Positions 1-64,000 of a DNA stretch of 64,000 bases are shown here, piece by piece (position 1 is the stretch's first letter; every line of letters begins with the position of its first letter). Below the pieces are notes generated by a model, which searched no databases, was not told the origin of the DNA, and saw only the letters and a program-made list of their open reading frames with translations. The translations under genes were made by a program, and so were the position numbers. The stretch comes from an uncultured Acidobacteriota bacterium (GTDB lineage: Bacteria > Acidobacteriota > UBA6911): assembly GCA_963843575.1 (NCBI GenBank), contig CAWJKZ010000014.1, forward strand, positions 288,001 through 352,000. The letters are read 5' to 3'.

Positions 1-628
1 GCCGCATCCGAACGACTTCAGCGACGAGCTGCTCGAGGTCATGGTCTCCTGCCCCCAGGTCTGCGACCAGATCCACCTGCCGGTTCAATCGGGGTCCACC
101 CGCGTGCTCCGGGCCATGCGCAGGGGATACACGCGCGAACGGTACCTCGAGACGATCGCGAAGCTGCGGTCGGCCGCCCGTCCGATCGCCATCTCGACCG
201 ACATCATCGTCGGCTTCCCAGGCGAGTCCGAGGCGGACTTTCAGGATACTCTCAGTCTCCTCGATCAGGTACAATATGACAGCGTCTTCTCCTTCAAATA
301 CTCGCCGCGACCCAATACGGCGGCCCTCTCGTGCGAGGGCGAGGTTGACGAGGAGGAGAAGGGAAGGAGGCTCAGGATCCTGCAGGAGCACCAGAAGCTG
401 ATCCAGTACAACAGGAACGCCGCCTACCGGGGCAGGACCGTGGAGGTGCTGGTGGACGACAGGGCGCGCAGCCGGTTCTCCCTTGCAGGTCGCACATCGG
501 ACAACAAGGTCGTGAACTTCGACGGGCCGGAGAACCTTATGGGACGGCTCGTCCCGGTCGAAATCACGGGGTTCAGCCCAAACAGCCTCAAGGGCGTCTG
601 GGTCCGGCAGGAATCGGAGGAATCATGA
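1..628 (+). CDS. miaB: tRNA-2-methylthio-N6-dimethylallyladenosine synthase, 5'-truncated by window edge
   Basis: Open frame from base 2 (PHPNDFSDELL), HLPVQSGS, STDIIVGFPGE, FKYSPRPNT motifs and C-terminal TRAM domain. Confidence 0.93.
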   Translation, partial: PHPNDFSDELLEVMVSCPQVCDQIHLPVQSGSTRVLRAMRRGYTRERYLETIAKLRSAARPIAISTDIIVGFPGESEADFQDTLSLLDQVQYDSVFSFKYSPRPNTAALSCEGEVDEEEKGRRLRILQEHQKLIQYNRNAAYRGRTVEVLVDDRARSRFSLAGRTSDNKVVNFDGPENLMGRLVPVEITGFSPNSLKGVWVRQESEES

Positions 629-1122
629 AGGAAATCGAGTTCAAGATTAAGGGTCTGATGATGGATCCGTTGACCAACTCTCCGATCGTCGTGCTGCAGG
701 ACACGTCCAGCGACACACTCCTCCCCATCTGGGTCGGCATCTTCGAGGCCAACGCGATCGCGCTGCAGATCGAAAAGGTCGACACACCCAGACCGATGAC
801 CCACGACCTGATCAAGGGCCTGCTGAACCACCTGAACGCCCAGGTCACCAAGGTCGTCGTCACCGAACTCAAGGACAATACCTTCTACGCCCTGATCTTC
901 CTCGACGTGGCGGGCAAGGTGGTCACGGTCGATTCCAGGCCTTCGGACGCCATCGCCCTGGCCCTGAGGACCGACTCCCCGATATTTGTCACCGACGAGG
1001 TCATTTCGAAGTCCTCGAGTGCGGCCGCCTCGACCCTTTCGGCCGAACGCAGCTCGCCGGAAGACATCAAGCAGTGGCTGGAGAACCTCAACCCCGAGGA
1101 TTTCGGAAAATACAAAATGTAG
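625..1122 (+). CDS. Bifunctional nuclease family protein (DUF151)
   Basis: LPIWVGIFEANAI, RPMTHDL, DSRPSDAIALALR motifs; ATGA overlap with miaB. Confidence 0.92.
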   Translation: MKEIEFKIKGLMMDPLTNSPIVVLQDTSSDTLLPIWVGIFEANAIALQIEKVDTPRPMTHDLIKGLLNHLNAQVTKVVVTELKDNTFYALIFLDVAGKVVTVDSRPSDAIALALRTDSPIFVTDEVISKSSSAAASTLSAERSSPEDIKQWLENLNPEDFGKYKM

Positions 1123-1171
1123 GGCGCCGCCCCTGCGCCCGCTCTCCCGGATATCGCGTCGCTCGCAGCGG

Positions 1172-3664
1172 TCAGACCCACTTCGCGATCTTCAGAATAT
1201 CACTGAGCACGCCGGCCGCCGTCACGCCGGCCCCCGCACCGGGTCCCTGGATGACCAGGGGATGCTTGAAGTAGCGCTGCGTTTGGAACACGAGGATGTT
1301 GTCCGGGCCGGCGAGCCGCCCGATCGGACTGTCCCTGGGCACGTGCTTCAACCCTACCTCGCAACCCTTTTCGCCGATGTCGGTGATGTAGCGCAGCACA
1401 CAGCCCTTTGACGCGGCCGCGTCGGCTTCCTGCGCCATCAGCGGGTCGGCCGTTGGGAGGCATTCGAGGAATTTCGCGATCGAACCCAACCGGAAGAAGC
1501 GCGCCGGCAGCATCGCCTTGAGCGCCACCTGCTCCATTTCCAGGGCGATGCCGAGCTCCCGTGCGATGATCAGCGCCTTGCGCGCGACATCGCGGCCGCT
1601 CAGGTCGTCCCGGGGATCGGGCTCGGTGTATCCGAGGGCCGCCGCCTCGGCAACTGCCTTGGAGAAGGGAAGCCCCTCGCCGATGCGGCTGCAGATAAAG
1701 CCGAGCGTGCCGCTCAGGCACCCCTGGATACGCACAATCCGGTCTCCGGTGTTGACGAGGTCCCGGAGCGTCGACAGCAGGGGGAGGCCGGCACCGAAGG
1801 TGGCCTCGAACTGGTAGTTGAGCCCCTTGCGACGGCACAGCCGTCGCATCTCCAGGTACTCGCGCAGGGAAGTCGTCAACGGCTTCTTGTTGGCAGTCAC
1901 GATGTGGAACCCGCGCCGCATCCCTTCGATGTGCGTGCCCGCCAGCTCGGCCCCGGTCGCGTCCACCAACACCACATCGGAGCGGTAGGTAGCGGCGATC
2001 CGGTCGAAGATCTCGCTCGAAGACGGTCGCGGTTCAGCGGCGGAGAGGTCGGAGAGCTGGGCACCCGACCCAAGCCTGTCGAGTTCGTTGTCCGGGATTC
2101 CCGATGCACAAAAACGAAGTGTTTTAGAGTTAGATACGCCAAGAACTTTAAGGTTAACTTTAAGTCCCTGCGCCAGGTGGTCCCGGCTGTCGTGAATCTG
2201 TTTGAGTAGGGTCCGGCCGATGTTGCCGCACCCGAACAGGAAGACGTTCAACTCGCGGGTCAGGCCGAAGGCTGTGTGGATGGCTTGGACGGCGTGCCGG
2301 TCGTCTTTTTCGAGGATCGCGGCCGAAATGTTGAGTTCCGAAGATCCCTGCGCGATGGCGAGGACGTTTACGCGGCACTTCCCGAGCGCCTCGAAGAACT
2401 TCCCGGAAGTGCCCGGGGTGCCGCGCATGCCAGCCCCTATGATGGAGACAATCGAGACCCCGCCGGTCAACTGGATGTCGTCGATCTGTCGGCGTTCGAT
2501 CTCAAGCCGGAACTCGCTCCGCAGCGCGTGGCGCCCGCGTTCCGCGTCCGCAGCCGGGATCACCATGCAGATGCTGTGCTCCGACGAGGATTGGGAGATC
2601 ATCATGACGCTGATGCCGTCGCGGGCCAGGACGTCGAGAACCCTGGAGGAAACCCCCGGGATGCCGATCATGCCGTTGCCCTGGACGTTGAGCAGGGCGA
2701 GGTTCCGGACCGAAGTGACGGTTTTGACGCTCGGGGAGCGCGCGGCGCGGCTCGTGATCAGGGTGCCATCGGCCGAGGCGTTGAAAGTGTTCTTGATCCG
2801 GATCGGGATCCGGTGCATGACGGCCGGAATCATGGTTTTCGGGTGAAGCACCTTGGCACCGAAATACGACATCTCGGCGGCTTCCTGGTAGCTGATGTGG
2901 GGCAGCACACGCGCTTCGCCCACGAGGTTCGGATCGGCGGTCATGATGCCGTCGACATCCGTGAAAATCCATATTTCGCTGGAGCGCAGCGCCGCGCCGA
3001 CAATCGAAGCCGAATAATCGGATCCATTGCGTCCGAGGGTCGCCGGCTCGCCCCGCGCGTCCCGGCAGATGAAGCCGGCCACAACGGGGCTCTTGCCCTG
3101 TTCGAGGAGCGGCAGAAGATGATTGCGGGTCCGGCGCTCGGTCTCGGCCTGGTCGACAACGGTACCGGCACCGTTGCGGTCGGCCACTATCCAGTCCCGG
3201 GCGTCAGAGTGACAGAACTCCCCTGAAAGATCCTGGAGCACCCGCGCAAGAAGGCGCGACGACAGTATTTCTCCATAGGAAAGCAGCTTGTCCCTCGTCC
3301 GGTCGCTGAACTCGTGCAGCAGGATAATCCCCTGGGTAATAGCGCGGATTTGGCCGAACTGGTCCGCCACGAAGCGCCGGATCCAGCGCCGTGAGCCGTC
3401 GCCATCCGTCAGCGAGGTGAACGTCTCCTCGTGAAGGGCGGCGAGCGCGGTGAGGGCCTCTTCGACCTTCTTGGGCCGCCGGCGCAAGGAGTCCTCGCCG
3501 GCGCCCAGCAGCCGGTCCGTGACTCCCCCCATGGCCGACACCACCGTAACGACCGGACGCGTCCTGCATTGCTCGCGGACGATGTCCATGACCCTGCGGA
3601 TCGAGTCGCGGCCGCCCATGGACGAGCCGCCGAACTTCAAGATGACTAGCCTGCGATTCTGCAT
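1172..3664 (-). CDS. thrA: Bifunctional aspartokinase / homoserine dehydrogenase
   Basis: KFGGSS, TLGRNGSDYSA, two ACT domains, GCGNIG Rossmann motif, TANKKP, GYTEPDPRDDLSG, GPGAG. Confidence 0.95.
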   Translation of the reverse strand: MQNRRLVILKFGGSSMGGRDSIRRVMDIVREQCRTRPVVTVVSAMGGVTDRLLGAGEDSLRRRPKKVEEALTALAALHEETFTSLTDGDGSRRWIRRFVADQFGQIRAITQGIILLHEFSDRTRDKLLSYGEILSSRLLARVLQDLSGEFCHSDARDWIVADRNGAGTVVDQAETERRTRNHLLPLLEQGKSPVVAGFICRDARGEPATLGRNGSDYSASIVGAALRSSEIWIFTDVDGIMTADPNLVGEARVLPHISYQEAAEMSYFGAKVLHPKTMIPAVMHRIPIRIKNTFNASADGTLITSRAARSPSVKTVTSVRNLALLNVQGNGMIGIPGVSSRVLDVLARDGISVMMISQSSSEHSICMVIPAADAERGRHALRSEFRLEIERRQIDDIQLTGGVSIVSIIGAGMRGTPGTSGKFFEALGKCRVNVLAIAQGSSELNISAAILEKDDRHAVQAIHTAFGLTRELNVFLFGCGNIGRTLLKQIHDSRDHLAQGLKVNLKVLGVSNSKTLRFCASGIPDNELDRLGSGAQLSDLSAAEPRPSSSEIFDRIAATYRSDVVLVDATGAELAGTHIEGMRRGFHIVTANKKPLTTSLREYLEMRRLCRRKGLNYQFEATFGAGLPLLSTLRDLVNTGDRIVRIQGCLSGTLGFICSRIGEGLPFSKAVAEAAALGYTEPDPRDDLSGRDVARKALIIARELGIALEMEQVALKAMLPARFFRLGSIAKFLECLPTADPLMAQEADAAASKGCVLRYITDIGEKGCEVGLKHVPRDSPIGRLAGPDNILVFQTQRYFKHPLVIQGPGAGAGVTAAGVLSDILKIAKWV

Positions 3665-3842
3665 ATGTCCAGCCCGGAGCCTCCCGAAACCGATTTCGTC
3701 AAAGTGGGAAATCCTACCACGAAAACACGCCGGAGGGCCAAATACGCTGCCGGGACTCTATTATTTACTTTGGGAAGGGAGGGAGGTCAGCTTGACCGGC
3801 CCCACCGGCACCGGCCTTCGGGTCAGTGCTCTGAAATCTCTT

Positions 3843-3870
3843 AGTTAACATAATGTATCTTATCGGAAGT
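3843..3870 (-). other. dif chromosome-dimer resolution site (XerC/XerD)
   Basis: Minus strand reads ACTTCCGATAA-GATACA-TTATGTTAACT: 11-6-11 layout, XerD arm TTATGTTAA as in E. coli, XerC arm resembling B. subtilis ACTTCCTAGAA; intergenic and AT-rich. Confidence 0.85.
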
Positions 3871-3952
3871 TAAGGGGGCGCGGCCGGGATCCCTCTTTAC
3901 ATGCGCCCCTGGCGCTTTACGCACGCACCGGCGATGTGCTAGTCTTCAGGGT

Positions 3953-6301
3953 GTGAAAAAAATCGATAAGCTGATGTACCACGCGATTTTGCCGCCCTTT
4001 ATGATCTCCTGCGCGGCGCTGACGTTCGTGGTCTTCGTGCGCGAGTTCGGCCGCCTGTCGGAACTGCTCATCACCCGAAACGCCTCTATCCCGACAGTCG
4101 GGCTCATTGCCGCCGCCATCCTCCCCGGTATCCTCATCTTCTCGCTTCCCCTGGCGTACCTCATCGGCCTGCTTATCGGAATGAGCGGCCTGTCGGGCGA
4201 GTGCCAGATCATCGCCTTGCGCGCGTGCGGCGTCCCCCTGCAACGACTGCTCAAGCCCGTCGTGACGATCGCCCTCGGGGTTGGAGTGGTCACTTCCGTG
4301 CTCTCGCTCCTTGTGCTGCCCGAGGCCAACGACATCTTCTACAGCCTCAAGGACCGGATCAGCCTGCGACAGGCCACCTCCCAGATACAGCCGAGGGTCT
4401 TCAACGAACAGTTTCCCAACGTCGTGTTTTATCTCGACGATCTGGCCGTGGACCGGCAACACTGGTCGCGGGTGTTTCTGTCGGATAACTCGGACCCCAA
4501 GGCACCCAGAACCGTACTGGCCCGCGAAGGCACATGGGTGACCGACTCGGCAGCGCTGCGCCTCCAGCTCCACCTCAGCGACGGAACCGTGTATCAGACC
4601 GACCCTGCCAACCCGGCCAAGGACAACGTGAGCGTCTTTGCCACGACCGACATCCCGATCGACCTCGTCTCGGGCGGCGGTACCGGGGCGGCGGAGCCCA
4701 CTCAACCGCCCCGCAAGGCTTTTGAAATGACGACGGCAGAACTCTGGAAGGGAGTCAACGCCGCGAACCGGGCACAGCGACTCGAGCAGCGCATCGAACT
4801 GCACCGCCGGATGGCAATTCCCTTCTCCGTGTTCGGATTTGCGCTGGTCGGCCTGACCCTGGGGATCAACACGAAGAAAGGGGGCAAGACGTCCGGGTTT
4901 GTCCTCAGCCTCGCCCTGGTGGTGCTCTTCTACGCCCTGCTGATGAACGGGCTCCGGCTCGCCTCGGTCGAAAAACTCCCCCCCTGGATGGGAGCCTGGG
5001 GCGCCAACATCCTGCTTTCCTCGCTCGGCTTCGTTCTGCTGGCCAACGCGGAGCGAGGCAACTGGCTCAGCCACTGGATCTCGTCATGGCGCTGGAAATC
5101 CAAGTTCGCCCCCGTCAGCCGGCAACTGCACCTCGCGGCCGCCCGCCAGCGCATACAACAGTTCGACGCCGCCGTCGTCGACAACACTATGCGCATCGCC
5201 CAGATCAGCTTCCCCAAGGTCCTCGACGTCTACATCTCCCGCGGCTTCCTCCAGTACTTCCTCTGGTCGACCGTCGTCTGCGGCGTCCTGTTTGTCGTGC
5301 TGACGCTTTTCGACCTGCTCGACGACATCATCAGGAACCGGATCGGCGTCTACTACCTCGTCAACTACTTCTTCTTCCTCACCCCCCAGATCCTGATGCT
5401 GATCATCCCCATGGCCGTGCTTCTGGCCATCCTGATCCACTTCGGCATCCTCGAAAAACACTCCGAAGTCACCGCGCTCAAAGCGGGTGGCTGGAGCCTC
5501 TATCGCATCGCCCTCCCGGTGTTCATCATGTCGACCGGCGTGTGCGTCGCGCTCTACCTCGTACAGGACTACGTTCTGCCCTACGCAAACATCCGCCAGG
5601 ACAGCATCCGCAACATCATCAAGGGGCGGCCGCCCCAGACGTCGATGCGGCCGCAGCGCAAGTGGATCTTCGGCGAGTCCAACCGCATCTTCAACTACGA
5701 CTACTTTGACGCAAGCCAAAACCGTTTCGTGAAACTCAACGTCTTCGAGGCCGACCTGCACGGGCTGAAGATCCTGCGCCGCATTCACGCATCACTCGCC
5801 AGCATCGATGCCGAAGGAAAATGGCACCTCCAGGACGGCTGGGTGCGCGACTTCGAATCCGATACCAACGGTTTCCGCCGCTTCGCGTCGCAGGAATTCC
5901 CATTCCCGGAACAGCCCAGCTACTTCCAGAAAGAAATCTTCCAGCCCAAAGAGTCCTCGAAACTCTCCTACCTTGAGCTCAAGCAATACATTGATTATCT
6001 AAAGAAAGCTGGCTATAACGCTACGGAATTACAGGTAGAGCTCTACAAGAAGGTCTCGTTCCCGCTGAGTTGTGTGGTGATGGCGCTGCTTGGGGTGCCG
6101 TTCTCCTTTTCCATGGGGAAAAAGGGAGCCTTCTACGGCATCACCCTGAGCATCCTGATTGCGATGTCGTACTGGGGAATCTTCAGTGTCTTCGAACAAC
6201 TCGGGGCCTATGGCTTCCTGATACCGCTTCTGGCTGCCTGGGCCCCTAATCTTATCTTTGCCTCCGCCGGCCTCGCGCTGCTCTTTACGATCCGAACCTG
6301 A
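3953..6301 (+). CDS. lptF/lptG: Fused LPS export permease LptF-LptG
   Basis: Two tandem YjgP/YjgQ-type halves (E-x-IALRACG; SEVTALKAGG; AAWAPNLIF) in one 782-aa ORF. Confidence 0.9.
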   Translation: MKKIDKLMYHAILPPFMISCAALTFVVFVREFGRLSELLITRNASIPTVGLIAAAILPGILIFSLPLAYLIGLLIGMSGLSGECQIIALRACGVPLQRLLKPVVTIALGVGVVTSVLSLLVLPEANDIFYSLKDRISLRQATSQIQPRVFNEQFPNVVFYLDDLAVDRQHWSRVFLSDNSDPKAPRTVLAREGTWVTDSAALRLQLHLSDGTVYQTDPANPAKDNVSVFATTDIPIDLVSGGGTGAAEPTQPPRKAFEMTTAELWKGVNAANRAQRLEQRIELHRRMAIPFSVFGFALVGLTLGINTKKGGKTSGFVLSLALVVLFYALLMNGLRLASVEKLPPWMGAWGANILLSSLGFVLLANAERGNWLSHWISSWRWKSKFAPVSRQLHLAAARQRIQQFDAAVVDNTMRIAQISFPKVLDVYISRGFLQYFLWSTVVCGVLFVVLTLFDLLDDIIRNRIGVYYLVNYFFFLTPQILMLIIPMAVLLAILIHFGILEKHSEVTALKAGGWSLYRIALPVFIMSTGVCVALYLVQDYVLPYANIRQDSIRNIIKGRPPQTSMRPQRKWIFGESNRIFNYDYFDASQNRFVKLNVFEADLHGLKILRRIHASLASIDAEGKWHLQDGWVRDFESDTNGFRRFASQEFPFPEQPSYFQKEIFQPKESSKLSYLELKQYIDYLKKAGYNATELQVELYKKVSFPLSCVVMALLGVPFSFSMGKKGAFYGITLSILIAMSYWGIFSVFEQLGAYGFLIPLLAAWAPNLIFASAGLALLFTIRT

Positions 6302-6311
6302 GCCCGGTTTG

Positions 6312-6430
6312 TGGAAGTGCGGCGGCTCGACGCCGCTTTGCGGGCGTCGCCTAGGCAGCCTAGGCGACGCCCTCTGGTCGATCCTGCCGATCCAGAACCA
6401 CCCGGAAAGCGTGCCGAGGCACCGCACTCC
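6312..6430. repeat. REP-like palindromic doublet with internal perfect hairpin
   Basis: GAAGTGCGGCGGCTCGACGCCGCTTT ... AAAGCGTGCCGAGGCACCGCACTCC; inner 15-bp perfect IR GGGCGTCGCCTAGGC-A-GCCTAGGCGACGCCC (6342-6372); related inverted copy at 12921-13006. Confidence 0.75.
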
Positions 6431-6444
6431 GTAACCCACAAGGG

Positions 6445-8885
<2,441 letters not shown>

Positions 8886-9026
8886 GCCTCGTCCTCCCTG
8901 TAAGATTAGAAAAGGAAACCGCAAAAAACCTATGACTTTTAGCACAGCGATACCGGGGAGTCAATCAATTGCGCTCCGGGGCCGCTCCGCCACCAATGCC
9001 ACGCGGTACCCGGGGTTCGGGTCCGG

Positions 9027-9914
9027 TCAGGACCGGGGGTGGTAGCGGCCGTAGATCTGCTTCAGGCGTTCCCTGGTCACGTGTGTATAGATCTGGGTCG
9101 TCGAGATATCGGAGTGTCCGAGCATGACCTGGACCGACCGGAGATCGGCGCCGTTTTCGAGCAGGTGGGTCGCAAACGAGTGCCGCAGCACGTGGGGGGT
9201 GATGCGGGCCGTGATGCCGGCGTCTCGCCCGTGCCGCCGGATGGACTTCCAGAACGCCTGGCGTGTCATGCGGGCGCCGCGGCGCGAAACGAAGAGGTGA
9301 TTGCTCCTTCTTCCCTTCAGCAGCAGCGACCTGCCGGACCTCAGATAGTTGCGCACACAGGCAACCGCGCTTTCGCCGATGGGAACGACGCGTTCCTTGC
9401 TCCCTTTGCCGATGCAGGTCACCAGCCCGAGTTCCAGGTCCACCTGGGCGATGGTCAGGCCGACAAGTTCGCTGACCCGCAGCCCCGAGGCGTACAGGAT
9501 CTCCAGCATCGCCTTGTCCCTGCTTCCCGGGGCCTTTGAGGGATCCGGGGCGGCCAGCAGCCGTTGCACATCGTCCTGGTTGAGAAAACGCGGCAGGGGT
9601 TTCAGCGCCCTGGGCGCCGAGAGGTGCTCGGTCGGGTCCGCGGCGACCACCCGGTGGGTCAAGAGGAAACGGAAGAACGCCCGCGCCGCGGCGATGGCAC
9701 GCGCCACCGAGCGCGCGGAGATCCCCTCGACGTGCAGCCTCTGAACCCACGCCGCCAGCGCGTCCTGATCGAGCTCGGGCAAGGGCTTGCCCGCGGTGTC
9801 CGCAAACTCTTTCAATTTACGCACATCCGTGGCGTAGGCGGTGATCGAGTTGGCGGACAGGCCTTTTTCAACCCTCAGGTAAACTCCGAACTCCCCGACC
9901 CAATCCCTGGTCAC
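9027..9914 (-). CDS. xerD: Site-specific tyrosine recombinase XerD
   Basis: [59 protein letters not shown]; GTG start overlaps murJ stop. Confidence 0.9.
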
Positions 9915-11542
9915 GCGCGTCTCCCCAGAAGCTTGCGCCGAATGGCGCTTGCCAACTCGGCGGCTTCGGTCACCCGAAAAACATACAGCAGGGGCAGCAT
10001 CGCGGCCATCCCGGCAGCTATCGCGGCACCCAGGTCGAGGGTGAGCGCCCAGTGGGAAGCCTTGCCGAAGACGTACTCGGCCACTCGGAAGGCGAGCGAG
10101 GCAATCCCACCCATAATCACCGAGGCCAACGCGATCCGCAGATAGGCGCTCAGCCCGCGCCAGTGCCAGGTTTCGTCCCGGGTCCGCCGGGCGAGCGCTC
10201 TCATGAGCAGGCCGAAATTGAGCCACGAAGCCAGCGCCGTCGCGAGCGCCAGCCCCAGGAATTGCATGCGCCAGACCAGCGCAAAATTGACCGCGATCTT
10301 CACTGCCACCGTAAGCACGCTCGTCCGCACGGGGGTGCGGGTATCGTCCAGCGCGTAGAATGTCGGGACGAGGATCTTCACGGCCGAGTACGCGAAAAGC
10401 GCGAGCGCGTAATACAGGAGCGCGCGACTGGTCTGAAGCGTGTCGACTGCGAGAAACGAGCCACGTTCGTAGAGCAGGCGGACGATCTCCCCGCGAAAAA
10501 CGATGAGGCCGACAGTGGCGGGGAATGTCATGCAGGCTGCCAGCCGCAGGCTCGACGACACCGTGCCGCGGAGCTTGCCCATTGAGTTCTGGGCAGCGTG
10601 CAGCGAAACGGTCGCCGTCGTGGCGGTTGCAATGGCCACCCCGAAGACCCCGATCGGCAGCTGCATCAACCGGAAGGCGTAGTTCAGCCAGGACACCGGT
10701 CCGTTGCCCATGCGGGAGGCGAGCTGGTTGTCCACCGTGATGTTGATCTGGGTCGCCGAGAGCCCGATGACCGCCGGCAGCATCAGTCTTGCGATGCGCC
10801 GCAGGCCGGGATCCTGAAAATCCAGGGCGAGCCTGTAGCGGAAGCCCGCGCGGTAAGCGGCCGGGACTTGCACGAGAAACTGGCTCATGCCTCCCGCCAG
10901 AGCACCGATGGCCATCGAGATGATCGGCTCCAGGCCCCAGTGCGGCATGAGCGGCGACAACAGGATGCCGGCCAGGATGCAGCAGACGTTGAAGGCGGAA
11001 GGCGCCATGGCGGGAAGAAAGAACGACCCGCAGGCGTTGAGCATCCCCATGGCCACCGCTGCCAGCGCAACCCACAACAGAAACGGCGACATGATTTTCG
11101 TCATCTGGACCGTGAGGGCGAATTTCTGCGGGATCTCGGCGTAACCCGCGGCCAGCAGGTAGACAAACCACTTGGCCCCGAAAAAGATCAGAAGGGTCAC
11201 CCCACCGAGGACTACGGCGAGGGCGTTGATCACCCGGTTGGCGAGCAACCAGGCTTCCTTGCGGCCGGCCTGGGTGAGGTAACGGACGAACGTCGGCACG
11301 AACGCGGAACTCAGCGCGCCCTCGGCGAAGAGATCCCGCAGCAGATTTGGGATCCGGTAGGCCACGTTGAAGGCGTCGGTGTACAGCCCAGCCCCGAAAT
11401 ACCGCGCCATGACCATCTCGCGCAGGACGCCGAGTACCCGGCTGACCATCGTGGCCGCACTGATGGAGCCCGCGGCGCCGGCGACGCTGCGCCGCACCGG
11501 GCGCTTCTCCGGCGCGGGAGTTTCATCTCTAGGGGTGGCCAT
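9911..11542 (-). CDS. murJ: Lipid II flippase
   Basis: [28 protein letters not shown], multi-TM MOP family. Confidence 0.95.
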
Positions 11543-11686
11543 CGCGCCGCAGCGTCTCCTTGACTGGCATGCGCCCCTATACTACCATAGCCGCTCGAGT
11601 GGGACAAAAACCCTTGATTATCCTATGACTTATCGAAAGGGAAGCGTGACGGCAGCCCGCTGCTCCGGATCCCGCTTCGGCAGGCC

Positions 11687-12715
11687 ATGAAACTTTCTGA
11701 AATCGCCCGCAGGCTCGGCTGCGACATGTCCCCCGGGGACGACGTCGAGATCCTGCGCATCGCCGGGATCGAAGTTGCCGGCCCGGGAGACCTTACTTTC
11801 GTATCCAACCGAAAGTACGTGCGCCATATAAGGGACACGCGGGCCTCGGCGATAATCCTCGGCCACGACATGCCGGCGGCTCCGATCCCGAGCCTGCGCA
11901 CCGCGGATCCTTATCTGGCCTTCGCGCGGGCCCTCGAGCTGTTCTTCGAACCCGTCCTCGCCCCCCCGGGGATTCACCCGACGGCGGCCGTGGCCCCCGA
12001 TGCCGTGGTGGGACCCGGCGCGAGCATCGGGGCGTACGCCGTCATCGGCAGCCAGTGCGTGCTGGGCTCCGGGGTCGTGATCTATCCCCACGCCGTGGTG
12101 TATCCCGAGGCGCGGATCGGTGACGGGAGCGTCCTGCACGCCCATGCGGTGGTGCGCGAGCGTTGCGAGTTGGGCAGGCGTGTCATCCTCCAGAACGGCG
12201 CCATCGTCGGGAGCGACGGGTTCGGCTTCGCCCCGCTGGAGGACGGCAGTTATCACAAGATCGTACAAACGGGGCGCGTTCTGGTGGAAGACGACGTGGA
12301 AATCGGCGCAAACACGACCATCGATCGGGCCGCCGTAGGAGACAGCATCATCCGAAAGGGCGCCAAGCTCGATAACCTGGTCCAAATCGGCCACGGCTCC
12401 CGGGTGGGAGAGAACTCGGTCCTGGCCGCGCAGGTCGGGATTGCCGGCTCCACCCGGGTGGGACGGAACGTCAAACTGGGTGGCCAGGTCGGGCTGGCGG
12501 GGCACATGGAGGTCGGTGACGACGCCATCCTCACGGCCCAAAGCGGGGCTGCCCACGACATCCCGGCCGGCGCCGTCATGTCGGGTTCGCCCGCGATCGA
12601 CAACGGCGCGTGGCTGCGCTCCGTCGCCGCCTATGGCCGCCTCCCGGAACTGGTCAAACGCATCCGGGAACTCGAAAAACAGCTCAAGAGCCTGACCACG
12701 CGAGACCCGAGCTGA
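11687..12715 (+). CDS. lpxD: UDP-3-O-acylglucosamine N-acyltransferase
   Basis: Hexapeptide repeats, GSDGFGF, EIGANTTIDR, KLDNLVQIGH. Confidence 0.96.
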   Translation: MKLSEIARRLGCDMSPGDDVEILRIAGIEVAGPGDLTFVSNRKYVRHIRDTRASAIILGHDMPAAPIPSLRTADPYLAFARALELFFEPVLAPPGIHPTAAVAPDAVVGPGASIGAYAVIGSQCVLGSGVVIYPHAVVYPEARIGDGSVLHAHAVVRERCELGRRVILQNGAIVGSDGFGFAPLEDGSYHKIVQTGRVLVEDDVEIGANTTIDRAAVGDSIIRKGAKLDNLVQIGHGSRVGENSVLAAQVGIAGSTRVGRNVKLGGQVGLAGHMEVGDDAILTAQSGAAHDIPAGAVMSGSPAIDNGAWLRSVAAYGRLPELVKRIRELEKQLKSLTTRDPS

Positions 12716-12920
12716 AAAAAGCGCTCACGATCCGCCTCCGGGAGCCGATAAGACCCTCGGCTATTCGAGAAGCTGACTTTCAGCCCGTGCCCGCGCCGCC
12801 CGGCTCCCGCCGCGGTCGAGCGGGCATGGGCTGAGAGATTCTCCGGCTCATTCCCATACCCCTCAATCCCAGCCACCGGCCTGTCCCCGACCCGAACGCT
12901 CCTGCTGCGGCCCTGTAATC

Positions 12921-13006
12921 TGGAGTGCGGCGCCTCGGCGCCACGCCGAATTGAGAGATGCGACCCCGCGAGCTCGCCCTTTGGTGCCGTCGAGCCGCCG
13001 CACTTC
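12921..13006. repeat. REP-like palindromic doublet (inverted copy of 6312-6430 family)
   Basis: TGGAGTGCGGCGCCTCGGC ... CGTCGAGCCGCCGCACTTC; last 19 nt are the exact reverse complement of 6314-6332. Confidence 0.75.
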
Positions 13007-13285
13007 AGGTTTGCGGTCCCTGGTTCAGCGCAGCTGTGCCCAGATAGGGTGTATCAAAAGGCGTCCGGGCTGAAGGGGCTGTCCAGAAGCCCGAAGCCAA
13101 ATGATATTTTCCAAAACCTCCCGGACGGTAGGCCATTGAGGAGACTCTGTTTTCCTTGACATTTGGGGGTATTTTCAAGTATTCGATTAGGTTTACATCA
13201 CTGCTGTGGACTGTGCATTGCCATTCTCTTCTCATAGTGGCTTTAGCCTTTCGACGATGCTGAATTAATCCTGGAGACCATATAG

Positions 13286-16060
<2,775 letters not shown>

Positions 16061-16067
16061 CTTTTTC

Positions 16068-16097
16068 GCGGGGCGGCGGCTCGGGCCGCCGCCCCGC
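16068..16097. terminator. GC-rich hairpin after ppdK (possible terminator)
   Basis: GCGGGGCGGCGGC-TCGG-GCCGCCGCCCCGC, 13-bp perfect stem; only a weak U tract. Confidence 0.45.
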
Positions 16098-16160
16098 TTC
16101 CCTGCGCGTGCCCGTGCGCCCGCCAAACCCTCTGGGGCCTCTCTTCCCGGTACCAAAGCC

Positions 16161-17771
16161 ATGAAAATGGACAAACTCATCTCCCTCTGCAAACGGCGAG
16201 GCTTCCTCTTCCAGTCGAGCGAAATCTACGGCGGCCTCAACGGCTTCTGGGATTACGGTCCGCTGGGTGTGGAACTCAAGAAGAACGTGAAGGACGCCTG
16301 GTGGCGGGACATGGTCTCTGGCCATGACGACCTTGCAGCCCCGGAAGGCGCACCCGAACCCTACGAGATGGTCGGACTCGACACGACGATCATCATGCAC
16401 CCGCAGGTTTGGAAGTGCTCGGGCCACTTCGACCTGTTCGTCGACAAGATGGTCGACTGCCGCGAATCGAAGAAGCGTTACCGCTACGATCAGGTGCCCG
16501 GGCGCTGGGTGGAAGCCAGAGGACAGCGCGTATTTGTCTGCACCTCCGCCGAGGAGGACCTCGAAGCCGACATCGAGCGTCGCGCACTCAAGTATCTCAA
16601 CCTGCGGGCCAAGGATGCCGCCGAGCTGGCGTGGGCAGGTCCGCTGGTCTACCTGTCGACGTTGGAGGTGGGCGACTACGACAAGGTGCTCGGGCCCGAT
16701 GCGAAGACCGCCGGCACCCTGACCGCCCCCCGCGATTTCAACCTCATGTTCAAGACGTATGTCGGCGCCCTGTCCGGAGAGGAAGGCGCGGCCTATCTGC
16801 GACCGGAGACCGCGCAAGGCATATTCGTCAACTTCCGGAACGTCCTCGACAGCACCCGGGTGCGCGTGCCGTTCGGCATCGCGCAGATGGGCAAGAGCTT
16901 TCGAAACGAGATCACTCCCCGCAACTTCACCTACCGATCCCGCGAGTTCGAACAGATGGAAATCGAGTTCTTCTGCCGCCCCGACTCCTCGCCGGGCTGG
17001 TACCGCTACTGGCGCGACCGACGCCTGAAGTGGTACAAGGACCTCGGGCTGGCGGGTGACCGCCTGCGGCTGCGCGAACACGGGAAAGACGAGCTCAGCC
17101 ACTACTCGTGCGGCACGTCGGATATCGAGTACGCCTTCCCCTTCCTGCCGCAGGGCGAGTTCGGCGAGCTGGAGGGAGTTGCCCACCGCGGTGACTTCGA
17201 CCTGCGCAGCCACATGGAAGGGAAGCTGGCCGCGAAGGACGGCGCGCTGGTGGTCGAGCTGGGGCCGGACGGCAGGCCGAAATGGAAAGGGTCGGGGAAA
17301 GACCTGTCCTACCGCGACGACATCAGCAACGAGCGCTACGTGCCGCACGTCATCGAGCCGTCGGCCGGCGCCGACAGAGCCACCCTGGCTTTCCTGTGCG
17401 AGGCATACCACGAAGACCAAGCACCGGATGAAAACGGCGTCCTGCAGAGCCGCGTCGTGCTCCGTCTGCACCCGAGGATCGCGCCGATCAAGGCCGCGGT
17501 CTTCCCGCTCGTGAAGAAGGAAGGGATGCCGGAGATAGCCCAGCGTCTCTATCGAGCTCTGAAACCCCACCTGACCGTCTTCTACGACGAGAAGGGAGCC
17601 GTCGGACGGCGCTACCGACGTCAGGACGAAGCGGGCACGCCGTACTGTATCACGGTCGACGGCCAGACGCTCCAGGACGCGACCGTCACCGTCCGGGACC
17701 GCGATTCCCTCCGCCAGTGGCGCGTGCACGAATCCGACCTGTTGCAGGACCTCCGCACCCGCCTGGCCTAG
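16161..17771 (+). CDS. glyQS: Glycine--tRNA ligase, homodimeric (alpha2) type
   Basis: SEIYGG, DYGPLG, YLRPETAQGIF, GKSFRNEI, EFEQME, PHVIEPSAG, YRRQDE. Confidence 0.95.
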   Translation: MKMDKLISLCKRRGFLFQSSEIYGGLNGFWDYGPLGVELKKNVKDAWWRDMVSGHDDLAAPEGAPEPYEMVGLDTTIIMHPQVWKCSGHFDLFVDKMVDCRESKKRYRYDQVPGRWVEARGQRVFVCTSAEEDLEADIERRALKYLNLRAKDAAELAWAGPLVYLSTLEVGDYDKVLGPDAKTAGTLTAPRDFNLMFKTYVGALSGEEGAAYLRPETAQGIFVNFRNVLDSTRVRVPFGIAQMGKSFRNEITPRNFTYRSREFEQMEIEFFCRPDSSPGWYRYWRDRRLKWYKDLGLAGDRLRLREHGKDELSHYSCGTSDIEYAFPFLPQGEFGELEGVAHRGDFDLRSHMEGKLAAKDGALVVELGPDGRPKWKGSGKDLSYRDDISNERYVPHVIEPSAGADRATLAFLCEAYHEDQAPDENGVLQSRVVLRLHPRIAPIKAAVFPLVKKEGMPEIAQRLYRALKPHLTVFYDEKGAVGRRYRRQDEAGTPYCITVDGQTLQDATVTVRDRDSLRQWRVHESDLLQDLRTRLA

Positions 17772-17803
17772 GCCGCTGTCGGCGGGTGCGCCATCCCCCC
17801 GGG

Positions 17804-18574
17804 TCAGGCCGGCCGGTCGCCGCCGCCCGCATCAAGCAGCCTTTTCATCAGGGTGTAGGACTTCAGCCGTTTCTCGAGGTGGTATTCCAGCAGTTTTTCC
17901 GTGAGCCGCTCCAGCGCCCGCAGGTCCGCCTTTGCCGGCTCTCCCGCCGCGAACCGATCGGGAGGCAACGCAAGCGCCGCGCGCAGTTGCGCTGCCGCGT
18001 CGGCAGGGATCCGGATTCCCACCGAGCCGCTGCATTCCGGACAGCGGCCTTCGCCGGACTCTATCCACGCGTGGAACCCGGAGTCCGCTACCGACCGCCC
18101 GCAGCTTGAGCAACGGTCGTAGTTCGGCAACAGACCATTCAGTTTCAGCGCCCAGAGTTCGACATAACGCACCAAGGCGTGGCCCGCGCCGGCTTTCTGA
18201 CCGGCAGCAAGCGCCGCGATCATGAGCCGGAAGAAACTCTCGTTGGCCTGATTCTCCTCGACGAACTCCTGCGCCAGCTCGGCGAGGTAGGTATAGACAT
18301 AGAGCTGCTCCAGGGTGGGGCTGCGTCCGAGGAACGAGTGCACAAGCTCGCATTGCCGAATCCTGCACAGCTCCGCGCCCTCGCGCAGATAGAACCGGAC
18401 CCGGATGTGGTTCAGGGGTTCCAGGGCGGCCCCGAGCATGCTTTTTGGCTTCTTCACTCCCTGCGCGACCCCCCGCACCTTCCCGAATTCACGGGTGAGC
18501 AGCACGACGATCCGGTCGGCTTCGGAGAACGAGTACTGGCGCAGGACCAGCGCTTCGGCGTCATGGATGGGCAT
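17804..18574 (-). CDS. recO: DNA repair protein RecO
   Basis: EADRIVVLLTREFGKVRGVAQG, C-x2-C...C-x2-C zinc finger. Confidence 0.92.
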   Translation of the reverse strand: MPIHDAEALVLRQYSFSEADRIVVLLTREFGKVRGVAQGVKKPKSMLGAALEPLNHIRVRFYLREGAELCRIRQCELVHSFLGRSPTLEQLYVYTYLAELAQEFVEENQANESFFRLMIAALAAGQKAGAGHALVRYVELWALKLNGLLPNYDRCSSCGRSVADSGFHAWIESGEGRCPECSGSVGIRIPADAAAQLRAALALPPDRFAAGEPAKADLRALERLTEKLLEYHLEKRLKSYTLMKRLLDAGGGDRPA

Positions 18575-19174
18575 AGGTCAGGGGCAAGTCGAACCTGAGT
18601 TCCACGCCGTCTGCCGTACGAAGACCTCGGAGGGTCAAGAGGGCTGTCTTTCATCCACGACGCGGCCAGGTCGCGATCGACGCGGAAGAAGACGAACCCG
18701 CCGCGCTCTTCCGCCGGTGCGATGCGGGTGTGCCGGAACATCGCCGCCTCGAGACGTGCGTGGGCAGTCTGGTCGGCGTGGACCGTCAGGACCTTTATGC
18801 CGCGGCGCTTGTAGTACTGCTTCAGGATGCGGTCGGGGCCGAGCGCAGCGTGGTCGCGCTGTCCGGCACTTAGGCTCCAGCGGGCCTTTTCGCAGCTCAC
18901 CACCGCGTCCCGACTGTTGCGCACCGCCACCCAGACGGCCGCGATGCCAAGCTCGGGGAGGTTGTCGTCGAACAATTCCAGGTAGGCGTCTTCGCCCGCG
19001 ACCGCATGCGCCTCGAGTGTGACGTCCGTCGCGCGACGCGCGCGCATACTCCCCGGCCTCAAACGAGGGGACGCTTGCGGGGACGTGCAGCGAACTGCAG
19101 GAAAGTCCGCCGAGCGTGCAGGCGACGAGCAGAGCCGCCCCAATCCAGGCCGCCGCTCTTGCGCCGCTTGCCAT
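18561..19174 (-). CDS. Putative lipoprotein (reconstructed across ~2 frameshifts at ~19040 and ~18640)
   Basis: Signal peptide with LS-C lipobox-like end; coding-like continuation (LELFDDNLPELGIAAVWVAVRN...GGFVFF) in another frame; sits between pssA and recO with near-zero spacing. Confidence 0.5.
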
Positions 19175-19177
19175 ACT

Positions 19178-19972
19178 TCACTCCGCAGGATGGGGCAGGG
19201 GCACTTCCTCGGCGGTTCGGCGTCGCCGCAGCAGCGAGTAGCATCCGCATCACCATTCCCGAAGCTACGTAGATCACGGCCGTGATCAGCAGGGTCCAGT
19301 CCGACTTGGCATAGATCAGGGCGAACAGCGAGCCCGAGCACCAGGATAGTGAGGTGGGACTTCTTTCCGAGCGTCAGGTACTTCAGGCTGCTGTATTTGA
19401 TCGTGCTGACCATCAGGAACGACAGCAGGAAGACTCCGGCGGCGACCAGCCAGCCGCCGACGATACCGCCCCCCACCTGTTGGCCGCCGACGAAGTGCAC
19501 CACGGCGGCGACCGTGCCGCCGGCGGCGGGGATAGGCAGCCCGACGAAGTGCTTCAGGTGCCCGGCCTGGATATTGAAGCGCGCCAGCCGCATCGCCCCG
19601 CAGATCGTGAATGTGAAGGCGGCGACCCAGCCGACGCGCGGCGTGACCTCCGCCAGCCCCCAGACAAAGGCCAGGATCGATGGGGCGATGCCGAACGATA
19701 TGACGTCGGCCAGCGAGTCGAGCTGCAAGTCCGAAGCCGGTCGCGGAATTCGTCATCCGTGCGATCCGGCCGTCGAGCATGTCCAGGATGATCGCGATCC
19801 CGATGGCCTGAGCCGCGTGGTCGTAGTGCCCGCGCATCGTAGCGATGATGGCGTAGTACCCGCAGAACAGATTTCCTACCGTGAAAAGGCTGGGCAGTAT
19901 GAAGACACTGCGTCCCAGCCTCCGTCTGCGGCCCGACGGTCGACCGCCGGTTGCCTCGGGACCTTCATTCAT
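19178..19972 (-). CDS. pssA: CDP-diacylglycerol--serine O-phosphatidyltransferase (frameshifted in this assembly)
   Basis: LPSLFTVGNLFCG, LDGRIAR then, after a frame change at ~19729, QLDSLADVISFG, RLARFN, FVGLPIP; further shifts ~19322 and ~19240. Confidence 0.88.
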
Positions 19973-20592
19973 GCGTGTTCCCCTATAATCGATGTGCCGC
20001 CCTTGACGCGATCGCCGGCCCGGACGACCACCCGGACTTCCTTCGGCAGCAAGACATCCACCCGGGAGCCGAACCGGATGAGCCCGAAAAGCTCTCCACG
20101 TTCAAGCAGGTTGCCCGGCTGCTTCCAGCACACCACGCGACGAGCGATCAAGCCGGCGATCTGTTTCACGACGATCGGGCTTCCCTGCCCCCGAATCGTC
20201 AGGACGTTCTGTTCGTTCACGTGGGAGGCTTCGTCGTCGTAGGCCGCCTTGAAGCGCCCGCGCCGGTATTCGAGCTTCTCCAGCAAGCCGGCCACGGGTG
20301 CGCGGGTCACGTGCACGTTGAAGATGTTCAGAAATATGCTGACCGCGTGCCCTCCCGCGAGTTCGGAACCCTCCGGCAGCTCGCTGATCTTGACCACCTT
20401 GCCGTCGGCCGGCGACACGATCAGCCTCTCGCCCTGCGGTATGTCGCGGTGCGGATTGCGGAAAAAGAAGGCGACAAACAGCGCCAGCGTCAGTGCCACG
20501 GCCGCCACCGCCACGCCGCCCAGCAGCAGGGCGAGCACGGCGACGGCCGCCAGGGGCACAAGAAACCGATAGGCGTCACTGACGACAGGCAT
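19969..20592 (-). CDS. psd: Phosphatidylserine decarboxylase proenzyme
   Basis: FFRNP, SPADG, SIFLNIFNVH, QIAGLIARR, FGSRVD autocleavage motif. Confidence 0.93.
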   Translation of the reverse strand: MPVVSDAYRFLVPLAAVAVLALLLGGVAVAAVALTLALFVAFFFRNPHRDIPQGERLIVSPADGKVVKISELPEGSELAGGHAVSIFLNIFNVHVTRAPVAGLLEKLEYRRGRFKAAYDDEASHVNEQNVLTIRGQGSPIVVKQIAGLIARRVVCWKQPGNLLERGELFGLIRFGSRVDVLLPKEVRVVVRAGDRVKGGTSIIGEHA

Positions 20593-20680
20593 GCGGGAAG
20601 CCACAAGTTCCCCTCAGAACCGTGCCGGAAGGGGCACGCGAAGAGATTTTCGACAGACTCGCCGGTCGAGGGCGGTGGGC

Positions 20681-20926
20681 TCAGCGGCCCGCGGTCATCT
20701 CCTTCCGGTACTGCTGAAGCATGAGGTACATCTGGTCCTTAAGCATCAGCTTCTTTTTCTTGAGCGTGATCTCCTGGATTTTTTCTTCCTCGGTAAGATA
20801 ATGGCGGCTGCTCAGCTGGTCGAGTTGCTCGGCATAGGCATGATGCTCCGCGGCCAGCCTGCGAAACTCCTCGTTGTTGACCATCAGTTGTTCGCGCAGC
20901 TCTGCCTCACCAAGTAGAACACTCAT
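20681..20926 (-). CDS. DUF465/YdcH-family small protein
   Basis: EFRRLAAEHH...LKKKKLMLKDQM; GGAGG RBS. Confidence 0.8.
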   Translation of the reverse strand: MSVLLGEAELREQLMVNNEEFRRLAAEHHAYAEQLDQLSSRHYLTEEEKIQEITLKKKKLMLKDQMYLMLQQYRKEMTAGR

Positions 20927-20998
20927 AGCTTGTCCCCTCCGTTTCAAACATCGTGATTCGCCAGGTCTATGAATTATGTGTTAAACAAATCACTGCGC

Positions 20999-22116
20999 TC
21001 AAGGCAAATCCCACTGATCGGAAACCCTCAGCCGGCTGCGCTCGCGATGGCGGTCGAACCCGAGCTCGACCAGGCGGCCGACGAGCTTCTCAAACGGCAC
21101 GCCCGATGCGGCCCACAGCTTGGAGATACATGCTGATGGGCGTGAAACCGGGCATGGTGTTTATCTCGTTGAGCCACACGTCGCCGGTCTCGCGGTCCAT
21201 GAAGAAGTCGACCCGTGCCAGCCCCGAGCCGTCGATGGCGCGGAAAGCGCGCAGCGTGACGTCCCGTATCTGCTCGGACTTCTCCGGTGCAATCCCGGCC
21301 GGGATGACGAGCCGGCTTTCCGAGCTGACATACTTCGCCTCGTAGTCGTAGAACTCATGGGCGGGGATGACCTCCCCGACGACCGAAACCCCGGCATCGT
21401 CGTTGCCCAGGATGGCGCACTCGAATTCCCGGGCGTTGATGCCCTGCTCGACGAGCACCTTGGAGTCGAACTGGGCGGAGTACATGACGGCGTCGTCAAA
21501 CTCGGCCGGCCCGTGTATTTTGCGCACCCCGACCGACGAACCCAGGTTGGCGGGCTTGGAAAAGACCGGGTACGGAAACTGTGCTTCCACGGCGTGCCTC
21601 GCCTCGCCCAACAGGGCCGGCAGATCGCGTGAGCGCACGACCGTGAACGGCGGCACCGGAAGGCCCGCCTGAACAAACAGGCGCTTCATGACGTCCTTGT
21701 CCATCCCGACGGCGGACGCCAGCACGCCGCACCCGACGTAGGGGACGCCGGCCATCTCCAGGAGGCCCTGGATCGTGCCGTCTTCGCCGTAAGGCCCGTG
21801 CAGCAGGGGGAATATGATCTCAGGAGAGGAATCCCCAGCGGCTTCCGCTGCCGCCGTGATGAAACGCAGCCCGGAGGTGCGGGACACCAGCTCACCATAG
21901 GTCGCGACCCGGTCCCTGCACCTCGGCAGGCAGCATCGCCCGCACCTCGGGCGGGCTGGCCAGCTTCCCCTGGCGGGTGATGCCTATCGCGGTGATCACG
22001 TAGTCGTCGGGGCTGAGCGCACGGATCATGGAGGCCGCGGACGTCAGCGAAACCTCGTGCTCCCCCGATCTCCCCCCGAACAGAATCCCGAGCTTAATTC
22101 TACGGCCGTTTCCCAT
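20999..22116 (-). CDS. ddl: D-alanine--D-alanine ligase (frameshifts ~21900 and ~21125)
   Basis: [12 protein letters not shown]; [13 protein letters not shown]; [10 protein letters not shown]; FYDYEAKY; [10 protein letters not shown]; C-terminus (KLWAASG) restored by a single indel. Confidence 0.9.
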
Positions 22117-23083
22117 CCCCGTTCCCTTCCGGGCGGATCTCGCTCTCCGCGTGTTCCTGGTAGGCTTTTATGATAAGGCGCACAAGGTGATGGCGCACCA
22201 CGTCGGACTCGTTGAAATAACAAAAAGCCAGTCCTTCGACTGACTCGAGAATGCTGCGCGCCTCCACCAGGCCGGAGTTGCGGCCGAACGGCAGGTCGAT
22301 CTGCGTGACGTCGCCCGTGATCACCGCCTTCGAATGCATGCCGATGCGGGTCAGAAACATCTTCATCTGCTCGGAAGTGGTGTTCTGGGCTTCGTCGAGG
22401 ATGATGAAGGCATCGTTGAGAGTGCGACCACGCATAAAGGCCAGCGGAGCGATCTCGATGATTCCGTTCTCGAGAAACCGCTGAATCTTCTCGCCGTCGA
22501 GCAGGATATAGAGGGCATCGTACAGCGGCCGCAGGTACGGATTGATTTTCTCCTCGATGTCTCCGGGCAGGAATCCCAGCTTCTCGCCGGCCTCAACGGC
22601 CGGGCGGGTCAGGATGATCCTCGACACCCCTTTCTCGAGCAGGTAGGTCAACGCCATCGCGACCGCCAGAAAGGTCTTGCCGGTTCCCCCCGGTCCGATG
22701 CCGAACACGATGTCGTTTTTGCGGATCGCGTCGATGTACCTGCGCTGATTCAAGCTCTTGGGAGTGACTTGCCGCTTGCCCGTCGTCAGCAGCTGCATCT
22801 TCGGGAAAAAATCGTGGAGCGAGAGGGCAGTGTCTTCCGCGATCTGTTTGAACGCGGCTTTCAGATCGCCGTTGGTGATCGAATGTCCTTTGTCGACCAG
22901 GGCGGAAAAATCGACAAGTATCTTTTCCAGAGCGTTTACATCACGCTCGTCCCCGTCGATGGTGAGGCCCGCGTCCCGTGCCTGTATCGTGACTCCGAAG
23001 AGATTTTCGAGGAACCGGATGTTTTCGTCGAGGGGTCCAAAAAGGAGCTGTACGCTGCGATCGGAGAGCAGAACTTTTTTCAT
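22100..23083 (-). CDS. phoH: PhoH-family ATPase
   Basis: [37 protein letters not shown]. Confidence 0.93.
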
Positions 23084-23236
23084 CTAAAAGTCGTGTGTAC
23101 CTCGTTGTTCGATTGGTGGAATAGGGATGGGGCAGCCGACCGGCCGCTGTGGACGGGCTACGCCCGTGGCAATCGCTCGCATGTCCAACGAAATTGTAGG
23201 CTTCCCGCGACAATTAAGTCAAATGCAAAATAGGGT

Positions 23237-23265
23237 TTGACATGGGTTATAAACCATTGTAGAGT
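23237..23265 (+). promoter_or_regulatory. sigma70-type promoter for rpsT
   Basis: TTGACA-17 bp-TAGAGT upstream of rpsT. Confidence 0.6.
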
Positions 23266-23334
23266 AAGGGTTTTTATTAGCAACCCGGACCCGTCTGGCC
23301 CGGGTCCAAACGAGACTGGCAAGGAGCGGATTCG

Positions 23335-23619
23335 ATGGCAAACCATGCGTCGGCGTTGAAGGCGCACCGACAGAGTGTAAAGCGGCACACCAGAAACCGA
23401 AGCAACCGTAGCGCTTTGAGGACCGCGATCAAGCGCTTCAACGAGTTGTTGAGCGAAGGGAAAGCGGAAGAGGCCAGGAAGTCCATCCCGGCGCTTTACG
23501 AGGTGGTCGACAAGGCGGTCCAGAAGAAAGTCCTGAGTCCGAACGCTGCCTCCCGGCAGAAGTCGCGACTGACACGGCATGTGAACGACGCCGTCGCGAA
23601 TTCGACTACCGCCTCCTGA
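23335..23619 (+). CDS. rpsT: 30S ribosomal protein S20
   Basis: MANHASALKAHRQS...NAASRQKSRL. Confidence 0.96.
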   Translation: MANHASALKAHRQSVKRHTRNRSNRSALRTAIKRFNELLSEGKAEEARKSIPALYEVVDKAVQKKVLSPNAASRQKSRLTRHVNDAVANSTTAS

Positions 23620-23703
23620 ATCCCCCCTTCGAAACCGAGTGACCGCCCCTGGGGAAAACCATCGGCCGGGGGCGGAGCCTGCCCGGGCTTGCATCACCCG
23701 GCA

Positions 23704-24702
23704 TCACAATGAGCAGATCAGCTTCTCGAGCAGCATCCGGGGATCCCCTGCCGAAGACTTGAAGCGACGGTCCAGCGCGGCCAGTTCCCCATAAAGTCGC
23801 GCTGCCGTCTTGCCATCCATCAGCCGGAGGTGGCGCAGAAACGCGTCGCGGATATTCGGGTAGGCGGGCACTTGGGCAGCATCCGCCGCCTCCTGCGGGC
23901 GCCGACCCTCTTCCAAGACATCCCTGGCGATCAGGATCTGGCGGAAGTGCCGGGCCATCATAGCCGCGACGCCGATCGGGCTTTCGTCCGCATCAAGCAG
24001 GTTCGCCAGTATCTTCAAGGCCAGCGGCTTGTTGCGGGCGCCTAAGGCATCCGTCAACTCGAAGATGCGATGCTGCCGGCTGCCCTGTACCAGGTCGTCG
24101 ACTGCCCCCGGGGGGACTTCCTTCGACTTGCCGGCATAAAGCAGCAGCTTGTCGACCTCATGCACCACGGTTTCGAGACTGGAACCAGCCAACTCGATCA
24201 CCTTGTCGAGACACGCGGGGCTGATCGTGTGTCCGCTTTGCCGGACATAGTTCCCCGCCCAATGCTTCAGCGCCTCGCCCCTCAGCGGCGGGAATTCGAC
24301 CGCACAGGCCGAATCCCGCACGGTGCGGTACAGGACGGTGCGACGGTCGATTTCGGTCCCGACGAGCACGACCACGGTCTTGACGGCCGGCGCGTTCAGA
24401 TAGCCGATCAGCGCGTTCCGGTCTTCTTCCTGGATTTTTTCGACATTCCTGACCACAACCATCCGATGGGGCGCCATCATCGGGAAGGTGTTAGCTGCCG
24501 CCAGGAATTCCCAAGCCGGGTCGTCCGGGAGACTGAACTCGGCGTAATTCAGCTGCATGAGGCCTTCCGGTACGACGCTCTCCTTCAGCAGGACGAGTGC
24601 CTGTCGCACTAGGTACTGCTCCGGACCAAACAACGCGTATACAGGACGCAGCCCGTGGCGGGCAAGATCCGATTTCAGGGCTTCGATGCCGGTTATCTGC
24701 AA
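23704..24702 (-). CDS. holA: DNA polymerase III delta subunit
   Basis: PVYALFGPEQYL, FPMMA, EVDKLLLY, IFELTDA; lptE-holA-rpsT synteny. Confidence 0.88.
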   Translation of the reverse strand: MQITGIEALKSDLARHGLRPVYALFGPEQYLVRQALVLLKESVVPEGLMQLNYAEFSLPDDPAWEFLAAANTFPMMAPHRMVVVRNVEKIQEEDRNALIGYLNAPAVKTVVVLVGTEIDRRTVLYRTVRDSACAVEFPPLRGEALKHWAGNYVRQSGHTISPACLDKVIELAGSSLETVVHEVDKLLLYAGKSKEVPPGAVDDLVQGSRQHRIFELTDALGARNKPLALKILANLLDADESPIGVAAMMARHFRQILIARDVLEEGRRPQEAADAAQVPAYPNIRDAFLRHLRLMDGKTAARLYGELAALDRRFKSSAGDPRMLLEKLICSL

Positions 24703-24731
24703 GGCGTGGCTTCCGTGCGGCGCGCGGGTGA

Positions 24732-25274
24732 TCAGCGATTCAGCATCGTGCTGACCAAGCTTGCTGCGAACTCGCGTGAGAGTCGTTCGAGCGCCGGATT
24801 CTCTTCCGAGAAGAACTCCGTCACATTGCTGTTAAGAACATACCGTTCACGGAACAGGAAATCGGGGTTCTGCCAAAGCACGGCCGAGTCCTTGCCGCGC
24901 ACGAGCTTTACCGCGACCTGAACGGTGACGAGAAACGTCGACGCAAAGGTGTTGTTGCCGAAGGTCACCGGAGTGCTGCTGAACGAAAGGATCTCGCCAA
25001 CCAGAACCGCATCGACCCCTGTTTCGCTCGAATTCACCGGAACGCGCGTCCTGGTGGACAACTCCTTGAGCACGGCCCCGGTGACCCGCTGCTCCAGCCT
25101 GTACTGGGACGTGAGGTTGCGAAACGTCGGCACCCCGAGCGACCCGATGCCGGCCGGGAGGCTCTTCACCGATCCGGTGACCTTATAACCGCAGCCCGTG
25201 CCGCCCAGAAAAACCAGGGCGGCGAGGCAGCGCAGCAACGGGCGACTGCGCGCGGTGCATCGACTGATCATCAT
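24732..25274 (-). CDS. lptE: LPS assembly lipoprotein LptE family
   Basis: Lipobox TG-CGY, F-x-N-x-T motif, precedes holA; ATGA overlap with dcd stop. Confidence 0.8.
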   Translation of the reverse strand: MMISRCTARSRPLLRCLAALVFLGGTGCGYKVTGSVKSLPAGIGSLGVPTFRNLTSQYRLEQRVTGAVLKELSTRTRVPVNSSETGVDAVLVGEILSFSSTPVTFGNNTFASTFLVTVQVAVKLVRGKDSAVLWQNPDFLFRERYVLNSNVTEFFSEENPALERLSREFAASLVSTMLNR

Positions 25275-25825
25275 ACCTTGGCAACCTGAATGCTTTGTTG
25301 GGCCTGATATTTTCCTTTTTTGTCCGCATAGGACGACCGGCACTCGTCCTGCGCCCACAGCAGGACCATCTGGCCTATCCCCTCACCGGCATACACTTTG
25401 ACGGGAATGGGAGCGACGTTGGCCAGCGAAATCGTGATGTATCCTTCCCATTCGGGTTCGAGCGGGGTGACGTTGACGATGACGCCGCAACGGGCGTAGG
25501 TGGACTTGCCTTGGCACAACGCCAGAACTCCGCGCGGGATCTTGAAGTACTCCAGCGAACGCCCCAGGATGAACGCGTTGGGCGGGATCAGGCAGCTCCG
25601 GGCACGCCGGTCGTCGAAGCGAATGCGGTCGATTTTCTTCGGATCGATGTGTTTTATCCCGGCTAGGCAGGGGACCTTGAATTCGTCCGACAGACGGAAG
25701 TCGTATCCGTAAGATGAGATGCCGAAGGAGATCTTCCGCATCCTGCGCCGCCCTTCTGCGCAGGGCACGATCATGTCCCGGGTCTTCGCCATGCTTCGTA
25801 TCCAGTGGTCCGGCAGCACACCCAT
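25271..25825 (-). CDS. dcd: dCTP deaminase
   Basis: ISFGISSYGYD, GKSTYARCG, TPLEPEWEG, YAGEGIGQ, KYQ. Confidence 0.93.
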   Translation of the reverse strand: MGVLPDHWIRSMAKTRDMIVPCAEGRRRMRKISFGISSYGYDFRLSDEFKVPCLAGIKHIDPKKIDRIRFDDRRARSCLIPPNAFILGRSLEYFKIPRGVLALCQGKSTYARCGVIVNVTPLEPEWEGYITISLANVAPIPVKVYAGEGIGQMVLLWAQDECRSSYADKKGKYQAQQSIQVAKV

Positions 25826-26055
25826 CGCAGCGCCCCCCAGCAGCCCCTCCGACACAGCGGGACCAGTCTTTGAAAGGCGCGAGTCTAGCACCGAAGGCCC
25901 ACCGTGTAAACGAGGGGAAGCGGGTGGCCCCCGCCAGGGGCATACGCCGTCGACCGAGGTCGGACACGCCCGGCCCGCCCGCGTCGGGCAGAAATGCCTT
26001 GACAGCCTTTGCGGCCAGCAAATAAAATCATTGCACTAACTTATGGAGGGTCAGC

Positions 26056-26358
26056 GTGATAAAACAGGACATCGTGAACCGCGTCGCTGAGCAGTTGAAC
26101 ATCACGAAGGTCAAGGCGGAAATTGCGGTGGAATCTGTCTTCACATCACTCAAGAACGCGCTGAAGCGTGGTGAGAGGATCGAATTGCGCGGTTTCGGCG
26201 TATTCATCGTGAAGCCCCGCAAGAGTGGCGTCGGGCGGAATCCGCGCACCGGAGAAGAAGTCGCAATCCCTCCTGGAAAGACGATTCGTTTCAAGCCGGG
26301 CAAAGAGATACGAGCCGACAAGATCGTCACGGCAGCCGGCGAAAGTCCGCTGCAGTAG
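26056..26358 (+). CDS. HU/IHF-family DNA-binding protein
   Basis: IELRGFGVF, GRNPRTG, FKPGK; GGAGG RBS. Confidence 0.93.
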   Translation: MIKQDIVNRVAEQLNITKVKAEIAVESVFTSLKNALKRGERIELRGFGVFIVKPRKSGVGRNPRTGEEVAIPPGKTIRFKPGKEIRADKIVTAAGESPLQ

Positions 26359-26391
26359 AGGCCCTTCCGGTGATAGAAAGTCCCATATTTC

Positions 26392-27363
26392 GTGAGTAGT
26401 TACCCTTCCGCTGACTCGAGCCTCCCCCCTTGGCAGACGTACTCCGGGCACTTCGGGATCCCCACTTATCCTGCGCCGGGCTGGCGCGATTGGGTTGTGC
26501 CTGGCCTGCTGTTTTTGGCGACGCTCCTGAGCACGACGTTCGCAGGTCTGTTCTACGTGCTCGGCGACGGCGGTTTCGTCCGGATGGTCATGCTCTCGCT
26601 GGCCCATCCGTCGCTCTTGCTGCAGGGCCTGCCGTTTTCCCTCACGTTTCTTGGAATTCTTCTGGCACATGAACTTGGGCATTTCTTCGCCTGCCGCTAT
26701 TACGGGATCCGCTGCACACCCCCGTACTTTCTTCCGCTGCCGGTCTCGATTGCGGGCACCCTGGGCGCATTCATCCGCATCAAATCGCCCTTCCAGCATA
26801 AGCGGGCGCTGTTCGACGTCGGGATTGCGGGACCGCTCGCCGGCTTCGCGGTCGTGCTCCCGGCGCTGGTCATCGGTATCGCCCAATCACAACTGATTCC
26901 GCGCGGTGGACTTGGCGGGGGGCTGAGTTTCGGCGAGCCGTTGATTTTCCGCTGGGTCGGCCACATCGTGCTCGGCTATTCGCCGGGGACGCAGGACATG
27001 GTGGCGCACCCGGCGGCGATGGCCGCCTGGTTCGGGCTCCTGGCGACATGTCTGAACCTGTTTCCGATATGGCAGTTGGACGGGGGGCACATCGCCTACG
27101 CCGTGCTTGGCGCGTCGGCACAAAAAAAACTCTCCGTTCTCTGCGCGATTGCCCTGGTGCTGGTGAGCTTTGCGGGTTGGCCCGTCCCCTCGTACCTGTT
27201 GTTCGGCGTCCTGCTGCTGGTTCTCGGGATCCGCTACCGGTTCTACCACCCCCCGACGGTTTTTGACGATGAAGACGTGGGTTTGGGGCGAAGGGTTTTG
27301 AGCGTCTTCGCGCTCGTCATTCTCCTAGTGTGCTTTACCCCGGTCCCGGTGACCATCACGTGA
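26392..27363 (+). CDS. Site-2 protease (M50) family membrane metalloprotease
   Basis: HELGH, AGPLAG, NLFPIWQLDGGH. Confidence 0.9.
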   Translation: MSSYPSADSSLPPWQTYSGHFGIPTYPAPGWRDWVVPGLLFLATLLSTTFAGLFYVLGDGGFVRMVMLSLAHPSLLLQGLPFSLTFLGILLAHELGHFFACRYYGIRCTPPYFLPLPVSIAGTLGAFIRIKSPFQHKRALFDVGIAGPLAGFAVVLPALVIGIAQSQLIPRGGLGGGLSFGEPLIFRWVGHIVLGYSPGTQDMVAHPAAMAAWFGLLATCLNLFPIWQLDGGHIAYAVLGASAQKKLSVLCAIALVLVSFAGWPVPSYLLFGVLLLVLGIRYRFYHPPTVFDDEDVGLGRRVLSVFALVILLVCFTPVPVTIT

Positions 27364-27393
27364 CTGGTCGGCTTTGGCCGGCGCAGGTTCCGT

Positions 27394-27422
27394 TTGACAG
27401 GCGCGCACGCTTCAGTGATAAT
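27394..27422 (+). promoter_or_regulatory. sigma70-type promoter for tRNA-Ala
   Basis: TTGACA-17 bp-GATAAT about 20 bp before the tRNA. Confidence 0.65.
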
Positions 27423-27441
27423 CCTTTCCCCTGAGAAACGT

Positions 27442-27517
<76 letters not shown>

Positions 27518-28009
27518 TCCCTCTTGCTGTCAATCCCCTTGCGGTAACCGCAGATTCCCTCGAACGGAAGCGACAATGTCCGTCTTATATCTTGGATTTC
27601 CAGCTGAAATCAGCCGTTTGACAGCCCCGCCGCCACGCTACAGCCCGGAGGCCACAGTGCGCCAGCGCACACTTCCCCGAATGCGATTTCGGGACAGTGC
27701 GACACCCAGCTTCAGTTCTAGTCGCCAATACGGCCGTCATCTTCTTGCAGTGGAAACCGAATGAGAACTTTAAAAAAAACAGCCTCACTGATAGCGTCGA
27801 CTGAGACGTGGCCGGGGACCGCAGAAGAAGATAGATTATTGCATGTCAGGACGCTCAAGGGTGACGATATCAACCATCAGCAATGGGATGAGGACGCAGC
27901 GGCATATAAGGCTGATTTAGGCGGACGGTTCGCCCGCAATCTTTCGCGCTGCGGGCGAAGGTACGGATTCTGATCTCGATTCTGGACAGCGCGGGGAGGC
28001 GACGCAGGG

Positions 28010-28597
28010 TCAGCGGGCCCTGGGCGGGGACAGGACCGGAGTTCTGAAAACGAAGATGACGTAGGCCTCGGAAGCCGTCGGGCGGCCGCTTAGATCCCGG
28101 GCCGGCTCGAATGACCAGGCCTTGACGGCATCGACGCCCGAATCGGTGAGTTCCCCCAGCCCTTTGAGAGTTTCCACCGTCTCCACCGAACCTGAGGAGC
28201 CAAGCCCCACCCGCAGCACCACGCTCCCCTCTCCGACGGCGTTGGGCGGATAGGCAGGTTCAGTGACGGTCCGGGGGAACGGCATCGCGCCGACCGAGGT
28301 CACGGGCCGGGGGATCTTCTGGCTCGGGCTCCCGACGGCAAACAGCCCCGGCTGCCTGAATTTGACCACCACCAGCCGGCTCTCTCCTTCTTCGGGCAGC
28401 CTCCAACCGGACAGCGCGCCGGAGACCGCGGAGAGAAACGGCTCTTCCCCGCTCAGGACCCGGACCCGCGTCCCGGATCCGGATCCGGAGAGCGAAGCCA
28501 CCACGGTACCGCCCGTCGCCGCATCGGGTGGATAGGGTACGTCCACGGGGCCTGACTGAAACAGGGTCAGAAGGAGCGCAAAGTTTATGAGCGCCAT
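28010..28597 (-). CDS. Exported protein with TonB C-terminal-like domain(s)
   Basis: Signal-like N-terminus; P-x-YP...GSVVL...G-x-V...AVKAWSFEPA; a degenerate first copy precedes it. Confidence 0.7.
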   Translation of the reverse strand: MALINFALLLTLFQSGPVDVPYPPDAATGGTVVASLSGSGSGTRVRVLSGEEPFLSAVSGALSGWRLPEEGESRLVVVKFRQPGLFAVGSPSQKIPRPVTSVGAMPFPRTVTEPAYPPNAVGEGSVVLRVGLGSSGSVETVETLKGLGELTDSGVDAVKAWSFEPARDLSGRPTASEAYVIFVFRTPVLSPPRAR

Positions 28598-28677
28598 AAA
28601 CTAAGCGTAGGCGCGCGCCGCGGGCAATGCAACATTTTTGAGAAAGGGGCTGCTGGAACCAGGCCGCGGTGGGCTCC

Positions 28678-30138
28678 TCAGGTACGCGTGGACCCGCCGG
28701 TCAGGACGATGGTGTCCTGGTCCTGTGCGCAGGCGATCTCGAGAGTGTGCACGGCGTGGGCGAGCGCCGCCCGAACCTTTTCGTCGCGTTCCCTGGAGAA
28801 CCGATTCCTGAGGAGGTCCAGGACATCGATCGACGGGATGGCGGAGAGCGCCTTCGTCGCGGTCTGACGCACCACCGCCAGCGGGTGTGACAGGTAGGGG
28901 CGCAAGTGCGGCACGGCTCGGCCCTTTCCGGTCGAGGCCAGGGCGCTCAGGGCCATGGCGGCGGCATCAGGGTTGTGTGCGATGAAGTCCAGGATGGGTC
29001 CGAACGCTTCCGGGGCTCCGATTCTGCCGAGCGCCTCGACGGCGCACTCGCGGTGGTAGGGGCTCTGCAACTCACCGACGATCATGCTGACCGCAGAGAC
29101 GATCTTCAACTCGCCGAATACGCGGATCAGGCCCCAACGCACCCTGTCCTCCTCTCCTGTATAGAGCTTGAGGACAGCGTTCGCCTCGGCGGGCTGCATC
29201 TCGTTGACCATCTCTCGGACGACGGCTAGCCGCTCGCGTGTCGTGCCGGTCCGCAACAGTTCGAGCCAGCCCTCAATCCGGTCCGAGGAGGGGGTCCAAT
29301 CCTCCTCCCGGTTCGGGCATTGAGTCCTCGCATCAGCTCGTTCGCCTGCGTCGGTGTGGAGCCTGCGGGCCTCGGAGAGGAGCGATCCCGCATCGGCAAA
29401 TCGGGCGTGCGGCTCGAGCGCCAGGCACTTTTCGAGAAGGTTCCGCAGCCGTCCCGGCAGGCCTGCCCGGGTTTCGCCAGGCCACGGGAAATTGCCCAGC
29501 GGCGGGAAACCCATGAACATTTCGTAGAGGAGCGCGCCCAGCGAATAGACGTCCGCCCTCCGGTCTACGCGCTTCGTGCTGCAGCGCTGTTCGGGCGCCA
29601 GGTAGGCGATGGTGCCCATGACCTCGTTTGATTTCGTCAGCGCCGTCCCCTCCTCCGCGAGCGATTTCGCTATGCCGAAGTCAGCCACCGAAGGCTGCCC
29701 GGAGGCATCGAGGAGAATATTAGCCGGCTTCAAATCGCGGTGCACCACGCCGCGCTGGTGCGCATAAGTCATCCCGTCGCAGATGCCGGTGAACAGCGCC
29801 AGCGCCTCCGCAGGCGGGATTCGGCCACGGGCTATCTTCTTCGCAAGGTTTCCGCCTGGCATGTACTCCATGAAATAGTAATAGCAGTCTTCCAGGGCCC
29901 CGCTGTCGAGGATCTTTACTATCCGCGGATGGGAGAGCGCCGCGATGATCTCGACTTCCCGCAGGAACCGCGCATAAGCGGCGGGCGCCGCGGTGGCACG
30001 CCGTGCGAGGATCTTGACGGCACGCCTCTCGCGCGTCTTCGGGTCCAGCGCAAGATACACGTCGGCCATCCCGCCCGAACCGAGGTGTTGCGTGAGATAG
30101 TATCGGCCGATCTTGCGCCGAAGCATCGCCCGGCTCAC
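28678..30138 (-). CDS. Hanks-type Ser/Thr protein kinase with C-terminal HEAT repeats (cytoplasmic)
   Basis: GSGGMADV, AVKIL, HRDLKPAN, DFG, YLAPE intact; C-terminal HEAT-like helices (RECAVEALGRIG, VVRQTATKALS); no TM segment. Confidence 0.92.
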   Translation of the reverse strand: MSRAMLRRKIGRYYLTQHLGSGGMADVYLALDPKTRERRAVKILARRATAAPAAYARFLREVEIIAALSHPRIVKILDSGALEDCYYYFMEYMPGGNLAKKIARGRIPPAEALALFTGICDGMTYAHQRGVVHRDLKPANILLDASGQPSVADFGIAKSLAEEGTALTKSNEVMGTIAYLAPEQRCSTKRVDRRADVYSLGALLYEMFMGFPPLGNFPWPGETRAGLPGRLRNLLEKCLALEPHARFADAGSLLSEARRLHTDAGERADARTQCPNREEDWTPSSDRIEGWLELLRTGTTRERLAVVREMVNEMQPAEANAVLKLYTGEEDRVRWGLIRVFGELKIVSAVSMIVGELQSPYHRECAVEALGRIGAPEAFGPILDFIAHNPDAAAMALSALASTGKGRAVPHLRPYLSHPLAVVRQTATKALSAIPSIDVLDLLRNRFSRERDEKVRAALAHAVHTLEIACAQDQDTIVLTGGSTRT

Positions 30139-31121
30139 TGAGACGCCCTGCGATCCATCGATTCCCTCCAGAGTTCAACCCGATTCTTGCCCATGCCTTT
30201 GGCCCGATAGAGCGCCGCATCGGCGCCGTCGAGCAACAATTTCGGATCGCCGCCGCGCGCCGGATAGCAGGCCACGCCGAAGCTCGCCGTCACCGGGGAA
30301 ACCAGGTGCAGAGCCGGGCTGACCGACCGCTCCACCGCCTGCCGGATACGTTCGGCCAGGGCCGTCGCGCCGCGCGGGCCCGTTTCCGGCAACACCACGA
30401 TGAACTCCTCGCCCCCGAACCTCCCGGCGCGGTCCTGGCGGCGCAGGTTGCGCCGCAGCACCTCGGAAACCAGACGAAGCACCCGGTCTCCCATCAGGTG
30501 CCCGAGCGTGTCGTTCAAACCCTTGAAATTGTCGAGGTCGACGAGGAGCACCGACACGCGGCGGTGGTAGCGCTGCGCTTTGTCCAACTCTTCTCCCAGC
30601 AGGCGCGTGATGGTCATCTTGTTGAGCAGGCCCGTAAGCCCGTCCGTGGTGGCCATCCGGTAGACTTCGTCGTAGAAATTCCTGTCCGCGATGTCCCGGT
30701 GCTCGTACTTGAGGATCGTCTGGCCCAGGGTGATCTTGTCACCCGGCCGCAGCACGGCGCGTTGCACCCGCCGGTAGTTGACCAACGTGCCATTCGTGCT
30801 CCCGAGATCCTGGAGCACGATACGCACCGATTCCCCCCGGGCTGCCCTGACCAGTTTCCTACGGGTCAACAGGAAGTGCTTGCGCGAGACGGAGGGATCC
30901 GTCAGGACGATGTCGCACTCTTCCCCCCTGCCGAAAGAGACCTGTGGGCGCAGCAGGGGCAGTTCCTTCCCGAGCACGTTTCCGGAGAGAAACGTCAGGG
31001 TGGGGATTACGCCCGAGTGTTCGCGTGCGGCTCCGGCGCACGGCAGCGTTGACTCCCCGATCAGAACCGTTATGGGGTCGTCCTGTTCGACGGCACTCGT
31101 CGCGTATCTTCGTTTGCTCAT
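30135..31121 (-). CDS. FHA-domain diguanylate cyclase (FHA-GGDEF)
   Basis: FHA motifs FGR, SRKH, STNG; DGLTGL, DLDNFK, RxxD I-site (RRQD), GGEEF; ATG 31121 after AAGGAG. Confidence 0.92.
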   Translation of the reverse strand: MSKRRYATSAVEQDDPITVLIGESTLPCAGAAREHSGVIPTLTFLSGNVLGKELPLLRPQVSFGRGEECDIVLTDPSVSRKHFLLTRRKLVRAARGESVRIVLQDLGSTNGTLVNYRRVQRAVLRPGDKITLGQTILKYEHRDIADRNFYDEVYRMATTDGLTGLLNKMTITRLLGEELDKAQRYHRRVSVLLVDLDNFKGLNDTLGHLMGDRVLRLVSEVLRRNLRRQDRAGRFGGEEFIVVLPETGPRGATALAERIRQAVERSVSPALHLVSPVTASFGVACYPARGGDPKLLLDGADAALYRAKGMGKNRVELWRESMDRRASQ

Positions 31122-31134
31122 GGCACAGCTCCTT

Positions 31135-31902
31135 TTACGCCAGTACAGCCGTCTGGAAACGCGTCCGGTGCGCCACCAGGTGCGTCGCGCCGTTTGCGTC
31201 CCGGACGGCGGCCACGTCGTGCAAGTGCCAGACCCCGCCGCACCGACCTGCCGCCATCGTGAAGAGGAGCAGTCTCTCCGAAGCGACGAACCGCAGTCTC
31301 GCCACACCCTCGACGGGAACCCGCCGAAATACGGCCAGCAGTTCGCCCGAGTCCACAGGTACGCCCTTCAACACCTCGGCCTCGCGCAGATATCCTTCGC
31401 AATCCCTGAGCGTCAGCGCCTCGCGCGGAGCCGCCACCCGCATCTGCGGCATACGGACGATGCGCTCCGTGGCGTTGTGGACCGCGGGCGCCCGCGGAAA
31501 CGCCCATTCCGTCGACTGGTCCGGGCATCGGGCAATTTCCAGGAGGGTTGCACTTCGTACACTGGATCCACGGCGGCGGAGATCGACGCCGTCAACGCAC
31601 TCGCGCACGGTTGGCGTCGGCAGCGGCAGCGCTCCTTCGTGGCATGCCCCGGGCTGGAGCATCGCGATGGACGATACGGGGGTCGCCGCCGCCAGCTGCC
31701 GGGCGCGCCGCCCCGACTTCGAGTCCATCATGGCCTGCCGTAAGAAACCAAGACCGTCCAGAACACCCGCCACGTCGACAGGGCAGAACTGGCTGACCTT
31801 CACGCCAATCCTGACGTCCAACTCCAGCACGCGGAACGAAGCCGCCCGGCAGGCCAGCCACCGGCACCAGGAGCGGGTGGGCCCGGTCGCGTGCGAGTTC
31901 AA
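31135..31902 (-). CDS. Hypothetical protein
   Basis: Fills the gap in the operon; TTG start overlaps the upstream stop (TTGA) and its stop abuts the next RBS; C-terminal half looks globular. Confidence 0.5.
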   Translation of the reverse strand: MNSHATGPTRSWCRWLACRAASFRVLELDVRIGVKVSQFCPVDVAGVLDGLGFLRQAMMDSKSGRRARQLAAATPVSSIAMLQPGACHEGALPLPTPTVRECVDGVDLRRRGSSVRSATLLEIARCPDQSTEWAFPRAPAVHNATERIVRMPQMRVAAPREALTLRDCEGYLREAEVLKGVPVDSGELLAVFRRVPVEGVARLRFVASERLLLFTMAAGRCGGVWHLHDVAAVRDANGATHLVAHRTRFQTAVLA

Positions 31903-32471
31903 GACTTTCTCTCCTCCGTGCACAGCGTCTTGAGGGCTGCCGACATTCTGTCCAGGGGCTCGACGACATCCATCGTGCGTCCGACCTCTTGGAGCGTCGT
32001 GGCAAGCCTATGCTGGACACCTTCGTCCGCGGTCGAGAAGACCACGCGCAGCGTTGGTCCGTCCTCGAGCTCGATCAACGCCTCGCGTTCCCTGATGCGC
32101 GTAAAGGGCCCCGATCCCTCCCCCGGCGGAGACACGAATCGCTGGAGCGCAATCATCTCGGCCCCGGCTAGTGGGGCGAGGAATTCCTTCTCCTCGTAAG
32201 GGGTGATGTAGAGGTCCGCCGGGCTCCGGATTTCCTGCGACAGCCGCTCGCGGAGCACGGTCTCGTGCAGGTAACGGTCGAGCACGGCGCCGTACAGGAT
32301 TTTCTGCAGGCGGGTCGTCGTCACCGGCTCGGTGTACTTGAATTCGAGGGGCACCCCGATCTGATTCGTCACCAGGATTGCGCCGATGTGCCTGTCGCTG
32401 AGCCGGAGGTGGCAGAAGTACCCGATCTGCCGCCCCACCGCATTTGCGTCCCGCCGTTCCTGTGGCGACAT
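31899..32471 (-). CDS. Conserved-looking hypothetical protein (G-x-L-VT-x3-G-x-PLEF-x2-T-x-P...ILYG family)
   Basis: GAILVTNQIGVPLEFKYTEPV...LQKILYG...MDVVEPLDRM; strong coding signature. Confidence 0.75.
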   Translation of the reverse strand: MSPQERRDANAVGRQIGYFCHLRLSDRHIGAILVTNQIGVPLEFKYTEPVTTTRLQKILYGAVLDRYLHETVLRERLSQEIRSPADLYITPYEEKEFLAPLAGAEMIALQRFVSPPGEGSGPFTRIREREALIELEDGPTLRVVFSTADEGVQHRLATTLQEVGRTMDVVEPLDRMSAALKTLCTEERKS

Positions 32472-32623
32472 AGTCCATTCCCCAGGATGTTATCGGCCGG
32501 GTTTGCGGGATTCTTTATCTGCGGGGCAACTCGGGGGGGATAGGGGGGAACCAGACGGCGGCCGGCGATCCTCAGCACGATCGCCGGCCGCTGTTTCCGG
32601 TATTGGGACGGGCAGGGTTCGCG

Positions 32624-33172
32624 CTACTTGCCGATCTGAGCTTCGGCGTTCTTGATGAGCTTTTCCTCGCCGATCAGCGAGCCCTTGTTCTGCGTCTTGT
32701 AAATGAAATCCAGGAACTCCTTCGCCTTGCGGGACGCCGTGTTTCTCAGCACGTAGGCTTTGGCGAGCGCGTTCATCGCCTCGGTCATCTTCCCTGTGTT
32801 CTTCAGGGCCGCGCCGTAGAAGTAGTAGGTCTCGCCCAAGCGGGGCCGGAGCGCTATGAGTTTTTCCGACAGGGCGATGACCGCTGGAAACTTCTCCGAC
32901 TTGGATAGCAGCTCCAGCACCTGCAAATAGCTCGCCTGGGCATAGTCGTTGAGCTTGGAGTTCGGCCGTTCCTTCATGAACTGCAGCAGCAGGTCCGCAC
33001 GCTTCGTCAGGTCGGGTATCGCCACCAGCTTCTGCGTGCGCTCGTAATCCTCCCGGTACTGTTTCTGTTCGGCGGTTTCATCCTCCTGCGCCCGAAGTTC
33101 GCCCGTGCCGAACCAGAAGACGAGTCCCACGATGGCCACGAAGCGCAGAAAAAGAGTCGTCAGCTTGGACAT
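32624..33172 (-). CDS. Exported TPR-like helical protein
   Basis: Signal peptide ending LRA-Q; TPR-like YYFYGAAL...AMNALAKA; GAGGAGG RBS. Confidence 0.7.
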   Translation of the reverse strand: MSKLTTLFLRFVAIVGLVFWFGTGELRAQEDETAEQKQYREDYERTQKLVAIPDLTKRADLLLQFMKERPNSKLNDYAQASYLQVLELLSKSEKFPAVIALSEKLIALRPRLGETYYFYGAALKNTGKMTEAMNALAKAYVLRNTASRKAKEFLDFIYKTQNKGSLIGEEKLIKNAEAQIGK

Positions 33173-33240
33173 GAAAACCCTCCTCAAAGCATGCCTATTT
33201 ACAATTGCCGCGTAAGGTGCTAAATAAACGACGCTCAAAA

Positions 33241-33316
33241 GGGCGCCTAGCTCAGCTGGTAGAGCACTGCGATCACACCGCAGGGGTCACAGGTTCGAGT
33301 CCTGTGGCGCCCACCA
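33241..33316 (+). tRNA. tRNA-Val(CAC)
   Basis: 76-nt cloverleaf, anticodon arm CTGCG-ATCACAC-CGCAG, TTCGA T-loop, CCA end. Confidence 0.94.
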
Positions 33317-33343
33317 GAACCCTTACCCCCCTGCCGTCGCGCT

Positions 33344-33853
33344 TCAGTCGTCTTGGGTAGCAGGCCCCATTTTATCCAGACTCTCGAGAATTTGGTTCAA
33401 ATTGTTGCGCCATTCGTGCACTTCAGCCTGACCGGCGAAGGTGTCGGTACCTGCGGCGCCTGCCGCGCCGGGTCTCGGCTCCGGTCTCATGGGGGAGGAG
33501 AGGGCGCTGTCACTCCCTGCCCCGGCCAACACCATCCGGATTTCCTCGGCATCACGCTGCAGTAGGGCTATCTCCTGGTCCTGACGCGCCGCCACCCTTT
33601 GCAGGCCGTCCAGTTCTCGTCGCCGCCGCCGTATCTGCCGGTCCATGGAGCGGACGAGGGCGCTGGTCTTGGCTACCTCGTGCTGTGCCTCGGTTACCTC
33701 GTTCTGCTTCTCGTCGAGGAGGCTCTGGAGCTTCTCGAGTTCCGCCTCCAACAGGCGGACGCGCGCGCTGGAAAAGTAAAGCGCGTGTATCAGGAATCCC
33801 GCCGAGAAAAAGGCTGCGGCCAACAGGGCCAGCGAAAGATAAACGACAAGCAT
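33344..33853 (-). CDS. Membrane-anchored coiled-coil hypothetical protein
   Basis: N-terminal TM (MLVVYLSLALLAAAFF...), long E/L/K/R heptad segment; GAGG RBS. Confidence 0.6.
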   Translation of the reverse strand: MLVVYLSLALLAAAFFSAGFLIHALYFSSARVRLLEAELEKLQSLLDEKQNEVTEAQHEVAKTSALVRSMDRQIRRRRRELDGLQRVAARQDQEIALLQRDAEEIRMVLAGAGSDSALSSPMRPEPRPGAAGAAGTDTFAGQAEVHEWRNNLNQILESLDKMGPATQDD

Positions 33854-34060
33854 GCCGGACCTCACTTTCGGCTGTGCTGCCACGAACTCGTGCGCCGGTT
33901 CGTCTGGCGCCAGAACTGCCCGTTGTCCGCGCCCGCCGCTCCCGTGCTTCCCTTCCCCTGGGCGGCAGCTGCCGGGGGCGAGGCAAACGGCACACCGTGG
34001 CCGGCCGTGGATCTGCTCCAACCAGGCGACCGGCGCGTCAGCGCCGCGCGTGCGCACCCG

Positions 34061-35434
34061 TCACTGCGCCGCCGACCTGGCGTTGATTCGCCGCAGGGCC
34101 TGGTTCGCGATCGCAGCGATCTGGCCTCGCTTGTCCTTGCTCAGATCCTGAAGTGCCGGGATAGCCCGGTTGTCTCCCGCCATCCCCAGAACTTCCGCCA
34201 GACCCTCGCGCACGTTGACGTCGGTGAGCCTCGTGAGGGCAAACAGATCGTTCATCTCTTCCGGCCGGGTCTCGACCAGGTACTGCCTGGCCTCGTTGTT
34301 GGTTTTTCGCGAGCCCAGCGCTTTGGCGACCTCCTCCAGATATTCCTTCCGTCCCATACGATAGAGCGCGAATGCTTGAGCCGTAGCCACCCGCCCGTCC
34401 TTCTCACGCAGACGGTCGCGCGAGATGTCGGTGACCATGGACGCATCGCCCAGGCGGGCGAGTCCCTCGTATGCCCGGAGGCGCAACGGGTTCTCCGGGT
34501 TGCGGCTTTCTTTGACAAAGAGCTCCTTCGACGCCGGGGAGGCGATAAAAGCGAGAGCATCCAGCAGACGCTCCCGGTAGTCCTTGTCGATGTCTTTGGC
34601 CGGCAGGCTCCCCTGCTTCTCAAAGATCCGGGTCAATTCGGGGACGGCTTCGGCATATCGGAAGCGGCCGATGGTGTAAATGGCTTCGTTCCGAACCTTG
34701 GAGTCGTTGTACGCCACAAAACTCATGAGGTCGCGGGCTGCGGCCGGGTCGCCGATCTTTCGAATGGCGCGCACCGCATCGAAACGAACCGCGTTGCTGC
34801 GGTCCTGACGCGACGTTTCGAGCAGGGCCGGCAGCGCCTCTTTCCCTCGCACGATGCCCAACCCGCGTGCACTGCGCGCACGGATACCTTCGTCCGCATC
34901 CTGCAACCTGCCCTGCAACGCCCCGACGGCGCTCGGGTCGACACGGATTCCCGGTTCAACCACGATGTCGGCCCACTCATCCGACCAGGGATTGAAAAAA
35001 TTGGCGACCTTGTTCAGGGTGACGACCAGGCCGCTCTCCTGCGGGAGATAGAGGTTGATCAGTCCGACGATGCAACGATCTCGGATGTCCTTCTCGGGAT
35101 CGCTGCTCAGCCGCACGAAGGCGGGCAGCGCGCGGATGTCCAACATCTTGTCGAGTGCAACGACGATCTCGCGGCGCACCTCCGCATCCGTGTCGCCCGC
35201 CGCCGCGACCAGGTCGGGGGTAGCCTTCTGGATCTTGTTGGCGCCCAGCGCGACCGCCGCTTCCTTGCGACGAACCGGATCGGGATTCTTCAGGTCGTAA
35301 ATGAGGCTGTCGACCGGAACCTGGCGCGTCTGTTTCTGCGCGAGTAGGTCCCTGGCCGACACGGTGAGCGACAGAAACACGGCCAGCACGGCGGCGCGTC
35401 GCGCAAGGCCGGCGCGCGTCGGTCTCATAGTCAT
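34061..35434 (-). CDS. Exported HEAT-repeat protein
   Basis: Signal peptide then repeated 'D-x-D-x-x-VR-x-x-A-x-x-ALG' HEAT units. Confidence 0.85.
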   Translation of the reverse strand: MTMRPTRAGLARRAAVLAVFLSLTVSARDLLAQKQTRQVPVDSLIYDLKNPDPVRRKEAAVALGANKIQKATPDLVAAAGDTDAEVRREIVVALDKMLDIRALPAFVRLSSDPEKDIRDRCIVGLINLYLPQESGLVVTLNKVANFFNPWSDEWADIVVEPGIRVDPSAVGALQGRLQDADEGIRARSARGLGIVRGKEALPALLETSRQDRSNAVRFDAVRAIRKIGDPAAARDLMSFVAYNDSKVRNEAIYTIGRFRYAEAVPELTRIFEKQGSLPAKDIDKDYRERLLDALAFIASPASKELFVKESRNPENPLRLRAYEGLARLGDASMVTDISRDRLREKDGRVATAQAFALYRMGRKEYLEEVAKALGSRKTNNEARQYLVETRPEEMNDLFALTRLTDVNVREGLAEVLGMAGDNRAIPALQDLSKDKRGQIAAIANQALRRINARSAAQ

Positions 35435-35616
35435 CGAAGTTCTCCCGTGTAATGAGCGGCGAGACGCCACACCTCGGCACATCTGGCGTGCATCCTTTGG
35501 CCTTCGTGGGACAAATCTGGTTTTGTGCAGTACGCGCGCAGTCTGCCACTTTTGCGCAGACGATTCAAGCGGTCCGCTCGGCCCTTCCGGGGCGGGCCGG
35601 CTGCCTGCTGCGGCCG

Positions 35617-35838
35617 TCAAGGGTTCGGGCGCCACAGGTCGCTGCACAATCGCGCCCGATCGGGCTCGATGAAAGCGTTCCCTTCGAAAGGATGGACTTG
35701 CCCGCAGAAGCGGCAGTTGACCCTCCCGTCGCCATAGATGGGGCTCGCGATCGCGTCGCGCCCGGATGTCCGTATCCCAGTGTCGAATGCCTCTCGAGTC
35801 TTCGGACAGCGCACCATGATCCTGTAGACCTGCGCCAT
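35617..35838 (-). CDS. Small putative zinc-ribbon protein (73 aa)
   Basis: CPKT...TG...CRFCGQVH; GGAGG RBS. Confidence 0.65.
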   Translation of the reverse strand: MAQVYRIMVRCPKTREAFDTGIRTSGRDAIASPIYGDGRVNCRFCGQVHPFEGNAFIEPDRARLCSDLWRPNP

Positions 35839-35918
35839 GCATTCCCCTCCCCCGTGCGAGTGATTATAGAGCAAGACGGACGGGCCCGAGCGGGGATGCG
35901 CTGGCGCTAACGCATTCA

Positions 35919-36773
35919 CTAGGTCTCTTTCGGGTACCACATGGTTGATAAGTCGTACTGGGTAAAGCCGGGGGACACTGCGCCGGTCGTCGCGTATCTA
36001 TAGAGCGCTGCGACGAAGATTCCGTGGGTGGCGGAACTGATCACGGACAGCAGAAGGATGTAGACGACGAGCAACCCGAGGCCGATAAACAGACCGGGCT
36101 GTCCGGCGAGCAGATGTCCGCACAACGGAAACAACGCCCCGGGGACTGCCAGAAAGAAATAAATAAGGCCGAAGCTGAGACCTCCGGCGACCTCTTCTCC
36201 CCAGGTTTTCCGGAACAGTTCGGAGGAGCGCCTCAGGGCTTCGAATGGCCCCATCCCTTCGAAGGCCAGTACCGGAACGACCAGAAAGCTGGCCAGCGTC
36301 CAGACGAGGCCGATCAGGCCGACGACGATCCTGCCGACGAATGAAGCGCGCTGCTCGATCATCTTCAGAACCGTACCGACCGTGGCAGCCAGCAACGCCC
36401 ATTGCAGAATGACACCCTTGCGCCGCCACGCGAGACGGAGCCCGTCCTCCAGGGTTGGATCGCCCCCCTGAAGCCGGATGGCCGCCGCACCCACCAGTGC
36501 GGTGTTGAAATAGGCGATGACGAAGTAGTTCGGGAAATAAAGCAGGAAAGAAGCGGTGAACAAGAACCCGGGTGTCGGCTTCCACGGTGCACGGGAAACC
36601 ATTGCGTCGCTGATCGAAGGGTAGTAGAAGAGCACGCCCCAGAAAAAAAACTGCGTCGTGACGAACACGCAGAAGATGGCGGACAGCACGGGGAGCCACA
36701 TCAGTTCCTTGTCCGCCTTCAAGACGCGGAAACTCTGCCCCACGAGATCCCAGCTCCTGGCAATCCTTCCCAT
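35919..36773 (-). CDS. Multi-TM membrane protein (DUF6159-like)
   Basis: MGRIARSWDL...VLKADKEL...S-x-ELFRKTWGE...ALYRYA. Confidence 0.7.
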   Translation of the reverse strand: MGRIARSWDLVGQSFRVLKADKELMWLPVLSAIFCVFVTTQFFFWGVLFYYPSISDAMVSRAPWKPTPGFLFTASFLLYFPNYFVIAYFNTALVGAAAIRLQGGDPTLEDGLRLAWRRKGVILQWALLAATVGTVLKMIEQRASFVGRIVVGLIGLVWTLASFLVVPVLAFEGMGPFEALRRSSELFRKTWGEEVAGGLSFGLIYFFLAVPGALFPLCGHLLAGQPGLFIGLGLLVVYILLLSVISSATHGIFVAALYRYATTGAVSPGFTQYDLSTMWYPKET

Positions 36774-36884
36774 AGATTCCCCCGCGTGACGTATCGGCTC
36801 AATTACACCGCCGAACCGGGGAATATTCCTGAAAAAGACGGGGCATGATGCGCGGTGCCCAGTCTTTTTGCGGCTGGCTCGGGT

Positions 36885-37588
36885 TCATGCCGGCAGAGCG
36901 CCTGGCCACTCGCCCGGTTGCAGCTCTTCCGGAGGGAGGCCCCGGCGGAAGAGTCGCGCCCCGGTGGTTCCACCGAGGCGCACACGCGAGTCGTCGACCC
37001 TCAGGATGGCTCCTTCGCGCAGGGCGACAACCGGGAGGTCGTTTTCCTCGAGAAACTCGCGCAGCCGCACCTCGCGGGTCTCCCCCATGTGGGTCGAGTT
37101 CGGGTCGGGATCAAGGTAGTGGGCGTTGATCTGAAATGCCACCAGGCCCAGCGCCTCGAAAGAGGACGGTTCGACGATGGGCATGTCGTTGGTCGTCTTC
37201 AGTGTCGGGCAGGCCACGACCGATCCGGCGCTCGATCCGATGTAGGGGGCGCCTGACGCGACGCGGGCCCGGATGGCATCAAGCAGGTCATGGTCGTACA
37301 GGCTCTTGAGCAGCCTGAACGTGTTCCCCCCGCCGACGAAGATCGCCTCGGCACCCCCCACCGCCGCGCGCGGTGACGGCGCACGATGCAGGGATCGGAG
37401 ATCGTAACCCATCGGCGGCGAAATCGTTCCCGCGCGCGGGCTTCGTAAGCGTCCCGGTCCCACAGCGCGTAAGGTACGAACAATACGCGCCCGACCGCGC
37501 CCAGGCGATCCCGGATTTCCGCTTCGGCGTGGTCCAGATAGCCGCGTCCGAACATCGTCGAGTTGCTGATCAGGAGCAGTCGCTTCAT
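36885..37588 (-). CDS. pepE: Dipeptidase E (S51), frameshifted ~37420
   Basis: MKRLLLISNS...YLDHA then VGGGNTF, GSSAG nucleophile, KTTNDMPI, HMGETRE. Confidence 0.88.
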
Positions 37589-37792
37589 TCCTTTGCCTCC
37601 AATCGGGGTGCCACACGGCCGGGTGGTCCGGTCCAGCGGTCGAGCCCCCGAAGCCCGATTATACGGGCAAGTCCCCCCCTGCGCGCGCCGAATGATGCGC
37701 ACGAACGCCCCGAATCGGGTAGTATTCAGGGGCGCGGAGCCGGGCTGTCCTGCTCTGCCGGACAGCTTCGTCTAGCTGGGAGGGGAAACGCG

Positions 37793-38354
37793 ATGATCAG
37801 ACTGGCTATCATCATTGGGAGCACCCGGCCGGGGCGCAAGGCCGACGTCGTGGCCCGGTGGGTCTATGAAATCGCGCGGCGGCGCAAGAGACGCCGAGTT
37901 TGAGCTGGTGGATATTCGGGATTACAACCTCCCGCTGCTCGACGAACCGGTCCCGCCGTCCATGGGACAGTACTCGCAGCCACACACCAAGACCTGGGCC
38001 GCCAAAATCGACTCCTTCGACGCCTTCGTGTTTGTGACGCCCGAGTACAACCACGGGACCTCCGGCGCCCTCAAGAACGCCATCGACTACCTCTACCGCG
38101 AGTGGAACAACAAGGCCGCCGGCTTCGTCGCCTATGGCAGCGCGGGCGGGGTCCGGGCCGTGGAGCAGTTGCGGCTGGTCATGGGCGAGCTGCAGGTGGC
38201 CGACGTGCGTGCTCAGGTCGCGCTCTCGCTCTTCAGCGATTTCGAGAATTTCACCACCTTCAAGCCCGCGGCGCGCCACGAGCGCTCCGTCGACACCATG
38301 CTGGATCAGGTCATCGCCTGGGGCGAGGTCTTGAAGACGCTGCGGAACAAGTGA
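37793..38354 (+). CDS. NADPH-dependent FMN reductase (frameshifted ~37885)
   Basis: IIGSTRPGR, TPEYN, LKNAIDY, EWNNK, GGVRAVEQLR. Confidence 0.88.
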
Positions 38355-38421
38355 CACGGCGGACCGATCGCCTGCAGACGCGACTTTCCCCGTTTCCGGA
38401 TGGAACGGACTGGAGAACCCG

Positions 38422-38595
38422 ATGACTGTCGTCCCGGCACTCTCCCAAACCCTCGTCGAATATGGCGCGCTTATGTCCGGGCTGGCGGCGATCCACACCA
38501 CCGTCGAAGGCTACGTCGGTCGGGGCCACCTGAAGTACGTCGTGATGGTCCTCCTTTGCCTCCTTGTCTTTATGTGGCTGCGGCAACGTCGCTAG
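38422..38595 (+). CDS. Small membrane protein (57 aa, below ORF-track cut-off)
   Basis: GGAG RBS; MTVVPALSQTLVEYGALMSG...KYVVMVLLCLLVFMWLRQRR, C-terminal TM plus basic tail. Confidence 0.6.
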   Translation: MTVVPALSQTLVEYGALMSGLAAIHTTVEGYVGRGHLKYVVMVLLCLLVFMWLRQRR

Positions 38596-38613
38596 GCGCA
38601 GGGCCGGGCCGGC

Positions 38614-41160
38614 TCATGCATTCCGGTCCGGCCCTGTCGTGGCTGCCTGGCGCACTATGGCTTGGCCCAGCCCCTCTATGGTTGGGTAATCGAAAAGCAG
38701 TCGCAGAGTCACATCGAGCCCGAATACCGCTCGTATCCGTGACAGCAACTGTGTCGCCATGAGCGAGTGCCCGCCGAGAGCAAAGAAATCGTCGAAGATG
38801 CCAACCTGCGGAATCGCGAAGACTTCGGACCAGATCAGCGCCAGCTGCTCTTCCACCTGGTTGCGCGGGGCTGCGTACGGGGTGTCCAGGACAGGCCGGA
38901 GCTCCTCCATGGCAGCCAACGCCCTGCGGTCCGTCTTGCCGTTGGAGGTCAAGGGCATCGATTCCAGTCGAACAAACCGCGACGGGAGCATGTATTCGGG
39001 GAGTGTGGCGCGCAGATGTCCGCGCAGGCCCGAAGGCGTTGGAACGGTTTGACCTTGGGCAACCCAGCAGGCGAGGAGCTGCTTGTCTCCCTGATCGTTC
39101 TCCTGCAAGACCACGGCACACCTGGACACCCCGGCATGCTCAGCCAGCCTGGTTTCGATCTCCTTGAGCTCGATCCGAAAACCCCGGACCTTCACCTGCG
39201 TATCCCGTCGCCCCAAGATCTCGAGATTCCCCCCGGGCAGCCAGCGTCCCCGATCCCCGGTCCGGAAGAGCCGCGCACCGGGGGGCCGGCCGAACACGTG
39301 CGGGATGAAACGCTCGGCTGTCTCGGCCGGGTCGTTCACATAGCCCTCGACCAATTCTCCCCCCAGGTATACCTCCCCCGGCACACCGATCGGCGACATC
39401 CGAAGCCTGGGATCGAGGACGAATACTTCCATCAAGGGGGTAGGCCGCCCAACGTCAACTATTGCCGGATCATCGTCCAATGGGGAGCAGACGCGGCCCG
39501 TGGCGCTCGGCGCCTCGCTGCAACCATAGGAAATGACCAGCTCGCACTGCTTCAGCCTCTCGAAGAAGCGCCTCTTCAATTCGGTCGATACAGTTTCTCC
39601 GATGCACTCGACGATTCGCAGTGAGGGGCACGATCTGAGTTCTCCGGAATTCAGGAACGCGGAGAGTTGGCTGGGAGTTGCGAGGAGGCACGAGATGCGA
39701 TGTTCATCGATGAACTCGGCGAGTTTCGCGGGATCGTACTCCAGGCCCTCCGGTGCAACAAAAAGGGTCCCCCCCGACATCAGCGGACGAAGTATTTCCG
39801 CATGCGTGAAGCCTGTGCCCGAGTCGGTCTTGAGCAGGTGGCGGTCGTCCGGCGACATCGGAGCGATTCCCGGTAGCTCGTAACCTATCCCCGGTCGATG
39901 ACGCCCTATACGCTTTCTCATGATCTTCGGGGCGCCGGTCGAGCCGGAGGTCGTCATCACCGAGGCCGTGTGACCCGGGGTGACGCGGTTGGCCGGCGCC
40001 GTGCTCTGTTGACTGGCCAGCTCCGCCGCAATTTCACTGAGGCAGAGGTTCGGCCACCTTGTTTGAGCAACCCTTTTGTCGAACGGATTCTCCGTGAGGA
40101 CAACCGCAGGCGAAACCACTTCAAGGGCCGCGCGCATGCGCTCTGCGGGCGTGCCGGCATCGAGCAGGAAAATAGCGCCGCCCGCCTTGATAACCCCGAG
40201 ATAGGCCATCACCAACTCCGGCGAGCGGCGCAGGAAAATGCCGACCGGGACGTCGGGGCCGACCCCCAGGCCCTGCAGGAAGCGGGCCATCCGGTTGGCA
40301 CCCGCATCCAACTCCGCATAGCTCAGCGCGCCGCCGGAGAACACCACGGCCGCCTTGTCGGGGTTCCGGCCGGCGTGTTCCTGGAAACGAAGGTGCTGCA
40401 GATCCGGCACTGCAGGCGCATCCGGCCCGAAACTCCATGCACGGAGGAGAGCCTCTTCTTCCGGCGTCGCCAGTTCCAGCTCCCCCAACGCGGAGGCGGG
40501 ATGGGCAGAGACGACGTCCATCAGCCGGCAGTAATGCCGCGCCATCGCCTGGATGAACCTCGGCTGATAACGCTGGGCATTGTAGAAGAAGCGGGCCCAC
40601 ACGGCACCGTCGGGAGTCTCGGTCACCCAGAGACTCAATTCGCCTGCGAGAGACATCCCAGGGGCGGCCCCGGATTCCGACGCCCGGAACCGTACGGGTA
40701 ACCTCTCTTCACCCTGCCACCGCAGGGCTGCGGGGATAAGGTCGACGGAGAGACCGCCTCGTAACCGGCCGAGGACGCAGGCCGAGCGCACCTCGCCAAC
40801 AAGCTGGAGGAAGCTCCGGTCGGCTGACAACGAGGTGCGGACGGGTAGGATGACCAGGGGCTCCCCATGCAGGTGCCAGGCCACAAGGATTTCGGAGGTT
40901 CCGGAGTAGCGGAACAGAAGCGCGTGAAAAGCAGCCAGACACAATTGCGCAAGGGCGCACTCCGCGGCCGCCGCCACCAGCCTCAACCTGCCGGCGAGAT
41001 CCGCACTGATCACCTCGTCCAACCAGGCGGGTTTCCCCGCGCAGCCTTGCGGTGTCTTTCGGTCCTGAGGCAGGGACTCCTGCGGCCAAACGCCTTCGAA
41101 TGCGGCCCGCCAAAAAGCCGCTGCCTCTGCCGAATCAGTGCTGTTCCCTGTCTCGCCCAC
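38614..41160 (-). CDS. NRPS module: truncated C (C-lobe only) - atypical A - T
   Basis: LSYAELD, TTSGSTGAPK, YGCSE, FRTGD, QVKVRGFRIE, SNGK, FFALGGHSL; no HHxxxDG. Confidence 0.9.
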   Translation of the reverse strand: MGETGNSTDSAEAAAFWRAAFEGVWPQESLPQDRKTPQGCAGKPAWLDEVISADLAGRLRLVAAAAECALAQLCLAAFHALLFRYSGTSEILVAWHLHGEPLVILPVRTSLSADRSFLQLVGEVRSACVLGRLRGGLSVDLIPAALRWQGEERLPVRFRASESGAAPGMSLAGELSLWVTETPDGAVWARFFYNAQRYQPRFIQAMARHYCRLMDVVSAHPASALGELELATPEEEALLRAWSFGPDAPAVPDLQHLRFQEHAGRNPDKAAVVFSGGALSYAELDAGANRMARFLQGLGVGPDVPVGIFLRRSPELVMAYLGVIKAGGAIFLLDAGTPAERMRAALEVVSPAVVLTENPFDKRVAQTRWPNLCLSEIAAELASQQSTAPANRVTPGHTASVMTTSGSTGAPKIMRKRIGRHRPGIGYELPGIAPMSPDDRHLLKTDSGTGFTHAEILRPLMSGGTLFVAPEGLEYDPAKLAEFIDEHRISCLLATPSQLSAFLNSGELRSCPSLRIVECIGETVSTELKRRFFERLKQCELVISYGCSEAPSATGRVCSPLDDDPAIVDVGRPTPLMEVFVLDPRLRMSPIGVPGEVYLGGELVEGYVNDPAETAERFIPHVFGRPPGARLFRTGDRGRWLPGGNLEILGRRDTQVKVRGFRIELKEIETRLAEHAGVSRCAVVLQENDQGDKQLLACWVAQGQTVPTPSGLRGHLRATLPEYMLPSRFVRLESMPLTSNGKTDRRALAAMEELRPVLDTPYAAPRNQVEEQLALIWSEVFAIPQVGIFDDFFALGGHSLMATQLLSRIRAVFGLDVTLRLLFDYPTIEGLGQAIVRQAATTGPDRNA

Positions 41161-41227
41161 GCAAGGTCTCCTCTGCGCTGCGCGCCGGTGGGTGCGGCAG
41201 ACTCCCCGGCCTCAGCGCGCTCGCCGT

Positions 41228-44200
41228 CTAGCCGGATGATCCCCCGAATCTGTTGCGGAAGAGCTGGATCCACTCCTCCGCAACGGTGTATTCCACGCTG
41301 TGCAGATCGGCAGCGTCAAATCCCAGGCGACCCAGCTGGAGGTAGTGCTCCACAGACTCGTCCGAGGTGACCAGGCCCAGAGTCGGATTGATCCCCTCAA
41401 ACCGCGCGGTCAAGAGACTGGACAAGACGCAGCCGGTGATCTGCCGCGGTTCGTGCCGCAGCAGTTTCCTCAGCGCGGCGGGGGGCAGCAGCGATTCCCT
41501 GACTCGAGGCAGGTGCCTCAAAAGAGGAATCGGTTGCGGGGACCGGAGAACCCCTCCGTCCGTGAAGAGGACGTCGTGTTCATCCTCCAGCCGGCGGACT
41601 GCTTCGGGGACGCAATAGCAGTGGGGCGCCGAATCATCCACGATCATGGTGCCCGGATTCAGCTGGTGGACATCCAAGACTTCTGCAACATTGGTTGCCC
41701 CTATGATGAGTGTCGAGTCGTAAAACTCCGACGGCACCCGAGGATGGGAAACAACGCTCCGCATCGTGCCCTGGAAACCTGACTTCCCGACAATACTCTC
41801 GGCCTGCTTTGTGTTGGCGCTTCCATACAGGTCGCACAGCGTGATCTGCTCCGGATGTGGGAGACAGCGCAGCATGAGTGCCAGCGTCGCGCTGCCGATG
41901 GAGCCCAGCCCGAGGAAGCCGACGCGCTCCCGCCGAAGGTTCCGGTCCGCGAGCCGTGCGATCTTCTGGATGCTGAGTACGACCGCGCTCACGGTCGTTG
42001 CGTGACCCGTGGTGATGGCCGGCAGGCTGTTTCCGTTCGGCGATACGGTCGCGATCGCCCGCCCATAGTCCGTCGCGGAGGGGATCAGTCCGGTAAGGGA
42101 CACGGCACGCGCTCCGATGCGGCCGGCAAGTTCCAGCGCTTCGCGGACTGTTTCGACAAGGTCGGTTGGGTTGTCGTAGAGCTCGGAAGCGAAGCGGGGC
42201 ACCAGGACGATGCCGATCCGGCCCAACGAGGTCTCCAGGACAGCGGCGATCCCCGGCAGGTTGTCGTACCACTGGTCGACGATCTCTTCCCGGCTCAGGC
42301 TCGCCAGCCAGTCGTCGGGTAGATACCCGATGGCGGCCGCCTCAACTGCCGGAATCTTACCGGCTGCAAATAGAGAAAGCAGCGGACGGCGTTCGATGGT
42401 CAGAAACGAGGTGGGATTGTCCCAAACTGGCCTATGGGTGGGAGCTTGAATGGGCGGGGCCTTGCAGTCCGGGGCACCGGGAGCGTCCGCGGCGTCACCG
42501 ACCGAGAGTACTTCCGCCAGAGACGCGATGGTGGGGTGCGAGAGCAACAGCCGCGCCGGAAGTTTCCGGTTCAGGGCGGCAGACATCTTGGCAACTAGCT
42601 GCATCATGAGCAGCGAGTGCCCTCCCAGGTCGAAGAAGCTGTCGTCGACGCTCACCTTCTCCAGATCGAGCACCTCCCGCCAGATCCCCGACAGCAGCTC
42701 TTCCATCGCCCCGCGCGGCGTGATGTGCGGCTCTTGCGTCTCCTGCCGGGCGGAAAGGGCCGCCAGGGCAGACCGGTTCACCTTGCCATTCGAGGTAAGC
42801 GGGATCCGGGCCAGAAATTCGAACGTCGATGGGACCATGTAACCGGGCAACCGGTCCTGCAGGTAGCGGCGGAGGTCGCTCTGGCATGGCGCCTGTCCCG
42901 GTTGAGGGACCACGCACGCCACGAGACGTCTGTCTCCGGATTTGTGTTCCCGATCCACAACGACGGCGTCACGCAGCCGTGGGTGTTGCCGCAACAGCGC
43001 ATCGATCTCTCCCAGTTCGATGCGGAATCCGCGGATCTTCACCTGCTGGTCCCGACGGCCCAGGAATTCAATTGCCCCATCCGGCAGGTATCGTCCGAGG
43101 TCCCCGGTCCGGTACATCCTGGCGCCCACGGAGTCGGTGAAGGGATCGCAGACGAATCGCTCCGCTGTAAGTTCGGGCCGGTGGAGGTAGCCGCGAGTGA
43201 TCCCGGAACCCCCGATGTAGATCTCGCCCGGCACCCCGGTGGGCGCCGGCTGCATTTGCCCGTCGAGGATGTAAAGCCGTGTGTTGCTTATTGGTCGGCC
43301 TATCGTCTGTGCTCCCCCGGGGGTCCGCAGTGCGCAACTCGAATACGTCGTTGCCTCTGTCGGACCGTAGAGGTCGAAGACCCGCTCCGCGTGCGTCTCG
43401 TGGTAGAGCCGTCGCGCCACGGATTGCGACAGCACCTCGCCCCCGGAATTGATCGTCCGGACCGAAGAGGGCACCGCACCGACGTCGAGCAGATAGGCCA
43501 GCGCAGACGGGACCAGGTTTACCAGGGTGACGTCGTTCGCCGCCGGCAGCCACGGCAGCGACATGGCGTTCTCGGCAAGGATCGCCTTGCCTCCGCAACT
43601 CAGCGGAACGAAGATTTCAAAAACCGAGAGATCGAAGCAGATTGAGGTGGACGCGAGCACCCCCGCGAGTTCGGACGCGGAGAAGAATCGCTGTGCCCAC
43701 GTAATGAAAGCCACCGAGTTCCTGTGCTCGACGGCGACCCCCTTGGGTCTGCCCGTCGAGCCGGAAGTGTACAGGACATAGGCCAGGTTCCGTGCCGACA
43801 GCGGCCAGCCGGGATTCAGGCCGCTGCACACCCGGATGGCGTCGGCATCGGCGTCCAGGCAAACCAGCCGGGCAGTCAATTGCGGCAGAATCGGCGACAG
43901 CGTCTGCCTGCTCACCACGACCCTGGCGTTGGTGTCCCTCAACATGAAACTAAGCCGGTCCTGGGGATACGACGGATCCAGGGGCACGTACGCAGCCCCC
44001 GCCTTCAGGACCCCCAGCAACGCCACCACCATGTCGAACGAACGGTCCATGCAGACTGGCACCAGTTCGTCCGGTCCGACCGCCAGTTCCCGGAGGTGAT
44101 GCGCCAGACGGTTCGCGCGTTCGTTAAGCTCGCCGTAGGTCAGCCGGCGGTCCTCCAAGACCAGGGCATCCGCCTCGGGCGTCCGTTGCACCTGCGCCTC

Positions 44201-47200
44201 GAACAGCTGATGAACGCAGCAGTCCTGAGGGTATTCCGCCTTCGTGTCGTTCCATTCGACCAGCAGCCGAAGCCGTTCGTCCTCGGAAAGCAGCGGGAGT
44301 TCCATCACGCGCCGGGAGGAATCGGCCGCAATCCCTTCCAACAGCGGCGTCCAATGCCCAAGCATCCGCCGGATGGTTGCGGACCGGAAAATGTCCGTGT
44401 TGTATTCGATGGAAGTCTTCGCCGCTTCCTCCCCGGCAACCACGGAAAACGTCAGATCGAATTTCGCGGTGGGGTTGTCCGGCTCCAGCGTGCGGGTGTC
44501 GAGTCCTTCCAGACGGAGCGTTGCAGGCCCCTGCTGCAGCGCGAACATGACCTGAAAGACCGGCGCACGGCTCGGGTCCCTTTTCGGGTGGAGTTCCTGC
44601 ACCAGCCTCTCGAAAGGCAAGTCCTGGTGCGTGTAGGCCCCCAGCGTCGTCTCGCGCACGCGCCCGAGCAGGTCACGAAACGTGGGGTTCCCCGACAAAT
44701 CGGTTCTCAGCGCGAGGGTGTTGACGAAACACCCGATCAGTGTCTCCAGTTCGAGCCGATTTCGCCCCGCAATCGGCGAACCGACGACGACGTCTTCCTG
44801 CCCTGAATAGCGCAGCATCAGCACCTTGAAGGCGGCCAGCAAGGTCATGAACAGCGTTGTTCCTTCCCGCCGGCCAAGCTGCTCCAGCCCAACGACGAGT
44901 TCCTGGGCGAGCGGCGCGCATTCCCGGGCTCCGTGCTGGGTCTGCACGGCCGGGCGCGGGAAGTCCGACGGCAGTTCCAGCACGGCCGGAGCGTCCCTGA
45001 GCCGCTGTGTCCAGTACTCCAGGTGCCGGCCCAACCGCGCACCCTGCAGGCAGGACTGCTGCCAGACCGTGTAATCGGCATATTGCACTGCCAGTTCCGG
45101 CAACGGCGATCCCTCGCCGCGCCGGAACGCGCCGTAGAGCGCGGCCAGCTCGTCGAATAGAATCCCCATCGACCAACCGTCGGCCGCGATGTGGTGAACC
45201 GTGACGGCCAGCACATGCTCGCGGTCGGCGAGGCGGATCAGCGCCGAGCGCAGCATCAGGTCGCGCGACAAGTCAAAGGGGCGTTGACCGACTTCGGCCA
45301 GGACGGTTTGCAGTTCGATTTCCCGGGCGGCTGGCGGGAGCGTGCTCAGCTCGATCAATGGCAGGGTCACAGGCCTCGCGGGCGATATCTGCTGCACCGG
45401 GCTGGGGGTCATCACGAAACGAGTGCGCAACGCCTCGTGTCGGCGGACAACTTCGTCCAGCGAGCGCTGCAAGCTCGGTATGTCCAACAAGCCGGTGAGC
45501 CGTGCGGCATAGGGTATGTTGTAGGTCGAACTGTTGCGTTCCAACTGGTCCAGAAACCACAACCGCTGCTGCGCGTACGAGAGTGGGAGTTCTGCCCGCC
45601 GAGACGCCGTCTTTATCTGCGGGTCCGGAACCACATCCCCTGGCGCCTCGGATTCGATGTGCCTCGCAAGGTCGGCGATGGTCGGGGACTCGAGGAAGGC
45701 GCGCATCGGAACCTCTACGCCAAGCGCCTTGCGAATCCGGGAGATCACCCGGGTCGCCCGCAGGGAATGCCCTCCGGAATCGAAGAAGCTGTCGTGGATC
45801 CCTACGTGTCCAATCCCCAAGACCTCGCGCCAGATCCCGGCCAGCAGTTCCTCGAGCGCCGTTTGCGCCGGGGTATGAGTCTTGTCGGCTGCCGGCGCCT
45901 GCACCGCGAAGGACCGCAGGGCTCGGGAATCCACCTTTCCGTTCGACGTCAGCGGTATGCGTGTCAACCACACGAAGGAGGCCGGCAGCATGTAAGCCGG
46001 AAGTCTTTCTTGCAGCCAACGGAGGATTTCTTCCGCGGAGACGCTCCCCGGATGGTGCGCCACCACGTAGGCCACGAGGGTCTTTTCGTCGGATCCGGCG
46101 TCGTCGGCCATGACGACGGCATCCCGCAGTCCCGGGTGCCGGCGGAGAATCGATTCGATCTCGCCCGGCTCGACCCGGAATCCGCGAATCTTCACCTGCC
46201 CGTCCAGCCTTCCCAGGAAAGTGAGGGTTCCGTCGGGGAGACGCCGCACCAGGTCGCCGGTCCGGTAGAGCCGCGCCCCGGGTTCCGCGCTGAAGGGGTT
46301 CGGGAGGAATTTCTCCGCCGTCAATCCCGGCCTTTTCCAGTAGCCTCTGGCCAGACCGTCACCCGCGACAAACAACTCGCCGGCGACGCCGACGGGCACG
46401 GGTTGAAGCTCGCCATCCAGCACGAAAGCCTGGGTGTTTGCTATTGGCCGGCCGATCGGGACCGACGGGCCCACCTCGTCCGGGTTGCGCAGCGCATGAC
46501 AGCAGCTGAAGGTCGTGTTCTCCGTCGGCCCATAACCGTTGATCAGCGTGCACCTGCTCAGAGCCCGCAGCGCCTTGCGCACGTGCGCGGCCGGCAGCAC
46601 GTCCCCACCCACCAGAAGCTGCCGGACCCCTCGAAGGTGGTCCGTATGGCAGTCCACGATCTCGCGGAAAAGTCCGGCCGTCAGCCACAGGACAGTGACC
46701 TCGTGCTGCTGCAGCGCCCGACCCAGATCGGCAAAAGCCGGCAGACCCGGTGGGGCAACCACCAGCCTGCCCCCGTTCAGGAGGCAGCCCCAGATTTCAA
46801 ACGTGGCGGCATCGAAGAAAATCGGGGCGAGTTGCAGGAATACGTCGTCCGGGTGAAAATGGACATAGTCGGTCCCCTTCACCAGGCGCACGACACCCCT
46901 GTGGGGAACACTCACGCCCTTTGCTGTCCCGGTCGAGCCCGACGTGTACATCACATAGGCGAGGTGCTCCGGCCTGGTGGTGTTCTGAGGATTTTCCCGA
47001 TATTCCTGTTCTATGAAGTCCGACAGGGAGTCTATGAGGATCACGGTCCTCCGTGCCTCCCGGCAGGGCCCCGAGAGTCGGGGAGTGCGCCAGCAAAACT
47101 TGCACGCCGCAGTCCTGCAGCATGAATTCCAGCCGTTCCTTCGGGCTGGCGGGATCGAGCGGTAGGTAGGCACCGCCTGCCTTCAGGATACCGAGCATTC

Positions 47201-48800
47201 CCACCAGCATCTCCACCGAGCGCTCCGCGCACAGCCCGACCAGCGTGTCCGGGCGCACGCCCAATCTGCGCAGATAACGAGCCAACTGGTTGGCCCGCGC
47301 GTTCAACTCCGCGTATGTCACGGTACTGCCCGAAAACACGACCGCGGCGGCATCAGGGGTGCGCATGGCCTGCTCTTCGAAGACCTGATGCACGCACCGG
47401 TCGCGTGGGTACTCACGCTTGGTGTCGTTCCAACGAGCCGCAGCGCGCGCACGTTCGGCGTCGCTCAGCAAGGACAGCCGTGCCAGGGGCCGGTTCAAAT
47501 CACCGGCCATTTCGGCGTGCAGGGTGCGGAGGTGCGCGACCATTCCGGCAATGAAACCGCGTTCGTACAGGCGGTCGTCAAAATCGACCGCCAACAGGAT
47601 TTCGTCGTCGTCGTACCCGGTGATGACCAGAGGATAGTTGGTCCGGGCCCGCAACTGGAACGTGCGATGCGGCCACTGCCCTCCTCGTTTTCGGAGCTGG
47701 GAGTTGATCTCGTAGCTTTCGAATGAGAGCAGGCTGTCGAAGAGGGAAACGCCGGCCTGGATGCCTCTCCAGCCCTGGATAGCGCTCAAGGGCACGTGCT
47801 CGTGCGGCCGCATTGCTGTCCACTGAGCCCTCAATCCCTGCAGCCAAGGGAGAATCCGGGCCTCGGGATCGACATCGACCGGCATCGGGAGGGTGTTGAT
47901 CAGAAGCCCCACGGCCTGCTCGGCCGACCCCGGTCCGGAATGCCGGCCGGAACGGGTCGCTCCGAAGACAACCTTCCTTTGGCCGCTGTAGCGGCTCAAC
48001 AGAATGGCCCAGGCACCCTGAAAAAGCGTGTTCAGGGTGAGACCGTGCTCGGCCGCCACCGAGCGGAGTCGCGAGCTGAGCGATCTCGAAAGGCGAGTGC
48101 TTTCCTGCGCGGCCGCTTGCATACGCACGGAGCACGAATATCGGTGCAAGACACCGGTCGCCGGCAACCCCGTCTTTTCATACCCCGCAAGTAGTCCGCG
48201 CCAGAACGCGGCCGACCGGTCTATGTCCTGCGCACGCAGCCACTCCAGATGTACCCCGAAGGGTACGGCGTCAGGGAGCGGGGCGCACCGCCCGGCGCAC
48301 AGTGCGTCATAAATCGTGAAGAGTTCCTGCAGCAGAATCAGTCGCGAGCGCCCGTCCAGCAATGCGTGGTGGGACGTCCAGATCAGTTGATGGTGGTCTT
48401 CGGCGAGAGACAACAGCGTGAGGCGAAAGAGCGGCGCCGTGGCAAGTTCAAAGCCGAGGCGGCGGTCTACCTCGAGAAACGCCTCTAGCTCGGATTCCTG
48501 CTCGGTGGAGGAACGGTCGTACCAGTCCCGTGATTCCCAGGGGATCGCGACCGTTGGGTGCACGATCTGAAGCGGGATGTCCAAGTTTTCCCAGGCGAAG
48601 CTGGTCCGCAGAACACAATGCCGCTCGGTCAACTGCGACCACGCGCGCTTGAGCGCGGGCACGGAGAGCGTCTCGCGCAGATCGCAGATGAACTGCTGGA
48701 GGTAAATCCCTTGTTGCGGAGCCGCCAGGGTGTGGAAGAGCATTCCCTGTTGCATGGCGGTAAGCGGATAGGCGTTCCGCGGTTTGTCTTCGTGCTCCAT
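41228..48800 (-). CDS. NRPS C-A(Val)-T-C-A(Ala)-T-reductase-like (AAR/COG5322), split by one frameshift ~47050
   Basis: HHALLDG, YTSGSTG (x2), GGHSL (x2), HHIAADG; terminal SLTGLIP/ITTGH/GLGSIG/DDSAP/GC domain; two overlapping ORFs join inside A1. Confidence 0.9.
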
Positions 48801-49179
48801 CGACCGACCTCGAGACGGAAAACGATACTCGGTCGCCGCCGCCGTGAAGCGGACGCAAAACCGTCTTAGGCTTCCCTCCAAACCCGCTGGGGATCATCTA
48901 TCGTATCGAGGGAAATGGCCGTCGACATTATTCTTATCCGGGCACTCCCCTTCCCTCCCGTCGGGGAGACGGGACGCCTCGGATGGGCCATTGCAGCTGG
49001 CGGGGCGGTTGGCGGGATCCGGGGCTGACATCAAATGCGGACGCGATTCACGCCTGACGCACGTGTGCGCCAGGCCATCTCCCCCGGCCCGCTGAATATC
49101 GATGCGACCGCGAACTCCACAGTGCACGGTCCTGGGCGTCGGGGGCGAGTCGAACCCGCCCCCGACGGTGTTTTTTCAG

Positions 49180-52100
49180 CTAGGGCGACGTGAACAGCCA
49201 CGCCCCGGCGATCTGCCAGTTCAGATCCTCGATCTTCATGATCCATTCGCCGCTGCCGCGGACGGTGCCGTTCATGAGCCAGACGTAGTTCTCACCCGTC
49301 GCAGAGTTCCGCCAGAGGATGTCCGGCTTCCCGTCGCAGTTGAAATCCGCAACCCCGCCGATCTTCCAATTCAGGTCTGGAACCTTCAGGAGCCAGGCGC
49401 CTCCGGTCCGGTTCGGCCCGTTCATGAACCACACGTAGTCTTCTCCGGTTGAGGAGTTTCGCCACACCAGGTCCGGGAGATTGTCCGCGTTGAAATCTCC
49501 CACTCCCACGACCTTCCAGTTCAGGTCGGGCAGGGACTGGACCCACGCTCCTCCGACCCGCGCCGTACCGTTCATGAACCAGATGTAATTCTCACCCGTG
49601 GAGGAATGCCGCCACAGGATGTCCGCCTTCCCGTCCCCGCTGAAGTCGGCCACGCCTGCGATCTTCCAGTTCAGGTCCGCTACCTTGAGGATCCACGCAC
49701 CGTTGATGCGCTTTTCCCCGTCCATGAACCAGACATAGTTGTCCCCCGTCGCGGAGTTGCGCCACAGGATGTCCGTCCTGCCATCGGCGTTGAAATCCGC
49801 GGCCCCTCCGATCTTCCAGTTCTGGTCCGCTATCGTCAGGACCCAGGCACCGTCTCGCCGCGTGCTTCCGTCCATCAGCCAAAGGTAGTTCTGGCCGGTG
49901 GCTTGGTTGCGCCACAAGATGCGTGCTTCGCATTGATAGAGGCAGATCAGCTTTCCGAATTTCGCCACGAACGCGTCCGTCATCCCGTTGTAGGTGATGT
50001 CGTAGGCGCTCGGTACGGTATACCCCTGGGGTGGGACCGGCAGTACGGGGAACATTTTGTACGTTTGTGGCGGCTGGGTCCGAACCGGGCTGACCCCCAC
50101 GGTGCCGGACAAGGTCATGCCCGAGAGATAAACGTTGTTGTGGACGTTGTCCAGGGCGATGGCGAAGGCGCTGTCGAGCTTGTCCGGGACATACTCGGGC
50201 AGGGAGCTTGCAGAGGTGTCGCTCTTCTCGAGACCGACGAAGGTGGAGAAGAACAGGTCGGCGAGGTCGTCCGAAAACATCGACAGGATGGCGTCCGTCG
50301 CCCCGTTATAGGTTCGGTCCGGGGCCCCGGGCGTCGTGGGAAAGGCCAGCGGGTCCGCGGGGAGGCGCGAGGATGAACTCTCCCCCGCCACGTAGACATT
50401 CCCGCACCAGTCGAGATCGATCGACCATGCCGCCTCGTATCCGTCTCCGCCCAGATACGTAGAGGCTGGAAGTGTCTTGAGGTCCGGCGCGAATTTGGCC
50501 ACAAATGCATCCTGGTTCATATTTCCCGCGAGTCCGGTCTGAAAAGCGCCCGGAGTCGTCGGGAAATCTGACGACATGGTGTATCCACTGACGTACACGT
50601 AGCCGGCATTGGAGACTGAGAGGCCCCAGGCCGCTTCATCGAACGTTCCCCCCAGGAAGGTCGAGGCGACGAGGCTGGTGAGGCCGGCGTTAAACCGCGA
50701 AACGAAAGCGTCGCCTTCCCCGTTCGTCGTGCCGCCGTTGAAGTCCGTGTCGTACGCGTAGGCCGTGGTCGGAAAATCGCCGGGATTGGCCGGCCTGGTC
50801 TCGCCCGCCACATACACGAGGTCGGTGTACTCATTGCTGACCATGGTCCTCTTGACGAAGATGGCCCGGGCCCTGTGGCGGCCCCCGAATCCCAGATAGG
50901 TCGAAGCGAGCAGCTTGGTCAGGCCGCCGTCGAGCTTCGACACGAAGGCCGAGTCCGAGTTCACCGCGCTCGAAGCGAAGGCGGCGCCGGGCGTGGTCGG
51001 AAAGCCATACCCATCGAACCACCCGGCGACATACACATCGGCCTGCGGCGTGACGTGTATGGAGCAAGCTTCGTCGTGGGAGTCGCCGCCGAGCAGGGTG
51101 GATGCGACCAGCTGCTTCAGGTCGGAGTCGAACTTCACGACGAAGGCGTCGTGCAGGAAGTACTCGTGCAATTCCACGCCGGGGGGGATGTCGCTGGCCA
51201 GAATCCGGTCATAAGCCCCCGAAGTGGTCGGGAAATCCTCGGACCCCGTGATGCCGGTCGCATAAACGAAATCCTGGCCGGTCGTCGAATCGTGATAGAG
51301 AAACAGGTCGTTGATGTAATCGACTCCGGTGCCGCCGAGCAGCGTGGAGCCAAGGAGTTGCGTGAGATCGCTGGTGAACTTGGAGACGAAGGCGTCCGGC
51401 CTGGAGTTGCCCGCGTAGCTTGAATCGTAGGCGCCCAACGTCTTGGGGAAGTTCGTCGAGTACGTGTAGCCGGCTACGTAGACCAGGCCTTTACCGTCGA
51501 CGCCGACGGTGTATGCCGCCTCGTCGTCACTCCCCCCAAGGAAGGTCGCGGCCAGCAGCGGATCGATGACCAGCTCCGCGCCGCGATCATATTTCCCCAC
51601 CCGGAACCCATAACGGTCCCCGTCGACGACGTACGCGACTTCGAGGTCGCGGCGGACGCCGTCGATAACCTGGTAGGCGACGGGTTGTGTAAACCTGACC
51701 GCCCCGAGCCCGGTCTGGATCTCCAGCTCACCGTCTTTGTTGCTGCCGAGGCCGCTGGCCCCGTCGATTCTGACCCGGACAAGCCCGGGATCCCCGCCCG
51801 GCTGGACGCGGAAGATCTTCTCCACGGTGCCGCCACGCGCCCGCAAGTCCAACTGGATGCCTTGGTACAGCTCGCCGAACGAGACGACGTTGTAGGTCGG
51901 TATGTCTCTCCTCCATTGCGACGGAGCCGTGTGCCGGAAGTAATTCACCCGGGCGCGGGTCTGCTCTTCACCGCGGAGGCCTACCGGGAGAGATCCCACA
52001 AAGGTCTCCTTCAATGCCCAGCCCTGGAATCCGTCGCCGCGCTTTGACAGGAAGCGCGAACGGTTCCCGGTGTGGACCGGTGCCGCGGTCTTGTCCGCCG

Positions 52101-52383
52101 GTGCGGCAACCTTGTCCGCGGGCGCCGCTTTGAGGAACGAATAAACAATCTCCGCGCGCTCCGTGACGAAAACCGAACCGGCGAGACCCCGGGCGAAGTA
52201 CCTGACAGGCGGTGCCACTTGGCCGCGGTTCTCCTCAAAGAGTGTCGCTCCCGAAGCAAGGGGGGGCGTGGAAAAGGGCGGGCGCCTGACTGCGGTCGCC
52301 GCGGGTCCGAGGGAGAAGCAGAGGACCAGCAAGATGCTGAGCAGGATTGCCTGGCTGATTGGGATTGCCCTGCGCTTTGTCAT
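49180..52383 (-). CDS. Large secreted SBBP (beta-propeller) repeat protein with C-terminal FG-GAP/VCBS-like repeats
   Basis: Signal peptide; FEENRGQ, YQGI, LVIDP N-domain; repeated VYVAG-x-T-x-S-x-DFPTT/DAFV-x-K units; C-terminal DFN-x-DG-x-x-DILWR repeats. Confidence 0.88.
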   Translation of the reverse strand: MTKRRAIPISQAILLSILLVLCFSLGPAATAVRRPPFSTPPLASGATLFEENRGQVAPPVRYFARGLAGSVFVTERAEIVYSFLKAAPADKVAAPADKTAAPVHTGNRSRFLSKRGDGFQGWALKETFVGSLPVGLRGEEQTRARVNYFRHTAPSQWRRDIPTYNVVSFGELYQGIQLDLRARGGTVEKIFRVQPGGDPGLVRVRIDGASGLGSNKDGELEIQTGLGAVRFTQPVAYQVIDGVRRDLEVAYVVDGDRYGFRVGKYDRGAELVIDPLLAATFLGGSDDEAAYTVGVDGKGLVYVAGYTYSTNFPKTLGAYDSSYAGNSRPDAFVSKFTSDLTQLLGSTLLGGTGVDYINDLFLYHDSTTGQDFVYATGITGSEDFPTTSGAYDRILASDIPPGVELHEYFLHDAFVVKFDSDLKQLVASTLLGGDSHDEACSIHVTPQADVYVAGWFDGYGFPTTPGAAFASSAVNSDSAFVSKLDGGLTKLLASTYLGFGGRHRARAIFVKRTMVSNEYTDLVYVAGETRPANPGDFPTTAYAYDTDFNGGTTNGEGDAFVSRFNAGLTSLVASTFLGGTFDEAAWGLSVSNAGYVYVSGYTMSSDFPTTPGAFQTGLAGNMNQDAFVAKFAPDLKTLPASTYLGGDGYEAAWSIDLDWCGNVYVAGESSSSRLPADPLAFPTTPGAPDRTYNGATDAILSMFSDDLADLFFSTFVGLEKSDTSASSLPEYVPDKLDSAFAIALDNVHNNVYLSGMTLSGTVGVSPVRTQPPQTYKMFPVLPVPPQGYTVPSAYDITYNGMTDAFVAKFGKLICLYQCEARILWRNQATGQNYLWLMDGSTRRDGAWVLTIADQNWKIGGAADFNADGRTDILWRNSATGDNYVWFMDGEKRINGAWILKVADLNWKIAGVADFSGDGKADILWRHSSTGENYIWFMNGTARVGGAWVQSLPDLNWKVVGVGDFNADNLPDLVWRNSSTGEDYVWFMNGPNRTGGAWLLKVPDLNWKIGGVADFNCDGKPDILWRNSATGENYVWLMNGTVRGSGEWIMKIEDLNWQIAGAWLFTSP
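49190..49925 (-). repeat. Five ~150-bp (50-aa) intragenic tandem repeats
   Basis: ILWRN-x-x-TG-x-NYVW-x-M-x-G...W-x-L-x-V-x-DLNWKI repeated with visible DNA-level identity. Confidence 0.85.
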
Positions 52384-52996
52384 TGGGATTATCCTCCGAC
52401 CTTTGAAGAACCACCTGCGTGATCGGTGCTTGCAGTCCGATTCGTCGGACAAGTTCGGCACCCGGCCAGGCCCCGCAGTCCGGGGTCCAGTTCTGGTGGG
52501 TGGTATGCGACTTTTGCGGGAGTGCGGGTCTGATCGAGGTCCTGCCGGCGCGGAAACTTGCTGGGATCAAACGCCCATCGACCGGGGTCTGCGGACAGAC
52601 GCCCTCCGGCGACGGGATACGCTGCAACGACACCCGAACTGGCCGTCCCACACAGTTCCTAGCCATGGTCGTGCCCCGGCTGGGATTCGATCACTGAACG
52701 TTTCAAAGATCCTAAGTCCAAACGATGCGGGCGGGCAATGAAATAATCTTAGAGAGAACTAAGCTACCCGTACTTCTGCCGAGTTACCTCCTAACAAGCT
52801 TGTAGAGACTTCTAAACCGGAATCGGATCTGTCGATTCATCGGCTGAATTGATCGGTGTCGCCTCGCGCACCGGTCGGAGGAGGCGGACGGGCCAGTGTG
52901 AATCTTGGGGCCGTGCCAAACGACAGGCAGCCCGCCTGCAGGCAGAGCGGCCTACAAGTGCCGGACCGAGGACCAACGACACAAGGAGAGATCGGT

Positions 52997-53552
52997 ATGC
53001 CGCGACCCAAAGCATCATGGAAGATGTTGTGCATGTTAGCTGTACTGGCCCTGACCGGAGTTCACGCCTTTGCCGCCACCCAGGCCACCGGCAGGAACAC
53101 CCTCTCGCCCACGCTGGTTGTGAACGTAACGGTGCAGCAATCGGTTTCGCTCACGCTTTCGACCGGCGCCTAATGTACCGTCAACACCGGAGGGGGTGGG
53201 GACTACAACGTGAGTTTCGGAAACGTCGACGCGCTGGCCGTCAGCGGGCCGTCCTGCGGCGGCAAATTCGCGCCGGCCACGCCGGGAAGTACCAATGCCG
53301 TGTACCGACTACCGCGTGACGCCCATGTTCACGAGCCAGCCGGTGTCGACCAACACAATCACCGCCTACGTGTCGAGCACATTCACAAAAGCGAATCTGT
53401 CGATCGTGCAATCCGCCACGGCTCCGGCCGCTGTCGGTGATATGACGGCGATGTCGACGAACGCCGGCGCGCAGACGTCGGTAGCCACCAATGCGACGAG
53501 CGGCACGACCTTGACCCGCTGTGCCTTCCGGAACCCTGAGACTGCAGCCTGA
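52997..53552 (+). pseudogene. Secreted beta-rich (pilin/fimbrial-like) protein, broken by frameshifts ~53170 and ~53305
   Basis: AAGGAG RBS, signal peptide AFA-A, LVVNVTVQQSVSLTL, then SFGNVDAL and T/S/A-rich segments in shifted frames. Confidence 0.5.
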
Positions 53553-53861
53553 GCCGGCTCAAATCGATAACGCCAGCATCGTCATCTCCAACGCCGATCT
53601 GCTGGATTATCTGCTCCCCTCCGGCGACACAAGGCAATAGCGAACCGAGAAGGCTCGCTATCGCAAGCGGGGACGCCCGAATTTCGCTTGCTACACGTCG
53701 TCTTCCGTTATAAAAATTCTTCTCACTCGGGAACCCCGGATATGATCACAGACCGGCACTGCTGGTGCTTCGGCAACCGGGCCAGTCCACCGGGTGTCTT
53801 TCGTGCGCGAGATCATCAAACCTGATTGATTGCCAGTTTTTCCTGGGAGGGAGAATCCAAG

Positions 53862-54941
53862 GTGTACAAAGTCGCAGTGATTCCTGGAGACGGAACAGGG
53901 CCGGAAGTGACGGCCGAGGCTGTGAAAGTTCTCAACGCCGCGGCAGACAGGTTCGGCTTTGAGGTGCAGCTCACCGAATACGATTTCGGCGGTGAGCGAT
54001 ACAAGCGAACGGGCGAGACGCTGCCGGACGGGGCTCTCTCCGAGTTGCGGACGTTCGACGCCATACTGTTGGGCGCGATCGGACACCCCGATGTGGCGCC
54101 GGGAATCCTGGAGAAAGGGATCCTGCTCAAAGCCCGCTTCGAGTTGGATCAGTACATCAACCTCCGTCCGGTCAAGCTCTTCCCGGGTGTGGAGACACCG
54201 CTGAGAGACAAGGGGCCTGACGACATCGATTTCGTCGTTGTGCGGGAGAACTCGGGCGATTTGTACACAGGCGCCGGCGGTTTTACGATGAAGGGGACAC
54301 CGCAGGAAGTGGCGGTGCAGGCTTCCGTATACACGCGTTTCCAGGTCGACCGCTGCCTGCGCTTCGCCTTCGAGTATGCCCGAAAACACGGCAAGAAGGC
54401 GCGCGGCAAAGGGAGCAAGAACACGCTGGCCCTGTGCGGCAAGACCAACGTCCTGACCTATGTGTATGACCTCTGGGAGCGCGCCTTCCACGAGATGGGG
54501 CAGGCCGAGTATCCCGACATCACGCGGGAGTACTACCACGTCGATGCGACCTGCATGTGGTTCGTGAAAAACCCGGAGTGGTTCGACGTGATCGTCACGG
54601 GCAACATGTTCGGCGACATCATCACGGACCTGGGCGCCATGATCCAGGGAGGCATGGGCATCGCAGCCGGCGGAAACCTCAATCCCGAAGGCGTGAGCAT
54701 GTTCGAGCCCATCGGCGGCAGCGCCCCGAAGTACACGGGCAAGGGTGTCATCAATCCGCTGGCGGCGATCTGCGCCATGCAGATGATGCTGGCGGACCTC
54801 GGCGAAGAGAAAGCCGCCGATGCCGTCGAGAAAGCTGTCATGCACGTTACGGCCAACAAGCTGAAGTCGCTCCAGGCCGGACGCATGGGATACTCCACTT
54901 CCGAGGTCGGGGATCTCGTGGTAGAGAAGGTGGTTGGATAG
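53862..54941 (+). CDS. leuB: 3-isopropylmalate dehydrogenase
   Basis: VIPGDGTGPEV, NLRP, VVRENS, NMFGDIITD, FEPIGGSAP. Confidence 0.85.
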   Translation: MYKVAVIPGDGTGPEVTAEAVKVLNAAADRFGFEVQLTEYDFGGERYKRTGETLPDGALSELRTFDAILLGAIGHPDVAPGILEKGILLKARFELDQYINLRPVKLFPGVETPLRDKGPDDIDFVVVRENSGDLYTGAGGFTMKGTPQEVAVQASVYTRFQVDRCLRFAFEYARKHGKKARGKGSKNTLALCGKTNVLTYVYDLWERAFHEMGQAEYPDITREYYHVDATCMWFVKNPEWFDVIVTGNMFGDIITDLGAMIQGGMGIAAGGNLNPEGVSMFEPIGGSAPKYTGKGVINPLAAICAMQMMLADLGEEKAADAVEKAVMHVTANKLKSLQAGRMGYSTSEVGDLVVEKVVG

Positions 54942-55127
54942 TTTCGCCCCGGCCTCGCAACCCACGCTTCGCTTCGCCGGGGCGAAGCCTGCCCTCTCTC
55001 AGCACCTGCCAGGGATCTGACCGCCGCCGGGGTTGATCCGGGTACTCGCCCATTCCCCGCCCTTGTTGGGACGATCTCCCAACCCTGGAGCACGCAGACA
55101 GTTCCCTGCCCTATTCGGCTTGTATCT

Positions 55128-58100
55128 CTAGTACAGGATCTTCAGCGAAAACTGAATCTGTCTTGATGTGCCGGCGGTCCGGAAGACCTGGCCGAATCCG
55201 GGACCGGACACGATGTTCGCCGGCAATCCGAAATTCACCAGGTTGAAGATGTTGAAGAACTCGGCGCGGAACTGAAGCACCGCCCGCTCCGGGTTGCTCC
55301 CGAGGGCGATCGGCGTATTTTTGATGACCGAGAGATCGAAGTTGCGGAAACCCGGCCCGCGAAAGGTATTCCGGCCGATCGAGCCGAAACGTCCCTGGTT
55401 CGGTCCGGTACCTCCTGGAACCCCTATCGGGATGGAGAAAAAGCTCGCGTTATTCGTGCCGCGCCCGAAATAATCCTCTCTCACGGTCCGGCCGGTGGAC
55501 AATTCCGGCGTGCCGACCTGGTCGGGCCTGTCGGCCCCGTTTGTACCCTGACCCGTCTGCTGGATCCCCGAATAGACCGTGAACGGTGATCCCGTGGTGA
55601 ACGATCCCATTCCCAGAACCTGCCAGCCGTCCACGAAGCGCCGGCCGAGGCCTCGCAGCAGAGGAGTTCTCCTGAACGACAGCTCCTGGATCAGGCTGAA
55701 CGACGACGCGTGCGTCACGTCGAACGTCGACGGCCCTTTTTCGGCCTTCAGATTGTGGAGATCCTGCGGTGTCGTCTGCAGCACGGCCCCGGATGCCCCC
55801 GAGAACAACCCGCCCAGCACGGCGCTGGTATCGTCCAGGGACCTGGAAAATGTATAGCTGCCCTGGAAACCAAGGCCCGCGCGCAGCGAGGTTTTCGCCA
55901 CCGATACCTGCAGCGAGTGATAGGTCGAGTGCGAGCCGTTCGTTATGATGATGGCAGGACCGTATCCCCAGGTCACCTGCCCGGCGGAATCAAATTGCGT
56001 ATAGCGCGCTCGTGTCCGGCATCTGCCCCGCCGTATGCGTTCGGGAACTCCATCCTTTCCAGCCTCACCCCGACCGTGGCGACATACGCGGCGGAGAGTG
56101 TCACGTCGCGCAGACTCCGTTCCACGCCCAGCGTATAGCTTCCGACGTAGCCGTTCACGAGGTTCTGAGCCATCCCCTGGGCCGCGATGGGGCGGACCTG
56201 CTTGTCGGGACTCAGCGCCGCGAGTTCTCGTTCAAAGCGCTGTACATCCATCTCGGTGTTCGCCGGCACATCAGTCGAACGACCCGATGCGAAGACGTTC
56301 CTGCCGTCGGGGGTGAAGACATCCGGCACCTGGATCGATTGCACCGACGTGCGGAAAGGGACCGGCGCTCCCGGGACAGCGGCCTCATACAGCGCCACGG
56401 TAAACGGCAGCCCGGCGGTGACGCAGTTGGTCTGCCACAGGTTGGGCAGTAGCGGCGTAATCGCGCCACCGGCGCGTACGACCGTCTGCTTGTCGACCTG
56501 CCAGTCGAACGACAATCGCGGGCTCCAGCCCTTCCAGTCCATTCCGTATGGCGGCTGTGGGTTGATCAAAAAACGCGTAGAGGCCAGCGTATCCCCGAAG
56601 AATATGCCGGACGTCATGTGCTTCGGCTCCGCGATGCGGGTGTTGACCTCATACCGCAGACCGTAGCTCAAGGCAAATCTGGGCACAACCGTCCAGGTAT
56701 CGCTGAAAAAGGCGTTGTACGCCTGCCGGCGCACTCCGACATTGCCCATGCGGGATCCCTGGGGGAAGATCGAAGGCGCGGCGGTGGTCGCGAACGAAAA
56801 TGGAGTCGCCGTAAGGAAGCCGCTGAGCGCATCGGGCAAAGCGTCGCCGGTGTGGATGTCGTGCGTCCCGCTGCGTGAACGAATTTCCACCGGCGAGTAG
56901 GCGGCGCCGCCCCCGAATGTGTACAACCCGCTCGGATTGATGCCGTATATGGTTACGTCGACATTGAATCGCCCCTCAAAGCCCGCCTGCCATTTGTGCC
57001 TGCCCTTGTCCCAGCTGAGATTCTGGCGCACCTGGATGAGATTCCCGTAGGCGCCCAGGACGGTGCCTGCCGTGAGATTGAAAGGCTCGTAAAGCCCGTC
57101 GCCGAATGAATACCCCGGTTCCGTGTGGTTTTGCGCCTGGAAATTGGGCGTGGAACGCACGAACCCAAGGTAGCTCTCCGAGGTGAAGAACGGCGAGGGA
57201 GTGTAAGTGGCGGAAAGTCCTCCCGCCCGCTGCCGGTCGAAGAAGCGCACGGCAAACGACGGGTCGATCGCCGCCTGGGAAGGGTTGGTCAGCGGCCCGT
57301 CGACATTGTTGAGATTGAAGCGCGCAAACAGCTGCAGCCGCGCCGATGAGCTGTGGTCCAACCTGACGGAGAACTGATCGCTGACGGTGCGCACCTTCGA
57401 GGAGATGGCATAGGTCCGCTCGCCAAACGGGCCCAGGGGATCGTTCGGCATTGGGTACCGGGCGAGCACCGGCAGGATCTTGTCGTTCACCGGCACTTGG
57501 AGAGCGTCTCCGGAATAGGCGGTCGTATCGACGCCGCGCCGTTCGTCGGCCGTTGGAACGGAGAGCATCTGGGTGGTGCCGAGCACCTGCCGGAATCCCT
57601 GGTACTGAAGGAAATAAAATGTCCGGCTGCGTCCGTCGTAGAGGCTCGGGATCAACACGGGACCGCCGTTGGTGAAACCGAATTCATTGCGGTTGAACGG
57701 CGGAATCCGCCCCGGCTGTGCGACGGAGCTGCGATCGAAAAAATTGCGCGCATCGAACGCCGCATTCCGCACGAATTCGAACAGGCTGCCGTGAACGTCG
57801 TTCGTGCCCGACTTGGTAATCACTTCGGTGAATCCGGCCGCGCCGTGCCCAATATCGGCGGTCAGGACGCCCGTGCTCGATTTGATCTCCTCGATGGCGT
57901 CCACGTTGAAGTTCGAAAAAGTGGCGCCGCCCATCTGCGGGTCGGTGGTGTCGGTCCCATCCATGGCGAAGACGGTGGCCGATCCCCGCTGACCGTTGAC
58001 GGTGAACTGCTGCGTGAAATTGGCGGCGCCGTTGGTATCCGTCTGGGTCCCGGCGGCCAGGAGCAGAAGCTGGCTGAAATCCCTCTTGTTCAAGGGAAGG

Positions 58101-58549
58101 GCGGAGACCTGCTTGCTCGACAACTGTTCGCCGCCGCTGGCGTCCCCTGCGATCGCCTCGAGGGTAACCCCGCCGCTGCTCCCGATGCGCAGGTTGTCCG
58201 TCCTGCCGGTGCCGGCGTCAAATTTCAGGCCCGAGATCGAGGCGGCGGAACGTCCGTTCCATTCCACGGTAAGAGCATAGTTGCCCGGCTTCAGATCGCT
58301 GAACTCGAAGGTGCCGTCGCTGCCGCTCTTCGCGGACCTGCTGCCCTCCTGACCCTGCAACGTGATGGACGCGCCGACGACGCGCTGCCCCGCCGTGTCA
58401 CGAATGATGCCGCGCCAACTGGTGCGATGCTCGCGACTCGATCCCGGCTCGGCCCCGATCAGGATGATCACTGCGATAAATGAGATGATCGCGGGAAGGC
58501 AAGGGAGAAAAAGACCGGCTTTGCTGCTTGGGAGAGCCCTGACACTCAT
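55128..58549 (-). CDS. Oar-like / TonB-dependent receptor-like outer-membrane protein (frameshift ~56010)
   Basis: Carboxypeptidase-regulatory-like N-domain, LPLNKRDF, TKSGTN, F-x-RN, GLRYE, QFRAEFFNIFN, RQIQFSLKILY C-terminus. Confidence 0.87.
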
Positions 58550-58781
58550 ATTACCGCCTGTGGTTCGGCTGATCAGTGAAATGGATCGCTTCATCCACTC
58601 AAACGGCCAAGCCTGCCAGAACTGATGATGAGATCTCGCTCGGGGCAGGAAGCACCACACGCATCCGCCATGGTGCCCATCGATTCGGGGCCGAATTATA
58701 CAGGCTCGCCCACCGATAGCGGCACATGAAGGTCACCGAATCTTCGCTTCCTGCAGATGTTTGTGAATGTACTGCCTCGGT

Positions 58782-58856
<75 letters not shown>

Positions 58857-59155
58857 TCGAGACTACGCCGGCCCATTAGGGCCGCGGACTGAAAAGGCGA
58901 TCCCGGCCGCCCTTTGCGCATCGTGCCGTTTCACGGAAAGTCACTTTAGCCCGAGCGTCCCGTTTTTTCAAGCGGGTTGCTGAGATTGCTGTAAAGGATC
59001 CCTGGATCAGGGACAAGGTGTGTCCGCTGCTGCGCCGGATTTTCTTGCCATCCGTGCTATGCTGGTGGCGCCAGCGCGAAGGGGTCTCCAGTATAGCGAT
59101 GTATCCATGATGCGCCGTCGCCGGTTTTCCGGCCGGGCGGGCAGATGCGACAAAT

Positions 59156-60769
59156 ATGGCCAAGTATATTTTCATCACGGGTGGTGTGGTTTCCAGTCTC
59201 GGCAAGGGTTTGACTGCGGCATCCCTGGGCCGGATCCTGCTGAGCCGCGGGCTGAACATACGCATGCTCAAGATCGACCCGTACCTGAACGTCGATCCGG
59301 GCACCATGAGTCCGTACCAGCACGGCGAGGTCTACGTCACCGAGGACGGGGCGGAGACCGACCTCGACCTCGGGCACTACGAGCGGTTCACGGGCCAGCC
59401 GACGTCAAGCAGAAGCAATTTCACCGCGGGCCGCGTCTACTGGGAGGTCCTGAAGAAGGAACGCCACGGAGACTACCTCGGCGGTACGGTCCAGATGATC
59501 CCGCACATCACGGATGAGATCAAAGCCCACATCCGCGCCCTGGACGCGAAGGGTGTCGACATTGTCGTCGGCGAGGTCGGCGGCACGGTGGGCGACATCG
59601 AGGGACTGACCTTCCTGGAGGCCATCCGCCAGATCGGGCTGGAGGAGGGGCGGGACAACGTGATGTACGTTCACCTGACCTACGTCCCCTTCATCAAGGC
59701 CGCCGGCGAGGTGAAGACCAAGCCCTCCCAGCAGAGCGTCGCCAAGTTGCGGGAAATCGGCATAACCCCGGACGCCCTGATCTGCCGGACCGAGGTCAAG
59801 CTCTCCGACGAGGTCAGGAAGAAGCTCTCGCTCTTCTGCAACGTCCCGTTAGACGCGGTTATCGAGGAGCGCGACGTCCAGCACACCATCTACGAACTCC
59901 CCCTGGTGCTCTCCGAACAGGGGTTGGACGAAATCATCATGGTGCATTTCCGCTTGGCCCGCCCGCCGGCCAAGCTGCAGCCGTGGCGCAACCTCGTCGA
60001 GACCATCGTGCATCCCAAGCACCGGGTGCGCATCGCCGTGGTCGGCAAGTACTCCGAGTTGCAGGACGCCTACAAGTCCATCTTCGAGGCGATCCATCAC
60101 GGCGGGTACGCGCACGAGGCACAGGTCGAGATCGTGAAGATCGCGGCGGAGGACATCGAGGAAGGCAAGCACCTGAACGACCTCAAGAAGGTCTCGGGTA
60201 TCCTCGTCCCCGGCGGCTTCGGCACCCGTGGGATCGAGGGGAAGATCTCGGCGGTGCGGTACGCGCGCGAAAAGAAGATCCCCTTTCTCGGCATCTGCCT
60301 CGGCCTGCAATGCGCGGTGATCGAATTCGCGCGCCACGCCTGCGGGTTGAAGGGGGCGCACACGACCGAGATAGACCCGGCCACGCCGCATCCGGTGGTC
60401 TGCCTCATGGAAGAGCAGGAGAAGGTCACCAACCTGGGGGGAACCATGCGGCTGGGGACGTGGCCGTGCCTTCTCAAGACAGGCTCGCGGGCGGCCCAGG
60501 CGTACGGCGCGGGGAAGATCAGCGAGCGGCACCGCCATCGCTACGAGGTGAACAACGAATATCGCGCCGCGCTGACCGGCCGCGGCATGGTGCTCTCCGG
60601 GTTGTCGCCGGACGGCAAGCTCGTGGAGATGGTCGAACTGGAGCATCACCCCTGGTTTGTCGCTACCCAGGCGCACCCGGAGTTCAAGTCCCAGCCGCTG
60701 GTCCCCCATCCCCTGTTCAAGGCGTTCGTGGGTGCCGCGCTCGAGCGCGCCAGGGGACGTCGAAAATAG
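59156..60769 (+). CDS. pyrG: CTP synthase
   Basis: GGVVSSLGKG, DPYLNVDPGTMSP, KTKP, GICLG, ERHRHRYE, HPE. Confidence 0.97.
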   Translation: MAKYIFITGGVVSSLGKGLTAASLGRILLSRGLNIRMLKIDPYLNVDPGTMSPYQHGEVYVTEDGAETDLDLGHYERFTGQPTSSRSNFTAGRVYWEVLKKERHGDYLGGTVQMIPHITDEIKAHIRALDAKGVDIVVGEVGGTVGDIEGLTFLEAIRQIGLEEGRDNVMYVHLTYVPFIKAAGEVKTKPSQQSVAKLREIGITPDALICRTEVKLSDEVRKKLSLFCNVPLDAVIEERDVQHTIYELPLVLSEQGLDEIIMVHFRLARPPAKLQPWRNLVETIVHPKHRVRIAVVGKYSELQDAYKSIFEAIHHGGYAHEAQVEIVKIAAEDIEEGKHLNDLKKVSGILVPGGFGTRGIEGKISAVRYAREKKIPFLGICLGLQCAVIEFARHACGLKGAHTTEIDPATPHPVVCLMEEQEKVTNLGGTMRLGTWPCLLKTGSRAAQAYGAGKISERHRHRYEVNNEYRAALTGRGMVLSGLSPDGKLVEMVELEHHPWFVATQAHPEFKSQPLVPHPLFKAFVGAALERARGRRK

Positions 60770-60824
60770 ACACGGGGCCGGCTTCCCTACCGCAGAGCAG
60801 CGGGCCGTCGCTAAGTACACAGTC

Positions 60825-61011
60825 TCATAAGTACGCTGACATATTCTTCAGGACGCAGAACAACACGGGCGATGAAAGACAAAAGCCAAAACAGAACGCA
60901 GATTCCGCGGATCCAACCGATTCACGCGGATCGGACGCGGCCTGCCACCAGGTCGATCCGTGGGGATCCGCGCGCATCCGCGTCCTGAAAAATACGTTGG
61001 CGTACTTGTGA
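60825..61011. mobile_element. MITE-like element with ~35-bp imperfect terminal inverted repeats
   Basis: TCATAAGTACGCTGACATATTCTTCAGGACG vs reverse complement of right end TCACAAGTACGCCAACGTATTTTTCAGGACG (5 mismatches in 31); interior CGCGGAT/ATCCGCG short repeats. Confidence 0.6.
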
Positions 61012-61184
61012 ACATCGGTAATAAGAGCCTGCGGGCCGCAGCCCGGAGGGGCGCGGCGGCGGGCGGGCATCTGCGGCGTTAGCGCTCCTCGACGACATCC
61101 CCACATCGCCTGCGTCGCGGCGCCTTGCATCTGCCCGCCCGGCGCTCGCGCCAAAGTGGGCCTGTTATTATTCTGTGACAGACC

Positions 61185-62159
61185 CTAAAACATCTGGGTC
61201 CGCCAGAGGTCGTGGATGTGGACCACGCCCACGATCTCTTGCCCGGGGCTCACGACCACCAGGCTCGTGATCTTCAACCGCTCCATTTTCGACAGGGCAG
61301 CCGTGGCGAGTTCTTCCGCGGCAATCGTTTTCGGGTCGCGCGTCATGCACTCCTCCGCTACCAGGCGCAAGGGGTCGGGGGATTTCTGCAGCAGCCGCCG
61401 CAGGTCGCCGTCGGAGATCACACCCGCGAGGCAACCCGTTTCGTCCGCGACGGTCGTCATGCCCAGTTTCTTGCGCGACATCTCGTAGATCACCTCGCTC
61501 ATGGAGGTGGCCAGCGACACCCGGGGCACGGACTCGCCACGATGCATCAGTTCGGCAACCCGCAGCAGCCTGCGGCCGATCGCACCGGCCGGGTGAACCT
61601 TCGCGAAATCCTCCAGACCGAATCCCTTTCGTTGCATCAACGCCATGGCAAGCGCGTCGCCCATGGCCAGCGCCGCCGCCGTGCTCGTTGTCGGCGCCAG
61701 GTCGAAGGGGCAGGCCTCTTCCGCTACGCCGACGTCCAGGTGAGCCTCCGCGTGACGCGCGAGGGTGGACTGCGGGTCGCCGGTCATGGCGACCAGGGGC
61801 ACGCCGAGCCGCTTCACGAATTCGAGGATCCGCAGTATCTCGTCGGTTTCGCCGCTCTTGGACAGGGCAAGGACAACATCTTCCGAACCCAGCAGGCCGA
61901 CGTCGCCGTGCAGCGCCTCCGCGGCGTGCAGGAATATCGCCGGCGAGCCGGTGCTCGAGAGCGTGGCGGCGATCTTCTTGCAGATGATCCCGGACTTGCC
62001 CATGCCAGTGACGGCGATCTTGCCCCGGCACGCGGCAAGAATTTCGAGGGCCACGAGGAACGAATCCCCTATGCGCGGCGTAAGGGACGCAATCGCCTCG
62101 GCCTCCGCATGCAGGACCCGCAATGCGGTTTGCAGGGCAAGTGCCCGCGCCGCGCTCAA
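61185..62159 (-). CDS. kdsD: Arabinose-5-phosphate isomerase (KpsF/GutQ, SIS + CBS)
   Basis: GMGKSG, EALHGD, SKSGET, APTTST, HPAG, CBS pair. Confidence 0.93.
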
Positions 62160-62968
62160 GACGGCCTCCGGAGCGCCGAGCGGATGCGCAGGATGTCCTG
62201 CACCAGCCCGGGGAAGATCGCCAGCCGTAGGGCGTTTGGGCCGTCGGAGAGGGCATTCTCCGGACGGTCGTGGACTTCGAAAAAGAAGGCGTTCACCCCG
62301 GCACCCGCACCCGCGCGCGCGAGGTAGGGGATGAACTCCGACTGCCCCCCCGACCGGTCTCCTGCCCCCCCGGGCATCTGCACGCTGTGGGTGACGTCGA
62401 AAACGACCGGGCAGCCGAAGGAACGCATGAGGATGAGCGAGCGGAAATCGACGACCAGGTTGTTGTAGCCGAAGAACGTGCCGCGCTCGGTGACCATCAC
62501 GTTCCGGTTGCCTGTCCCTACCGCCTTATCGAGCACCTTGCGCATGTCGCCGGGAGAGAGAAACTGACCCTTCTTGATGTTGACCGCCCGTCCGCTGCGC
62601 GCGGCGGCACGGATCAGGTCCGTCTGCCGGCAGAGGAACGCGGGGATCTGCAGGACGTCGAGCACCTCGGCGGCGGCGGCGACCTGCGCGGTCTCGTGCA
62701 CGTCGCTCAGGACTGGAAGGCCCGTGACGGCGCGCGCTTTCCCGAGAATCCGCAGACCCTCCCGCAGGCCGGGGCCACGGAACGAGGAGGAAGAGGTGCG
62801 GTTGGCCTTGTCGTACGAAGCCTTGAAGATCAGGTCGATGCGCAGCCGGTCCGCCACCGCCGCCAGGCGGTCGGCGAGCTTCAGGCAGTGCCTTTCGCTC
62901 TCGATCACGCACGGGCCCGCGATGAAGAAGGGACGCGACGTGCCTAATTTCAATTGTCCGACGTTCAT
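62156..62968 (-). CDS. kdsA: KDO8P synthase
   Basis: [38 protein letters not shown]. Confidence 0.96.
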
Positions 62969-63071
62969 GGCGGCGACCGGGGGCAGGTTACCAATCCCGG
63001 AGCCCCGCGGCAAGCCGCAAAACGAGGGCCGGCGCCGGCGGGAACCGGTGCGCCGCGTCGGGTTCCTGGCG

Positions 63072-63836
63072 TCAGGCCTTCCCGGAGAAGAGCGCCTCGA
63101 CTTCGGCGAGGTCTTCGGGTGTATCCACGCTTATCGAGTCCTCCAACACCCGCACGACGTGCACGGCGTGCCCGTGCTCGAGAATGCGCAGCTGCTCGAG
63201 CGATTCCGAACGCTCGAGGGGCCCGGGCTCCATCCGGACGTAGCGCAGCAGGAACTCCCGGCGGTAAAGGTAAATCCCGACATGCTTCAGATACGGGCCG
63301 CCCAGCGTTTCGCGGCCTGCCCCGCCCCCCCAATCCAACGGGGCGTTCCGGTCGTACGGAACGGGCCAGCGGGAGAAGTAGAGCGCCCTGCCCTCGCGGT
63401 CGCAGACCACCTTGACGATGTTGGGATTCAAGACGTCCGTGGCGCGCAGGAGCGGGATGGCGGCCGTGACCACGGTCAGGTCGGGACGGGCGCGCCCGAA
63501 AGCGACGAGCGCAGCCACGGTGGAGGCCGGGAGCAGCGGCTCGTCTCCCTGCAGGTTGAGGATGAGTTCCTCGGTCAGCTCTTCGGCGACCTCGGCGACA
63601 CGGTCCGAGCCGGTGCGGTGCGACGGCGAGGTCATCCAGGCCTCGCCGCCGCTCTGTTCGACCGTGCGGGCGATTTCCTCGGTGTCGGTGGCGACCACGA
63701 TCCGGTCGATGCCGGGGCACGACCTCGCCCGCTCGAGAACGCGTACAATCATCGGGACCCCGGCTATCCTGCGGAGGGGCTTCCCCGGCAACCGTGTCGA
63801 TTGCATGCGCGCAGGAATGACGGCCGCGACTCGCAT
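63072..63836 (-). CDS. kdsB: CMP-KDO synthetase
   Basis: [37 protein letters not shown]. Confidence 0.96.
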
Positions 63837-63850
63837 GGGGCCTTGTACCG

Positions 63851-64000
63851 CTAGAAATTGATCAGCTCAATTTCCCGCGTGTCCTTGACATACTGGTTGT
63901 CGGGCTGCGGATAGCGGTACTCCTTGCCCTCGAAATTCCGCAGCACGACTTCTTTGTCGTCAAACCGGGTCGACGTACTCGGGCATGAGCGGGATCTTCC
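63851..64000 (-). CDS. C-terminus of KamA-family (lysine 2,3-aminomutase-like) radical SAM protein, truncated by window edge
   Basis: KIPLMPEYV then, after an indel, DKEVVLRNFEGKEYRYPQP, resembling the KamA C-terminal KIP...VLRNYEG motif. Confidence 0.6.
   Translation of the reverse strand, partial: GRSRSCPSTSTRFDDKEVVLRNFEGKEYRYPQPDNQYVKDTREIELINF

Follow-up and report, generated by a model that had tools for sequence, protein, structure and literature searches.

A two-gene NRPS locus with a terminal domain of the TAD family and a conserved partner module that lacks Asp235

Two genes on the minus strand of the 64 kb stretch of DNA analysed here (the window) encode a non-ribosomal peptide synthetase (NRPS) with three carrier domains, as identified from open reading frames and Pfam domains (Table 1). 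The NRPS domains are spread over three ORFs, 46797-48881, 41228-47173 and 38614-41160. The first two overlap in different frames and make up gene 1; gene 2 (41160-38614) lies 67 bp beyond its end. The start of gene 1 is likely to be the ATG at 48800 (MEHEDKPRNAYPL), which aligns with the start of P0006, the nearest homologue of the gene 1 protein (61% in C1, 70% in the terminal domain). A motif search finds the GGHSL carrier motif three times over the NRPS genes, and outside the frame change in A1 and the C domain of gene 2 the catalytic motifs of the NRPS domains are intact. An earlier sequence-only reading had described a two-gene non-ribosomal architecture with Val and Ala-like codes, and this is upheld by the ORFs, Pfam domains and motifs.

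Table 1. Coordinates of the NRPS genes, domains and motifs in the window.
Feature	Position	Strand	Basis
Gene 1, large NRPS C1-A1-T1-C2-A2-T2-TAD, one frame change bridged	41228..48800	-	ORFs, translations, Pfam
C1 condensation domain, putatively DCL-like, HHALLDG	47448..48776	-	Pfam Condensation, residues 36-478 of P0001
A1 adenylation domain, code DAFWLGGTFK (Val)	45935..47381	-	Pfam AMP-binding + AMP-binding_C
Frame change in A1, by one surplus or two missing bases	47035..47060	-	upstream frame ..LPGGTED., downstream frame ..VILIDSLSDF.
T1 carrier domain, GGHSL	45656..45847	-	Pfam PP-binding, residues 443-506 of P0002
C2 condensation domain, LCL-like, LPLSYAQQRLWFL + HHIAADG	44264..45595	-	Pfam Condensation, residues 527-970 of P0002
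A2 adenylation domain, code DLFNNGLTYK (Ala-like)	42758..44203	-	Pfam
T2 carrier domain, GGHSL at residue 1517 of P0002	42506..42697 (approximate bounds)	-	second Pfam PP-binding stretch
TAD-family domain (putative terminal amidation domain), acyl-ACP-reductase-like fold	41240..42415	-	phmmer to 9e4s/9e4x
Invariant Cys codon (ITGCVLSSLL)	41429..41431	-	column C356 of alignment A1; NIMGCAFSALL in 9e4s
Gene 2, half C + A* + T3, 848 aa	38614..41160	-	ORF + Pfam
C-terminal subdomain of condensation domain, no HHxxxDG	40411..41160	-	Pfam Condensation profile positions 187-280 of 456
A* adenylation domain, Gly at 235, by-eye code GFALEISSAK	38935..40386	-	Pfam; alignment to FscH 6ea3
T3 carrier domain, GGHSL	38656..38847	-	Pfam PP-binding, residues 772-835 of P0003

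The A1 domain runs on from one frame into the other at about 47040-47060, which confirms a frameshift already placed near 47050, and P0006 is collinear with gene 1 across this point in alignment. Elsewhere in the same 64 kb, frame changes also split ddl (near 21887-22100), normally an essential gene, and an outer-membrane TonB-dependent-receptor-like gene (near 55973). Because both of these genes are frameshifted too, an assembly error is the probable cause of the break in gene 1.

C1, which opens with YPLTAMQQGMLFH, has its HHALLDG at residue 171 of P0001; Pfam and the motif thus agree with the previous description of an intact C domain whose donor is absent from its own protein. Its top PDB match is C1 of McyB [8hlk, 303 bits], followed by PvdL [residues 560-1006, 252 bits] and then by BacC, TycB and SrfA-C. 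All of these domains presumably receive their donor from a separate or preceding carrier, although we take C1 of PvdL to accept a fatty acyl donor. Judged by these best matches C1 would be DCL-like and group with the DCL-type C domains that use carrier-bound donors. The corresponding label of C2, LCL-like, follows from motifs taken as typical of that class.

The codes of both adenylation domains of gene 1 were read from motif anchors. That of A1 had been called Val-type by eye, and it is the code given for Val in MlcM in PMC9113097. The pocket of A2 aligns without gaps to McyA (8jbr, residues 650-763; 133 bits, the next match having 40 bits), and over the whole domain LgrA, with 674.7 bits as the sum of two A-domain stretches, ranks before McyA (537 bits). 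In the A domain of McyA module 2, which presumably loads Ala, the pocket residues are DLFNNALTY. A2 is identical at eight of the nine residues read and has Gly in place of Ala at position 301, so that the code is indeed one residue away from the Ala code, as had been noted. This departure at position 301 was counted against our best reading of the product. We propose Ala, or else some other very small residue, as the substrate of A2.

The C-terminus of the gene 1 protein is formed by a domain of about 400 residues that follows T2 and a linker. It has no Pfam match at E ≤ 0.01 in a scan of the whole protein, PF07993 (NAD_binding_4) included, and when the last 422 residues are searched at E ≤ 10 the sole match is Sacchrp_dh_NADP at E 0.23, which is chance level. 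By phmmer, residues 28-419 of the 422-residue query match the TAD structures 9e4s (E 9e-115) and 9e4x (E 1.9e-114); the match to 9e4s spans chain residues 20-415 and thereby takes in the N-terminal part, which is macrodomain-like, as well as the Rossmann part at the C-terminus. Over 394 residues the two PDB chains agree completely (100% identity) with the TAD of locus L011 from Moorena producens 3L, the organism of CarI. The signature elements are retained: the TTG motif (ITTGH in both), the GxGxxG loop (GLGSIG here, GLGSVG in 9e4s), the NAD-selecting Asp (ITLCD in both) and the loop next to the nicotinamide, which reads DDSAP with Ala for the Gly of DDSGP, as it does in several members of the TAD alignment (alignment A1). 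The cysteine is invariant in all 20 sequences of that alignment and corresponds by its motif to Cys2238 of CarI in the preprint on TAD structure (10.1101/2024.10.28.620694). An SDR-type R domain as the terminus of gene 1 was ruled out by the missing PF07993 and the strong TAD match. The terminal domain is, by these criteria of homology, a member of the TAD family with a predicted NAD-binding site.

According to the same preprint and PMC10949194, CarI, VatR and HcaD end in a TAD, and primary amides are what their pathways make: the carmabins, vatiamides E-F and hectoramide B. These Moorena-group pathways are the only ones for which the two sources give TAD products. The aldehyde terminus predicted by the sequence-only reading depended on an assumed reductase; the last ~400 residues are without PF07993, and the comparison does not support that prediction. 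As in the modules of CarI, VatR and HcaD (PDB 9e4s, 9e4u, 9e4x, 9e50, 9e56), a domain of about 400 aa stands directly after the last carrier, and the TTG motif, GxGxxG, NAD-selecting Asp, DDSxP loop and invariant Cys are common to all. A T-TAD order is found in 69 of 76 evaluable related loci. The gene 1 TAD is, however, only 47% identical to that of CarI and falls outside the mostly cyanobacterial clade that contains CarI (quick tree, SH-aLRT 98). The fold and the position of the catalytic Cys are described in the preprint as common to the acyl-ACP reductase (AAR) of cyanobacteria, an enzyme that likewise transfers the thioester to Cys first (10.1101/2024.10.28.620694). AAR is a free-standing, NADPH-using protein with an aldehyde as its product, whereas the domain of gene 1 is fused and has the NAD-type Asp. 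That the fold is that of an aldehyde-forming enzyme was counted against the amide reading, as was the outcome of the preprint's in vitro assays, in which TAD released nothing when given NAD(H), metals, ammonia or any one of the 20 amino acids (10.1101/2024.10.28.620694).

Gene 2 had been described as encoding A-T. It is not a plain A-T protein: the opening ~250 residues represent the C-terminal portion of a C domain, which in alignment A2 extends past profile positions 187-280, and about 190 N-terminal C-domain residues are missing relative to the full C-A-T proteins of two related loci (L001, L014). A motif search finds HHxxxDG nowhere in gene 2. Asp235 of A domains binds the α-amino group of the substrate. 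In A* a Gly lies opposite the Asp of FDVSVWE in FscH (6ea3), at the Asp235 position, while Lys517 is kept (NGKTDR). A canonical α-amino-acid-activating A domain was rejected for A*, with Gly rather than Asp at 235, as was an NRPS elongation module for gene 2 as a whole, without a complete C domain or HHxxxDG. Since Asp235 is missing, A* most likely takes a substrate that is not one of the usual α-amino acids, for example a 2-oxo, 2-hydroxy or aryl acid.

Gene 2 has five homologues of the same shape: P0257 (802 aa, 60%), P0258 (677 aa, 63%), P0259 (794 aa, 54%), P0260 (837 aa, 49%) and P0261 (574 aa). Three members of the family, the window's own protein counted, share a start point just before a ..YW/FW.. 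motif, and the A* motifs LLKTDSGTGFTHAEI and SYGCSEAPSAT are conserved within it. Among family members, identity in the half C domain is 42-51%, compared with 35-57% for T. Because five homologues keep the truncated shape and the half C domain is conserved to this degree, gene 2 is, as far as conservation can tell, under selection rather than decaying, and would be a carrier module with its C domain cut to a non-catalytic C-terminal half. A check on conservation of the gene pair had been suggested with the first description: the gene 2 family is conserved, and P0258 and P0006 are both listed with a longest contig of 178345 bp.

Related modules also occur next to other TADs. In seven of 80 related loci (L001, L006, L014, L043, L054, L075, L080) a module of the same unusual A clade, without Asp235, follows the TAD; in six it is the next gene, and in L054 one other gene lies between them. 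These modules have Thr or Ala at 235 and share the motif YG(T/A)TEAP(S/G)AT. When all A domains of the 80 loci are compared by pocket, 37 match, and the seven modules take the top five ranks and seven of the top nine. The relatives of gene 2 in L001, L014, L054 and L006 have a full C domain, which in L001 and L014 begins with LCL-type motifs; a C domain is wholly missing from the A*-T partners in L043 and L075. The number of upstream modules varies from one in P0006 and two in the window to at least three in L006, L043 and L075. In the TAD tree, all seven fall on the same side as the window, where the module is missing from about 20 of about 27 evaluable loci.

Pfam finds no thioesterase, PPTase or MbtH family in the 41 ORFs and ORF pieces of the window, the MbtH core motif is absent from all six frames, and no dedicated exporter was found in the window; the earlier reading likewise saw no PPTase, MbtH, TE or exporter. 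An FMN reductase gene is convergent; neither this neighbour nor the S51 peptidase has a counterpart among the 80 related loci.

The two genes probably yield a Val-Ala peptide with a cap. We tentatively favour a pathway in which they make X-Val-Ala-NH2, a proposal that falls a little short of being probable. A*-T3 would load a starter X, which C1 would couple to Val on T1; C2 would then join X-Val to Ala on T2, and the chain would pass to the TAD cysteine and leave as a C-terminal primary amide. We infer this module order, the identity of X and the amide release. A role for the gene 2 module as loader of C1 is plausible. For the end of the chain an amide would be more likely than an aldehyde, because the end domain belongs to the TAD family and not to the usual aldehyde-forming reductases; the link to amides is one of homology, as the TAD of the window lies outside the CarI clade and is 47% identical.

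The relatives of gene 2 complicate the loader role. Those with a full C domain stand after the TAD gene, which suggests that the ancestral role lay downstream of TAD and was not that of a loader, and the post-TAD modules can also be read as functionally linked to TAD rather than to C1. A*-T3 would then provide a co-substrate or acceptor for release, and C1 would be primed by acyl-CoA or acyl-ACP from primary metabolism to give an N-acyl-Val-Ala product, which we consider rather unlikely. The constant adjacency of TAD and A* behind upstream lines of differing length, the rank of the seven modules among the pocket matches, their confinement to the window's side of the tree and the partners that have no C domain at all fit such a role, and PvdL C1, with its presumed fatty acyl donor, is the second-best match of C1. 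The top match is nevertheless C1 of McyB, not a classical lipo-initiation C domain, most evaluable loci on the window's side do without the module, and we know of no chemistry for a TAD/A*-T partnership. Such a partner is also missing from the cyanobacterial TAD pathways with known amides, and the genome-neighbourhood search of the preprint found no consistently co-occurring gene around TADs (10.1101/2024.10.28.620694). A bolder form of the idea, which we regard as unlikely, is that TAD and an Asp235-less A*-T form a conserved two-part release unit outside cyanobacteria, the carrier bringing a tethered nitrogen donor or an acceptor to the TAD cysteine-thioester. Such a unit would explain why the isolated TAD, in the preprint's account, was inactive with free ammonia or free amino acids (10.1101/2024.10.28.620694).

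That the terminal domain reduces the thioester and frees X-Val-Ala-CHO, the peptide aldehyde first proposed, seems quite improbable. The AAR-like fold and Cys position would suit it, the TAD authors list a route via an aldehyde intermediate, and the known TAD products come from a clade to which the window does not belong. The domain is, however, not an SDR-type R domain, and AAR is absent among its three PDB matches at E ≤ 10 (phmmer). It retains the Asp responsible for choosing NAD(H) over NADP(H) and also the Asp beside the nicotinamide, which the authors argue favours NAD+, and all three TAD pathways with linked products, as described in these sources, yield amides and not aldehydes (10.1101/2024.10.28.620694; PMC10949194). 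A decaying cluster without a product, in which the frame change inside A1 and the loss of the catalytic half of the gene 2 C domain are real lesions, is highly improbable. The missing PPTase, MbtH, thioesterase and exporter would be in keeping with decay, but ddl and a further window gene are also frameshifted, which points to assembly indels, the catalytic motifs of the other domains are intact, and the truncated form of gene 2 is kept in five homologues at 49-63% identity.

Among the closest known systems are the Moorena pathways, which lack the extra A*-T gene found here after TAD. The hosts differ as well, since that of the window is a PVC-group bacterium by its best named CTP synthase matches, Kiritimatiellota at 79-82%. 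The SDR-type R domains of peptide-aldehyde pathways resemble the gene 1 domain in terminal position and Rossmann-type nucleotide site but are of a different family, and it is this type that an aldehyde prediction requires. In the glycine-extension amidation of the myxothiazol MtaG type an extra NRPS module is tied to a terminal amide, as in the window (10.1101/2024.10.28.620694), yet that route uses a monooxygenase domain and a Gly-specific A domain, both absent from the window genes by Pfam.

The one study found on how TADs form C-terminal primary amides in NRPS/PKS lines gives a structure, with neither an activity nor a nitrogen source (10.1101/2024.10.28.620694). In the window a TAD system of very small size is accompanied by a conserved partner gene, one that the published neighbourhood analysis did not mention. 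The gene pair of about 10 kb bears on whether non-cyanobacterial TADs release amides or aldehydes, on the substrate of A* and on which end of the line, the start or the finish, is served by the partner. In genome mining, finding a Rossmann-type domain behind the final carrier is no ground for assuming by default an aldehyde-forming reductase. If the TAD/A*-T unit is true, a P0006-type C-A-T-TAD with A*-T, or the pair in the window, would be a minimal system for reconstituting TAD chemistry.

The large NRPS encoded by gene 1 ends in a putative terminal amidation domain (TAD) of the CarI type. In its last ~420 residues (P0004) Pfam finds nothing at E ≤ 0.01, PF07993 being absent, and a single chance-level match at E ≤ 10. 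Searched against PDB sequences, residues 28–419 match 9e4s/9e4u (E = 9e-115) and 9e4x/9e50/9e56 (E = 1.9e-114), chains with 100% identity to the corresponding stretch of Moorena producens 3L (L011 among our TAD-bearing loci). The window's TAD is 47% identical to that of CarI and keeps all the residues named in the preprint on this domain: ITTGH, GLGSIG, ITLCD, DDSAP (with Gly to Ala) and ITGC (10.1101/2024.10.28.620694). Given the TAD match and the absence of PF07993, the aldehyde-forming reductase that the sequence-only reading would need is not borne out and the R-domain peptide-aldehyde class is rejected for the large protein, which by its sequence clearly belongs with the TAD-terminated NRPSs. 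The family comprises 883 cluster representatives at E ≤ 0.001 (470 at E ≤ 1e-30), and in nearly all the representatives listed the match is C-terminal in a longer, NRPS-sized protein.

According to the preprint (10.1101/2024.10.28.620694), the TAD has two parts, macrodomain-like at the N-terminus and Rossmann-type at the C-terminus, with a fold like that of cyanobacterial acyl-ACP reductase. It binds NAD(H) and not NADP(H), and has an invariant Cys adjoining the nicotinamide. It ends the carmabin, vatiamide E–F and hectoramide B assembly lines, whose products are primary amides; in vitro, no release by the TAD was seen when NAD(H), metals, ammonia or each of the 20 amino acids was supplied. 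In HcaD the same domain has been called a putative ammonolysis and offloading domain (PMC10949194). In the literature searched on TAD function, the preprint was the only study of the TAD itself that we found, with no later functional proof. Many cyanobacterial C-A-T-TAD proteins, from Microcoleus, Nostoc, Laspinema and Dolichospermum, carry an N-terminal PilZ domain (PF07238; P0042, P0048, P0055 and others), which hints at c-di-GMP control of an NRPS.

All relevant genes lie on the minus strand of the window, and the ORFs and translations bear out the coordinates of the sequence-only reading. The two ORFs of gene 1 overlap in different frames, the upstream frame reading ..LLAHSPTLGALPGGTED.. 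and the downstream frame ..VILIDSLSDFIEQE.. at the change. P0006, the closest homologue, is collinear across this point, and therefore one base is extra or two are missing between ~47035 and ~47060; the frame change had been placed correctly. Gene 1 likely starts at the ATG at 48800 (MEHEDKPRNAYPL), a position that coincides with the N-terminal end of P0006 in the alignment. A promoter and terminator scan of 38200–49300 gave results near chance (promoters 1 versus 1.4 expected, terminators 11 versus 7.4 expected from shuffled sequence).

Features of the window and of the related TAD-bearing loci (A*, adenylation domain without Asp235)
Source	Feature	Position	Strand	Content
Window	ORF, upstream part of gene 1	46797-48881	-	Condensation domain and first ~110 residues of an adenylation domain
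Window	ORF, downstream part of gene 1	41228-47173	-	Rest of that adenylation domain, then T, C, A, T and ~420 residues
Window	ORF, gene 2	38614-41160	-	67 bp downstream of ORF 41228-47173
Window	D-Ala-D-Ala ligase (ddl)	21090-22120	-	Split; N-terminal part in another frame, upstream of ORF 21090-21887
Window	TonB-dependent-receptor-like outer-membrane protein	55128-58660	-	Broken by a frame change; the two ORFs adjoin at 55973
Window	Ser/Thr protein kinase with HEAT repeats, adjoining an FHA-GGDEF diguanylate cyclase	28678-31307	-
L001, L014, L054	Post-TAD module			C-A*-T
L006	Post-TAD module			C-A*-T-TE
L043, L075	Post-TAD module			A*-T, without C domain
L014 (Terriglobia)	Tandem TADs	3-6093		One ending the upstream protein, one a free-standing 472-aa ORF; C-A*-T gene after them
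L006 (Gemmatimonadota chromosome)	Assembly line	49-15191		C-A-T, C-A-T, C-A-T-TAD, then C-A*-T-TE
L001	TE fused directly before TAD	7397-11212		A-T-TE-TAD
L075, L080	TE fused directly before TAD	just upstream of 10001		A-T-TE-TAD
L025 (Crocosphaera chwakensis)	Glutamine-dependent NAD synthetase	11269-12954		CN_hydrolase and NAD_synthase; directly after TAD gene

We derived the specificity codes from the standard anchor motifs (FDxS, the xxPS segment, xGGE, NxYGPTE and the A10 Lys). The A2 code is DLFNNGLTYK. Its pocket segment gives a gapless alignment with McyA (PDB: 8jbr, residues 650–763; 133 bits, the next match scoring 40 bits), from which the Ala reference code was taken; McyA has DLFNNALTY at the pocket positions of A2, so that the sequence-only reading was correct to place A2 one residue from the Ala code. 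Module 2 of McyA presumably loads alanine. Ala is the likely substrate of A2, with Gly or Ser possible because the Gly at position 301 slightly enlarges the pocket. The code of A1, DAFWLGGTFK, is tabulated in exactly this form as Val for MlcM (PMC9113097).

The first condensation domain of gene 1 (C1) has the motifs YPLTAMQQGMLFH and HHALLDG, as had been noted. Its best PDB matches are McyB residues 13–464 (303 bits) and PvdL residues 560–1006 (252 bits), followed by bacitracin synthase 3 (224 bits), TycB (191 bits) and SrfA-C (183 bits). These C domains accept a D-configured or acyl donor from the carrier of another protein or from a preceding loading didomain; the matches are compatible with delivery of the donor in trans. 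Besides those of gene 1, the window has a single carrier, T3, encoded by gene 2.

Gene 2 (P0003) had been described as a plain A-T module, a description that did not hold, since the C-terminal subdomain of a C domain precedes A and T. In Pfam its Condensation match covers profile positions 187–280 only (residues 6–99); in an alignment with full C-A-T proteins of related loci, gene 2 lacks the first ~190 residues of the C domain and begins past the HHxxxDG site, and a motif search of gene 2 found no HHxxxDG. Only the C-terminal subdomain is thus retained. This truncated partner is conserved: the same architecture recurs in five homologues, P0257 (802 aa, 60% identical), P0258 (677 aa, 63%), P0259 (794 aa, 54%), P0260 (837 aa, 49%) and P0261 (574 aa, partial), and P0003, P0260 and P0261 share a start point ~ten residues before a (Y/F)W motif. 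Within the family, identity is 42–51% in the half C domain as against 35–57% in the carrier and 52–66% in the A domain, which argues that the half C domain is maintained and is not drifting.

Comparison with the FscH A domain (PDB: 6ea3) reveals that in the A domain of gene 2 (A*) Gly replaces Asp235 of FDVSVWE, the binder of the α-amino group. The family conserves the motifs LLKTDSGTGFTHAEI and SYGCSEAPSAT, and the P-loop, A10 Lys and carrier Ser of gene 2 are all intact. Read by eye, the A* code is GFALEISSAK, for which we know of no match. A domains without Asp235 typically take 2-oxo, 2-hydroxy or aryl acids, and the substrate of A* is likely to be other than an ordinary α-amino acid.

Modules of this kind recur after TAD genes. 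A scan of the genome collection with a single TAD protein gave 211 pattern matches, of which none was confirmed; with an alignment of 20 TADs (alignment A1, distinct from the adenylation domain) 473 relatives were confirmed, and 80 loci were kept. An A-T-like match lies downstream of the TAD in nine of the 80. In seven (L001, L006, L014, L043, L054, L075 and L080) the module shares with gene 2 an unusual clade of A domains, with Thr or Ala at position 235 and the shared motif YG(T/A)TEAP(S/G)AT; it directly follows the TAD gene in six, one gene intervening in L054. These seven make up the five best, and seven of the nine best, of the 37 pocket matches obtained from all A domains of the 80 loci. 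The C domains of the L001 and L014 modules start with LCL-type motifs, and the L080 match, like those of L043 and L075, begins at the A domain. The L007 and L012 matches lie 6–7 kb away; the L007 pocket is canonical, and the pocket search of the 80 loci gave no match in L012.

A quick maximum-likelihood tree covering 83 TADs (L063, a short match, was omitted) groups the window's TAD with P0006 and P0125 (SH-aLRT 100). CarI sits elsewhere, in a mostly cyanobacterial clade of 45 rows (support 98), and all seven loci with an A* module fall on the window's side. P0006 is a single-module C-A-T-TAD protein; over its first 583 residues it shares 61% identity with C1 and the start of A1 of the window, and its TAD is 70% identical. 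P0006 and P0258 are listed with the same longest contig figure (178345 bp), which suggests that the gene pair recurs.

A purely terminal role of the TAD is hard to square with L006, because a further module with its own TE follows the TAD. A TE is fused directly before the TAD in three loci (Table) and lies directly after it in three more (L005, L016 and L040), and therefore the TAD is no simple TE replacement in those lines. The NAD synthetase gene of L025 has an arrangement also remarked for a few clusters in the preprint (10.1101/2024.10.28.620694).

We propose that A*-T3 would load a non-amino-acid starter X, that C1 would condense X with Val-S-T1 and C2 extend the chain with Ala-S-T2, and that the chain would then be transferred to the TAD Cys for release. 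In the chief rival reading, A*-T3 partners the TAD and not C1, and primary metabolism would supply the acyl donor that primes C1. The adjacency of TAD and A* is constant across lines of different length, and the nature of the first module varies, which favours this rival; the C1 matches and the position of T3 as sole other carrier in the window are consistent with starter delivery by T3. A true aldehyde product is a lesser rival, in keeping with the resemblance of the TAD fold to acyl-ACP reductase. That enzyme uses NADPH, whereas the window's TAD keeps NAD-type features, and all TAD pathways whose products are known make amides; for both reasons we put amide release ahead of aldehyde release, a ranking drawn by homology (47% identity to CarI) to a domain that gave no release in vitro.

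A dead cluster, the other lesser rival, would accord with the frame change in gene 1. Two further genes of the window are broken in the same way: ddl, whose split suggests assembly indel errors, and the TonB-dependent-receptor-like gene, in which Pfam positions 1–571 and 595–838 continue from ORF to ORF (CarboxypepD_reg, Plug, OMP_b-brl_4). Three such changes in 64 kb, with an ordinarily essential gene among those hit, probably reflect assembly indels and not gene decay.

The neighbouring genes were excluded from the cluster. None of the 80 TAD loci has a homologue of the FMN reductase, the S51 peptidase, the DUF6159 and HEAT proteins or three small ORFs, and the FMN reductase gene is convergent with gene 2; matches in the 80 loci came up only for the FG-GAP protein (L044) and the isocitrate/isopropylmalate dehydrogenase (L032, L045). 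Elsewhere in the window, the adjoining kinase and FHA-GGDEF cyclase genes could encode a phospho-dependent c-di-GMP signalling pair. Among named relatives, the CTP synthase (59156-60769) is closest to those of Kiritimatiellota/Kiritimatiellia (79–82%), with Verrucomicrobiota next, and the host is thus probably a member of the PVC group, for which few NRPS products have been described; this search led us to reject an Acidobacteriota origin, an option raised by the outer-membrane protein families.

The accessible part of the preprint reports no consistently co-occurring TAD neighbour (10.1101/2024.10.28.620694). Two features go beyond that text, although the supplement may show some of the neighbourhoods: in a subset of non-cyanobacterial loci the TAD gene is followed by a conserved carrier module without Asp235, and one variant of this module has only half a C domain. 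This 10-kb system could bring TAD chemistry within reach of experiment.
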